A stretch of 62,099 bases of DNA, counting the filler, from Streblomastix strix (lineage: Eukaryota), in the NCBI GenBank assembly GCA_008636045.1. It is 4 parts of 4 records of this genome, joined end to end, with 100 filler letters (N's around TTAATTAATTAA, not from the genome) between each part and the next. Parts side by side here need not be neighbours in the genome. Positions count along the whole stretch, not along the records: positions 46,659 to 62,099 come from SNRW01000984.1; 3 more parts are not named here. One strand, 5' to 3'. Below are positions 1 to 62,099 of this stretch, one piece after another (the first letter of the stretch is position 1; every line of letters starts with the position of its first letter). The notes under the pieces are model-generated. The model saw only the letters and a program-made list of their open reading frames with translations. It had not been told where the DNA came from and made no database searches. Both the position numbers and the translations under genes were made by a program.

Positions 1-1100
1 TAGTCCCACCATCTCAAATCCGCCAACATTCTCCTATCCAATTTCCACCTACCATTCCACCTTTGTTTCCTCAACGCTTCTGTTTTCATTCGATTGATTG
101 ACACCATATGTAGAGATGCATCCATTACCTGCAATCTCAGAAAGTTCAACTCGCCCTATAGTTGTGCTATCCTCCTAACCTCTACTACTTTCTTCTCCAT
201 CATAATCTCTAACCATCTTCGCAACTTCTGTTTCAACTGTCTTCTCTTATCCTGTGGAATGCACACTTCCATCGTACCGGTTTTCCACCTCCAGCTAAGG
301 AATTGGAAGTCCCTCATTGGTATTACCTTGCATTTAGCTAATTACATCTTGCAGCCTAGCTCCTTCATGAATTAAATTATCTAAACTGTATCGTATTGTA
401 GTTGTTTCCTTTCCTATGAAAAAATCAGTAGGTCGTCCATGTATTGTACCACTCTCACATTGAACTTCTCCATGATTGTTTTAACTGTTGAATTCATTAT
501 ACTGCAGAATAGCAATGGACTCCGGTTCCAACCAAAAGGTAGGCCAACGTAGCAATTCGCTTTCTCTCTAAACTTGAATCCCATGTACCTCTGTAAATCC
601 TCTCTCACATTCAAGTGATGATAAGTCTTCTCCAGATCCAGATGAGTAGCATAGTCCCCTTGTTTGATTGTTTGTGTAATTGTTATTACATCCTCCATCT
701 GGAAATGTTACTTAGTTGTTGCTCTATTTACCCTCCTGCAATTCAAGATTTTACGCCTCTTGTTTCCAGCTTTAGGTACCATGTAGGATGGATTGAAATG
801 AATAATCTCCTCGATCCTTCTCTCCTTCACAATCCCTTTTCTAATCTCCACCTTCAATTTTTCCCAAAACTTCTCCTCTCCCACTAAAATCTTTTGTTCC
901 TTTTGCCGTCTGTACAAACGATCCAATCTCTCCTTCGCATCTGCATCCTTCTACATTGCTCCCTCCATTACCCATCTGTCCGCGCCAATTGCCCTCAACG
1001 CCTCTATCCTATTAATAAATCAATCCGGAACCGCCCTCTCTTTACTAGACTCCAATTTTTACCCCAAATCTAGCGTCTTGTCGCTAACCGGGTCCAGCAA
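1..1100 (-). pseudogene. DIRS-type reverse transcriptase (pol), frameshifted, runs off contig
   Basis: Motifs FNPSYMVPK..RRKILNCRRVN, LDLEKTYHH, LPFGWNRSP, YMDDLLI, then GELNFLRLQ...LADLRWW (DIRS RT thumb/connection). Confidence 0.85.
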
Positions 1101-1149
1101 GTCCCATCTGTACCCACTCATGCTCCCCGCTTTATCTACCAGTCACCGC

Positions 1150-2245
1150 TCCACTCCATTCGCCTATTGATTCATGATCCACACGCTCCCTCGTCCCATA
1201 CCTCGCATTTCATGGCTGCTGCGGTAACGCCTGCGCGTGGTTGCAATATAAACTCGGTTTGGGGTACTTTGGCATGTTCAACATTGCTGCTTATCGCTTC
1301 TGTTGGTAGTAGTGTCCTTGAAATTAGAACCTTGGCCATGAATTACCCTATAATTGTTACCCAAGTCCAGTCCAGCTCTATTTATACGGCCTAGAATAGC
1401 CCAGCTGTGCATTAACCGATGTATTTGGCTAATTCATACCCCAATTCACAAAGGTTGCTGGCTGTTTGAAGAATCTATTGTTCCAGCCCTTCCCATTACT
1501 ATTAGACCTGAAGCCAGCAAACTTCTACTGTTATTGGAACGGTTACACCGCCTGCGCCTACCGTTACGTTTACTGAGTCGCTTCACCTTTTCCTGCAGTG
1601 GTAGTACCTGTGCTCTCCTAATTGGCTATCAATTTTGAATGTCTCAGTATCTTTTCTACCTTCTTTTTTGATTCGCTCCTATGCAGCAGTGTAACACCTA
1701 CATCAGTCTTCAAATTCTCCTTCGCGTCTTTCGGAGCTGTCGCCTCTTCTCGCAGCATTTTAGCGTCGCCTGCAATGATATGTAACGCGTGGTTTGTAGA
1801 AAATAACTCAATCATCACCATCTCCTTATTACCCATGATCATGTCCGCCATTGCAGCCTTAGTAATATTGATACCGTGAATTGCGAACCTCTGTGTCTCA
1901 CGCTCATCCGATAGGTCCAGCGCGCCCGCAAGGATAGCAGCGTCTCATTCATCCTCACCCATTACCTGATAGTCACCTCGCGTCTCTTAATGTCACTCCG
2001 AACCTCCAGCGATGCTCACTCGCCCGATATATCCAGATTTTCCAATTTTTTCCGTAATAGCCCTCCAAAACCTTTTTTTGAAGCTCCTTCACTCTCTTGA
2101 CCTTTTCCAGCAGTTCGGGTGCCATACTATTCGCGCGGAAGCCTTGTAACCACTCGAACTCGTTGCTAGACGTCAGTTTGCACGAATCATCGTTAAGTCG
2201 CGTCCACTCCATCGGAAATTGGCTACCGCCAGCACCCTCTCTCAT
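1150..2245 (-). pseudogene. gag-like ORF1 of the DIRS element
   Basis: Coding-like stretch upstream of pol (ORFs 1973-2245 and 1618-1851 continue through TAA/TAG); assignment by position only. Confidence 0.5.
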
Positions 2246-2399
2246 TTAGCTGTTGTTGATACCTTCTAAATTAATTACATTGTCTGGACACGACTCTTAT
2301 TTGGACACACAGATTTTTTCGCGGGATCTGACCCATACACATTTTGCGTTGTATCCTAATAAAACGGAGTTAAATATAATGAAGCTATGGTACAGATCA

Positions 2400-2705
2400 A
2401 ACGCACATGTTGGGTTTATTTTTATTATTTATTCTCCTTCTTATAATCTTTCTGTTCAACTTTCGCAATCACAGTTTCAGGATCATAAATAACATCAGTT
2501 GGACTCATCCAATAAACTCCAGCAAAGAATTTCACAAGTTCATTTATTGTATTTGGGGAAAAGTTGGTACAATCCATCTTCGTGGTGCAGCTAAGAATTG
2601 ATAAGCTTCAAATGCACCACTGTATGGAGCAGCAAGTGAAGCGAATGATTCAATGAAGTTGTCTTTCTATTCTTATGTGAATGGTGGATAACGTGCGAGG
2701 AACAT
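2400..2705 (-). pseudogene. Host LCAT / group XV phospholipase A2-like exon fragment
   Basis: Code-6 translation FLARYPPFTQEQKDNFIESFASLAAPYSGAFEA...VYWMSPTDVIYDPETVIA resembles the LCAT-family WKDKYIxSFxSLAAPWGG...WMxP segment. Confidence 0.55.
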
Positions 2706-2989
2706 ATTTAATATTATTTAAATAGTTGAGTTAATTAATAGATATAATTTTAAATATTTATTTTTTTTTTAATTATTTCATACAATAACTTGTTTCAACT
2801 GTAATATCAAGACTTATTATTATTATGATATATTTTCTAAATTTTTAATTTCATAATGAATTGATCATTTATTTTAAATAAATTATCATATTAATTAATT
2901 AATCATTAATATAATATTTGTTATGAAAATCGAAAATGAGAAAGGGTTATATTTTCTAATACCATTTATATTTTATTATATCCAACACT

Positions 2990-3064
2990 TATTAAACACA
3001 TATTAAACACATATTAAACACATATTAAACACATATAAAACACATATTAAACACATATAAAACA
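2990..3064. repeat. 11-bp tandem repeat (TATTAAACACA), ~7 copies
   Basis: Directly visible tandem array. Confidence 0.9.
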
Positions 3065-3349
3065 TTTATATAATTCAAAACAATGCAAAATCTCAGTAAA
3101 TTAATTATAAAAATGAAAAAATGATAAATAAAAATGATGTGAAATATATATGCTTTAATAAATTTCAACTAACACATATTAATCAGTTAATTTATATTTT
3201 ATTAACAATATCATCACCATTTTTTTCACTCATTATCATCATTATTAACATCATCTTCTTCTTCATCATCATCATAGTCATCATTCTTTTAGTTACCTTT
3301 TAAATAATATTATGATTAAAGTAAAAAAATATTATAACAATGAATGAAA

Positions 3350-3800
3350 TTAGTTAAAGGTAATGAAAATTGAGATTTTTATAATGAGAATGCTAAATAT
3401 TTCTTCCCCACGATTGAAGCAGACATTTTTGATGAGAAGAAGATATTGGGATTATCAATCGAAAGACAGAGAATATCAATGATTGCATTAGCTCTTAAAA
3501 ATTATGTGATAGAGACTAACTACTGTGCTAATTCAAAAATAAAATTAAAAGGGGTTAATCAGAAAACTAATAAAATTACAAAAGCATAGATAGTCGATTG
3601 CGTTAATGAAGGAAAAATAACAAAATGCACTAACATGCGTTTAGGCTAGAAGAACCATTAAATGAGCTAGTTATCTATAGAAAAAAAACGGAATTACTGG
3701 AATTAATACAAAAGCCATCGTACTTTCCGATTAGAGTTGTTGCCCATACATTTTCGGACTCACAGCGAAAGACTACTCATATGTATGTTCAAAAATAATT
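3350..3800 (+). pseudogene. Protein-primed family B DNA polymerase (pPolB), C-terminal fragment
   Basis: NENAKYFFPTIEADIFDEKKILGLSIE...MIALALKNY...KLKGVNQK (KxY and KGV motifs); homologous to the C-terminus of the full pPolB at 51010-56128. Confidence 0.8.
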
Positions 3801-3804
3801 ATTT

Positions 3805-4375
3805 TCAATACTCTATATCATATAATCTTTTAAACTTATTTATATAAATTTTAAGATTTTTGTTATTTGTATCATTAGCACATATAAATAATTATCCTGT
3901 ATGTTTCAGTTCATTAATGTGAAGTTATCGATATTACAATCCATTAAAGTAATAGAAATTGTCATTATCAAAATAAAGAAATTCATACTAATATTATCCA
4001 TACTCATTAACGACTATCGCATCATCAGATAATTAATCTATATAATTATATGTTATATTTCCTTAGTATGATTTATTTTTTTTAATTTTCTGATTTTGAA
4101 CACCGTCTAAGATTAGTCAAATCATTATTTAATTTGTTTTGATCTTTATGATTTATATCAGGTAAATTATCAGGATTAGGTAAGAATTAAATAGCAAGAA
4201 CACGATGATATAAACATGATTTTACATTTAATTTAATTTGCTAATATCCTTTCTAATTAACAGATATTACAGGTATAAACTTATTATCAATTCTTCTAAT
4301 CGTATGTGGTTCTTCAGTTAATATCTCATAATCAGCGTCAACAGTTAATGTTTCCCAATTGTTTTCTTCTGACAT
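3805..4375 (-). pseudogene. HNH homing endonuclease (NUMOD4-like N-terminus + HNH_3), frameshifted
   Basis: MSEENNWETLTVDADYEILTEEPHTIRR...HRVLAIQFLPNPDNLPDINHKDQNKLNNDLTNLR. Confidence 0.8.
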
Positions 4376-4397
4376 ATTTATGTTCAAATAAAAATAA

Positions 4398-5416
4398 TCA
4401 TTTTTTTTTAAAATTTCAAATTTTCCTATCCATTTGTTCAAAATAATGAATTCAAATTTCTTTAATGTGTTGTACAGTAACTGAAACTCATCAAAATTTA
4501 AATTTTATATTGTATTTTCTTCATAAACCTGTTTAAGATCACTCTCACCGATGTTTATGCCTAAACAAATTACATGGGTTAATATCCTTGCTGTCTTGAA
4601 CAAATAAGTTGGACGTTAAGCTATAAAGAAAATAGTGTTTTTACTATGTCTTGAATCACTAACGAGATGCGTTATTGTTTTTGATAATTATGAACTGAAT
4701 CGTTAGATATCTGCATTAGATCCAATATCATCAAATAACATTAATGTGTTTAATAATTAAGCTTTTTCCAATATATGTATTTTCATTATTTTAATGTCTG
4801 CATTTTACTCATCATCCGTAGTTTTGTATTTCTTTTAATAACTAACGTTTTGAATTAGCGCAGAGATATCGAATCTTAATATCTTGGTTGGTTAGCTATA
4901 TGTATTAATTGTTTCGATTACTTTTTATTTGAATAGTTCAGCAATTCTATTAAGATAATCATTAGGTTTTTCATTCTTTTTTATCTCATTATTTTATAAT
5001 ATCTATTCTTCCATTCGTTTAATGAAATCACTAGTATAAGATTATTTTTACTCATTCATCTTGCACCATGTATACATCTCTTTAGTTGAGTATTTTATTT
5101 CATCAAATTCAGGTAGAAATACCATTGCATCTCCATAAGTAACATTCGTTAATTAAATTTTCTTACTATTTAGGTTTAATGCCATAGTTTCATCTGCTCC
5201 ATAATTCGAGAAGTATAATATGAATGGATCGATGATTTTTTTATATGTCACAATTAGCTTACACATTAATGTTGTTTTACCACTTCCAACAGCTCCAACA
5301 ATATAATGATTTCCATTAATAAGGAACAATGAATTCTTCGTTAATGGTGTAGTTTTATATTCGTTCAATAGATCTTGATTAGTAAATGTTATATCTTATA
5401 ATTCCTTTAAAGTCAT
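4398..5416 (-). CDS. A32/FtsK-like DNA packaging ATPase (internal frameshift)
   Basis: Walker A IVGAVGSGKTT, Walker B LMLFDDIG, then SRHSKNTIFFIAQRP typical of A32-like ATPases. Confidence 0.85.
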
Positions 5417-5432
5417 TTTCAAAAATAATGAA

Positions 5433-5801
5433 ATGAATATACTTAGTTTGATCATGGGAATAATGAATTACATGTTTTATGGTGTTAATTTTGTAACATC
5501 AATTATATCTGTATCAATTCCTGATAAATTGATGGATACCGTTAATGTAGTAAAAACATTATGGATTTATTTTGATTTAGTATTGGTCCCATTAAATATA
5601 ACGATTTACGTCATACAATTCTTTTACAGAAGAAAAATGGACAAGAATTAGCCAAGCATTCATTGGTCATAGCTATCTGTAGAATAAATCGAAACACTTT
5701 TAAATGAAGCAATAGCCAATAAAGATTTGGAATTAGCAACACATTGGCGATATATCCTGTATCTTAAAATGTTAAATAACCCTAATAAATAAATTGTTTG
5801 A
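5433..5801 (+). CDS. Small viral protein with hydrophobic N-terminal half (putative membrane protein), 122 aa
   Basis: Open in code 6; ortholog at ~32568-32966. Confidence 0.65.
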
Positions 5802-5811
5802 ATCAAATGAA

Positions 5812-6186
5812 ATGGAATAATTATATAGTTTAGCTACAAACATTGGTTTAAAATATAATGCGTCTGAGTATGAGAATTTCGAAATATTTGAAGCATTAAT
5901 CGAGATAAATGATCTATCAATTGAAGAAAAATAAACATATGACCAATTAAAATAACACTATTGTTTCTTAGAACCAATCCAAGACAAAATTGAAGAGATA
6001 ATCAAATGTATCTAATATATCAACAATCTTATTGTTTTAAATTAAGCTGATAATAATTGGCAAAATTACTATATTACTCATCATTCACAAATTAATTGTA
6101 AATCAATTTTTCTTCTTCACTAGCTTCAGAAATAATGTACTTCTTTATTTGTTATGGTTAATTGTTTTGATCTAATGATTTTTTGA
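5812..6186 (+). CDS. Viral hypothetical protein (true stop may be ~6060 as in copy C)
   Basis: Open in code 6 (MEQLYSLATNIGLKYNASEY...); conserved at ~32977-33246. Confidence 0.55.
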
Positions 6187-6478
6187 TTAATAGATATTTA
6201 TTTTTGAAGTATTTATCCTATTCATTAAATAACTTATTTTTATAATCTTCTTCATCTACCATCTTCTTTATATTTTATAATTATTGCTATTGATTAGTGA
6301 ACAATTTATTGATTCTCATTAATTCTTAGAGTAATGGATGGATTGATTCTTTTACATCGTTCTTTAACAAATTTTATAATGCTTCAATTGTAACTTTAAT
6401 TGTATCGTTATCAATAAAGTGTGATTTGACTAATTCATTGAATAATTGTTTAATTAATAAGGTTTACTGTTTTTCCAT
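6020..6478 (-). CDS. Viral hypothetical alpha-helical protein, 152 aa
   Basis: Open in code 6 (MEKQQTLLIKQLFNELVKSHF...); conserved at ~33200-33664. Confidence 0.65.
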
Positions 6479-6517
6479 TTAATTTCAAAAATAATCCATA
6501 AATCAATCTTTTATAGA

Positions 6518-8159
6518 TCAAACCAACATAAAATCAGATAATGGTTTAGATGTTCCATCCGATAGCAATACCTATAAATCTGATACACCTGATCTAACAT
6601 AGCCCGGAGCAGTTAAATTTGCAGGAAATGTTATAGTTAAAAGATGAACATGATCATTTCTAGCGTAATATTGTGATGTCCCATTAGATGGATTTAAATT
6701 AGGTTTCGGAAGAACATTATTATTTGGTTATACATTAATTGGATGAGCATGATTACTTCTTGCATAATATGATGAATTTCCCGCAGTTCCATTACCATCA
6801 ACATCTTATAGAGGATATGCTGTAGTTACCTAAAATGGATGTTAATGATTTGCAGCGGCATAATAAATTGAATTGCCTACAACACCTGATCCTGTATCTA
6901 CTGATGGTGTAGCAGTTGTAGAAATTTATAATGGATGCTAATGATCAATTCTTGCATATGTATTCTATGCACCAGCAATGCCATTTGGTGAAGAACTTTT
7001 AACAGGAAGTGCTGTAGTTACATTTAATGGATGAGAATGATCGGAACGTGAAAATGTAGTATTAATTCCAACAGATCCATTAAATGTATTTTTTAATCGG
7101 TACATCAGATGAAACATTAATTGGATGTATATGATCACTTCTAGCATATGTATTAGCTAAACCCGCTGTTGCTTCTCCATCAGGAAGGGGATCCACTACC
7201 GATACACTTAATGGATGAATATGATCATTTCTAGCGTAAAACGTTGATGTACCATTATCTCCTTATCCATCTGGTTTTGGAATATTTCCTGCATTAGTTT
7301 CAACATTAATGGGATGAGATTGATTTGATAAAGCATTATCTGTTGATGAACCATATGAACCACTTGCTGAATCAGTTACTGGAATATTTGATGAGAATTA
7401 TAGTGGATGTTAATGATCACTTCTAGCCAATGTAGTTTATGTTCCTACATTACCAGTAGAGCTATCTTTTTCAGGTATAGTTGTAGATACATTACTTGGA
7501 TGTCTATGATCTCCTCTAGAATATTCATTTGAAATACCAGCTGCTGCTATTCCATCAACTAATGATAGTGAATCACTAGCGGGAGCTAATTAATCAGGAA
7601 CAGTATGTCCACTTTGAATCCATTTAATTAATTGGGGAGCTGAGCTATCATAAATATATTTTTATAAATCTTCCGCTGAATAAGCATAATCACCATCTGC
7701 AGCATTAGGTAAATTATATATTTCTTATATAGTCAAATAATATCCTCTAAAGTGTTACTATCTTACTAATTCTTACTGAATAACTACCACATCCTATTAA
7801 AGGTCACTAATATCTCCTTCAAACGAACCGACTGATGCTTATAATTAATTCATTTCATTATCCAGCTACACTATCTAATTTACAAAATCAAAATTAATCA
7901 CTTTCAAATTCTTTATCGTTAGTAATCCATTAGGTTCTATTTTTAATGAAAAATCAGTAGCCATTCCAACAACGATTAAATTATTAGCAGTATATATTAA
8001 TGCTCCATCATTATCTATAAATAATTGATACTCATCATTGGATAACATACTTTATCCTGAATTATCACGTTTCGAATATTGTTTATAATAATAAGCAATA
8101 TCGTTATTGATTAACTATATAACTGTTCGGATTTATTGTTACGATAATGAAGCGTTCAT
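6518..8159 (-). CDS. Long fibre/spike protein with ten ~31-aa YARxDHxHP repeats (one frameshift)
   Basis: N-terminal coiled coil, FRGYY..GDYAY module, then repeats DHRHP, DHQHP, NQSHP, DHIHP, DHIHP, DHSHP, DHQHP, NHQHP, NHAHP, DHVHL resembling phage tail-fibre repeats. Confidence 0.75.
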
Positions 8160-8179
8160 TTCTTCAAAAATAAACTACA

Positions 8180-8389
8180 TCAATTACGTTTATTTACCAG
8201 TCGATCAACTGCTCCTGCAAGATTAGCTCCTGCCCCTAATGCGCCACCAATAGCAGGGTGAATCATTCCAACTGGGCCAGAGATTGTTGATAAAACTTTT
8301 TATAATGCTGATGCAACCCATTAAGCTGCTTTCTTAACACCGCCTAAAATTTTCGATCCAAAATTCGCTATTCCAGAGAAGAAACCCAT
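8180..8389 (-). CDS. 69-aa amphipathic Gly/Ala-rich protein, adenovirus protein VI-like candidate membrane-lytic peptide
   Basis: MGFFSGIANFGSKILGGVKKAAQWVASALQKVLSTISGPVGMIHPAIGGALGAGANLAGAVDRLVNKRN; adjacent to MCP; same length in copy C. Confidence 0.7.
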
Positions 8390-8455
8390 TTTGATTTAAT
8401 ATAAAATTTATTATCATTATCGTCATCAGCGTACAGTTATTTTTGTTTTATTGAA

Positions 8456-10399
8456 ATGTCATTCAATTCTAGTGATTATCTAGCCCGTTTGCAAAAAATG
8501 TAACACTCTGATTACGTTGCTGGTTATATGTAATTAGGTGAAGTATTAAGAACATTAACGATTCATGCTGGATCATTTTCAATTTCCAAGCAATAATTCA
8601 CCGATTAGCCTGTAAATGAACTAACATCTAGTGGAGTAAAATATACTAGAGCACCACTAGGAGCGCGTGGATTAGCCACCTGTTCAATGGAATAAACATG
8701 CTAAGTGAATTTGACAATTACCATTCCTGCAAATACATTAGCGATATAATTAAATGAAACAAATGAAGAAGGAGATGATTTAAATAAGAGAATTAACTTC
8801 AATGGTAAAATAAATTCCTAAGATCCTGTTGCTAAAAGTATTACATAAGCAAATTAAAAGTATTATGGGAAAACAGCTGATGGAGATGAGAAATCTGAGC
8901 GATTACGTTTTTGGCTTGGATTCCCCACTGCGTGTGGACCATTTCACCAATTTCAATTGATGCGTGATGCCACTGCATTATGGCGTACTTCAATATATGC
9001 TAGAGAATAAGCTGCTATTAGTTCTAATTCTTTGAGTGATTTGTGCACAAGCAATAGCGTTAGTGTTTCTCCACTAGAAAGCATCATTAATGGTAAAAGT
9101 CATTGTGGAATATTTATTGACATTCCTCTATCTGATATTGATACGTAATCAGCTACCACTCCTTGGTATTTTAGAATTCCATTTGATATTACATTTAGTG
9201 GTGTTCTTGATCTTAACTAATTAAATCCAATTTTTAATTCATTTCCTGTTCTTACTAGGAATTACGCTTCACTATTTCTATAACTTTGGATATAAGATTA
9301 TCTATAGGATTTGAAGGTAGTTTGGCTTAATAAAACTGATGTTGTTTAAAATTTAAATTTATCTTATCACACGATTCCACCTGAGAAACCGGACATAGTA
9401 TATCTATTAGCTGAACCTACAGTTAATGCGGTATTTAATTATAAGAAATTTAATGTACGGATAGTCAATATGTAAAATGCTGCAAATGCTGATAGAGGAC
9501 CATAGAATAGTATCAGTTAAATTAATAATACACAATTTGAAAAATTAGAGATATAGAATATATGTTTTAATGTTGAAAATGAAGAAGCAATAGTTAACAT
9601 GATTAGAGAGTAAAGAATAGTCAATTTTCCTACCTAAGTATTTAGATCTTAATCATCAAATTTCCCATTTAGTGGTTTTACTGATACAAGTGGAGCTATG
9701 TAAAGTATTATGTCATTCTCTAATATAAAATCACTATTCATGACGTTTGCCATGCCATAGTATCCAACATGGTTTTATCCTATATTATTTTATGATTTTG
9801 ATTTAATTATTGATTAACGACATGTAGTTCCATAGCCATATAACGCTTTGACACAAACAGTTAATGGACTAATGTTTGATTGTTTCGTTGATTAAGATGT
9901 TGTTAGTGCTCCATCAGATTTGTATCATACACTTACATTTGAAAATCTGAATTGCTCTGATAAAGGTGGATTTTATGGACGATACGACATAAATGTATTC
10001 GCTAATATTACATTATTTGTAGGGACAAAAGCATCTAAAACATTATATCCAAACAAATATATGCTTGCATGGAAATTAGCAACTGATGATTCATTTATGC
10101 GAGGATATAACTCATCAAAACAAGGTGCAAGAACAAATATATAAGTTATTTTAGATGGAAATTTGACTAAAGGAGTATTAGATAGTACAGATATAAATAA
10201 AGATTAGAACTGTAATGACTTAAAACAATTTATTGCTATGAGAAGTTATCCTGATCCAACTAAAGCATCTATTACTCCAATGCTACATTATCTATGTGAT
10301 GCATTTATGCGAATTACATTTGATAATAATCCTGATCCATAAGTGTTAAATATTGACGTTATTGGTGAGATTGGCGGAAGTACGATTAATGCTGGTTGA
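8456..10399 (+). CDS. Major capsid protein (double jelly-roll, Maverick/Polinton type), 647 aa
   Basis: 1944-bp frame apparently open in code 6; beta-rich; block FWLGFPTACGPFHQFQL..EQAAI..HCGIFIDI..LDLNQLNPIFNSFP aligns by eye with the contig-B capsid; context next to ATPase and fibres. Confidence 0.75.
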
Positions 10400-10425
10400 A
10401 ATTGAAGACAAAAATAATTTATTTT

Positions 10426-10551
10426 TCATTTACATATCTTTGATTCGCACGCATATTTGATTGCTGCTTCCCAAATTGTCTTAAAGATAGAATGCCAATT
10501 GATGTTCAATTAATCTAAAGCGTAAATGATTGTCTCATTAAACCCATCCAT
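10426..10551 (-). CDS. Conserved 41-aa viral micro-ORF
   Basis: MDGFNETIIYALDQLNINWHSIFKTIWEAAIKYACESKICK; same length and intact at 38169-38294. Confidence 0.6.
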
Positions 10552-10570
10552 TTGTTTATTTTTAAATATT

Positions 10571-11340
10571 TCAACTTTCTGACTAATTATGAATTGCATA
10601 TGAATCACATACTTATAAACAAAAATCATCAGGTAAACTTAACTAACACTTTGTATTTATTATAACGTTTCCATTAGTATTAATGTAACAATCCATAGCA
10701 ATTGCTCCATTCCAACATATTGGATAACCAATAACTCTTACTGCAAACATAACTGCATTTAATGGTATATTTGATGGTGTTCCACTAAACTTTGGCTTTA
10801 TAGCATTATCAACGATTGAGAATAAAGTATTTCCTGAATCCCATACTGTATTTGGATCCTTGTGAGTTATTTACAGTGAAATATATACTCTACTATTTTA
10901 TGTTGTTACTGTACCCCATATTCGTTACTCATACATTCCATATGCAATTGATGAATAACGTGCATTCGCAATTGGTTCATAGGCCAATTGATCTTTATCG
11001 ATTGTATCTCCATTAGCTAATACAATTTAGTTGCTTGTTCCACCTTATTTAACAATTTTACTAGCTATGATGGGTTATAAAAATGTCTTGATTCTTGTTA
11101 TAAATTAATCAGTACTTAATGTTACAAAATTAGTTAAATCAACTTTAATTTTTTAAAGAATTAACTCAAATAATTGAAGTACTTAATGATCTCAGTATCA
11201 ATGATTTATAACAACAAATTACGTTCTTTAATTTATTTTTATTACTCTTCCTACAATTATATTAATTTAATTGCATGATCTTATTACATAAATTATTCAT
11301 CTTCATCAATCATATCTAAATCACTTAATTATTGATCCAT
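10571..11340 (-). CDS. Second, short fibre-like protein (coiled coil + shaft motif + beta-rich knob), one frameshift
   Basis: DLTNFVTLSTDQFITRIKTF...IVKQGGTSNQIVLANG is the shaft motif also seen in the other fibres; beta-strand-rich C-terminus. Confidence 0.6.
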
Positions 11341-11366
11341 TTTTATTGCAAAAATAATTGCTGCTC

Positions 11367-11929
11367 TCATTCATAATTACCATTCCTTAATCGATCAATA
11401 TATAAACGAATCTTTTTGTGGTTTATATCGATTACATTAATAAGATCATACGGTAAATTAGGGTATTAATGAACTATTAACTTTCTAAATTTAAGACCAT
11501 TATGGATATATACATTAAAATCTTAATCAAAGCTGTATCCTTCTAAATCATGTCTATTATACGTATCTAATCGTTAACAACCAATTGGTAATTTATCAAA
11601 ATATTCAAATTTAGTTCTATATACAACTTTATTTTTCTAGTTATCTGAATGAGAGACCCAACGTAAGTTCTCTAATCGATTATCTGTTTTAATTTGGTTC
11701 ATATGATCAATTTCTGAAAGGTTATTAGGATTTGGTAAATATTATGTTGCTAATATGAGATGTAATAAATGATATTTACAGTTTAACATTATTCTTTGAT
11801 ACCCCGCTGACTAAATATTTAATGTAGGAATATATCCATTAGAAATTTTCCTTATTGTATGTGGTTCATTTGTCAGTATTTCATAATCGTCATTAACAAT
11901 TAAAGTTTCCCATTGTTTTATTCTGCCAT
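11367..11929 (-). pseudogene. Second HNH homing endonuclease (frameshift near start)
   Basis: WETLIVNDDYEILTNEPHTIRK...LHLILATQYLPNPNNLSEIDHMNQIKTDNRLENLRWVSHSDN. Confidence 0.85.
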
Positions 11930-11952
11930 TTATTATTTAAGAAAAATAATTA

Positions 11953-12620
11953 TCAAAAATCATTATATGTAATCTCTACTTCTGGTGCATCAGATAAACG
12001 AACAAAGTCACAATTGACTCGATACAGTTTCTCAATAGAGTTGAAAAGCACATTGTCTAGTACTTTAACTGATACATTTTTAATTAATATATCCATAACG
12101 CGAGTCAAATCTTTCTTTTTATATGATTTACCTATGCATGAATGAGATCACATTAATGGTTCTTCTAGTACAATTTCTATATCATTTTCATTTTCTTACG
12201 TGATTAATGACCAAAGTTTAATGAAATTATCTGATGAGAATATGAAATCATCTCCTCTTTTTCTTGTAGTTATCGTTTTCCATAATTGGTCAATAATGAA
12301 TTTCATAACGGCTGGGTTAGGATGTGAAAGATAAGTATCTTTAATTACTTCTTCTGGTTCAACTTAGCAGTTGTTCTATCAACTTCCTAATACTTTTTAG
12401 TGCTATATTTACTCTCATATTTAGTAATTTTTTATTCTGTTAGGATTAATTGTTCAGGCGTTGATGTAATAATTTCCTTCTCAGTTTATGTTTCATTTTC
12501 TTTAGGTTTGATGGATTCATTGACAGTTTGCATTGATTTAATCCTACTAATTGCTTCATCGATCAATTGCAATCTTATTTTATCCTCATACGTTAATTCT
12601 TTATGTTTAATCTCAGACAT
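11953..12620 (-). CDS. Viral hypothetical protein (~220 aa, disrupted)
   Basis: Code-6 ORF conserved at 39593-40289 (YLSHPNP.VMKFI...TTRKRGDDFIFSSDNFIKLWSLI). Confidence 0.6.
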
Positions 12621-12697
12621 TTATTTTTTGGATTTTGACATTCGAATTTAATTTCTTTCTATACCCTTTATCATTTTCCTAATTTAAAATTATTCAA

Positions 12698-13316
12698 ATG
12701 GACTTATAGCATGCATTGAAGAATTTAATAGAGAATGGAACAAATATTGAATACTTTGACAACGGATACGTCATCCAAATTAATAAGGAAGTCAAAGTGT
12801 TTGAAGAAGGAAAAAAGACACTTAAAAAAATTAACTTAAACATAGTAGAATAAATTACTGTTATAAGCGAAAGGTGGTGCTGCTCCAAATAAAAATGTTT
12901 AAAAAGCATCTTAAATATAAATTGATGATGAGGATTTTATTTCTTATGAACAATAAGATGAATAAATTGAAAGTGATGATTCCATAAGCGAAGTTCGAGA
13001 AAAACCATTAAAGAAATAAATTAGAAAAAGAGTTATAAAAACATCTAAAACTCCATAAATTAATTACACTAATCCACAACTTGATTTAGAAGAACTAATC
13101 AAATTACGAACTGAAAATTCATTTATTAAGCAATAACATTAAGATGCTATCAAACAAATAGAGAAATACAAATTGAAGGCAAAACGAAATAAATAGTCAA
13201 AATAGATAGTTGAAAAGGAAGAGCCATAATAAATTTAATAGGAGCCTTAACAAATCATTCAAGAACAACCCCAAGAATAAGATTAATAAGAATACAATGA
13301 TTTTGATTTATATTGA
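12698..13316 (+). CDS. Viral hypothetical charged/Gln-rich protein (frameshift)
   Basis: MDLQHALKNLIENGTNIEYFDNGYVIQ...EYNDFDLY; conserved at 40367-40984. Confidence 0.6.
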
Positions 13317-13592
13317 TATGATTGAATAATGTGCAGGAAATTTATTTTTACATTTATTTTATATATAATTATTACGAATATACTAATGAATGTTGAAAAA
13401 AAATAATTTAAAGGATAATTCTTATTTGTAAAAATTATATTGAAAAAACATCTCCTGAATATCCCAAAAATCAATAAAATTAAAAATAAAATTAAAAAAA
13501 AGGGAGGTTAAAAAATTTGTCAAAAATCGAAAAAATAATTTTTTTTTCTTACAAATTTTTGCATTTTGGCTCTAAATCACTGAATGCAAAAA

Positions 13593-13664
13593 CGGCCACT
13601 TTGTGGGATTCGAACCCACGCCCTCTTGGAAAATTCACACATTTGCCCACTGGACTACTGGGAC
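13593..13664 (-). pseudogene. tRNA-derived (Leu-like) Pol III unit / pseudo-tRNA
   Basis: Minus strand has A-box TAGTCCAGTGG, T-arm GTGGGTTCGAATCCCAC preceded by Leu-like CCAAGAGGGC, then TTTTT; acceptor and anticodon stems do not close. Confidence 0.55.
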
Positions 13665-13883
13665 AATTAATATTGTAAAATTAATATTACTATTAACACT
13701 CTCATTAATTTATTTTGTTAATTAAGTAGCATCACTACTCAAAAAGAATATTGGGAAAATTGATTAAAATACCTATGAGTAAAAACAATTAAGTTTACCC
13801 TGTATAAATTAATTTATTTAAATTACTTGTCATTATTTATAACTACATCATTTACTTGTCACAACTAAAGAAGAACGCTTTGC

Positions 13884-14096
13884 GTAAGTTCAACATATTT
13901 ATTATAATCTATTTATCCGCGATTTGTCTATTTCATCAATTTGTGCATTTTCCTATGATTTGTGAAACATACTAATTTATGTGTTTCCGCCATAGGGATT
14001 TTCGCATATTGACGGAAAAAGTTCAAAATCGCGGGTAAATTGATTATAATAAATATGATTTTGAACTTACCTCAAACTTCTTCATTCTATACTACT
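13884..14096. repeat. Right terminal region of copy A: ~187-nt imperfect palindrome followed by terminus ACTACT
   Basis: GTAAGTTCAACATATTTATTATAATCTATTTATCCGCGATTT pairs with AAATCGCGGGTAAATTGATTATAATAAATATGATTTTGAACTTAC; inner arms also pair; followed by (TA)n. Confidence 0.85.
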
Positions 14097-14899
14097 TATA
14101 TATATATATATATATATATAAAGTGAATAAAAAAAATTATTGAAATTTGAATGAAAAGCAGAAAATTCATATGAAATACCAGAAATCGTAAAATTTGTCT
14201 CAGTACATCTTCTTGGGAATTTCCAGAAGTAAATATTTCCTATTTAATAATTTAAATGCTCTCACGGAAAAGATGCTCATTATGCTGTAATAATGATTCC
14301 CGTATAAGGTATAAAAATGTAATAAATTGAAAGAAATTGTTTACAAATTCATACTTCAGCATTCTATTCTGATCCACAAACTGTTTAGTTTGAAATATAT
14401 ATTTATGTAGTCAAATATTCGTTTCCAATGGTAAAATTTTCCATTTCAGTGCAAAAAATCAGTTTCTATGAAATAAAAAAAAGAATTGGTTTTGGTGAAA
14501 TAAAAATTACAATAATTAATTGAAACTGATAGTCAATGTAATTATAGAACAATTTTAATAATTAATAAATAATTCCTAACGAGATTGAGAAGTTTACTAA
14601 TACTAAAAGTGTCAATTTTATTAAAAATAAAATAATTTTCAATAACAACTAATGTAATAATCAAAAATATTATTCAATTATATTATTCATATGTTTAAAT
14701 GTTAATTTTTAATGAAATCTATAAATTTTATAAAAAACTTTAGATGAGCAAAATATCCCCATTTTTTAAAATATTTTTCAGGAAGATAAATAATATAAAA
14801 TTTAGAATAAGAATTGAAATTTAAAAGTTGGAATACATTGAGGGAATAATGCAATAATAAGAGTTGGTTTGTCTTTATAATTCATTATATAATTCTAGT

Positions 14900-15454
14900 A
14901 AACTTTTCTAGATATTTGAAGAAAATTGCGTTATTTGCAGCGATCTTCCATAAAACACGAAGGATAAAGATCTATTGTAATTTCTTGAATAATTTGGGAA
15001 GATTAAGTATGAAGCTTCATTTTATTATTAAATTCAACAATATTTTTTGATTATTTTAGGAATTGTTGGATTGAATTTGTAAATGGTTAGGAATAGAGGC
15101 AAGCTTTAGTTAATTTTGAAAGTCCTGAATCTGTTGAGAAAGCAACAAAATATAAATAACATCTAACCTTCAAATCATGGCTTATATCAATTGAAAAAAT
15201 TAATAAATAATTGAGTTTGATGGTTAACAAAGTTATAATATTGGAATTAGAGAAAAGTGATATTTAGAAAAAGAAGATTGTATTTTAATACCTTGAATCT
15301 GGAATAATTGACGATATTGCCAAACAATTGACATAAATGAATTTAATAAAATTTAAACCTATAGAAAAAGATGAAATTATTCCAATATTCCCTAAGAATG
15401 ATCTTCTTTTAACAAAAATTAGATTTATTATTCCAGATGTTAATGATGACAATA
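14900..15454 (+). CDS. Host RRM-domain protein fragment with a GT-AG intron (15007-15059)
   Basis: VICSDLPQNTKDKDLLQFLEQFGKIK|NCWIEFVNGQEQRQALVNFESPESVEKA (RNP2/RNP1-like) after splicing. Confidence 0.65.
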
Positions 15455-15554
15455 NNNNNNNNNNNNNNNNNNNNNNNNNNNNNNNNNNNNNNNNNNNNTT
15501 AATTAATTAANNNNNNNNNNNNNNNNNNNNNNNNNNNNNNNNNNNNNNNNNNNN
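15455..15554. other. Artificial contig linker
   Basis: N44-TTAATTAATTAA-N44. Confidence 0.98.
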
Positions 15555-16097
15555 ACAGACCACTCAAACGTTTAATCATTGCAGAAAGATTTAATGAAAC
15601 AGATTCAATCATCTTCGATCTCTTCAATTCATGGAGCGCTTCTAAAATATAATATTAAAGTTTAAATAAATAAAAATAATATAAAAACAAAAAATTGACC
15701 TTCTTATTTCCCTTGCTTATAAAGTAATTGAGCTTTTTCTCTTTAATTCTAAATCTTCAAATCAACTTCTTGTTTTTTTTCTTCCAAAGTTTTCTTTGCA
15801 TCAAAAATGTTTTATATACCACTCATTTTCTTATCCAATTTAATTGAACTTCGACTAGTGGTTTGAGAAATAAGTTTAAACAAAAAATAGCTTTTAAATT
15901 ATTAAATATTTTAGTAACAAAATTGAATTTTGAGTCATGGGTGTTTAATATATAATAAAAATTAGTGCTGTAGGCAAAATTGCAAATTTAATGTTTTTAA
16001 TTTTGTTTGTCTGTACAATAAAGAAAATTGTTAATTTATTATCTAAAATTATCATATACAAATTTATTATATTAATATTTATACATAAAAAAAGATA

Positions 16098-16481
16098 ATT
16101 AAAACTACCAGACTGAGAAAAACGCAAAGCAAAATTGTGTTTGAATCGCTGATAAAAATTATTCAAACAATCAAAAATTCAATCAATATTAATAATTGGC
16201 ATTATTTAAATGCACTTACATTAAAAGATCGAAGGTAATTCTTCCATTAAAGAGCTTCTATTTTTCTCGCGATTAACCATGGCTAATGTCACGAAAGGTG
16301 TCATGACCGTCCAATAAAATTTTCATGACATCGGGATACAATTGTAACCCCAGCCAAAATGTTGAGTTATTGGACTAATATGATTAAATTAATTAAAAAT
16401 TGATAAAATATCATTAAAACTACCAGAGTGAGAAAAACGCAAAGCAAAATTATGTTTGAATCGCTGATAAAAATTATTCAA
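16098..16481. repeat. Pair of ~69-bp direct repeats (16098-16166, 16413-16481)
   Basis: ATTAAAACTACCAGA(C/G)TGAGAAAAACGCAAAGCAAAATT(G/A)TGTTTGAATCGCTGATAAAAATTATTCAA occurs twice. Confidence 0.9.
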
Positions 16482-17049
16482 CCCATAAATAATGATAATC
16501 TAAAATACACATTTATAAACTCTCCTATTAATTGTAGCAAATCACATAAAAGGAGCTCTACCATTTATTTTATGACTGTTAACCAATCAATTGGCCTCAG
16601 TCAATGAAACCAAAATTTTTCATTAAGGAATTAAAATTAACAAGTAAATAAATAAATAGAGAAACTCTTTACCATATTAACAAAAATTGTTAAAAAATAT
16701 TTTTGTCTTGTACTTAAGTAATGAGTAGAGCTCACGATACCTTTAAATGATCTAAAAAGTTAATTTAAATCAAATTTAATAAACTGGTAACTGAAAGTTA
16801 TACAAGGTGGTGAAAAAGTCCATCCGATGGATTTCCCTACATATTGACATACAATATTATATATAAAAAATATATAAATATATATGCGGAAGAATAATAG
16901 TAATTTTGGCATATTAGATTAATAAATTTATTTATAGGTTAGCTAGACATTATAAAATTTATATATATGAAAATAAAAAAAGATTAAAATGTGAAATTCG
17001 ATATTTTACAATCCCCATAAACTGAAATTCTGATAGATACTATCTTGCA

Positions 17050-17700
17050 AATAACATCTTGTTTATGTACTTTAGCATGTCAATATTTTACCAAACCGGT
17101 TACTTCTTTGCAACCTCTATTTCTTTCTCTTGTGTCCACATATCCAAATTTCCTGCTCCGAATTATATAATTTCAACATTACACTCCAACAATCTGCAGA
17201 CATATCTGTTGTCTGAATGGCGTATTGTTAATTGACTGCTTCTCTAATTGATCGATTATCCTCTATCTTCTTCTTCAAATAGAACTTCTCCTTCAAAATA
17301 TTTCTGTTTATGAATATACTAGTATCCCAACCCAACTTCAATGAAATCAATAACTTTATATTATTGAGTTACTTTATGTGCAATCTCCCTCTTCGGAATT
17401 GTAACCTCAGGATGTTCATTTTACCAATGAAACTAGCTAGTGATTTTATCTTTACTCGTGCCTATCTCTGAATGATTTTAATTCATCTGCTAAACTGCCC
17501 TTGCATCTTCTGTCTGCGCTCCTTTATTATACATATTTAATCCTTCTCCGTGCAAAAATTTCCAGTCATGAAACTCTGTTATCTACTTTGGATCTAGTTA
17601 CGATTTCTTTTCCGATATCTTCCTGCCAAACTATTCTAAGAGCCTGATGACTTCTATTCTCATATTTTCCAAATTTCCTTTATTCAAACTTCATTATTGT
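17050..17700 (-). pseudogene. Degenerate DIRS RT-connection/RNase H fragment
   Basis: IKSLASFIGKMNILRLQFRRGRLH...LGWD...QTTDMSADCWS (degenerate TDAS..GWG). Confidence 0.7.
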
Positions 17701-18399
17701 TATAAATTATTTTAGTTTACTTAAGAAAAGAATTTGTGTTTAAACTGATGCTATTGCAAGTTTTATTTTAAATGTTAATTTTAGCACTATACACAATACA
17801 ATTTTGTTTTTTGTTTGTATTAATAAATCATAAAATGTAATTGATTAGAAATAATTGTCTGAATTTATTCTATAATTCAACATGGTCATTATTTTTCTTT
17901 CATAAAAATATTCTTACTTTTTATATTCGTACAGAATTAAAATATACTTATATTCTGAAAATATGAATATAAAACATTTTATTAAATAAATTTAAACACA
18001 AAATAATAAAATTTGATGTTCTGATTCATCACAATTTGACAAAAAATAAAAAACATTAATTCATCGCTGAGAGATAATTTCGTAAAATATAAATAAGAAT
18101 ACATCTATATTAAATATAATGTTAAAATAAAATAATTTTATTAGTTATAACATTCGATTAAAAAAATATTTTTTTTTATAATTTTTTTCTTCATCAATTT
18201 TTATTTGATAGCATGGGTAGGTCGGTTCAAAAAAAATTAAAACCCAGCTTTTCCGGGCATGGCAGAGATTTTTTACCAGCTATAATTATTTTTATCACTA
18301 AAATTTTTTCTTTTTTAAATTAATAATAAAATCAAATAAATTTAAGGATCAAATAAAATGCAAAAACTATAATTTTAATATAATTTTTATTTTGTTTAT

Positions 18400-19852
18400 T
18401 TAAACTTTTTCAAGAATATAAATACTATCATCTCTTCTCTGGCGAGATATGAATTAAATTTTGATACTTATTGTTCTGAACTACCTGTTCACAAGAGAAA
18501 CTATTATCATTTTCATTATTTATTTCTACTAATAATTAATCGTATTTATAATCATGTTTTGCACTCTCAATTCACTGCGCCGAGTTTGAAAGAATTTGTT
18601 AATTGTTGTCATTACTACGCAAAAAATTCTTGTTTATCTTTAATTTACAATTTTTTACACATTTATATGTAGTTCTGATTATATTCAAGTAAATTTTGTA
18701 TCATTGCCAATATCTATAATCTTTAGCCAATGATTGATTTTTTTATTCAAACGTTAATTACACGTGCATTAAATTGATCATCATCATATTTATTATACAT
18801 AATTGCACATTTTGCAATATATTTGTTATGTATGTAAATAAACACTCCGTATTTTACTTTATTTTGTCGTATCACAAATATTTCTTATCCATCATCATTT
18901 GTCACCTCAGGATTTTCATCTAATTGTCTACTTCAAAACGCTGCATAACGTACCTATATTAGTTTCTCTTTCTAATTATCTCTTTATTAACTTTAACCAT
19001 CAATGAGTTATTGATTATATGCATATATTATTGCTTTATCCAATTTCTTATATATTGATAGTGATGTAGCATCACTTCCAATAAATGATTATCTTTAATA
19101 TGATTTATTATAATTTTATAATACCAATGGCGCAATAACTCCCTTCCATATCTTATCTTCAATAATTGAATATACTTAAGCTACAGTATAGCCTTTCTCT
19201 TTTAAGAATGTAAATAGATAAATTTTAATGAAATATCTGTAACTATCTACTGGTTTATCTTCTTCTTTCCATGCCTTATAATGTGTAGTAGCTCGGTCTT
19301 ATTTAGTTGGATTTTCAGTGAAATATTTAATTATACTTTAACGTATAGTTGGAACTGTAATTCTAAATCCATTAGCAGATTGAATAAATCCTTTTTCATT
19401 AAGAACAGCAAATTCCAGAAACTTATCGCCAATAATATCTTCAAATGTTCATACCAACTCTTTAAATTTATCATCCTTTTTACCCTTTTTCCACTCTTCA
19501 AATAACGGATCATCTGACAATGTTTTTTGAATTGAATATCTTTATTCTTTCCAGTCAAGTCCATTAGAGGAGCTTATGATTGTCACCTTGATTACGTTAA
19601 AATCTCATTTCTTTTAATTAATTATTACTCTCTGAATTTTTAATAATTTTTATTATCTTTCAGCATTTAATTTACTGTTAATTATGGCTCTACTTCTTAT
19701 TCATATATTTGATATGGAAGTGCTATTCCTCTATTTCCATAGTAATATATTTCTTAAACTCTTGGCTTAGTACGGGAAATAGATACTAATTTTTGTGGTA
19801 TAGTTGATGCTGAAGATGCAGATTATTGAATTTATTAAATTAGTTCACTCAT
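18400..19852 (-). pseudogene. Viral hypothetical protein, disrupted
   Basis: MSELIQQIQQSASSASTIPQKLVSISRTKPRVQEIYYYGNRGIALPYQ... long code-6 coding stretch with frameshifts; no family recognised. Confidence 0.45.
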
Positions 19853-19884
19853 TTAGTTTAAGCAAAAAAATAGATACTAACTAC

Positions 19885-20702
19885 ATGTCAATCATTAGTT
19901 TCAACTGTAAATAAATATCAAATCATTCATTAACTCTATATGTAAATGAATTACTAGAGAGTTAAGTCTCAAATAAACATGAGGTATAGGGCATATTTCA
20001 CAAAGAAATTTAATTTACATATAATTCTATTAATTTACATATAAGTTAGAGAGGAAGTGGTAAGTCATATAATGTATTCAAAGTATTAATCAAAATGAAC
20101 AAAGTTAAGAACTGTTATATATATTATTCAAATATGTTATTGATAGCAATAATGATTGAATATATAAGAAAATGAGCGCTTTAATTAATATTCCAATAGA
20201 AATTGTTACTTAAGGTGATATTGATTCTGTACTTAATGATTTAATTGAAGCAAAAGCAGCATATGATTCTGTTGTTGAGAAACATCTAATAAATTAACTG
20301 ACATCAGATTCAAAATAAGATATCCTTTCTACTATTGGAGCAGAGAATTTCAAAATGAAATATCCTCATACACTAGTTCTTTTTGATGACGCAATGTCAG
20401 TGTTTAAAAATAAGCAATTACAATTATTCAAAAAATTATTCAAGAACAGGTAGCCAAGAATCACTTATTTTCTATGCTTATAAGATATAATTGGACTTTA
20501 TGCAAGCATAAAAGCTAATGTAGATATAATATATTTTTTCAATGGATTCAATAGATAGAAATTTAACTTATTTTATTATTAATCTTCTATACCATTTGAT
20601 AAAGATAAGGTATGGGAGTAGAATATATAATTAAGAATGAGATAAGCTTTAATAGTAAAATACAGCAATGATTGAATAAAAGTAAAGATATTAGACTCAT
20701 GA
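19885..20702 (+). pseudogene. A32-like packaging ATPase
   Basis: Walker A SQRGSGKS, Walker B PHTLVLFDDA, NRQPRITYFLCLQD. Confidence 0.85.
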
Positions 20703-21056
20703 TTCTTCATCTAAATCATCTATTGAAATAATTCCTTTATCAATTAATACACTAATTAATTTATCCAATTATTCATTTTCAATTATGTTATTACTCTTAT
20801 CACGGCACTTTCTCAAAGAAATCACTCCATAGAGTTTAGTAATACAATACCCTTTGAAATTAAACGTCTTATTTAATTTTTATGTAGTCATTTAATCCAT
20901 TGATTACATATTCAATACAAGATACTATTTGAATTCATCAACTGTATCAAATGTTACAAACTCTGGCTAATACTTCTCTAATATCTTCAATTATAGTAGA
21001 TTTTTATTCAATTTATTAATTACCATCTATTTGCTGTCAAATATTACTCGATTCAT
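20697..21056 (-). CDS. Viral hypothetical protein, 119 aa
   Basis: Intact code-6 ORF MNRVIFDSKQ...FDTVDEFKQYL..MTTQKLNKTFNFKGYCITKLYGVISL; its stop abuts the ATPase stop in TCATGA. Confidence 0.65.
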
Positions 21057-21480
21057 TTTATTTGAAACAAAATCATAATGTTTAATCAAAATTCTAAATA
21101 GATTTCAAGTATAAATTATATATTATTTTAATCAACTAATTCACCATCAATATTCTTAAACCAAAATTATATGTATATCATGATTTAATTGATGAAAATG
21201 TTTATCTATACATTTTTCATCATATTTACCCTCATACTAATCATTATCTTAATCTTCTTACACAAATGAAACTTGTAAATAAAGATCTTAACCAATTAAT
21301 TGCTTATTTGTTCTACATTATATAAATATTATCTCTCTATTAATTTTCGATGTGACAAATTCTACAGGTAATAGAAACTAGTTAACACCTTCATTTGTTT
21401 GAGCGGTTGAATTTTAAGTTAATATCATTCGTTTTAGTTAAGTTATGAGATTATTTTATATTCAAAAATAATTCAATTTT

Positions 21481-23193
21481 TCATCTTTCAATCTAATTTA
21501 TCATTTTATCAAATGTGCTATTAACATCATATACATATTAACATCCATTAACAGGTCCAAACAACCAGAATATATCATGAATTGTGCATAGAAATGGTGG
21601 AGGTGGTCTTTTAACCATTAGATCAACAATATACTAATAATCTGTATCACCTTGATAAATTGGTGCTCCTCTTAATTCTATAGACATATTTTAGTACTGA
21701 ATATCTAATCCATTAAATGTTAATGCTCTATTACTATTTCTTTCACATTAAAATGTAATCAAGAATGAAGTAAGATAAATATGATGATTTAATCTTTTTA
21801 AAACAGCGTGTCTTGGTGTAGTAAAAGCATCTTTAAATTCATCAGTTGCTTCGAGTAACAGATCTAAATTATTTGCATTCAATTACATTTAGAAGAATTA
21901 ATAATCTAGTATATTCATTGGCATATCTGAAAAAATTTCTATCACATGTTGTAACTTACATATTATGATAGCATGGATTTTCATAACAAGTTGTTGCTCT
22001 AGCATCTTTTGGAAACAGCAAGCATAAACCTGTAACATGAGACAATGGAATATTTTATGATGTTCTAATTCCTGTTGTAGTAGCACTTGTTGGGAATGAC
22101 CATGCTTCAACTCTCTGTGAAGGTACAACAAATGGTCTATTAGCATAGAATTCACGTACTCTTTATAAACAGTCATCTTTTGCCTTGTATCTGCTCATAT
22201 TTGCAGTCACCTCAGTTACTACATAATTTTTTATTGATAATGTCTAGCGAGAAATGTTGCATATTAAATTCTTCTAGCCTCTATCTGTTAGTTATTCCAT
22301 ACTTATTGTTGTGATTAAATCTGCAGTACATCGCATTTCAGTAAATTATTTTGTATATTAATATCTTAAACTCCAATTTCTAAAGAGTAGATCAGTGCTC
22401 TTCAATTTATCAGGTCCACTAGCCATAAGATCAGTCTTATTCATAATGTAGTATTTAGCCATGCTAATAAATTGATTCACTTATACAAATTCAAACGTAT
22501 TGGAATTAATTTTAAATTTAATTTTAAGATCACCGAATAGAGAATTAGAATGGTCTATATAAGCACTGAATATAAGGATATGATCTAATGAAATAGATAA
22601 TCTAAATCTGATTGGCATAGTATATTGAATAGAAACTTGATCTTCAATAGATTCTTCTATATCTCTCATTGTCACATAAGTACCACAAGCTGATGTATCA
22701 ATTTTATGGAAATTTTAATATAATGAGTGAAAAAGTTTTCTATTATTTTTCTCATTTCTTGGTTTAATAGTGTTATAGATAAATTATTCGGTAGTTGAAC
22801 CATTCTACAATGTTCCATCAATAGTTCTGATTCTATGATAAATAGTGTATTCTCCTATAATTTAACTGACTGATTTTAATCCAATGAACAATACAGTTCC
22901 ATCTTTATAAGATTCTTCAAATCCTTCAAACTTGTTATCAAACAGCATATTAGCTGAGAGTACTATTGAAAAGAATGAATTCTAAATTTATGTTATGTCA
23001 TGGTCCGTATCAGATAAACTAATTAATATTTTTTATCGAATAAGGCAAGCATTTAAGACTGTGGTTTGATTTCTTTGATTGAGTAATGATGTTCTCCATC
23101 ATTTCTAAATGCATCAACAGAATTACTTTTTAGTGTTGCTTCGATAGTTCCAAGTTATTGCAAATGCATTGATTTATTGAGAATGTAGTTCAT
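21481..23193 (-). pseudogene. Major capsid protein, lineage B (disrupted)
   Basis: VLFIGLKSVSQIIGEYTIYH..TEQFIYNTIKP..SACGTYVTMRDI..ISLDHILIFSAY..FGDLKIKFKIN; same motif pattern as 8456-10399. Confidence 0.75.
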
Positions 23194-23269
23194 AATTTAA
23201 TTGAAACAAAAATAAACTAATCTTATGCAGTAAGTTAAACTTTGAAACTAATTATTTTCAAAAATCTTA

Positions 23270-23684
23270 TTCATTTACTTCTTGAATATTGTATGGAGAA
23301 GTTGTATTATATTGTGAACCATTTACAGTTTAATGACTTGGAATGGCAAGATGAGTTCCAACAGTTTTATTTATTTTTCTTGAGACATTCGGATTAAATC
23401 TTATGTATCAATTATTTTCAATTAACTATCTTACTCTATGTTCATCAATGAAATTCCCTGCATCATTTAAAAAATTAGCCAAGTTCATTATTCTGTTTTA
23501 AGCGTTATTTGCACATATTACATCTAAACCACTTGACGCAGCATATAAATCTTTACTTATTATAGGTGGTGCTAGTGTGCTAACAAATGGTTTAATATTT
23601 TTTTTATATATGTAAGTTTGTCCAATTTTCTCCATAATCAATTTTTTGTACTATTAATTTGATTTTATGAAAGATTCCAGCCAT
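23270..23684 (-). CDS. Small protein with N-terminal amphipathic helix, adjacent to MCP
   Basis: MAGIFHKIKLIVQKIDYGENW...; positional analog of 8180-8389; 3' end approximate. Confidence 0.5.
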
Positions 23685-23709
23685 TTCATTTACGAAAAAT
23701 AAACAACTA

Positions 23710-25415
23710 CCCTTTAGCTTAACAACAAAATTTAGACAAAGTCTACAATCTACGATATTGCTCATAAGAAATAAACAACGAAGTTGTCAGCTTTGTCAAA
23801 CAAAGTAACTCTCACTAATATAATAATTAACAAACTTATCTGCTTTTAATTCTGATGATATATCAATATGCAAGCGAACGGGATTATCTGTGTCACCGAC
23901 TGTGAGGTAAGTAGAAAGAATGTCATAAATGGAATCAGTTTTAAAATCTTGTAAAATCTTAACTGGAAATAACAATGTTCTTTTTTGATATATTGACTCA
24001 CTCATACTTAGTATATATCGTTTAGTTTTTATAAACCCTTTCTATCTAAAATGCATATTGAACTTGACCAATTTATTAATTGAATTATCAGTTATATAAA
24101 TCTTAAATGCATCTATGTCATATGGAATATAGGTTAATGCAAGTAATTAATCCCTCGACACTTCTGGTACGGTATATTATGGAAAAACTGATAGTGGAAT
24201 TGAAACTGAAAGAAGGGTATCATGTTACATAATTACACTATCTATATAATATATTGGTTCTCCATTTGATGATATGTTATTCTAATTTTATTCTTATGGT
24301 TATGTATCAATTAAATAGTTTCTAATAAAATCACATAAATCCATAGGATAGAATCCAAGTCTCTAATTCACAACAACATCTAGAGTGTCAATTCCATTAA
24401 TCTATATCATGCCAGCGAATAAAGTAAGAGAAGTCTTTATTGGAAATAATTTTGATAATCTAAGTTATAGATCTGAATCGATTGATTAAATTACTTTAAA
24501 CATATTATTAATATGTTAACTATTAACTTCTGCTTAAAAATTAAATGTACATATTGGCCCTTCTTTAACGAAATATGCAGCTCTTATCGGTTCAAATGAA
24601 TTATTATTCACTATATTAGTATAGTTATTTAAGAAGTTAGTTTATGAAACAGGAATTCTTGGATTATAAAGTTGAACTCCATTACCAATCATTTCTGTTT
24701 ATTTTTAAACTGTATTTTTATTCCCACGACATTGATTTCATTCCTTCAATAATAGAATTGACATGCCAGTTGTCTTCAATATTAAACTTTCCATCCCCAT
24801 TTACATCACTAGTTGCTCTCTTTAATGGTTCATAATCTGAATAATAAACTCCAACAATAGCTGTATGAATACTTCCTTTAATCGATATGATTTAATCAAC
24901 GTTCTCAATTAATGACCTTATATAAATTCCATTTTCTTTATAATAATCCTTTATATTTTGTTAATGACTCCCATCTTCTCTTAACACTAATGCATGTTTG
25001 CTAAAGAACCACAATTCTTCGGGAAAGTAGTGAACACAAATCCCATGAAATCTTCTCTAAGATACAGTCTAATGTGATAAATTGTCTTATTTCTTAAATT
25101 ATAGAATTTAATTCCCCCATCGTTGATATAATATGGAAATAAGGGTAATGTTAGATTTATTAATAGAATTGTTACTATCTCTGCTGCAATTGGTATGAGA
25201 GGTATTATTGGTTCTGGAAGTGTTTGTCGTACAATTAATTTATCAACTTTATCTTTCAGCTGATACTGTAGATATTATGGTACAAAAATGATTTGATTAG
25301 CAATTTCATCAATAACTGGTTTTGGTTTACGCTCATAAATATTAGTATATAATTCTGGGAATTCAAATAAGCCAAGTGCATTCATTAGCGCTTCGTCAAT
25401 GTAAACACTTCTCAT
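23710..25415 (-). pseudogene. Beta-rich viral protein, candidate minor capsid/penton
   Basis: ~560-codon code-6 stretch (MRSVYIDEALMNALGLFEFPELY...) between fibre and MCP; function inferred from position only. Confidence 0.4.
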
Positions 25416-25454
25416 TTTTTAGTCGAAAAATAAACAACTTCGTTGATTTAATCC

Positions 25455-28111
25455 GATGAATTAATATGAACAGATTTACTATCAAAGAATCCAACTAAAT
25501 TAAATCCTAATTACATCATTAAAACCACATACTTCTGTTGAGTCGGTAGATATTCAAATATCTATATATGATAATGTACCTATTAATATCTTTCGCTTTG
25601 TTGACAACGAAATAGGATTTACTGAGCTTGGAGGTGCTAGAGGAGTAATGTTATTACTTATGCTTCCAATAATGCAAACCAAAGTTTGTGTAGAAGTATA
25701 GATTTAAGTTTTTGGTTGAAAATCTGTCATTAATTGAAAAAATTACCATTTGAGCTAGTTTTAAATAATTAAACTAAATGTTTGAATTTAAACTAACAGT
25801 TAAATTTGTTATGTATTCCACTTATACTGCATCTAATGAAGATAATGGTTTCGTTGTTATACCAGCTAGAAGAACTGATGTGTTATCTTTACCAGTTTTA
25901 ATAAATCAATTTGCAGTAACATTATCATAAAATGATTTAGTTCCTATAATTTATTATTCACCCCACATAACAACATATTTACTTTCTACATAGCCTCGAG
26001 TAATGTAATCTTCTTCTTTTTTAGAAACATCATCAGGTTCTCTGCCTTTTCGTAAATGCCTTTCAGTCATTTATTAGTTTTTTCCTTATGTTTGAACAAA
26101 CCCATCTTATGCTTCCACTTTTGCGATTTATTAATATGTTTATATATTTTCTAATGAATCTTCACTATCAACTCTCACAAATTTTCTATCAATAGATTGT
26201 TATTCTTCACTTTATTTCTTCACATAACTAGAATCATCAACACTTCCATTTCCGAATTCAGATACTGATTTAGTACCACATACTCCAAGTAATATAACAG
26301 TATTATCGGCTCCAGACTTGATAAATGATGACCCTATTACCATTGACATTCCTTCAATTGAACCTACGAATCAGCAGCTATTATTAAAGTCTTATTTGAT
26401 GTTATTGTCTATGAAGTATATAGTGAAAAATAACTATCGAGATCAGTTGTATCTGATTTTTCATCTAAAAATTCAACTATTTTTGTTTTTTACAATAATT
26501 AATAAAATCTTCATCACCTCCATCAATTTATCATATTAATTAATCAGTTTCTGTTTTGGAATAGACTTCGTCTCTGGCATAAGTTTCACTTTTGCTATAT
26601 GTTGTTGATTAATTTGCTTTGTAGTTTAACAGATTATTTGTTTCAGTTTTTGTAAAGACTTCGTCTTTGGCATAAGTTTCACTTCTGCTACAAGATTCAA
26701 TCAATTATGTCTTATCAGCTTTCAATAGTAGGAGTTCATCATCTTCACTTTTTGTATATGAAACTTCTACATCTGACATATTAATTATCAGATTATTTGT
26801 TTCAGTTTAAGAATATATCTATGCTTTATTGTAACAATTACTCAAACCAACACTTGCGTTAATATCAGATATTGCTTTAACTCCACCACCAGCAAGAAAT
26901 ACAGTGTTGTTATTGTATTCTGAGTATTGAATACCATTAAAAATAATAGTACTTGTAAAGGTTTTCATTCCAGTAATAGATTGATCAAATCCTGTAGTAA
27001 CAAACGTAATACTTTTAACAGGTGTCAATGTGTTTCCATCAATTGATAAATCAGTTATTGCGTTACAGCTTCCAGTAGTTGCACCTAGAGTTGTTATAAC
27101 ATTACTCCTATCAAGTAATTCAGTTTCTAGTACTTTTAAGTCAGTTCCATCCCACCAATAGTCAGTAACTTCTTTAACAACAATATATAAGTTATCTCTT
27201 ACCACTAGTTCTGCAACGTTGTTTTGAATAGCCATCCAATCATTCAACTCTTTTTATGTTAAGAATACATACGCTTTCGATTTACTAGTTGCAATATCTC
27301 TAATTTATTATAATTATGGTTGTGTTAGTAAAAAACTCACTAACATATCACCACCTCCAGGCAGTAATATGAAAGCGTCATTTTTATTTAATTAAAATAT
27401 GCTTGAAACATTAATTATTCCAAATTTTTTTTATCAATTAGTTGTTTGAACTGAAGCTAAATCAACATAATTAGTCAAATCAGTTTTATCCGCATTCAAC
27501 AACAGTAAAGCATCATATTCAGATTTGGTATAGATTTCTTCTCTGGCATAAGTTTCACTTTAGATATATACAACAATTAGTTCAGTTTTATCAGCTTTCA
27601 ACAATTAGAATAAGTCATTTTCTGACATTAAAGAACTGTAAACCATATCGGCGACATTGACTTTAATGTTTAATTTTTCATCACTTTCTGTCTTATGGTA
27701 AGAATCGATTAATTCAGATTTTTCAGCCTTTTCTTCCAATATTTCATCAGTTTTAGTTTAGGTGTACGAATCGATTAGTTAAGATTTATAAACTTTCATT
27801 TCATATTTTTCATCAGTTTCAGTTATTTTGGACGAATCGAATTGTTCGGATTTATCAGCTTTCAATAATAGAAGTGCATCAGTTTCTGTCTTTATAAACG
27901 TATTTGATTTGTTGACTTTTGTTTTAAATATTTCATAAACTTCGGTCTTAATGTATGCATCAGATATAGTTGTGTTTTGTAAAATATTAATTTGTTAATT
28001 AATATTTTGAACTTTTTCTACTATGCCAACTTTATTATATCTACTATTACCAAATAATGTTTCATCATGAATTTAAATAACATCCATTACATGTGCATCA
28101 TTTTGTGACAT
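25455..28111 (-). pseudogene. Long fibre protein with phage-tail-like YTKxETDxLLxxKADK repeats
   Basis: Repeats KTETDALLLLKADKSE / SYHKTESDEKL / YTKSEYDALLLLNADK; LYIVVKEVTDYWWDGTDLKVLET; FVTTGFDQSITGMKTF..VFLAGGG. Confidence 0.7.
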
Positions 28112-28929
28112 TTATTCAAAAAATAAACAAATTGAATTACATTTTAAATTTTATTTAGAACTGCTAATAATCCTTTCGATACTGATTACAGCACTCTTGA
28201 TGTTATCTCACATAAGTATAAAATAGATGTTATTTTCTTATTTTCTATAAACATTAATTATAATTATTTCTTAACAGATTAATTTTATTCTCATCTAATA
28301 GGTTGAATATTTACATTTCCAATATGGATCTCTGTTAATGTAATAGTATCATCATTCATGAATTTAGTGCGGCATGTTCTAACATCTTCATTCAGTTACA
28401 TTTATTATTCATTAATATCAAATTTATATACAAAAATTCGAATCGGTTAAGGTTCAGATAAAATGAAATGAGCTGATTCTTTTATCACATGGTCATCTTC
28501 ACTAGTTATATCCAATAACCGTTTATTCACTGATAAATCAACCATTAACACATCTTCAAATATTGAGCTTCTTCACCTGCTGAATTGTTATGGAGAGTCA
28601 ATAGATGTTTATTAATTTTTTTCAAATGGTAAACCTATTTCTACTATAGTACTTACTCTTGGTGGCAAATTCTTTTCAATAATACAAAAAATAACAACAT
28701 TGTTGTTGGCTTTCAGCTAATATATCAATTCCTTAAATAAACATAGAAATGTACATTTCAGTGTGATTTTTTTAATGATTATCTCTTTCTCCACTTTTTG
28801 CAAGTTCATTTATTATTTCAAATGCACTGGCTATTAAGAATAAATTAGCTGTTTCAATTAATATTACAATTATTAATAACGTGCTAACTATAATTTCGGA
28901 TATCATTTTCAATTAGATAAAAAATAAAT

Positions 28930-29520
28930 TTAGTCAATTATTTTTCGGTATAATCTTTTATTCTATGTTAGCTTATAGTAATTCTAACATAAAACCCATA
29001 TCATCTTCTTTAAAATTATGATCAGATAATAATTTCGTTAACTATTTTTGCATTGTGTTATTTCTACCGTAAATCTAATCTTTCTTTTATGCATATCTTC
29101 TCTTTGTTGCTAACTAATGTCTACGTATTGTTTCTTTTCTATCTCTATCATTGATGTTTTTCTTCGGTCTTCCAACTGATCTCTTTTCAATTTATTACTC
29201 ATACTCTTCCCTCACAGATTCATTGATTCAAGTTTCCATTAATTTTTCCATTTCATTAAAATTAAAAAATTATATTCTCAATTTAAAACTAAAGTATTAT
29301 TTATATTCATTATCTAATTCACCTATATTTTATGCCACTAATTTTGTAAAGAGTATTGATAATACTACTGTTTATAAATCGCAATATGGATTCAATAACT
29401 CAACTATAGCATTACCATTGGCATTTTCAATAAACACACATACATTTTTGAAATTCCGTAATATTTAATCAAATTAATGTTTTGTTTTTAATGTATCAAT
29501 GAGTAATAGTAAAATATTTC
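28930..29520 (-). pseudogene. Viral AT-hook-containing protein
   Basis: ...EKRSVGRPKKNINDRDRKETIRRHQLATKRRY (GRP AT-hook core). Confidence 0.5.
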
Positions 29521-30400
29521 ATTTTTGAAATTATTTTAGACCGTATTATTTTTATAATCTTAATGTATCATTTAATTATTATTATTAGTGATAGATGTAT
29601 TAACATTCTATTCGCTTATCATTTTAAACTTATATTGGACTATACTTATTTTAATAAGCAATATGTGGAGTGTGATTATATAAATCAACAGTTTATTACA
29701 TTAATTATTCATAAACCAGTTCATAAATGTTATTCCCAAACACATTTCTTACTGTTTGAATTACCGCATCAATTAATTTATTATGATTAGTGAATTTACT
29801 ATTTGTGAAAAATGTATTTATCTTGTTTTATCTATAGAAATCATTTAGTAATTTCGATGAATAAGATTTCTCAACATCAACTTTAAAATCATCAATCGGA
29901 ACCAGTTTTATCAACTATATCAATCCTTCAAGTATTAGAATTTAAGATTTAGATTTCACTGGAATCACTACAAAATTTTTAATATTTATATTAGTAGCGA
30001 ATAGATATTATTTTATTTTAACTTTCTTTTTTATTATGAACACTTAATCTATTTTCCAAGAATTGTAGTAGAGAGAGAAGTATAATCTTTCAAATTTCGT
30101 TAGTGGCTTGAGTTAATAGTCATGAGGCTTTAGGGAATTAGTTTAAGGATAGATATCAAATTAGTTTTAGTTTAATGAGATGATATATCATAATAATTAG
30201 TTTTACAGATAACATCAAACTTAGATTTAAAATGGAATTGATTTTGTTATATTATTTCTTAATAAAATTATTCTTTCCTAGATTATTAATTTAATTTCTT
30301 TGGTATGTTATCCAATGCATAAATTTTCTTAGGATATTTCTTAAAATATTATAATATATATTAATCATACCTTTAGCTAAGAGATTAGTCAACAAAGTTA
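29520..30400 (-). pseudogene. Retroviral-like (rve/DDE) integrase of Polinton type, degraded
   Basis: RLYFSLYYNSWKID..YLFATNINIKNFVVIPVKSKS..FKVDVEKSYSSKLLNDFY..NHNKLIDAVIQTVR..VDLYNHTPH..YSP; 5' boundary approximate. Confidence 0.75.
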
Positions 30401-31007
30401 ATAGTTTATGCTATTTAATCTAATACTTTGAACTGTTTTTAATTGAACTTATGATTCAGAAAACTGGTATAAAATGATTGTTTTGTATTAATATTTTCTT
30501 ATTAAAGCATTGCATTTATTTTTGTGTTTGGATTTATATCATTATCTAAATTGAATTACTCCTATTCAGTAACTATATTCATTACCTACTATTTTAATTT
30601 ATTAAGTTCACTAACAGAAGTAATTGACTAACTTAGTTTTTTAGCTTTTGGTTTCAAAGGATAAATAGTCGGAGTACTGAATAGTGGTTAATTAATTTTT
30701 ATTGGTTAGTAGACTCAAATTTATGGTAAAATTGATTAGGAAGTTGATTCTCTATAAGGCTATTGATTAATTTTATCATATCTTGCTAAAGCAATTTATT
30801 AATCATGTTCCTCCAGTGCAATGATAAACTTATAGAAATCTGGATTTTCATCCTCAATCCAACTCTTATATTTATCCCACAATTTACTATAACAATCATT
30901 TGTTAAGTAAGTTGTATAATAATGCCCAATTTCAAGAACTCTTTTATCTGAATCATTATTTAATAATTTCTTCGAATACACCTTTGATAATTTAATATTA
31001 CCTGTAT

Positions 31008-31107
31008 NNNNNNNNNNNNNNNNNNNNNNNNNNNNNNNNNNNNNNNNNNNNTTAATTAATTAANNNNNNNNNNNNNNNNNNNNNNNNNNNNNNNNNNNNN
31101 NNNNNNN
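31008..31107. other. Artificial contig linker
   Basis: N44-TTAATTAATTAA-N44. Confidence 0.98.
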
Positions 31108-31199
31108 CAAATTATTGTACATATCCATATATTGCATAGGTACTTTTCTACCAAAATTATCATATAATGTAAACACTAACGTTTTGTTCTATCCTACAA

Positions 31200-31503
31200 G
31201 GCATTAGCTCCTAAAAATTATATGATTGCAACTAATTACAATGAAAATTCAAAAATAAAATTAAAAGGAGTTAATTAGAAAACTAACAAGATCACTAAAG
31301 CATAGATAATCGATTGCATTAATGAAGAAAAAATAACGAAATGTACAAACATGAGGTTTGGCTAGAAAAATAATTAGATGAGTCAATTAGCTATAGAGAA
31401 GAATGAAATCACTGGTATACACACGAAAATGCTTGAGCTAGAGAATCAATCATGCTGCCCGTTTATTTTCTAATTAATTGCGACTAATTACTCGTTCAAT
31501 TGA
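31200..31503 (+). pseudogene. pPolB C-terminal fragment
   Basis: ALAPKNYMIATNYNENSKIKLKGVNQKTNKIT...QSCCPFIF. Confidence 0.8.
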
Positions 31504-31507
31504 AGAA

Positions 31508-32551
31508 TCATTTATTTTTGAGAATCTCAAATTTTCCTAACCATTTATTTAATATGACGTACTCATATTACTTTAATGTATCATACAAAAATTGGAATTA
31601 ATCAAAATCTAAATTTTATATGGTAATTTCATCGTACACTTGTCTTAGATCACTCTCACCGATGTTTATGCCTAAGCGAATCATATGGGTTAATATCCTA
31701 GCTGTCTTAAACAAATAAGTTGGACGTTAAGCTATAAAGAAAATAATGTTTTTACTATGCCTTGAATCACTAACGAGATGAGTAATTGTTTTGGATAATT
31801 ATGAACTTAATCGTTATATATCAACATTAGATCCAATATCATCGAATAATATTAATGTGTCTAGTAATTATGCTTTTTCTAATATAGATATTTTTTTTAT
31901 TTTAATGTCTGCATTTTATGCGTCATTAGCAGAGCTCCAATCTTCGATTGCAATAATTTTGTATTTCTTTTAGTAACTAACGTTTTGAATTAATGCAGGA
32001 ATATCGAATCTCAAAATCATGGTTAGTTAGCTATATGTATTAATGGTTTCAATTACTTTTTATTTGAATAGTTCAGCAATTCTATTAAGATAATAATTAG
32101 GTTTTTCATTCTTTTTTATCTCATTATTTTATAATATTTACTCTTCCATTCGCTAAACGAAATCACTAGTATAGGATTATTTTTATTCATTCATTTTGTA
32201 TCATGTATACATCTCTTTAGTCGAATATTTTATCTCATCAAATTCAGGTAGAAATATCATTGCTTCTCCATAAGTCACATTCGGTAATTATATGTTCTTA
32301 CTATTTAGGTTTAATGCCACAGTTTCATCTGCACCATAATTCGGGAAGTGTAATAAGAATGGATCGATAATTTTTTTATTTATCACAATTAGCTTACACA
32401 TTCATGTTGTTTTGCCATTTCCAACAGCACCAACAATATTATGATTTCCATTAATCAGGAACAATGAATTCTTCGTTAATGGCTTAGTTTTATATTCGTT
32501 CTATAGATCTTGATTCGTAAGTGTTATATCTTTTAATTCTTATAGTGTCAT
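31508..32551 (-). pseudogene. A32-like packaging ATPase (premature TGA after Walker A)
   Basis: IVGAVGNGKTT*, LILFDDIGS, SRHSKNIIFFIAQRP; ortholog of 4398-5416. Confidence 0.85.
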
Positions 32552-32567
32552 TTTCAAAAATAATAAA

Positions 32568-33664
32568 ATTAATATACTTAGTTTGATACGTGGAATATTG
32601 GATTACATATTCTATGGCGTTAATTTTATAACATCAATCATATCTGTATCCATACCAGATAAATTGATCGCCACCGTTAATATTGTAAAAACATTATGGA
32701 GTTGTTTTGATATAGTATTGGTTACATTAGATATAACGATTTACATCATACAATTCTTTTACAAAAGAAAAATGGACAAAAATTATCCAAGAATAGCATC
32801 TTCAATGCCAACAACAAAGTTGTTACACTTGTCGTAACTATCAGTCGAATAAATCGAAATGTTTCTGAACGAAGCAATAGCTAATAAAGATTTGGAATTA
32901 ACTACTCATTGGAGATATATCCGTTATCTTTAAATGTTAAATAATTCCACTAAATAAATTGGTTGATGTTAATGAAATGGAATAATTATATAGTTAAGTT
33001 AGAAGCATTGGTGAAAAGTATAATCCATCTGAATATGAGAATTTCAAAATATTTGAAGCATTAATCGAAATAAATGATCTATTAATTGAAGAAAAATAAT
33101 TGTATGATCAATTAAAATTACATTTTTGTTTCTTAGAACCAGCCGCAGGCGGAGTCTACGACGTGTAAGATAAAATTGAAGAGATAATTAAATATATCTA
33201 ATTTATAAACAATCTTATTATTTTAAATTAAGTTGATAATAATTGAAGAAGTTACTATATTACTCATCGTTCACAAATTAATTGTAAATCTATTTTTCTT
33301 CATCGCTAGCTTCAGAGATAATATACTTCTTTATTTGATAAGGTTAATTATTTTGATCTAATGATTTTTTGATTAATAGATATTTATTTTTGAAGTTTTT
33401 ATCTTATTCATTAAATAACTTATTTTTATAATCCTCTTCATCTACCATCTTCTTTATATTTTATAATTATTGCTATTGATTAGTGAATATTTTATTGATT
33501 CTCATTAATTCTTAGAGTAATGGATTTATTGATTCTTTTGCATCATTCTTTAACAAATTTTATAATGCTTCAATTGTAACTTTAATTGTATCATAATCAT
33601 TAAAGTGAGATTTGACTAATTCATTGAACAATTGTTTGATCGGTTATGATTACTGTTTTTCCAT
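32568..33664. other. Three small viral genes orthologous to 5433-6478 (two on +, one on -)
   Basis: Direct nucleotide similarity to copy A. Confidence 0.7.
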
Positions 33665-33685
33665 TTAATTTCAAAAATAAATTAA

Positions 33686-35902
33686 TCATAGTGTTAGACC
33701 ATTGAATGTTAACGTATTTCCATCAGCGGATATCATTAATCCTTAATTATCCTGACCAAATTATACATTAACTCCAATCCTTAACTCACCAGTAGGTGTA
33801 TTTACTATACTCCATTAATCTGCTAAAAGTCCATCAGTTGAATTTGGATTATACCCTAGATAAATTCCATTATAATTACTGACGGTAGAACATGATATTC
33901 TTATTCCTTCATTATAACTATCGCTGGTTGATTATATTTAAAATACACCATTAAATGATTTTCTACCTGTAATTATTTAATCATTAGCAATACTAACATA
34001 ATTATCATTTATCTCTTTTCTTGTTAAATAATCACCAGCAATCGATTCTTCATCATTATTTTTTTTCCTAATTGTTCTTTCATTTATTTATAATTCTTAT
34101 CCTGTCTTTTACACAGCATTAGATACTCCTGCAGATATGTCAACATTATTAAATTTTAATTATGTTCAATCTCCATTAATACTTAGCCCAACACAATGAT
34201 CATCTTATCGTAAAGATAATGGGTTTATTGTCAATGCCCTATCACTTGTCTTTCTTATTTCTCATTAACCTGTTTGTGTAGTATTTATAGCTGTAGTTGA
34301 ACAACCTAAATATAGTGATGAGTATTCGGTGTTATAGTTTTCAATACGAATGCGATAATTAAATGTAGTATATGTTCGACCTATTGGATTAACTTATAGC
34401 ATATTATTTATTATTCCACCATTAGCTAAATCATAAGTAATTGGAATTTATGTACCATTTGATACTCCTGAGACTACATCTTATGTTAATATCTCCGTGA
34501 TTCTTTTAGTATAATAACTGCTTTAATCAGATACAACTATCGTATCGTTACCTGCTGATTCTAATTTAACATATGCTGAATAAATTGCAGAAGTGCCTGA
34601 TCCTGAATGATTATGAAATAATTAATTAGCACCTTATTCTATTTCATAATATGAATTATCTTTAGTTGGAGCATTAAATATTTCATATACAGTACTGATT
34701 CCATTAACGGTAAAATAGGACACTAATCTAATGGTTTGAGCACCATTGTAAGATGAATATATTTTAAATTCAATGAATGGATTACCAACACTAGCTCCTG
34801 CAGTAAATACACATAATCTAATCCATCCATCTGCACTACCATTGTAAGTTCTTGATAATTTATTATCTATTGTAGTTGTATCTGCATTAGAACATAATAT
34901 TTCTGTAGCTTATCCACCAGTTTTAATAAATTTAATTGCTGTAACATTACCATCATAAGTCAATTGCTATGGATGAACATGATCATTTCTACAATAATAA
35001 TCACTAGTTACATTAGCTGCAGCAGTTGCATTTACTAACGGAACATTTGCAGTAGTTGGATCAATATTCAATGGATGTTAATGTGTGGCACTATAATGGA
35101 CATTAGCTGAGCCTACTGTTCCAGATCCAGTATCTTTTTCCGGAACACTATTACCTAAATTTACATGATGAGTATGATCTGATCTAGCATAAGTATTAGC
35201 AGTGCCTTCTTCACCAACAGCAGTATCTTTTGCAGGTAGAACAGTAGAAACTTATAGTGGATGTTAATGATCTCCTCTAGCATATTCTGTACTTACACCG
35301 ACATTACCTGATACAATTGACAATAACGGTGATGCATCACTTGCAGGCGTTACTTAATCAGGTACAATATCTCCACTATTATACCAATCTGCATCATACA
35401 TCCATACAGTACCACTTTCTGCACTAAAAAGCAAAATCACCATAAGCGGAGTTAGGTAAATTTTATATATCACTATTCAATAAATAATATCCTCGGAAAT
35501 GCGTTTATCGTGATAATTCTTAATAAATTGTATCAATATCATATTTATATCAGTGACATCTTATTCTGTTGTTCCAATTGATTGTTACAATAAATTCACT
35601 TAATTAATCAACTATTTAATCTATGCGACAAAATCAAAATTAATCACCTTCAAGTTCTTTTTCGTTAATAATCCCAGAGGATCTATTTTTAATGCGTAAT
35701 CTGATGCAATTCCATCTATGATTTAATTGTTAGCAACATAGACTAATGCATTGTTATTATCTATGGGTAATTGGTATTCAACATTTGATATCATTCCACC
35801 ACTTGATCCACCTCGTCTCTAATATTGAATATAGTAAGCAATATCGTTAATGATTAACTATCTAACTGTTTGGATTTATTGTTACGATAATGAGTTGTTC
35901 AT
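33686..35902 (-). pseudogene. Long fibre, copy C: four HxH repeats plus an extended, different C-terminal tip
   Basis: N-terminus shared with 6518-8159; YARGDHQHP, YARSDHTHH, ATHQHP, YCRNDHVHP, then ~400 aa of beta-rich sequence absent from copy A. Confidence 0.75.
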
Positions 35903-35928
35903 TTCTTCAAAAATAAATTGATCGAGTT

Positions 35929-36138
35929 TCATCCACGTTTATTGACTAATCGATCAAAATCACCTGCTAAATTAGCTAATGCACCTAATGTGCCACTAAT
36001 AGCAAGATGAATCATTCCAACTGGGCCAGATATAGTTGATAAAACTTTACGTAATGCTGGAGCTACCCCTTACGCTGCTTTCTTAACACAGCCTAAAATT
36101 TTTGATCAAAAATTCGCTATTCCAGAGAAGAATCCCAT
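35929..36138 (-). pseudogene. pVI-like amphipathic peptide, copy C (GGA>TGA at codon 11)
   Basis: Ortholog of 8180-8389, same 210-bp length. Confidence 0.7.
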
Positions 36139-36204
36139 TTTGATTTAATATAAATTTTATTATCATTATCGTCATTGGCGTACAGCTATTTTTGTTTTAT
36201 TGAA

Positions 36205-38150
36205 ATGTCATTCAAATCTAGTGATTATCTAGCCCATTTGCAAAAAACGTAACACTCTGATAACGTAGCGGGTTACACGTAATTAGGTGAAGTATTAAAA
36301 ACATTAACTATTCATGCTGGATCATTTTCAATTTCCAAGCAATAATTCACCGATTAACCAGTAAATGTACTAATATCTAGTGGAGTAAAATATACTAGAG
36401 CACCATTAGGAGCAAAGGGATTAGCCACCTGTTCAATGGGACAAATATGCTAAGTAAATTGGACAATTACCATTCCTATAAATATTTTAGCAATATAATT
36501 GAATGAAATAAATCTTGAAGATAGTGAATATAATAAGAGAATTAACTTCAATGGACTAGACGATTCATAAGCTCCGATGGCAAAAGGTATGACATAAGCT
36601 GAATAAAAATATTATAGAAAAACAGCAGAAGGAGAAGAGAAATCTGAGCAATTACGTTTTTGGCTTGGATTCTCAACTGCATGTGGGCCATTTCACTAAT
36701 TTCAATTGATGCTTGATGCCATTGCATTATGGAGTACTTCTATATATGCAAGAGAATAAGCTGCTATTAGTTCTAATTCATTGAGTGATTTGTGTACTAG
36801 CAATAGCGTTAGTGTCTCTCCATTTGAAAGCATCATTAATGGTAAACGTCATTGTGGAATATTTATTGAAATTCTTCTATCTGATATTGATGAATAATCA
36901 GCTACAACTCCTTGGTATTTTAAAATTCCATATGATATTACATTTAGTGGTGTTCTTGATCTTAACTAATTAAATCCAATCCTTAACTCATTTCCTGTTC
37001 TTACTCGGAATTATGCTTAACTTCATCTATAGCTCTGGATATAAGATTATTGATAGGATTTGAAGATAGTTTGGCTTAATAAAACTGATGCTGTAAAAAA
37101 TAAACACTTAGCTTATCATATGATTCCACCTGAGAAACCGGATATAGTATATCTATTAGCTGAACCAACTGCTTAAGCAGTATTAGCATATAAGAAATTT
37201 AATGTACGAATAGTCAACATGTAAAATACTTCATTAGGTAATAGATTGCCATAGAATAGTATCAGTTAAATTAATAATGCACAATTTGAAAAATTAGAGA
37301 TATAGAATATATGCTTTAATGTTGAAAATGAAGATGCAATAATTAATATGATTAGAGTGTAAAGAATAGTTAATTTTCCAACCTAAGTATTTTGATCTTA
37401 ATCATCAAATTTTCCATTTAGTGGTTTTGGATCAAGTGGAGCTATGTAAAGTATTATGTCATTCTCTAATATTAAATCACTATTAATGACGTTTGTCATG
37501 TCATAGTAACCAACATGGTTTTATCTAATATTACTTAATGATTTTGTTTTAATTATTTATTAACTGCACGTTATTCCTGCACTATATGAAGCATTGACGC
37601 AAACCGTTAATGGACTAATGTTTGATTGTTTCGTTGATTAAGATGTCGTTAGTGCTCCATCAGATTTGTATCATTCATTTACATTTGAAAATTTCAATTG
37701 TACTGATAGAACTGGTGGCTTTTATGGGAAAGATAGTGTCAATGTATTCCATACGTCTACACTATTTGAAGGGACAAAAGAATCCAAAACACTACATCCT
37801 AACAAATATATGCTTGCATGGAAATTAGCTACTGATGATTCATTTATGTGTGGCAATAATTCTTCAAAATTAGGTGCTAGAACTAATATATAAGTTATTT
37901 TACATAGTAATTTTACTAAAGGAATATTAGTTAATACAGATACGAATAAAGATTAGAATTAAAATGATTTAAAACAATTTATTGCTTTGGGAAGTTATCC
38001 TGATCCAACTGAAGCATCCATTACTCCAATTATGCATTATCTATGCGATGCATTTATGCGAATTACATTTGATAATAATTCTGATCCATAAGTGTTGAAT
38101 ATCGATGTAATTGGTGAGCTTGCTGGTAGTGCGATTAATGCTGGTTGGTT
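36205..38150 (+). pseudogene. Major capsid protein, copy C (internal TGA, stop mutated)
   Basis: Colinear with 8456-10399. Confidence 0.75.
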
Positions 38151-38168
38151 ACAAAAATAATTATTTTT

Positions 38169-38294
38169 TCATTTGCATATCTTTGATTCACACACATATT
38201 TGATTACTGCTTCCCAAATTGTCTTAAAGATAGAATGCCAATTAATGTTCAATTAATCTAAAGCGTAAATAATTGTCTTATTAAACCCATCCAT
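38169..38294 (-). CDS. 41-aa micro-ORF, copy C
   Basis: MDGFNKTIIYALDQLNINWHSIFKTIWEAVIKYVCESKICK. Confidence 0.6.
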
Positions 38295-38314
38295 TTGTTT
38301 ATTTTTGAATTGAT

Positions 38315-39072
38315 TAACTAGCTGACTAATTATGAATTGCATATGAATCACAAACTTAAACACAAAAGTAATCAGGTAAATGAAGCTAACACATCGTTTT
38401 AATTATAACATTACCATTAGGATTAATATAGCAATCAATAGCAATTGCACCAATCCAATCTATTGGATAACAATATACGGTTTACGCAAACATAACTACA
38501 TTTAATGGTATGTTACTTGGTGTTCCAATGAACTTTGGTTTTATAGCACTATCAACGATTGAGAATAAAGTATATCCATCGTAATGTACTGTATCGGGAT
38601 CAGAGTGAGCCATGAACAATGATATATATACTCTACTATTTTAAGTTGATAATGTATCCCATATTCGTTACTCATACATTCCATATGCAATTGCTGAATA
38701 ATGTGCATTTTCAATTGGTTCATAGGATAATTAATCTATATCTATAGTATCTCCATTAGCAAATAGGATTTAGTTATTTGTTCCTCCTTATTTAACAATT
38801 TTACTAGCAGTGATGGGTTATAAAAATGTCTTGATTCCTCTAATCATCTAGTCTGTATGTAGATTAACAAAATCGATAGAATTCCTAAAGAATTAACTCA
38901 AATAATTAAAATACTTTATTATTTCTTAATCAATGATTTATAATAATGTATTTCGTTCTTTAATTTATTTTTATTATTATTTCTACAGTTGTTTTAATTT
39001 AATTGCCTATTCTTATTACATAGATTATTCTTCTTCATCAATCATATCTAAATCACTTAATTATTGATCCAT
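38315..39072 (-). CDS. Short fibre-like protein, copy C
   Basis: DFVNLHTDQMIRGIKTF..IVKQGGTNNQILFANG; ortholog of 10571-11340; 3' end approximate. Confidence 0.6.
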
Positions 39073-39096
39073 TTTTATAACAAAAATAATCGTTCA

Positions 39097-39534
39097 TCAA
39101 ACGTAGTACTATATACAATTAACTTCATTTTTATCTTCGCATTAACCGTACTAATTGAATTTTGTTTGTTCTTATATTTATTTAATTGCTTGTTTCATTT
39201 CATAAAATTTAGTTGCTTCTGCTTCAGTAAAGTTAAGTATTGGAAAATGAGAAATGCTATCACTAAGTTCTTTCATCTATTATGTATACTGTTTAATTGT
39301 TTCTTCAATATGTTCATTATTTATTTATTCGATCATTATGCAAATTGCATTTGGAATCTATTGACTATTTCCATAACGCTATAATAATTTATAGTATGGT
39401 TTATTATATTAATTTATTGTTCGTTAATAGAAATCATCATTACATTAATATATTTGTTCAACACATATTTCCTTTGCAATATTTTAAGGTTTCACAAGCA
39501 ATTTTACTCTAACGATTTTGGATTGTGAAAGCAT
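39097..39534 (-). CDS. 145-aa orphan ORF occupying the slot held by HNH-2 in copy A
   Basis: Intact code-6 ORF MLSQSKIVRVKLLVKPQNIAKEICVEQIYQC...EVNCIQYYV. Confidence 0.6.
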
Positions 39535-39592
39535 TAATGTAATAAGTAAAATTAAATAATTAGTAAAAAAAAATAGATTGCTAAAACAATTA

Positions 39593-40289
39593 TCAAAAAT
39601 CATTATCGATAATCTCTATCTCAGGTTCGTCAGATAAACGAACAAAGTCACAATTTACTCGATACAATTTCTCAATTGAATTGTAGAGCATATTATCCAA
39701 TACTTTAACTGATACATTTTTAATTAATATATCCATCACGCGAATCAAATCCTACTTTTTATATGACTTGTTTATACATGAGCGGGATCGCATTAATGGT
39801 TCTTCAAATACAATTTCAAAATCATCTCCATTTTCTTAATTGATTAATGACCAAAGTTTAATGAAATTATCTGATGAAAATATGAAATCATCTCCTCTTT
39901 TTCTTGTAGTGATTGTCGCCCACAATTTATCAAAAATGAATTTCATTACCATCGGATTAGGATGTGAAAGATAAGTATTTTTAACTACTTCCTCTGGTTC
40001 AAACTTAAGCAGTTGTTCTTTCAATTTATTTATATTTATCTTTATTATATTTACTCTTATAATTAGTAATTTTTTATTCTTTAAGGATCAATTACTCAGA
40101 TGTTGATGTAATAATTTCATTTTCGGTTTATTTTTCATTTTCTTTTGGGTTAGCATTTATGCCGTCAATGGAGTTGGTAATCGTTTTATAAATTGCAGGC
40201 ATTGATTTTATATGACTAATTGCTTCATCGATCAATTTCAATCTTATTTTATCTTCATCAATTAATTCTTTATGTTTAATCTCAGACAT
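39593..40289 (-). CDS. Viral hypothetical protein, ortholog of 11953-12620
   Basis: Nucleotide similarity to copy A. Confidence 0.6.
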
Positions 40290-40366
40290 TTATATTTTAG
40301 ATTTTGACATGCGAATTTAGTTTCTTTCTATGTCTTTTATCATTTTCTTAATTTAAAATTATTCAT

Positions 40367-40984
40367 ATGGACTTTCAAAACGCATTGAAGAATTTAATAG
40401 AGAATGGAACAAATATTGAATACTTTGACAACGGATATGTCATCCAAATTAATAAAGATATTAAAGTGTTCGAAGAAGGAAAAAAGACACTTAAAAAATT
40501 AACTTAAACATAGTAGAATAAATTATTATTATAAGCCAGAGGTGGTGCTGCTCCAAAGAAAAATGTTTAAAAAGCATATTAAAAATAAATTGAAGATGAA
40601 GATTTTATATCTTATGAACAAGAAGATGAATAAAATGAAAGTGATGATTCCATAAGTGAAATACGAGAAAAACCATTAAAGAAATAAATTAGAAAAAGAG
40701 TAGTAAAAATATAAAAAACTCCATAAATTAATTATACTAATCCACTACTTGATTTAGAAGAATTAATCAAATTATGGATAGAAAATTCATTTATTAAGCA
40801 ATAGCATTAAGATGCTATCAAACAAATAGAGAAATATAAATTAAAAGCAAAACGAAACAAATAATCAAAATAGATAGTTGAAAAGGAAGAGCCATAACAA
40901 GTTTAACACGAACCATAATAAATCATTCAAGAACAGCTCCAAGAAGAACAGTAATAAGACTACAATGATTTTGATTTATATTGA
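40367..40984 (+). CDS. Viral hypothetical protein, ortholog of 12698-13316
   Basis: Nucleotide similarity to copy A. Confidence 0.6.
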
Positions 40985-41084
40985 TTGATATGAGTTAATC
41001 CTCAATAATTTATTTTTAATAATTAATTAACATCTATGATGCCAGCACCTTTGGTGTTAGCATTGCTTATAAGAATGTTCGCAA

Positions 41085-41302
41085 TAAGTTCAAAACCATA
41101 TTTATTATAATCAATTTATTCACATTTGTTCTATTTCATCAATTTGTACATTTTCCTATGATTAATGGTACCATACCTATGTATGTGCTTCCGCTCTAGG
41201 GATTTTCGCAAATTGACGAAAAAAGTTCAAAATCGCTGGTAATTTGATTATAATAAATACGATTTGAACTTACCCCAAACTTCTTCTTTCTATACTATTA
41301 CT
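41085..41302. repeat. Right terminal hairpin and terminus of copy C
   Basis: Homolog of 13884-14096 retaining the inverted-repeat structure. Confidence 0.8.
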
Positions 41303-41459
41303 ATTTATTTCAGAGCATTATTAGAAACTGAATATAGATATTTTATTTTGACAATCAGAAAGAAATTGATATTCACATTTGAAGAATGATTTTTATTGTT
41401 TGAATATAAAAGAGAAAAAATATGGATATCATCATAAAATAAACAATTATTATTATTTC

Positions 41460-42097
41460 ATTATAATAATCATTTTAATAATACAGCGAAATACAATTTT
41501 TTTTCTTCTCATTTCTTCTTTCAATTATTTGATTTCATCATCTTTTTCTTTTTCTTTGTTTACAATTTCTTCCTAATTGTTTTGATCCAATTTTTGAGCT
41601 CTTTCTTGTTATTCTAATTTATCTGCTATTTCTTATCTGAGATCAAATTCAGCTTTCTTCTTCTCCTTTTATTTTTCAATTAACCTCTTTTCAAGTTCTT
41701 CGCTGTTCTGGATCTGAATTTTAAGTTCTTTTTTCTCTTTTCTTTCTTTAACTGCTGATTCTTTTTCTTCTTTTGCTGATTTCTCTGCTTTTAAGCATTG
41801 CTAATTTTCATCTCTGAGCTGAGCTTTCAGAGTTCTTATTTCTTCACCACATTTAGATTCAACTTCGCATTTTTCTTTCCTTAGTTACTCGTTTTCTGCA
41901 CGAAGAGCGCGATTTAATGACAATATTGCGTCATTCTTTTGAGTTATTATATGAAAGAAATTATATAAATAATAATATTTAGAAAAAAAAATTTAAAAAT
42001 AAAAAAAAATTTATACATCTGGAATAATTGTTAGATTTCCTGGAATATCAACTGAAAGGGTAGATTAATCAGAAATTTTCTTAGGATCAATACTCAT
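41460..42097 (-). CDS. Host coiled-coil protein with an intron
   Basis: MSIDPKKISDQSTLSVDIPGNLTIIPD, AT-rich GT-initiated intron, then K/E-rich heptads (LNRALRAENEQLRKEK...). Confidence 0.5.
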
Positions 42098-43329
42098 TTT
42101 TGTTTCTGAAGTTATACGATATAAAAATAAAATAAATAAATGAATAATTAACTTGTATTGAAGGTTCTTTTGCTTATTTTTAAAAATAAAAATTCAAATT
42201 AAAAAAATAGAGTGTTCAATGGGATTAATCTTTCAATAATTACAAATTAATTAAATAAAATGTTGAAACTAAAAATTTTTGGATATATCAAGTCGATTAA
42301 CAGAAGGTTTAGATTATAATCAGCAGAATAAAAATTTATATTAAAAATATTATTAAAAGCGCCTAAGAAATTGAAAATAAATAATAAAAGTAGTAGAAAC
42401 CGCGTGCAAAAATAAAAATTAACTGATGCAAATACATTGATACAATTCAATCACTGAGTGTGTGGGAAAAAGCAGCACTATTTAACAGGAAAAAAACAGC
42501 GATACAAAACGTTAATACATATAAAAGATTCTAACTTATAGAATTCATAATTATAATTTGCTTATAATAATTTAATTTCTATTTTAAATATAATTATAAT
42601 CAATTTATCGCTACAGAAGAAAAGTTCAATTTATTAAGTTTAATGTTTTTGCAAATCTAATATTTAAATAAAATTTTACAGATATTTATATTTTACACGC
42701 AATTGTTCTAAAAAATATATTTTTTATTAATCAATAATAGCTTTAAATAACAATAAACTTTTTTTATTTTAAAAATCACTGAGTTTCATAAGAACCTAAT
42801 TGTTAAATTGTGATTAGATATTTATTTTAATTTAATGATTTTTTAACTATGTTAATTTTGATCTCCAATTTATAATAATAATCTCAAAAGATTATTAAAC
42901 AATAAATTTATAAAATACCAAAGTGCTTTTTCTCATTTTTTTTGTATTCTTATTTAATTTTTTATTTATTTTAATATTTTTTAAAAGAAGAACACATTTA
43001 AAAATATTTTCTTTATTTATTTCAAACATTTTTTCATTAATCACTAAATAAATTTCCACTTTTTGTTATCTTTTTATCTAATTTATTTCATTTTTTTTTT
43101 TAATTTGCATTAATTAGATCCAGAATTATAAAATTCTCTCTCAAAAATGAATTTTCATATAATAATTTGTACCAATTTCTTGATTTTATTTATAAATTTT
43201 TATTTACTCTTTCTAATTATTAATGATTTTTTTCTTTTAAACAAATAAAATAAATATCATTATATTTTTTTTTTTATTTTTTATTTTATTTTTAAAATTT
43301 AATTACAATAGAATATTTGTGGTTTTGTG

Positions 43330-45650
43330 GTGAAATGGAAGGAAGACATTAATATAAATGAATTAAAAGAACTTTTCACTCATTTTGTTTAAATTGATTT
43401 GATTATAGAGAAATAAAGAAGCGAAAATAAAATTAAGAATTTGCTAGTTTTATTTCTGAAGAAGCAACAATAAAATGCAAATAAAGAAAAAGAAGGAAGC
43501 ATAGTTTCAAATTAAGTTATTGAACTGGAAACCATTAGACAATTAATATAACATTCTCAACTGACAGACCCTAATATCTAACATGAAATACATTCAAATT
43601 CTTAATCTATTTCAAATCAAAAACTTCTAATTTAGAATGATTAAAGTAATCGTTTTATCACAAATCAAACTGAACCTATTTAAATATCATAATTAATACC
43701 ATATCCTAATCAGCTATTATAGAATGATTAAAATAAACTAATCAAAATTAATAAACCAAAACATATATCGATTTCTAAAACAATTTCAAAACATTTACAA
43801 TAAATGCAAAATAATTTAAATTTGTAATTCATCTCAAATCATCTCAATCCAGTTTCAATTTCTGATCCAACTTAAAATCTTAAATTGTTAACATTAATTG
43901 ACAGAACCAAGTTCTTCTTCACAAATATAAGTCCATAAGCGACTTCTAATGAATTAATTGATCTATTTTCGTGATATAATCCAACACATTGTTCTATTCT
44001 ATAGAAAAAGTTTGAAGAAATGTAGAATTAATCTGATTATAGGTTTGCTGATTTTACAAATGAAATAGATGTTAGTCATTCAATCTGTGATTTGAATTAC
44101 TTTAAATTTTAAGGATATAAACTTGATATCGAATTCTGCTACAAACCATAAATTCAACCAAAACAACAGAATCATTTTAATTTGAATTCTCCAATATAAT
44201 CATCAAGTAATTAATTTCAATAACAATTTTATCCTAAATAAAAGCTACTTAATTTTCCTTCTTCATTAACATATTAACAACCATAATAATAATATCAGTA
44301 AAAATAATTCTACATTCATTCTCTTTAATCTCAAAAATAAAATATCATCCGAAAATATCATCAAATTCTTGAAATGTTTCATCATTATAAATATCACTAT
44401 CTAATACAATCATTGTTCATATAATGGATTAGTAACTGCATCAATCTAGTTCATTGATGAAAATACAGCATATAATTCATATTAATTTGATTATAATTCA
44501 ATATTATAAGGAAATATAATTTCATCTGATATTGGATTAGAAACTCTTTAGCTTAACATTTAACATCTCAAGATTAACCATAATAATAAATAATCACATC
44601 ATAAACTCAAAGTTATTTAAAAAGCAGAACAAAAATCTAATAAAAAAGATAAAAGAATTCTTATTATTCGAAATCTGAGTCTAAATACCACAAATAAATC
44701 GTTGATGAAAGTCTTTCTGGTTTTGATGTAATAGAAGATTAAATTCCAGGAAATTAGCCAGAAAACAGACCAAGATTTTTGATTTGCATCCTTCAGAACT
44801 AAAAATGAAGCTAAAAGAGTTAAGGAAAGACTAAATGGAAGGAGCATTGATGGATGAATTGTTTAGATTTTAAAAAGAAATACTAATGATTAAGAAGTAA
44901 ATATCAGAAGAGTTAATAATCATTTACAAACAAAAGTGAATAAATAATCTCATCTAATTGTAATTAATTAATCATAAACAAAAATAAACAATAATAATCT
45001 TCAATGAAAAAGAAAAATAATTCTAAATCCAAATCAATAATAAATTCCCAGATTATCCATTTTAATTGAAAATCTCAATCCAGAAACAACTTAAAGTTCT
45101 CCTATGGAATTATTAGCTCCTTTCAAACCTACAAATTGTATATTTCTTCGAATCAGTTATAAACCAATCTTAAATGTGGATTAATTAACTTCCCTATTCA
45201 AAATGATGCTAAATGTGTAATAACTATTTATAAAGGAAAGGAAATTAATGAATCGAAAGTAAAAGTCAAATAAAATAATAGCCTTGAAAAGAAACAGATA
45301 AATCATAAAATGAATATAAAATAGTCAGATGTTAATGATATATTTGAAAAAGATAATAAAAGTTTCAAAAATGAATAAAGATAAGAAAGTTAGAAATAAG
45401 AATAAATAAAATTCACAATAAATAAATAAATAAATAAATTTGAATAGATAATAAAAACTATTAAATTAATAAAGTAAAAAAAAATAATTCTAATAATAAG
45501 ATGAAGATGATGATGATGATGATGAAAATGAATATAGCAGTAATAGTGATTAAGATTCTGAAGATAATAAAAATGATTTTTCATCAAATTATCTTCCTGA
45601 TAATCAAATTTCACTGGAATATCAGGTATAAATTTCATTATAATTGAATA
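43330..45650 (+). pseudogene. Host Gln-rich multi-RRM protein, disrupted
   Basis: RILIIRNLSLNTTNKSL...FASFRTKNEAKRVKERLNGRSIDG and LIENLNPETTQ RRM-like segments; in-frame TGAs. Confidence 0.55.
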
Positions 45651-46558
45651 AATTATTGAAAATCAAATATTTCTTTAATTATTTAATCATTAATTTAAAA
45701 TAATTTCTTATATTCATTAATAATTTATAACTATCTTTTTCACTATCAATTATCATTATAGTTCACATCCTCTGAGCTTGAAGATATTAACTTTATCTGT
45801 GATTAAACTGGAATAAGTAAAAGTAATGCAATTGTAATTTATTTGTCTAATGATAAAGACATTATAAAAACAATCAGTGAATATTACATTAACATCCCTC
45901 AATGAAACTTTTTCTGTTTCTTTCTAATTATTTAATTTATTTAGTTAATTTTTATTATTTCATAAGAAAGTTGTTTTTATTTAGACTTATTTTATCGCTT
46001 TCTATAATCACATACGCATAAAATGAGGTGTTACAATAAAAATGAATATATTTTATTTCTGATATTCGATTTTTTATTTATTTATTTGATAATAAATGTT
46101 TTTATATAAAAATTAATATCATATTTAAAGAAATGAAGTGAAAATAAAAAACAATATAAGTAGAATTAATTAAAATTAGTAATTTTCTTTATTATCTTCA
46201 AATTCATTATATTAATCATTATTTCTTTCTTTATTATCTGAAATTAAGTTGTCTTTAATTATATGATTTAATCTCGATAATGATTGTTATTGTAATTATG
46301 GATTATTTGAAATTCTGTTTATAAGCGAATATGATGGAGAATTATTTAAATTCAAATTCAAATATGAATTATTACTAATTGAATTTGATGAAATTTGTTT
46401 CAATTTTTATTTATTATGTCCAAATGTTGATTCAATACGATTTGAGAGAAGCGACAGTTACTATTAAACAGAATTCGATTTTGATTATGAAATTCTATTT
46501 GGAGAATAAATCAGTTATTGTAATGATAATGATAAAGAAGAAGGAGATTAAATAGAAA

Positions 46559-46658
46559 NNNNNNNNNNNNNNNNNNNNNNNNNNNNNNNNNNNNNNNNNN
46601 NNTTAATTAATTAANNNNNNNNNNNNNNNNNNNNNNNNNNNNNNNNNNNNNNNNNNNN
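46559..46658. other. Artificial contig linker
   Basis: N44-TTAATTAATTAA-N44. Confidence 0.98.
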
Positions 46659-46685
46659 AAAGAAAATTAAAATTTATACTATAAA

Positions 46686-48010
46686 ATGAACAGAAATCAA
46701 AATCATACTGCTTTTTCTACTGAACAACCGTATTTGCCAATTTTCTTATCTGATGAACAATTTGCATTCAGAAAAACTCATATAAGAAATAAATCAATTT
46801 CAAACAAACAAACATAAATTCCACTAATTTAGTCATTGCTGTCTTCATCATAATAATCTGACTAATAATCAGAAGAGATTTAAATAATAAAATATAAATT
46901 TTATGAAAGTCGATATTTTGAAAGAGGATCTCTTTCTTCATTAGGATGGCGTATGATTGAAATTGGATTCAGTCCCTGTTTTAATCCAGATAATATCTTT
47001 TATCCTGTTAATGACACTCAAATGAATATCGATTAGCAGAAAGATTAGTAACAGAACAGTTTGAATATTACAAATGAATAACTTTTATAATATTTCATTT
47101 AACCAATAAATTATCTTATGAATACAGAAACATCTTTATAATTGAATAATTAATCAATTGATAAAGATACTTTTACTCCTTCTATTCCAATACCACCTCA
47201 AATAACAAATATTTAATAATTAATACTTCCACAATCAACTTCAGTTTCTGCTCTTGCATTTCATTCAATACGATTAGCTTAATTTCTTCAATACATTTCA
47301 TAACATTCTGCTTCACTTCAATGGATTAGATTTGCTCGTTTAATTTGCGTCAAATCAAAACTTGATTCACTTGCAGCTCTGACAAGTTTAGCAGCTTCAG
47401 AAATATTTCATAGTTTGAGATAGCCAGAAAGGGGAATCTTAGTTTTATTAAATCCAAATTATATTCCAATTCTTATTCGTGGAAGATTAAGATCACTGAG
47501 AAAAATTAAAAATGAAGAAGAAATACAATCAATTACAACCAAATCACCATTTATAGACACTCTTCAAATATCACAATTAATGTCATTTGCATCAATAAGA
47601 ACTAATCTCTAAATTGGAAGATGCCTGTCATAGATAGCGGGTGAAGTGGAATTGAAACAAGAATCAAAGATTTCTATTAAAGGACTTATGAATCAACCAA
47701 TGAGTTGCATTTAACTGAGATAATAGAGTCTTGAATATCTGCTTCATGCTCGATCTGAATGTGAGATGATTGAATTTGCTGTAGATAATGAGAAAGATAA
47801 GGAAGAAGGAGATGGATTTGATGGCCATTCACTTGAATATCAACTATTATGTTGTGAAAAACATACATGCACTAAGCTTTGGAGGGATATACACTTTGAA
47901 TTGGCATAAATCTATGAGAAACTGGAGCGGAAAGAGGAGCGAAATGATGCTGCCAAAGAATTTATTAGAGCTGACACTACTTTCATTGGACTCGTTTAAT
48001 GACTAGTAAA
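46686..48010 (+). CDS. Host protein 3' fragment, helical/TPR-like C-terminus
   Basis: Long code-6 coding stretch ending GGDIHFELAQIYEKLERKEERNDAAKEFIRAD; no family recognised. Confidence 0.4.
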
Positions 48011-48487
48011 CTAAAAATATTATAATAAATAAATATATTGGTAAATTTAATAATAGTTTAATAGTATTTAAATATCTGGATAGTTAATTTGGAAATCCCA
48101 CTATTTTATTTTTCTCCCACTAATTAAAAACAAACTGTTTGTATAGATGAATTGCGATCACATTTTTTAAAACTATTTCAATACTATTAACAATAATATA
48201 ATTAATGATGTGCTGACCTTGAACGATTAAATTATCAATTAAAACTTAATTCTAGCAAGAAATTGATTATTAAACAATTTAAATTTATATCCAATAAATA
48301 TTAAATTGTTATTAATATAAAATCAAAATGTTATAAACATATATTTAAACTAAATTTAGATCATTTGTAATTTTTTCGAATCAATTCTCAAATTATCTCC
48401 TGCAAATACTATTTTTTTCGTAATTTTACGTTATTTGTTTGATAATTTTTATTTTATCTCTTGATATGCTGCTTGTTGTTCAGATTG

Positions 48488-50137
48488 ATGAAAATATTAT
48501 TAGTACGAACATATTTGCCTTTCACATTAGAGGAAATCAACTGGTGTTATCAGTATGCAATATTTTATTTGATAATAATGTAAATATCCCTTACCTTTCA
48601 GACCTTGTATTGAATCCGCAGGACAATCAGACAACTTTAAGATTGTTAGAGATGAAAAAATCCTTCACGAAGATGGAGAAACTGAAACTATACATGAAAA
48701 AGTTTTTAATAATTTTTTTGTTATATTGATTACATTTATTCTCATTTTTAAATCCAGATTCTCGAATATACCTCATACATACCATGGGGTATTAAGCCTC
48801 TATTCCCAAAAAATGCTGCAATACTTCACGAGGAGATTCATATGAAAGGATTTCACAAAATTGTGAAGCATACATCTGATTGGTTGAAAGACGATTTTAT
48901 ATTTTGCACTGAAACACATTTCGTGGCTGGTAGATAGTAAGGATATAATGTATGCAGATATTCTTTATATCGTTTTATTATTGTTATATAATTATTAATA
49001 TTTTTACAAATATATTTTCCTATTTAATTATATTCATTATCCATTCCATATATTTATTGATAATAATAGTTGGATTTATTTTAATTAACGGAAGAAGAAA
49101 AGAAACAAATTAAATATGAAGAATTTGATATTGGAGAGCGAGTAGCTAAGGATATGAAAAGCTTCAAAACAAAAGCAGATCCAAATGTGTTTGTATCCAG
49201 TGTTACAGGTAGAGGACCACTATTCCTCAATTGGTATGATAATATCGATGCAATGAAAAAAGATGAATTAGATACGAAGAGTAGATATGTTGAAGGACCT
49301 GTTCCATTTGACCAGACCCCAGTTGTGACAGAATATAGACTTATTAGATTCAAATTCAAATGGACTGGTCTATAGACAATTGTTGAACATTTCGCACCTG
49401 GTGTTTTACACACGATTGTTGGAAATTGTCACAGGTAAGCATTCTGTGATAACGACAATGTTCTTAGAAAGTTCTATTCATAAAAGAAGTATCCAATATT
49501 TGGTGCTGAAGCAGCATAATAGAAACTAAAACATACTTTGTAATTAAAATAAGAATAGGAATAAATGGAAAAAGAATAAAAGAAGAAGAAGAAGCAGAAC
49601 AAGAAAGAAATCAAATAAATTGAAGAAACGAAAGAAGATTAAAAATTGATTGAAAAAAGAAGTTCAATGGAAGAGAAGGAAAATTAAGGAGAATATACGA
49701 ATGAAAAAGAAGATACGAATGAAAAAGAAAATATGAATGAAAAAGAAAATATGAATGAAAAAGAAAATATGAATGTGAAAGATGATATGAATGTGAAAGA
49801 TGATATGAATGTGAAAGATGATACGAATGTGAAAGATGATATGGATGAGAAAGAAGATATGGATGAGAAAGAAGATACTAATGAAATATAAGACAGGAAA
49901 GAAGATATAAATTAAAAGGAAGACAAGAAAAAAGATACTAATTTAAAGGAAGACAATAAAGAAGATATGAATGAACAAGAAAAGGAGAAAGAATAAGAAA
50001 TGGATTAGAAGATTGAAAATGATAGAGTTAAGAAGAAAGAAAAAAGGCAAGTGAGAAAAATTAAAAAGATGGATAAAGATGTAAATGTAGATATAGACAC
50101 ATAAAAAATTGAAGATTCAAAAAAAATTGATTAATGA
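48488..50137 (+). CDS. Host phosphatidylinositol transfer protein (PITP family), multi-exon, with acidic repeat tail
   Basis: MKILLVRTYLPFTLEE; YIPWGIKPLFPKNAAILHEE; DPNVFVSSVTGRGPL; YRLIRFKFKWTGLQTIVE; CHRQAFC match PITP signature blocks. Confidence 0.8.
49690..49980 (+). repeat. 18-bp coding minisatellite (D/N-M/T-N-E/V-K-E/D hexapeptide)
   Basis: GATACGAATGAAAAAGAA / AATATGAATGAAAAAGAA / GATATGAATGTGAAAGAT units. Confidence 0.85.
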
Positions 50138-50715
50138 GTTGCTTTTATATTAATAGTTATTTTTGTACTTCAAGTTATTTGATATTTATATAGTTTATTT
50201 ATTTTTATTTCATTTCTTCCATAGCCAAAATTATATATAGTTAAATAGCTACATTTTATTTAATAAATAACCTAACACTATTTCAAATATTTAAACAATC
50301 ATTCCAACCTTATATAATTCTTTTCAAATGATGAATAAAAATTTTCAATTAATTATTAGAAATTTTGTTATCATGCAACTGCTGAAAACGAAAAATGAAG
50401 ATTTTAGATTATTCAACTTTTGGAAATAATTGATATTTATTATAATAAATTAAAAAAAAATTAAAAAAATGTCCCAAATCCAAAAAATGGATTCTGATAT
50501 TTAACGAATATTGGAATTATTAGCAGAAAAAGAAAAGAAAATCTTGCGTCTGAAAGAAGTTTAATCTGATGTAATTAATTTGACTAAGCAAGTCAAAAAA
50601 AAACGCTCCAAAAGATGTTCAGATCTAACAGAACATGGTTCTAGAAGCTGCATCACATAACTCTCCTGTTTAAGTGAAATAGTAAACAATTCTTCTCCAT
50701 AACAAATATAATATT

Positions 50716-50995
50716 AATAATATATATAGGCTACACCACAGGGTTTTAATTCTGCAGCGCTATTTGTATACATAATCTCCACGCCAAATCTCTATCAATA
50801 CTAAGGCATAATTTAGCCATGATAATTGTAACCATAATCTCCGCGCCAAATCACTATACCTACAAAACCCGATAATGTCACGGCTGGTGACAATTTCATC
50901 AATAAGACGTATATTTTAATACCACAGATTACTATTTTATTTACATTATTTATATCCATAAATCCTTTGACACAAATGAACACATTCATCATCAA
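50716..50995 (+). repeat. Left TIR (contains an extra 62-bp unit)
   Basis: Reverse complement of 56890-57107. Confidence 0.92.
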
Positions 50996-51009
50996 AAATA
51001 ACAATATCA

Positions 51010-54000
51010 TCATTTACTCAAAGAGTCAGAATGCAAAACATTATCAATTAAGTAATGATCTGCATTAACTTCATATATTAATGAAGCCCAACATCCGTTA
51101 GATATCACAACCATTTTATTATGAATTTCTGTTAGCACTGATTTTTCAGTACTAATCACGGATATTACCCTCATTTTCATCTATAAATTATTAGTTGTCA
51201 CATTGATGTTCACACCGTCATTCAAGCATTTAATATAGTCATTAGTTGTTAGATTAGACTTCTTTTCACTAGCACCTTTCATTCTATTCACTAATGATAC
51301 TATGTCATCATTTTATTCATTTCCATTGTATAGACAATAACATTTTGGTGCAAGACAAATGATATTTTCACCTTATGATTCAGTTGTGATCCCAATTAAT
51401 TTCTTCTCTTCTGCAACAGTACAATCATTCCATGGAAGCCATTCTTTATAGTGTAGTCATAGAACTCTTAGTCTTTAATTACGTACTTCAATCCATATTT
51501 ATAACCTTTAATTTTTGATCCTGCAAAAACTAAATATATTTAGTCGGTATCTATAATACAGAAATGAACTCTATCCATATTAATACATTAATAGAGGAAG
51601 TTATTTACAAAATTTAGATACCGGAATTTGCTATTATCTAGTGTAAATACAGCTTCTTGAAGAGGCATATTTCATTTATATTGTCTAAATGATTCACTAA
51701 CCATATATTATGCTTCTTCAATTAATTCATCATCAGAATTGTATATATCATCATTTAATTTCCTTGTTGCCTTATGACACTAATTTAATTATTTGATTGA
51801 AGCATGTCGAGCATCATTAAAGGATATCTTATCAAACTTTGCATTATTTTATCCTTCTCCTCTGAAAGCACTATTTAGAATTTATTTGTAATATAAGGAT
51901 TTTGTGTCATTATGTAATCTAATTGCTTCCTATCTCTTACTTATCATTGTACATACAAAAAATTCAAATCCTAAGTATTTATCGAATAGTGCAATTGAAT
52001 CAATATCATCAATAATAAAGTTACAATTGTCAATCAAAAAAACCATAAAATATTGCTTGTGAAGATCATGAATTGATTTTGTGTTGATAGCAATGATGTT
52101 AATTTTGTAGTTGATTTGTCAACAGTTATTTCCTATGCACTCATCTTATTATACATAAATTCTCCAATCTATTCAATTGAATTATTATATGTTAATTTTC
52201 TACATATTGGAGCAAAATTTATATGTGTATTAATATGTTTTTCATCAATATGACCTTTAATTTTGATATAGAATGGCTATCATTTATCATTAAATCTATC
52301 AGCACTCATAATTACATCACGAGCTTTCTATTTTGAATTAGTAGATGTACATTTGAGATAATTAGTTACTCCACCTGCTTGATATATTCGATGATTTGTA
52401 TAAGGGTTATTTTTGTTGAAGACTCCACTAAATACACTTGGATAGAGAGAGTTGAAAGCTAAATCAGGAATGAGAGTAATTCTATGTTAGGTTTCATATG
52501 GTGTTATTGTTTTAGTTACATAATTATATCTAAGTTTCTTAATATGTGTGATTCCCTTCAAATTTCATTAATGATACACACTAGATAAACCACCTTACAT
52601 ACATTCCTTTTACATATTGTATAAAGATTCATTGTTAATTATCATAGGTAGATGTTCATTGATTGCATATTTCAATAGTTGTATCTATAATTTACTAATA
52701 TCATTATCTTTGTCAGCCTTAACTGTATTACATATTTTACAAGCTAGTTAACAATTCTATTTTGTATGACCGACTTAATTATCTATTCTATCTAAAGTTG
52801 GTTTTTTTAGTGAATTTGTTGTTATGTAGATGACATATTTCACTTGTTAATTTATCTCTAATCCAATCAATATCATCTTCTGTAACATTATTTGTTGTAT
52901 CTCTTCTTGCATATTCATCTTGATTGATATTTCCCTTTACTTTATTATTCCACCAGTATTAAGTAATTTCAAACTATTCAAAACTTTTAACAATATTGTA
53001 ACTTGCATCGATATCAAACATTCCAAAACAGTATTTATACTTAATTTGATTAGCAATTTGAGCTAATGATATGCATCCTAACATATCAACTTTCTCTTTC
53101 CACGTAATATTAAATAGAAGATTGATTGTGTTAATCATACAGGTGACGTCCCTAATATTATTGTGCTTTAGATACTCCTATCTATTATCAAATTTGATTG
53201 AATCATTAATGTACTGTTCATAATATTTATTATTAATGTTTCTATTGTTAAGTTTGTCATAAAAATCTTCCTTAATGAATGGTGTTGTTTATCCAAATAT
53301 TTATTAATAGTTATCATAATTGAATGATCCATGTGGAAATATACCCTTTGTTAGTTTTATTTCTTTTGTTCCATATTTCTCAATGAATTACTTTAATGTG
53401 TTGTTTAATGGAATAAAGGACAATATATCACCAAATCTCAAATCAAAATCATAATCTTAATGTGATACAATTGTTTATTTAGCTTGAATTGTTGATTCCA
53501 AATATTAAATTTTAGTCTTGTTTTTAATTAAGTGTTTGAGTAATAAATTCATATCGAACTTCTTAGAATTGAATCCTATAACTGATACTTGAGGCTTATA
53601 AGGAATATAACACTTATCATCAATTGTAACTTCAGGTACATTCGATTAATTTGCTTCGTTTACTTTAATAGCAACCTCAAACAATTAATTTATCCATTAT
53701 TCAATAAAATCAGTTCCGTTTCATAAAGCAAAATGTAAAGTAGAAATTTAATCATTTACTGTCACAGCTGATGCTACAGACAGAGGCTCTAATTAAGCTA
53801 TCACAGTGTTTACTTTAATTATGTTCTCAAATGTCTCAAAATCAAATGTAATGTAACTAGGTATTAGTGTTAATTATTCCAATTACCCTGTTGCAATTAA
53901 TTTATATAATAACTTATTATTTGAAACATGATAATAATATGGCTTTGGTAAATTATCTAATTTAAGTTATTTAGATGTCTCAGGACCTTAACAATACTTC

Positions 54001-56128
54001 TAATGCTTTGCAAAATCACGCTTATAATTCTATTTCTTAATATTAAATATTTTCTAACAATTATTGAGACAGAGTTTTTCATTAATTATCTTATCAATAT
54101 CAGTAATATACATAGCATGAATTTCATCCACTAGTGATAATGGAACTAATAAAACTTTAACAGTTAGATAGTCTTTGTCAATAATATATTCTTCAAATTT
54201 GTTAAATTATTCGACATCACTACGATTGGTTTTAGGTTTCACCCATTCACACATGTATGTTATTACATTTAGCTCAAATAATTATTAATATCTTTCAAGA
54301 TCAGTAACTTAAATAAATTCTTTATATGATTCGAGTAATTATTTATTAGCTTTATTTAATCTACAGTTTGGATTGATATCATGATATTAGATTAATAATT
54401 TAATAGCATCACTAATTCGACTCTTTATTTCAATAATATCAGGGTCTAAAGCAAATTATGCAACTATAAACCAACAAATTTTGTAATCACATTCTACATT
54501 TCTAGTAATTCCTTCTTTATTGAAGTGCAAACATATTTTATCCATTTTAGTCCCTAATGGAAGTCTATAAACAACAATCAAATCCGAAAATTGTGGTACC
54601 TTTAATGTTGCTGAGTCTTCATGAATACAGTCTTAATAATCTGCTTTCATATAAACAGCTTTCTAGTTGAAATAATCATTAATTTGCTTATCTCGAACTA
54701 CTGCATTAGGTAGAGTCTTATAACTATCATCAGCACTTGGTCTGGTGCATAAATAATTATATTCATCTAATATTTGATAATGCTTATATATGTATCTTTT
54801 TTTCTTGTATATAGATCCAAAACTAATATATACTTTATAGGTTTTAGCTTTCTATAACTCATATATCTATTCGAATTCATCTTTAAGTTTTTATAAGCCA
54901 TAGAAATGATTGTAATAGTACTACATATATGGCTCTATATTTTCTATACCTTTTGATAATTATAATAAGTTAGGTAACCTATCTGTACTAACTTCATTCT
55001 TTTCTAAATATCTCTTGCGTGCCTGATTTAGTGCTACATAATAGGCTGATAAGTTCTATGATGTTAAGATAACGAATGCTTTCTAATCAAGTTCCCTATT
55101 TTTATTTAATTACTCTGTTTTTGTCATATTCGGTTCATTAAAGTGATCCTTATGTAATCCATAATATTCATCATTAAGCTTTTTCACTCTTCTATTAAAT
55201 TCTTTTGCACCTAATTTTACTTCTAGATATTTGAGAATTTTAAATGATTTTTCACCCTATCTCTTGTATCTAGAATTGATAAGTATGTATTATAACTATT
55301 CATATAACTTATGTCTTTTTCATTTACTCTTAATCACTTTAGCTGCATTAATTGATTATTTCATTAGTTATTATGCTAAATGCTTACGATAATGCTTTTG
55401 GATTAGTTTAACTGATTTATTCTGTTTCTCTAATTTGTCTTTCAATTCTTGTATCTTTATTGATGCAACTATTCTTAATGGTCTAATTCTTATTAATGTT
55501 TCAATTATTATTCAACTTGTAATTATTTATAATTTGAATTAATTTACTTTGACTAATATATTTAATCTTCCGAATTAAATTCTTTTCTTTATATATTATT
55601 TAATGTATATAATGATTCTTATAATTTATGTATCTAATTAGTGATTTATTGCTAGACTTGTAACAATTATTATTTACCCTATTTTCGACCGCTTTCTTCA
55701 AATTAATATTTGTAATTAGCTCGATATTTATCAGGATTGAATATTCCATCATCAGAAATGTCAGAATTGTTCAATTCATTTATAATATCATCAATATTTG
55801 TAGTTAATTATGGTTTTTTTTATTAATTGCTATCAATTACTACTATTTATTATCTGTTTCTATTATTGGTTTTAAGTAGGGTAGTTGTTATTGTTCAAAT
55901 TATTCCAATTATTATTACTATTAATTATTTCTTTCAGCAATAATTTGATTTACAAATGCAACAATTTCAGTTGTAATAGTTATATGACCTTGATAATGTA
56001 AACGATGTAGTTCATTATTTAACATATTTCTTAAATCAACTGCTGTGTAGTTAGGTAATTATATAACTTATAATTGGTCTAGTAAATTTTGAATCTATTC
56101 TTTACTCATTCTATATTTTTTCTGCCAT
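51010..56128 (-). pseudogene. Protein-primed DNA polymerase B polyprotein (putative terminal protein, OTU-like protease, Zn finger, exonuclease, HNH-like insert, polymerase); several frameshifts
   Basis: ExoI YITFDFET, ExoII IGFNSKKFD, KGIFPH, motif A LAFNSLYPS, motif B YKQILNSAF, motif C IIDTD, CLAPKCY, MKG. Confidence 0.92.
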
Positions 56129-56271
56129 TTGTATGAAGAAAAAAAAGTTACTTTATTCGTGAGTCATTTTTCTAAATTTTTTATTTTTAATAAATAACAT
56201 AAGAATTTAAGTTGTTATTAATGCAAATCCCATCAATCAAATCTCCTAAACAAATGCGTTAATTTGTAAAA

Positions 56272-56592
56272 ATGAATAATGAATTATTATCCTATGTAGC
56301 AATATTCACTTTAAATAGATATATGACAATACTATAATTTTCATTCCTTCGAATATATGGTTAGATTCATATATAATTTGACGGTAAATGTAGATCTAGA
56401 TAATCTGAATTATTGCATTAATATATCAACTTAGCAGAGCTCAAACCAAAGGTTTCTGCTGGCGAAGCTGACTTTTTGAAGAAAATTGAAAACATAAATG
56501 CTATAAATTAGATAAGTGAATAATTTGATAATATTAATGAAAATTCGGATAGACTATATATTACTTTTGTCTATAATATTTTTAGTTATTGA
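56272..56592 (+). CDS. 106-aa orphan ORF divergent from pPolB inside the element
   Basis: Open in code 6: MNNELLSYVAIFTLNRYMTILQFSFLRIYGQIHIQFDGKCRSR... Confidence 0.5.
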
Positions 56593-56889
56593 TACATAAA
56601 GCATACAAGTATTTGAAATTATTTGAAAAATTTTAGTAGTTTATTTCTTATTATTTTAACACACAACCCTATAGCACTATGACAATTTATATATATATTT
56701 GTGATGTACCTAGTGATCTAGACTTTACATAGAAATAATTGATATATTTAGTCTATTAATTGGTGAAGAAATTAATAGTTAAAATTGATATATTTTTCAT
56801 TAATTTTGAAAATAATTCATTTATTTCTTAAAAAATTTTGAATAATTTTGATAAATATTTTAAATACTAATTCAAATCATTTATACATT

Positions 56890-57107
56890 TCATTGATGTA
56901 TGTATTCAATTGTGTCATACGATTTATGGATATAAATAATGTCAATAAAATAGTAATCTGTGGTATTAAAATATACGTCTTATTGATGAAATTGTCACAA
57001 GCCGTGACATTATCGGGTTTCGTAGGTATAGTGATTTGACGTGGAGATTATGTATACAAATAGCGCAGCAGAATTAAAACCCTGTGGTGTAGCCTATATA
57101 TATTATT
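56890..57107 (-). repeat. Right TIR
   Basis: Inverted copy of the left end. Confidence 0.92.
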
Positions 57108-59199
57108 AATATTCCAAAGAAAAATTATAGGATGAAAAATAGGGCCCAACAAGCGTATATCGAAATGTAATCTAAGGTGGATTAGGACTACTTATGATAT
57201 GTTTGCAGACAGTAGCTTCATATTTAATTGCACACACTGCATCATCTTGTCTAAATACTGGAAGAAGAGATATAGATTCACTATATATAAATTCAACAAT
57301 ATTTATAAAAAATATTTTAGTAAAAATTCCAAAATCAAGAATTTCAGGAACATCGTCTAGCGAATAACCATTTATATCTTTTTTTGATATATTTTCAAAT
57401 GATATTCAATAGCTTAAATTATTCTACTTATAATTTCTTATAACGGTCAGAAAAAAAGTTGAATAATAACTATTTGAGTTATTAGAAGATGATGATGACG
57501 ATTAAAAATAGATATAGAAAACAAATGCAGATAATGATAATCAAAATTTAAACTCAAATATTTACTCAAAAGTTACTATCTCAAAGGAAATAAAAGACAA
57601 CTACGAAGTGAAAGTAATAATTATAAGAAAAAGCTCAAAAATGGCAAAAAAAAGAAATTGACTGTTAAATTGATAACTAAGAAACAGAAGTTCCTATAGA
57701 ATAAATGCTAACAAGAAGAAAAAAGTACAAGAGAAGAAATGAACAAGGAAAACGAAGAAATAACAAAAAAAATTACTAAAAGAAATAAAAATTATTCATA
57801 TAATAAATATCTGGACTATAAATGCTGTTATGATGAAGATATTGAAGATGAAAAAATTTGGAAACATAACATAAGGGTTGGTTTCAGCTGACCTAATTTA
57901 TATATGTTTTTATTTAAAATACAATACATTCAATTATTCTATTTTCTGTTAAATTGATCAAAATTTTAGGAAATATCTATTCAAGTTGGAAATTTCATTT
58001 AAACTTTGAAAAAATAAATTTAAATGCATTTTTCTTTAATATTTTAAATTTATTAATTAATGCAAATATAACAAATACAAATATAACATTGATTAATTAA
58101 TAGAAATAAATTAATTAAATTATTTTTTTCAATAAATTATGTTAAAATTATAAAAAAATTAAATTTGCAGTTAAGTGGATATAAAATAAATTTTTTTTTT
58201 AAATTGATTCATTAAAAATCATATATTGCTATAAATAAATAAAATTTAATGTATAAAATTAAAAATGTGCGATTATAAGTAAGGTTTTCAACCAAATTTT
58301 AATTTCATTTTTCTTCGACAAATTTTTGGAATGATTAATAAATATTTATTATTAAATGATAATAAATATTAAAAGATTTATGTTGTTTATGAAATATTTC
58401 ATATTTTAAAATATTATTCATATACCTGGTATAAACATACAATGTTTATCATTTTTACATTTCCCCCCGCTTTAGACGTTACATAGATTCGATCAGTCAT
58501 ATAATATTTATCAAATATGTTAATATTGTTAAAAAAAATAAACTTACCAAAATGAATAAAATTAAATTAATAATCAGTTTGAAAATGAATAAATACATAC
58601 GCGTTTGATTGTAGTTAAATATAATAAAATTTATAAATATAAATTAAATAAGTATGTTATATTAAAAATTTATATCATACAAATATTGAAATTGGTTTTT
58701 TTCCGATTGAAAAATTCAAAAAATAAAATATTTAACTGTTTTTTCAATAATATTTTTATAAAATAGTACATTTTATATAAATATCAGTCATTTAATAATT
58801 TTAAAGATGAGTAATTACAAAATTGAGATATGATACATACCAGATAACGCGAAACGAACTCTTGTGAATAATTTTCTTAAATAATAGGTTAACGAATAAA
58901 AATTTATTTTACTTGTTTTTGATTTATTTTATAAATACATAAGATAAATAATTCTTATTTTGTATTTTTATTGAAAATTATATTTTTGTATATAAAAATA
59001 ATAATTTTTTACGAAAATACTATTTTTTCGATGTATAGGCATTATTTTTTAATAATATTAATTTCACGGAAAATAATAAAATTAAATTCGTATAATTTAA
59101 TTATTAACTCAAACATAAATTATATTGGCTGAGAGTCCCCATATAGGTTTAAAAAGAACTGTTATAACAAACTCAATTATTATTGAAGGTAAGACTCTC

Positions 59200-60180
59200 C
59201 TAAAAACATTGAATATTCGAAATCTTCAATTATTCAACTTCTGACAAAACTGGATAAAGTCGAATTGATTAGACAAGCAAATATTTAACAGATGTTGAAG
59301 AAGCTTCCGTTTTGAAACATGAACTTGAAATTATTGGAACTAAGTGGTGCTTATGTCAGTCTTAGGAACTAAACTTCAATTGGATTTGCTAAAACTGCTA
59401 CAAAAGAAGAGACTAGGTTAAAGATCAGTTAATATTCAGTAGAAACATATGACGAAACAATCCACAAATTCTTAGAATGTTCTCTTGCTGATCTGGTATA
59501 TTGCACTGACGAAGTCGGTTATTCTGGATTATGCAATAAGCGAAACCGAAGTATTATAGTTCAAGTAGTCAATAAAAACAAAAAATTGAATGTTCCTGTC
59601 GAACGTGGTGAGAAGCGTGTATCATCAAAAGAGATGGTCAGCCTAAACGTATAATCAATGACGAAATATTTTATTTTGAAAACCTAGTTGATTGGCTAGG
59701 GAATGAATTAGCTGAAAACATCTTTGAACACAGAGTTGATGATAAATTTCTTAAATTAAGTTTTTATTCCAAACGTTATTTTAACACATGCACATTTAAG
59801 CAATCATGCAAATGAAAGATCAATTCTGTTGATGGATAATTTCCTCCACATTCAACACATTTATTATATGTATTAGATTTATGCTTGTTCGAGCTTTGCA
59901 AATGACACCTATAACTATTGCGTAATAACCACTTACATGATAATTAAGAATTTATAGTACTACTTTGTATTTCTGCAAAGAGATAAGCCACTAAACCAAT
60001 AAAGCATTCGCGCAGGGTGTTTTGTAGGCGTTTTACGCGAGATAGAGAATGTTACCGGATATATTGTCGATTCATATGTTCCTGAGAGTATATAAATTGC
60101 AATTTTAAAAGCGAAAAACAAAGGAATAAAAACTTTGGAGACAATTAAACGTGTTGCAAACATTCATTTTTAAGATCCTT
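59200..60180 (+). pseudogene. pogo/Tigger-like (DDE_1) transposase remnant
   Basis: DLVYCTDEVGYS (NxDETG-like), VERGEKRVS..VSLN, SILLMDNF; heavily disrupted. Confidence 0.6.
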
Positions 60181-61925
60181 GTAAATTTATAAGTTACAAT
60201 TAGTTCTTAAAAATAATAATGAATTATATGAAACTATCGCGGATTACTAAATTATATATAATAAAAAACAATAAACCCATATTAATTTTAAAATAAATTT
60301 ATAATTTAAAAAAAATGCAAAACAGGTCATATATCTTATTTAATAGTTTATTATGGAGAGTTATTTAAGAAATTTATAGGGTATTTTCTAGAGATTAATT
60401 TTATAAAAAAAAGAAAGAAGATAAGCTATAAAATTAAATAGAAAAAGAAGAATAAGTAAATATTGAATATTTGATAGAAGAAAATGAAGAAAAGGATGAA
60501 ATTGATGAAAATTTTACATTTAACTTATAAGATGAGCTAATAAATGATTTTGAATTTAATCTATACGACCATGTTTCTCCTGCTATAGTTGTAACGTTTA
60601 TAGAAAATCCATTACAATAGTCAGATGAGATTTATTAGTTAATTATTAATTTAAAAAGAAAATATATTCTAGAAAATAGAAAATTAAAAGATTTCAAGAG
60701 TAAAATAGGCAGTTATATTTAGCTTAAAATTATTTTGAATTATGCATCAGAAGAGTATACATCAATTTTACCATATATATAATTGAATAAATACAAAGAT
60801 AAAAGTTACCGATATTGATTAAATAAAAATTGCTTATTACCTTTAAATTAATATTAATATAAAATTTAAATATTTATTTCCGAATTTATTATTTTTGTAC
60901 GTATAATCATATTCACATATGGAATAAGAAAATATAATAATAATAAAGTTTTAAATTTAATACAAAGTGATATATTTGCTAGATAGAGGCAAATTTTTAA
61001 CTATTATATTTGAGTATTTTATATGATTTTCTTTTAATTAACTTTCTTTTATTTTTAAAAACTAATTTCTTAAATTGTACTATATCTAAATATTAATATA
61101 TTTATATATTCTTAATTTTAAAACGAAATCATAAATCATCTACGTTAACAAAACTTATAAATTTAAGAAATTATTTGTATTTTCTTTATTTGTAAAACAG
61201 CCGAATAGCTTATCGGCGGTCTTCCTTAACCCTCTTCAAATATTCTTTCTGTAAACTGAACTCCTGTAAAGATTACGTTTTCGACTGCGACATCATATAA
61301 CGTTTTCGAAATTGCTTTAGTGACTATGACATGATGATCTCCTCTCTTTTCAAGCGTAGTAAGATCATTAGTGTTATATATGTTATTAAAACCTTCAAAT
61401 GCAAAAAATCTATAACTACGTTTCAATTCTATAAATTCTTTTCTTTCTTTTGTTTTATCATTTGATTTAATTTTCAGTCTATTTCTTACATTTTTTACTA
61501 ATATCTACAATTAAAGAATGTCAAATGAAGAAATAGTTTTAAAAATTTATATTTTTAAAGATTTTTTATTATTCAAAAATGATATTTCTTGAGATTTAAA
61601 TATAAAGTCAATATTTTATTCGATTCATCGGAATAGAAAATGAATATTAGTCTTATTTCTGTATTAAAAAATCTGTTGATGCTTTAATATTTTTATTTAA
61701 AGCAGACGAATTAATTATATTTGGTAAAAGTGAGACTAATGAAAAAAATTATATCCTTAAAACTTTTAAAGTGCATCTATTAATTTAGACAAAAGCTATA
61801 TATAAATTTAGTAAAAAATAATTTTCAAGTTTTGATAGGGTGCACTACACCGCAACCCTTGCTTAGATGATTCGCTGTTTCCGGCCCCATAGTAATTTTC
61901 CAGGCAGTTTCGCAAAAAAACACCA

Positions 61926-62099
61926 ATGCCATTTAAAGACCCACCGAAAATATGCAAGCTTAAATTCTGTTCCTAAGAAGTGAAAGATCCGTCGTTCGAT
62001 GGCTACTGCAGCAAAAGACATTTCGACATCGCCCGGCAGCAGCAGACCGAGCCATTTATTGAACGTCCTACTCCGCTAACGTCTGTACCAATCTAATCT
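61926..62099 (+). CDS. ORF start with a C-x4-C-x12-C-x3-H zinc knuckle, possibly the 5' end of another retroelement
   Basis: MPFKDPPKICKLKFCSQEVKDPSFDGYCSKRHFD; abrupt GC rise at ~61840; truncated by window end. Confidence 0.4.

Follow-up and report, generated by a model that had tools for sequence, protein, structure and literature searches.

A family of small capsid-linked proteins in protist Polinton-like viruses, with a predicted amphipathic helix and a short motif resembling that of adenovirus protein VI

Analysis of endogenous viral DNA from the termite-gut protist Streblomastix strix shows that protist Polinton-like viruses possess a real and undescribed family of small proteins, whose genes accompany those of major capsid proteins. 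The member studied here is a 69-residue protein with a predicted cationic amphipathic helix, and from its sequence characters it is probably a membrane-active entry protein packed in the virion. A description of the family was not found in the open-access papers searched. As means by which protist viruses cross membranes, lipases and SLATT pores have been proposed (PMC12220804, in part), and for mavirus a helix in the capsid tail (PMC6048507, in part); the small-protein family offers a concrete candidate for this role in protist Polinton-like viruses.

The window, by which we mean the whole stretch of 62,099 nucleotides analysed, is made up of four pieces of about 15.5 kb each, joined by spacers of the form N44-TTAATTAATTAA-N44 (15455-15554, 31008-31107 and 46559-46658); since these are four joined scaffolds, distances across the three spacers are meaningless. 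The window is AT-rich and its long ORFs exist only under genetic code 6, the code used by the host S. strix (PMC10120064, in part). The same source, in the portions considered here, describes endogenous viruses of this oxymonad that use the code of their host, gives 820 major capsid protein (MCP) hits for S. strix and speaks of Metamonada-group endogenous Polinton-like viruses, with which the window elements have host and genetic code in common. Copies A (piece 1) and C (piece 3) represent one element, at about 85% identity, and piece 2 holds a separate lineage, B. The copy A element is an endogenous Polinton-like virus of S. strix.

An earlier note on this DNA had singled out a peptide beside the capsid gene, starting with Met-Gly, and under code 6 its gene, a minus-strand ORF encoding 69 aa (8180..8389), proves to be real and intact in copy A. 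It is open only with TAA and TAG as non-stops, two TAA codons within it being translated as Gln. A distance of 66 bp separates its start from that of the 647-aa capsid ORF on the opposite strand, and the AT-rich spacer between these divergent starts (8390..8455), which has a near-identical counterpart in copy C, putatively contains a promoter common to both genes. In copies A and C alike, the small gene ends in a stop that overlaps the beginning of the following gene. The copy C gene (35929..36138, minus strand) has the same length as that of copy A, as the note had said, but is not intact, with a TGA stop at codon 11. Between copies A and C the small gene has a dN/dS of 0.30, and the capsid gene a similar value of 0.35.

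The adjacent gene (8456..10399, plus strand; 647 aa) is predicted to encode the major capsid protein of the element, with a double jelly-roll fold. The sequence has 193 relatives, and several of the at least 120 listed are named Major capsid protein in UniRef. The structural model is weak (pLDDT 51); with it, Foldseek lists among its PDB matches nothing but capsids or scaffolds of the double-jelly-roll type (none below 0.001, the best at E 0.0016), four BFVD matches fall below 0.001, namely adomavirus LO7 and capsids of a cedratvirus, a virophage and a pithovirus (best E 4e-5), and the top four VIA rows have the double-jelly-roll fold (Z 4.5-5.1). Its counterpart in copy C (36205..38148, plus strand) has stops at codons 283 and 397. 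The lineage B capsid gene survives as fragments (21481..23200, minus strand, limits approximate), assigned by a by-eye match to the S. strix MCP row in the part of the PMC10120064 supplement considered here, and in sequence it does not match the capsid of copy A (hhalign against A9, P 0.1%). The copy A type was not found in the examined part of that supplement, and may constitute an uncatalogued group, with members in metagenome contigs of standard code as well.

Proteins similar to the small protein form 75 clusters, of which 72 are named S. strix hypothetical proteins and three are JGI records. When 1.84 billion proteins were searched with a profile, 86 matches emerged, some from additional lineages of the S. 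strix type and others weak and distant; the latter (P0270-P0276, from ENA, Logan and JGI records) have E-values of 5e-4 to 1e-3, and among them P0271 and P0276 may be chance matches. P0269 looks like a repeat artefact. The stand-alone proteins of the family range from 66 to 135 aa. A metagenome scan with the small-protein alignment gave no match, and the viral-contig collection yielded relatives of neither the small protein nor the capsid. Scanning metagenomes with the capsid alignment recovered three loci (L001, L002 and L003), the third of which ends inside the capsid gene. The other two use the standard code, have an ATPase related to that of copy A, and encode a relative of 68-69 aa directly after a 27%-identical capsid gene (hhalign P 94%). 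Their small genes are separated by a dS of 1.6 and a dN of 0.04, the resulting dN/dS of 0.025 denoting strong purifying selection, and residues 1-49 are identical in all seven members of the L001 cluster. Many divergent copies are present in three termite-gut runs from three studies, one of which is possibly the source sample, and nine of ten in-ORF variants, among those listed, occupy third codon positions. The dN/dS values of 0.025 (L001 against L002) and 0.30 (A against C) rule out a spurious antisense or chance ORF. A host antimicrobial gene is likewise ruled out, since in contigs of standard code the relatives keep their place next to capsid genes, and the matches to factor D, ribosomal S5 and EsxA are at chance level.

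Lineage B widens the range of capsids concerned. An amphipathic N-terminus had been claimed for the gene next to its MCP; this N-terminus is located at 23684, and the protein also proves to be a distant relative of the family, whereas the gene itself (23261..23684, minus strand) is frameshifted and carries an internal stop by comparison with its intact relative P0196 (135 aa). The latter does not match the narrow family profile (P 2%), reaches P 60% with the wide profile, and is 31% identical to P0278 over 95 aa (pairwise E 2e-6). Capsid linkage is seen in window copies A, B and C; five further small-protein/capsid pairs with consecutive locus tags on contigs of equal length were picked out by eye among the matches, and 18 of 153 database proteins carry antisense capsid 5' sequence. 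The kinship of P0196 and lineage B, together with L001/L002 and copy A, places the small gene with three capsid lineages, where its position is variously divergent, downstream or upstream. The claim of adjacency to the capsid gene is supported, as a conserved capsid-linked gene in the window copies and in L001/L002; it does not extend to the distant members P0270-P0275, which come without genomic context. Kept across such different capsid lineages, the gene could serve to mark those elements that pass through an extracellular stage.

The tight linkage to the capsid gene and the near-invariance of residues 1-49 would also suit a protein-protein interface, and hence a structural component of the virion (a cement, a scaffold or the lining of an inner membrane) whose amphipathic face binds capsomers or internal lipid with no lysis of the host. 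Amphipathic helices do serve as capsid cement or scaffolds, and the best full-length matches of the family are coiled-coil bundles and tape-measure proteins, with a weak match to T7 gp7.3 (E 1.5-2.2). We nevertheless regard such a role as unlikely: the gene is recognisable beside capsids that have no detectable sequence in common, and the polar face is rich in Lys, with no acidic residue in positions 1-61 and a net charge of +6, as in lipid-binding helices. A complex prediction for the L001 capsid monomer and the L001 small protein, run without alignments, scored 0.00 and speaks neither for nor against this role.

The properties of the helix itself favour the membrane-active entry protein. It is predicted for residues 2-33 (8291..8386, minus strand) from the hydrophobic moment, a shuffle test and AlphaFold, the last giving a single helix over residues 3-68 (pLDDT 74.7). 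The moment, suggested earlier as a check, indicates amphipathicity beyond chance, at 0.49 for residues 2-33 (shuffle p 0.00015) and 0.54 for residues 2-19 (shuffle p 0.003), with a best helical angle of 99 degrees over residues 2-33; just 0.03% of 20,602 18-mers from capsid proteins reach this moment. The pattern is also conserved, with a moment above 0.5 over residues 2-19 in 46 of 61 registered homologs. Residues 2-33 contain four Lys and no acidic residue. The Gly/Ala-rich tail, previously described as hydrophobic, is so only mildly, its best Kyte-Doolittle 19-mer (residues 25-43) scoring 1.15, a value that rules out a transmembrane tail. Myristoylation, considered possible on account of the Met-Gly start, did not hold up: the window protein fails the PROSITE pattern, and the fit of only 10 of the 74 Met-Gly members, including all seven of the L001 cluster, rules it out as a family-wide feature. 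Gly2 is kept in 48 of 53 copies, and may serve Met removal instead.

The feature that had drawn most attention was a likeness to the lytic helix of adenovirus protein VI (pVI), whose gene adjoins the hexon gene. The resemblance is concentrated in residues 2-14 (8348..8386, minus strand), which contain N9-F10-G11-S12 and are identical to the pVI stretch of PDB 6b1t_X at 7 of 13 positions; in five family members the figure rises to 8 of 13, a count reached by some S. strix lineages. When the N-terminal 25 residues encoded at L001 were compared with PDB, just two sequences were returned up to E 10, both of them pVI (E 2 and 4.4). A 25-residue, three-row profile (A5), which included the window peptide, placed pVI first in PDB, with five of eight hits and a best E of 0.009, a value to be read in the light of two points: both the 13-mer and the 25-residue fragment were picked post hoc, the resemblance having already been seen, and the three A5 rows include two identical ones. 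On four family PSSMs the pVI 13-mer scores 25-26 bits, which a null preserving the polar/apolar pattern reaches at p 5e-7 to 2e-5, whether or not L001/L002 are included. The amphipathic N-terminal 25-mer of lineage B, searched against PDB as a control, had no match. These comparisons support the view that the motif common to the family and pVI exceeds what the helical pattern alone explains. The proposed profile comparison was less favourable at full length: the wide profile found pVI in PDB at E 0.74-1.8 (profile positions 5-17, 12-13 positions), behind designed coiled coils, and 57 + 22 members gave no match to the Pfam pVI family. Nor was pVI found with the window peptide alone against PDB or with the narrow profiles A1 and A3.

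Adenovirus pVI is made as a 250-aa precursor that is cut at both ends by the viral protease, provides a protease cofactor from its C-terminus and has a PPxY motif (PMC4113798 and PMC2841620, in part). The small protein resembles it in combining a motif of 10-13 residues with an amphipathic helix in a virus with a double-jelly-roll capsid, but differs in its length of 69 aa, in a motif that begins at about residue 2 with no propeptide found, in lacking PPxY (0 of 153 proteins in the first 130 residues) and in showing no similarity outside the motif. The likeness claimed earlier therefore survives as a short motif and an amphipathic helix, while length, PPxY and propeptide speak against membership of the pVI family, and the protein is predicted to work like pVI without being filed as one. 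Whether the family is a true homolog of the pVI lytic helix, in the form of a stand-alone 69-residue protein independent of protease in protist Polinton-like viruses, is doubtful, although the idea merits tentative consideration. Convergence is a real alternative, given that the window peptide alone misses pVI, that full-length searches give E 0.7–1.8, and that maximin-1 matches equally well. Were the homology true, the adenovirus protein would have an origin in protist viruses, and its endosome-escape device would descend from the entry peptide of a polintovirus ancestor, with propeptide, PPxY and protease cofactor acquired afterwards; were the likeness convergent, it would show clearly that double-jelly-roll viruses have arrived at the same lytic motif on two occasions.

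Maximin-1 is identical to window residues 11-21 at 9 of 11 positions. Like cecropin, it is a secreted animal peptide with a helix-hinge-helix layout, and what these peptides and the small protein have in common is this layout and a cationic helix, a likeness that must be convergent; the maximin-1 match therefore acts as a control against over-reading the pVI motif. The L001/L002 proteins match the cecropin family of Pfam at E 0.034, the ESM Atlas, queried with P0197, returned only unnamed clusters (0.89-0.90) and a cecropin (0.76), and phage tape-measure families matched weakly (E 4e-4 to 0.02). Together, the maximin-1 match and the weak tape-measure repeat matches indicate that short near-identities arise by convergence in such helices. 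The nearest look-alikes (pVI, maximin-1, cecropin and tape-measure proteins), all of them weak, are membrane-active or membrane-associated helices.

A cationic helix of the cecropin or maximin type, for which neither a masking propeptide nor a protease was found, could also act outside the virion, as a viroporin or lysis peptide that permeabilises the host cell or nuclear envelope late in infection, at exit. We consider this improbable in view of the missing transmembrane segment, the position of the gene within a structural module, where in A and C its stop overlaps the following gene, and the resemblance of its motif to that of an entry protein. For the entry protein that we prefer, Met removal would leave an N-terminal Gly-aromatic helix equivalent to mature pVI and lacking a propeptide, so that a viral protease would not be needed. 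The protein would be made late with the capsid module, and its helix shielded inside the capsid until freed on partial uncoating. The helix would then settle among the lipid head groups, its Lys face turned to anionic lipids, and break up the host vesicle or plasma membrane during entry, and the Pro/Gly-rich second half could provide a hinge and a second helix for self-association or capsid contact.

Comparable genes have been proposed in animal viruses. Adomavirus LO6, which is pVI/pX-like with moderate HHpred hits to pVI, was detected in virions by mass spectrometry (10.1101/341131, in part); the cupiennin-like genes of adintoviruses were proposed to be small membrane-active virion genes (PMC8502044, in part); and a hypothetical, polyphyletic class, Macc (membrane-active capsid core), groups such genes (PMC11071296, in part). 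The members of this class (LO6, cupiennin-like, PLA2X and GasderminX) are, like the small gene, small and predicted to be membrane-active, and belong to the virion module of mid-size DNA viruses, but they come from animal viruses, LO6 is cleaved by protease, and the comparison is made from descriptions alone. The small gene has two features of the class, a position in the virion module, beside the capsid gene, and, by prediction, a membrane-active domain. Similar proteins having already been proposed in adintoviruses and adomaviruses, what is new is a minimal, stand-alone form in protist viruses. The portions of the main text of PMC10120064 considered here mention neither 'protein VI' nor 'amphipathic'. 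The more pX-like than pVI-like character of LO6 (in the part of its description consulted), along with the small size and net charge of +6, would also fit a basic DNA-binding core protein comparable to adenovirus pX/mu, with incidental amphipathicity. Such a protein is most improbable here, given the few Arg residues, the strong conserved 100-degree periodicity and the lack of a pX match in any PDB or Pfam search.

The genes around copy A bear on a further claim, namely that the helix points to infectious virions. Downstream of the small gene, a repeat-rich gene (6518..8180, minus strand), whose ATG overlaps the small gene's stop, is frameshifted; it has no significant Pfam family and appears fibre-like. 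It is followed by a P-loop ATPase running into an HNH domain (4025..5659, minus strand), 28% identical to the L001 ATPase (E 1e-31) and with a putative role in packaging. Beyond the capsid gene lies a gene that is possibly fibre-head-like (10426..11370, minus strand), frameshifted with a frame change near 11150-11190 and open in copy C. Penton, polymerase, integrase and terminal inverted repeats were not identified in copy A, which is degraded and on a scaffold perhaps cut; Pfam found no protease among the scanned frames of copy A or within 9.8 of the 13.5 kb of the L001 contig, both genomes being incomplete. With neighbouring genes broken in copy A and two stops in the copy C capsid, infectious virions do not follow from the window copies, and we know of no virus particles of this lineage. 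The small gene does indicate an extracellular stage of the lineage, present or past, and the intact, strongly selected genes of L001 and L002 suggest that active relatives exist.

Among the database proteins, 23 of 153 continue from the small ORF into the repeat gene downstream of it; in many of them the join comes directly after residue 64, and in copy A a GT follows residue 64 (window 8180-8200). Since the acceptor points vary, these joins are likely a gene-caller artefact; a spliced helix-fibre fusion of the small ORF and the downstream gene is conceivable.

Several other features were observed in the window and in the metagenomic loci. Copy A has two related HNH stretches, at 4050-4450 and 11367-12077, that are 47% identical; the second is an HNH endonuclease on the minus strand (Pfam HNH_3, E 2e-9) and is absent from copy C, a pattern in keeping with a mobile homing gene. 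Beside copy A, positions 1-2700 are GC-richer (41-47%), with gag-like and broken frames, and are probably a retroelement remnant. A 6.4-kb unit at 50710-57113, between inverted repeats at 50710-50991 and 56894-57113, has broken minus-strand frames, whose motifs we take to recall family B DNA polymerase (with no match in Pfam), and no capsid gene was seen in it. In L001, a 701-aa ORF (7338-9443), with no Pfam match, has a C-terminal part that is penton-like by eye. Finally, the capsid genes of L001 (1777-3774) and L002 (1564-3558) are separated by a dS of only 0.044, whereas six flanking genes have dS values of 0.75-2.0, a contrast suggesting that two otherwise diverged viruses recently exchanged their capsid gene only.

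Follow-up and report, generated by a model that had tools for sequence, protein, structure and literature searches.

A 6.4-kb polymerase-only element in the genome of Streblomastix strix, and its likely place in a family of Polinton-derived replicons

The DNA analysed in this study (the window in the following) is a stretch of 62,099 nt from the Streblomastix strix assembly GCA_008636045.1, in which four separate contigs are joined by N-spacers. The part derived from SNRW01000984.1 (46,659-62,099) harbors an element of 6,392 bp, as measured by sequence comparison within the window between the outer tips of its inverted repeats (50716-57107; Table 1). As these contigs are separate, no physical linkage exists between this element and the lineages A, B and C, which the window also contains. 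Both repeats begin with AATAATATATATAGG, are identical over their outermost 30 nt and agree in 204 of 214 aligned bases. The preliminary description had given repeats of about 220 bp starting AAT-AAT; the repeats and their tips are as described, but the arms are unequal (276 and 214 bp), because the left one holds an extra internal unit of 62 bp.

The boundaries and the AATATT hexamers described beside them were likewise recovered, with a chance of about 0.001 for a 6/6 match, computed from the flank composition. Since AATATT is its own reverse complement, the window copy alone is equally compatible with a target-site duplication and with a longer repeat. Another copy, P0061, bears on this point. 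Its gene model leaves the end of the polymerase, crosses a homologous repeat (32 of 53 residues alike) as far as position 50716 exactly, and enters a flank that differs from that of the window copy; for the protein of this flank, the ESM Atlas gave no usable match. Judging from this one copy, and from a gene model rather than DNA, AATATT is thus probably not part of the repeat and probably not constant in all copies, a constancy that had been considered as an alternative.

The element is inserted cleanly into a long host open frame, which continues in the same frame for 220 codons on the left and 181 on the right, compared with only 44/13 and 27/6 codons in other frames across the site. Neither half matched a Pfam family, and the continuity of the empty site is compatible with both a 6-bp duplication and a repeat longer by 6 bp, because both keep the frame. 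The host reads TAA and TAG as Gln; the standard genetic code was rejected, as under table 1 the element is without any ORF of at least 80 aa. The best protein matches of the element are from S. strix.

Table 1. Features of the element and its insertion site (positions in the window)
Feature	Position	Strand	Remarks
Host open frame, left part, 220 codons	50055..50714	+	no Pfam match
Left AATATT hexamer, likely target-site duplication	50710..50715	.	copy P0061 has a different sequence beyond the terminus
Left terminal inverted repeat, 276 bp	50716..50991	+	starts AATAATATATATAGG; 62-bp extra unit at 50782-50843
pPolB pseudogene, 1,689-codon span	51043..56109	-	5 TGA, 5 frameshifts, motifs A and C altered
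Palm motifs A, B, C	51540..52462	-	A and C altered in window copy
HNH-like nuclease insert (LDRIDN...CxxC)	52730..52810	-	motif kept in 41 family proteins
3'-5' exonuclease motifs I-III	53140..53849	-	fold matches RB69 gp43 and DnaQ
vOTU-like protease domain	54105..54485	-	Cys motif YKICWF at 54485, His motif IHAMYI at 54122
Spacer, polymerase start to right repeat, 784 bp	56110..56893	.	holds unsupported 106-aa ORF
Right terminal inverted repeat, 214 bp	56894..57107	-	contig of run X1 joins it to the spacer
Right AATATT hexamer, likely target-site duplication	57108..57113	.	equals left hexamer
Host open frame, right part, 181 codons	57116..57658	+	same frame as left part; no Pfam match

The single gene of the element encodes a protein-primed PolB (pPolB). 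By motifs and fold matches, it has the Polinton-type layout: a terminal-protein-like domain, a vOTU-like domain downstream of it, an exonuclease, an HNH-like insert and the palm. The window copy is a pseudogene, with in-frame TGA stops at 55322, 53723, 52567, 52282 and 51674 in addition to its frameshifts. Its palm motif A reads LAFNSLY, compared with LDFNSL in 24 of 24 matching family proteins, and its motif C DTDQ, compared with MDTDS in 23 family proteins. The intact ORF of about 1700 codons that had been described is thus not present, nor is the element complete in a functional sense; by our estimate, decay since insertion of this copy amounts to about 2-5% per site. PMC10120064 cautions that an assembly can introduce false stops and frameshifts into elements of this kind.

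Relatives of this polymerase help to assign its domains. P0045 matches the Pfam family DNA_pol_B_2 (E 1e-9), and a structure model of P0008 matches OTUD1 (E 0.01) and DUBA (E 0.02), as well as, weakly, the Y-family polymerases iota, kappa and eta. The best viral structural matches of a relative's model are bidnavirus-like, adintovirus and adenovirus polymerases. The HNH-like insert scores E 0.032 with Pfam HNH (below the cut-off) and E 0.47 with PacI, and weak fold matches tentatively point to the terminal-protein domain.

The 106-aa ORF described earlier (56272-56592, plus strand) lies in the spacer and is open under code 6 only. We reject it as a gene: frames as long arise in 362 of 500 shuffles of the spacer, a search for homologues found none, and no Pfam family matched the spacer in any of the six frames. 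With the polymerase filling 51043-56109, the window copy has no gene for an integrase, capsid, penton, ATPase or protease, in agreement with the earlier observation of no integrase, MCP or ATPase; genes for an RNA polymerase or capping enzyme are likewise absent by the six-frame Pfam search of the spacer. Apart from the polymerase, no gene of lineages A, B or C matches the element, and among 306 fetched proteins no member of the capsid set matches its repeats or spacer. The copy P0060 does match the spacer, sharing 14 of 20 residues at 56293-56352 (E 8e-5 in a comparison with the element ends).

Assembled contigs of sequencing runs point to further copies of these regions. In run X1, which may be the window's own source, a 753-bp contig joins spacer and right repeat without differences at flank-like depth, while contigs of diverged copies cover repeat and spacer far above single-copy depth. 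Depth in X1, which does not equal copy number, is 340-2,200 in the spacer and 800-9,900 in the polymerase; the lower spacer depth also fits many copies continuing into other sequence.

Of the 50 polymerase matches listed, 44 are S. strix proteins (54-80% identity), and the family comprises at least 71 proteins on at least 68 database contigs. In a tree of the polymerase C-terminus, the window copy falls into a 26-row clade (100/99), with the polymerase of lineages A and C apart. To the latter, its C-terminus is 27-33% identical and thus, as the preliminary description held, homologous but diverged; a deletion derivative of lineage A/C is rejected on the basis of this identity and the separate clade, which agrees with the earlier view that the element is not a simple deletion of that family. 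Its termini had also been said to differ from those of A/C. This is true of the repeat body, and neither the ends of the three lineages A, B and C nor any other part of the window match the element's repeat, but the tips are similar in pattern (AATAATATA in the element versus AGTAGTATA and AGTAATAGTATA in A/C).

The multi-copy family also shows signs of a unit of about 6 kb. P0056 (1,653 aa) is encoded on a contig of 6,375 bp, compared with 6,330-6,392 bp for the window element, and a contig of this size has no room for a capsid gene. Contigs of 5.4-6.6 kb carry five of eight full-span gene models, compared with about 7% expected, although this bin was set with the data already in view, and assemblies rich in repeats break close to them in any case. 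The window copy is the one complete copy read as DNA. Beyond S. strix, three ENA clusters match the polymerase at 29-32%; polymerase queries against viral and metagenome contigs yielded no confirmed relative, and the exact 33-nt repeat pattern had 0 matches in metagenome contigs.

In many respects, the element resembles Polintons/Mavericks (Polintoviricetes), including the Maverick-Polintons of Trichomonas and Streblomastix: it shares the polymerase with terminal protein, vOTU, exonuclease and palm, an HNH insert as in oomycete and nematode pPolB2, simple-repeat tips (AATAAT, compared with AGTAGT in lineage A), a likely 6-bp duplication and inverted repeats within the range of 100-1,500 bp. 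PMC11071308 and 10.1101/2023.08.22.554363 give this domain layout and duplications of 5-8 bp, and PMC12220804 attributes 6-bp duplications to rve integrases. In Polintons, the duplication varies between copies; the window element has AATATT on both sides, and one other copy has a different left flank. The element differs from them in its size (6.4 kb versus 13-25 kb) and in being without integrase, capsid, penton, ATPase and maturation protease. Non-autonomous Polintons have reportedly been described by Kapitonov and Jurka (2006).

Other capsid-less systems come close as well. The cytoplasmic linear plasmids or virus-like elements of fungi (pGKL type; PMC13348850, PMC11071308) are likewise Polinton-derived, have inverted repeats, encode a polymerase of their own that is fused to a terminal protein and vOTU, and in some cases need a helper element. 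However, they are free in the cytosol, carry or borrow transcription genes and bear toxin cargo, whereas our element has no cargo, an integrase-type duplication and many copies in the nuclear genome. Mitochondrial linear plasmids, which reside in the host mitochondrion and have a polymerase without vOTU, were rejected as an assignment, since vOTU motifs are present and S. strix lacks mitochondria (PMC10703272). Among the mavirus-related pMVREs of fungi (PMC13215967, which makes no mention of metamonads), there are capsid-less pPolB elements that are also endogenous, repeat-bounded and free of structural genes, but the group commonly has an SF3 helicase; our element has none and its exonuclease is whole, whereas most of the exonuclease is missing in mavirus pPolB (PMC11071308). 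Transpovirons (PMC5499653) are linear, capsid-less and about 7 kb long, have inverted repeats, hitch-hike on a virus and also occur integrated in a protist genome; they encode several small genes and a fusion of an SF1 helicase with an inactivated polymerase, whereas in the family described here the exonuclease and palm motifs are retained and a helicase is absent. Finally, the stand-alone family B2 polymerases of the anaerobic protist Entamoeba histolytica are also Polinton-derived, and the accessible portion of PMC3511435 reports no integrase, protease or ATPase with them; there, however, it describes four genes and neither inverted repeats nor duplications, compared with a bounded mobile unit on at least 68 contigs here.

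Taken together, we consider it probable that the element belongs to a family of polymerase-only, Polinton-derived replicons of about 6.4 kb that are integrated in trans, with a decayed copy in the window. The element likely copies itself and would borrow the integrase, and perhaps the capsid, from other resident viruses. It would replicate as linear DNA by its own Polinton-type, protein-primed polymerase, whose gene would be transcribed by the host nuclear RNA polymerase, because the element is without transcription genes. By analogy with proposals for Polintons, the fused terminal protein may prime at the AAT-AAT ends by slide-back and be cut off by the vOTU domain. The linear DNA would then be inserted by a retroviral-type (rve) integrase from a Polinton-like virus resident in the same genome (lineage B, for example), which would generate the 6-bp duplication; helper capsids may carry the element. 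The family would have originated from a Polinton-like virus that lost the modules for capsid and integrase, and would afterwards have spread as one unit.

Lineage B had been named earlier as an example of a donor. Its 15.4-kb contig carries a capsid, an ATPase and an integrase-like gene, which we take to be of the rve type from a motif and for which a Pfam search found nothing. There is no polymerase within this contig. The 6.4-kb unit could also have arisen by internal deletion from a longer Polinton-like virus, perhaps lineage B, whose full copies would carry this polymerase at one end along with integrase and capsid genes, with most family members being full viruses split by the assembly. 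We regard this as rather unlikely. It would fit the 820 capsid hits in S. strix (PMC10120064, Table S4 row), the lower depth of the spacer and a contig that carries both this polymerase and a B-type capsid. On this sole shared contig, however, the capsid tag lies 3' of the polymerase, on the side where the element terminates in its repeat, and the capsid gene, its side read from locus-tag order, is apparently outside the element. Moreover, the repeat is absent from the visible end of lineage B, element-sized contigs are enriched, at least one other copy shares the spacer, and lineage B could be served by other polymerase families among the matches (P0041/P0101 or P0050/P0088/P0099). Among 20 polymerase contigs of at least 10 kb, a single one is equal in length to one of the 52 capsid contigs sampled in that size range. 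This test is weak: the sample drew on 120 of the 320 capsid hits and on cluster members, compared with the 820 counted in PMC10120064, and a family linked to B capsids would yield 1-4 overlaps, with a probability of 0.07-0.74 for one or fewer.

Bidnaviruses have a two-segment genome, and the element might similarly be the replicase segment of a multipartite virus, with capsid and integrase on other segments between the same repeats. Its size, its lone replicase gene and the bidnavirus-like polymerases among the best structural matches would suit this idea, but it seems improbable: these repeats are missing from all three elements of the window that bear a capsid gene, lineages A and C own a polymerase, and no gene model of the capsid set reads into the repeat. 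Still more doubtful is an integrase-free insertion of the same family, by the HNH insert or by host break repair at AT-rich sites, with an incidental hexamer match. While the HNH-like insert is conserved and the target is a palindrome, a 6-bp direct repeat that is exact and sits precisely at the two termini is the known rve mark, the P0061 flank argues against a fixed cut site, and HNH inserts also occur in integrase-bearing Polintons (10.1101/2023.08.22.554363). A chimera of different copies is hardly credible, even for a high-copy family in a fragmentary single-cell assembly (PMC10703272) and with no contig of runs X1-X3 spanning the whole element, as the flanks restore one host frame and bear the same hexamer, and the 753-bp contig links spacer and right repeat.

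The family of probable polymerase-only replicons thus likely represents a stripped-down lifestyle carried by the genome of a termite-gut protist. In the literature searched (with subscription papers and Repbase outside its scope), we found no description of polymerase-only elements in oxymonads. The survey in PMC10120064 starts from capsid genes, and that in 10.1101/2023.08.22.554363 requires at least five Polinton genes; such approaches cannot see polymerase-only elements, which may therefore be widely missed. The proposed origin of eukaryotic linear plasmids is from Polintons that lost the capsid module (PMC11071308). Those known so far are free in the cytosol and have transcription genes of their own. 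A polymerase-only, integrating family would show a reduction step in the nucleus and, if still integrating with 6-bp duplications, integrase sharing among Polinton-like elements. It is possible, although we propose this only tentatively, that these elements form a distinct class: minimal, self-synthesizing one-polymerase elements with hundreds of nuclear copies, which hijack the integrase of Polinton-like viruses in the same genome and possibly their capsids as well. Such a class would be a satellite of Polintons and, at the same time, a living intermediate that links them to linear plasmids.

The element on contig D is bounded, holds one polymerase gene, is cleanly inserted and has many relatives, and neither an integrase nor a capsid gene was found between its ends (50716–57107). 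It is a genuine, though decayed, copy from a multi-copy family, and this family is most likely polymerase-only; the preliminary description, which had proposed a complete 6.4-kb polymerase-only element, is partly confirmed in what it observed and partly supported in how it interpreted this. The standard code was rejected for the element, as it yields no ORF of 80 aa, while long frames appear under table 6 (TAA/TAG = Gln), the code reported for endogenous viruses of Streblomastix strix, a termite-gut oxymonad (PMC10120064). All best protein matches of the element are from S. strix. We studied the family via protein records, their locus tags and the lengths of their contigs, the window copy being the one complete copy read as DNA (n=1); the database copies possibly stem from the window's own assembly and would then represent other loci, not independent samples.

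Coordinates of the element's features and of the four contigs, which N-spacers join into the window
Feature	Position	Strand	Length	Start	Flank
Left inverted repeat	50716–50991			AATAATATATATAGG	AATATT
Right inverted repeat	56894–57107			AATAATATATATAGG	AATATT
Polymerase	51043–56109	minus	1,689 codons		
Contig A	1–15454				
Contig B	15555–31007				
Contig C	31108–46558				
Contig D	46659–62099				

The terminal inverted repeats described earlier are indeed present, with 204 of 214 aligned bases identical and one extra 62-bp unit in the left arm. This ~62-bp unit, starting ATAATCTCC(A/G)CGCCAAAT, varies in number (two left, one right; 50772–50853, 57033–57051), with apparently more units in the copy behind the family gene model P0061 and other variants in the sequencing runs X1–X3. 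The hexamers taken for a 6-bp target-site duplication flank both sides (probability of a chance 6/6 match ~0.001), but since AATATT is palindromic, the window copy alone is no proof of a duplication. In P0061, the polymerase end runs into a homologous repeat (identity to the window's left repeat on the minus strand: 32/53 residues); the match stops exactly at 50716, and the next residues are ADAG, where AATATT would give NI, which, as read from this one gene model, indicates that the hexamer does not form a fixed part of the repeat. The element splits a single host frame, which stays open for 220 codons to its left and resumes, in phase, for 181 codons to its right (other frames: 44/13 and 27/6). 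P0061 residues 1453–1695 (243 aa, basic at the C-terminus), which are encoded by that copy's insertion target, have no match in Pfam or Atlas and could represent a viral core-like gene. A short way left of the window element, 49154–50137 (+) encodes a phosphatidylinositol transfer protein domain of the host (Pfam IP_trans, E 8e-14), behind which an 18-nt tandem repeat specifies an acidic tail.

The polymerase has the expected span of ~1700 codons, but not an intact frame: it contains 5 in-frame TGA and 3 frameshifts relative to the related protein P0002, and 2 further frameshifts in the N-terminal part relative to P0056; the Asp of motif A is gone, and motif C has become DTDQ. Decay is estimated at about 2.3% per copy from the repeats and about 5% from the stops; stops and frameshifts in such elements can be assembly artefacts (PMC10120064). 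The structure model of the relative P0008 (mean pLDDT 73.8, pTM 0.46) resembles RB69 and DnaQ exonucleases and OTU proteases (OTUD1, E 0.01), with a weak resemblance to Y-family polymerases; its viral matches are polymerases of bidnavirus-like, adintovirus and adenovirus type (E 1e-17 to 1e-7). This corresponds to the TP-vOTU-Exo-Palm layout, here with a putative TP, that is reported for Polintons and cytoplasmic linear plasmids (PMC11071308). Between exonuclease and palm lies an HNH-like insert, an arrangement shared with pPolB2 of oomycetes and nematodes (10.1101/2023.08.22.554363). Pfam gave no match in the 784-bp spacer, and the 106-aa ORF noted there earlier was discarded as a gene: it has no homologue among 10 candidates, and shuffled spacers yield an ORF as long in 362/500 cases.

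In a protein search with the polymerase, 44 of 50 matches were S. strix proteins (54–80% identity); with cluster members, the family comprises at least 71 proteins on at least 68 contigs. Seven near-full copies share 84–90% identity among themselves and 73–77% with the window copy. A tree built on 148 columns at the C-terminus and 37 rows, with bootstrap values not fully settled, places the window copy within a star-like 26-row clade (100/99) and lineages A and C, another S. strix family and two ENA clusters outside it, bearing out the divergence from A/C noted earlier. The summed depth of X1 contigs, which is no copy number, is 800–9,900 on the polymerase, 1,300–1,600 on the left repeat region, 340–2,200 on the spacer and 23–35 on the flanks; the window may itself come from X1. 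The spacer is joined to the right repeat, without differences, by a 753-bp X1 contig. A different S. strix polymerase family, represented by P0088 (19 members in its cluster at 90% identity), carries ahead of its vOTU-exonuclease part an N-terminus with an HGGLHIY motif, which we take to be primase-like.

The main rival, a deletion from a longer virus, seems rather unlikely to us. The contig that carries P0056 (1,653 aa) measures 6,375 bp, at most 1% off the element's length, which favours a ~6.4-kb unit, and 5 of 8 gene models spanning nearly the whole polymerase lie on contigs of 5.4–6.6 kb, where the density of locus tags predicts ~7% (P about 1e-4, for a bin picked after the fact). Spacer sequence 200–250 bp upstream of the polymerase start recurs in P0060, whose contig has 23.4 kb (14/20 residues, E 8e-5). 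Three points count against ~6.4 kb as the norm: lineage B has no polymerase within its window contig, the window copy is the one complete copy read as DNA, and our capsid sample (the 120 best of 320 matches to the lineage A and B capsid frames, plus members of 20 clusters) is a minority of the 820 capsids reported for S. strix (PMC10120064). In favour of ~6.4 kb, just one of 20 polymerase contigs of at least 10 kb equals in length (10,113 bp) one of 52 sampled capsid contigs of at least 10 kb. Its polymerase lacks the N-terminus and has a lower locus tag than the capsid gene, so that the latter would lie beyond the polymerase 3' end, on the flank bounded by the element's repeat; nesting would be the simpler explanation. 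If the family were linked to lineage B, 1–4 overlaps would be expected and at most one would have a probability of 0.07–0.74, which again counts against ~6.4 kb as the norm. A mitochondrial plasmid can be dismissed, as vOTU is present and the host has no mitochondria (PMC10703272).

Lineages A and C have the tips AGTAGTATAG and AGTAATAGTATAG; the earlier claim that their termini differ from the element's holds for the repeat bodies, which are unrelated (best BLASTN E 0.047), but not for the tip pattern, which is similar. Both lineages end in an imperfect ~220-bp palindrome (13867–14105 and 41085–41308; 86% identical to each other), followed by these tips, whose sequences are given reading inwards. 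The window holds two unrelated capsid lineages, of A/C type (8456–10399, +) and B type (21481–23466, −). The A/C-type capsid (633–647 aa), for which UniRef labels some relatives as major capsid protein, is not significantly similar (E 0.064) to the B type, the one that Bellas et al. studied, so that its lineage may fall outside their count of 820. Lineage A contains two HNH_3 homing-endonuclease domains (4025–5659 and 11367–12077, −), one of them in frame behind a packaging-ATPase-like gene, and adjoins reverse-transcriptase-like frames (1–1200; YMDD motif at 3–1019, minus strand). Lineage B has a frame near 29000–30700 that we take, from its motif, to be integrase-like, and in which Pfam detected no integrase; next to it (16090–17700), a retroelement-like frame accompanies a 77-bp direct repeat (16090/16405).

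Capsid-less pPolB elements are reported among fungal virus-like elements (PMC13348850), a fungal lineage of mavirus-related elements (PMC13215967) and transpovirons (PMC5499653), and lone B2 polymerases in Entamoeba histolytica (PMC3511435). Our literature search found no polymerase-only element described in oxymonads, nor in the available text of 2026 preprints on small DNA viruses. Unlike Polintons, which are larger, the element has no integrase or capsid module, and unlike transpovirons, no helicase. Protein-primed copying of Polintons involves slide-back. By analogy with Polinton biology, the element would be transcribed in the nucleus by the host, a linear intermediate would be copied by protein priming with slide-back at the AAT repeats, and the terminal protein would be released by vOTU. 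An rve integrase, an enzyme reported to make 6-bp duplications (PMC12220804), would insert the element in trans, and helper capsids might package it. In its workings the element resembles a Polinton reduced to the replicase alone, or a linear plasmid that has kept the ability to integrate.
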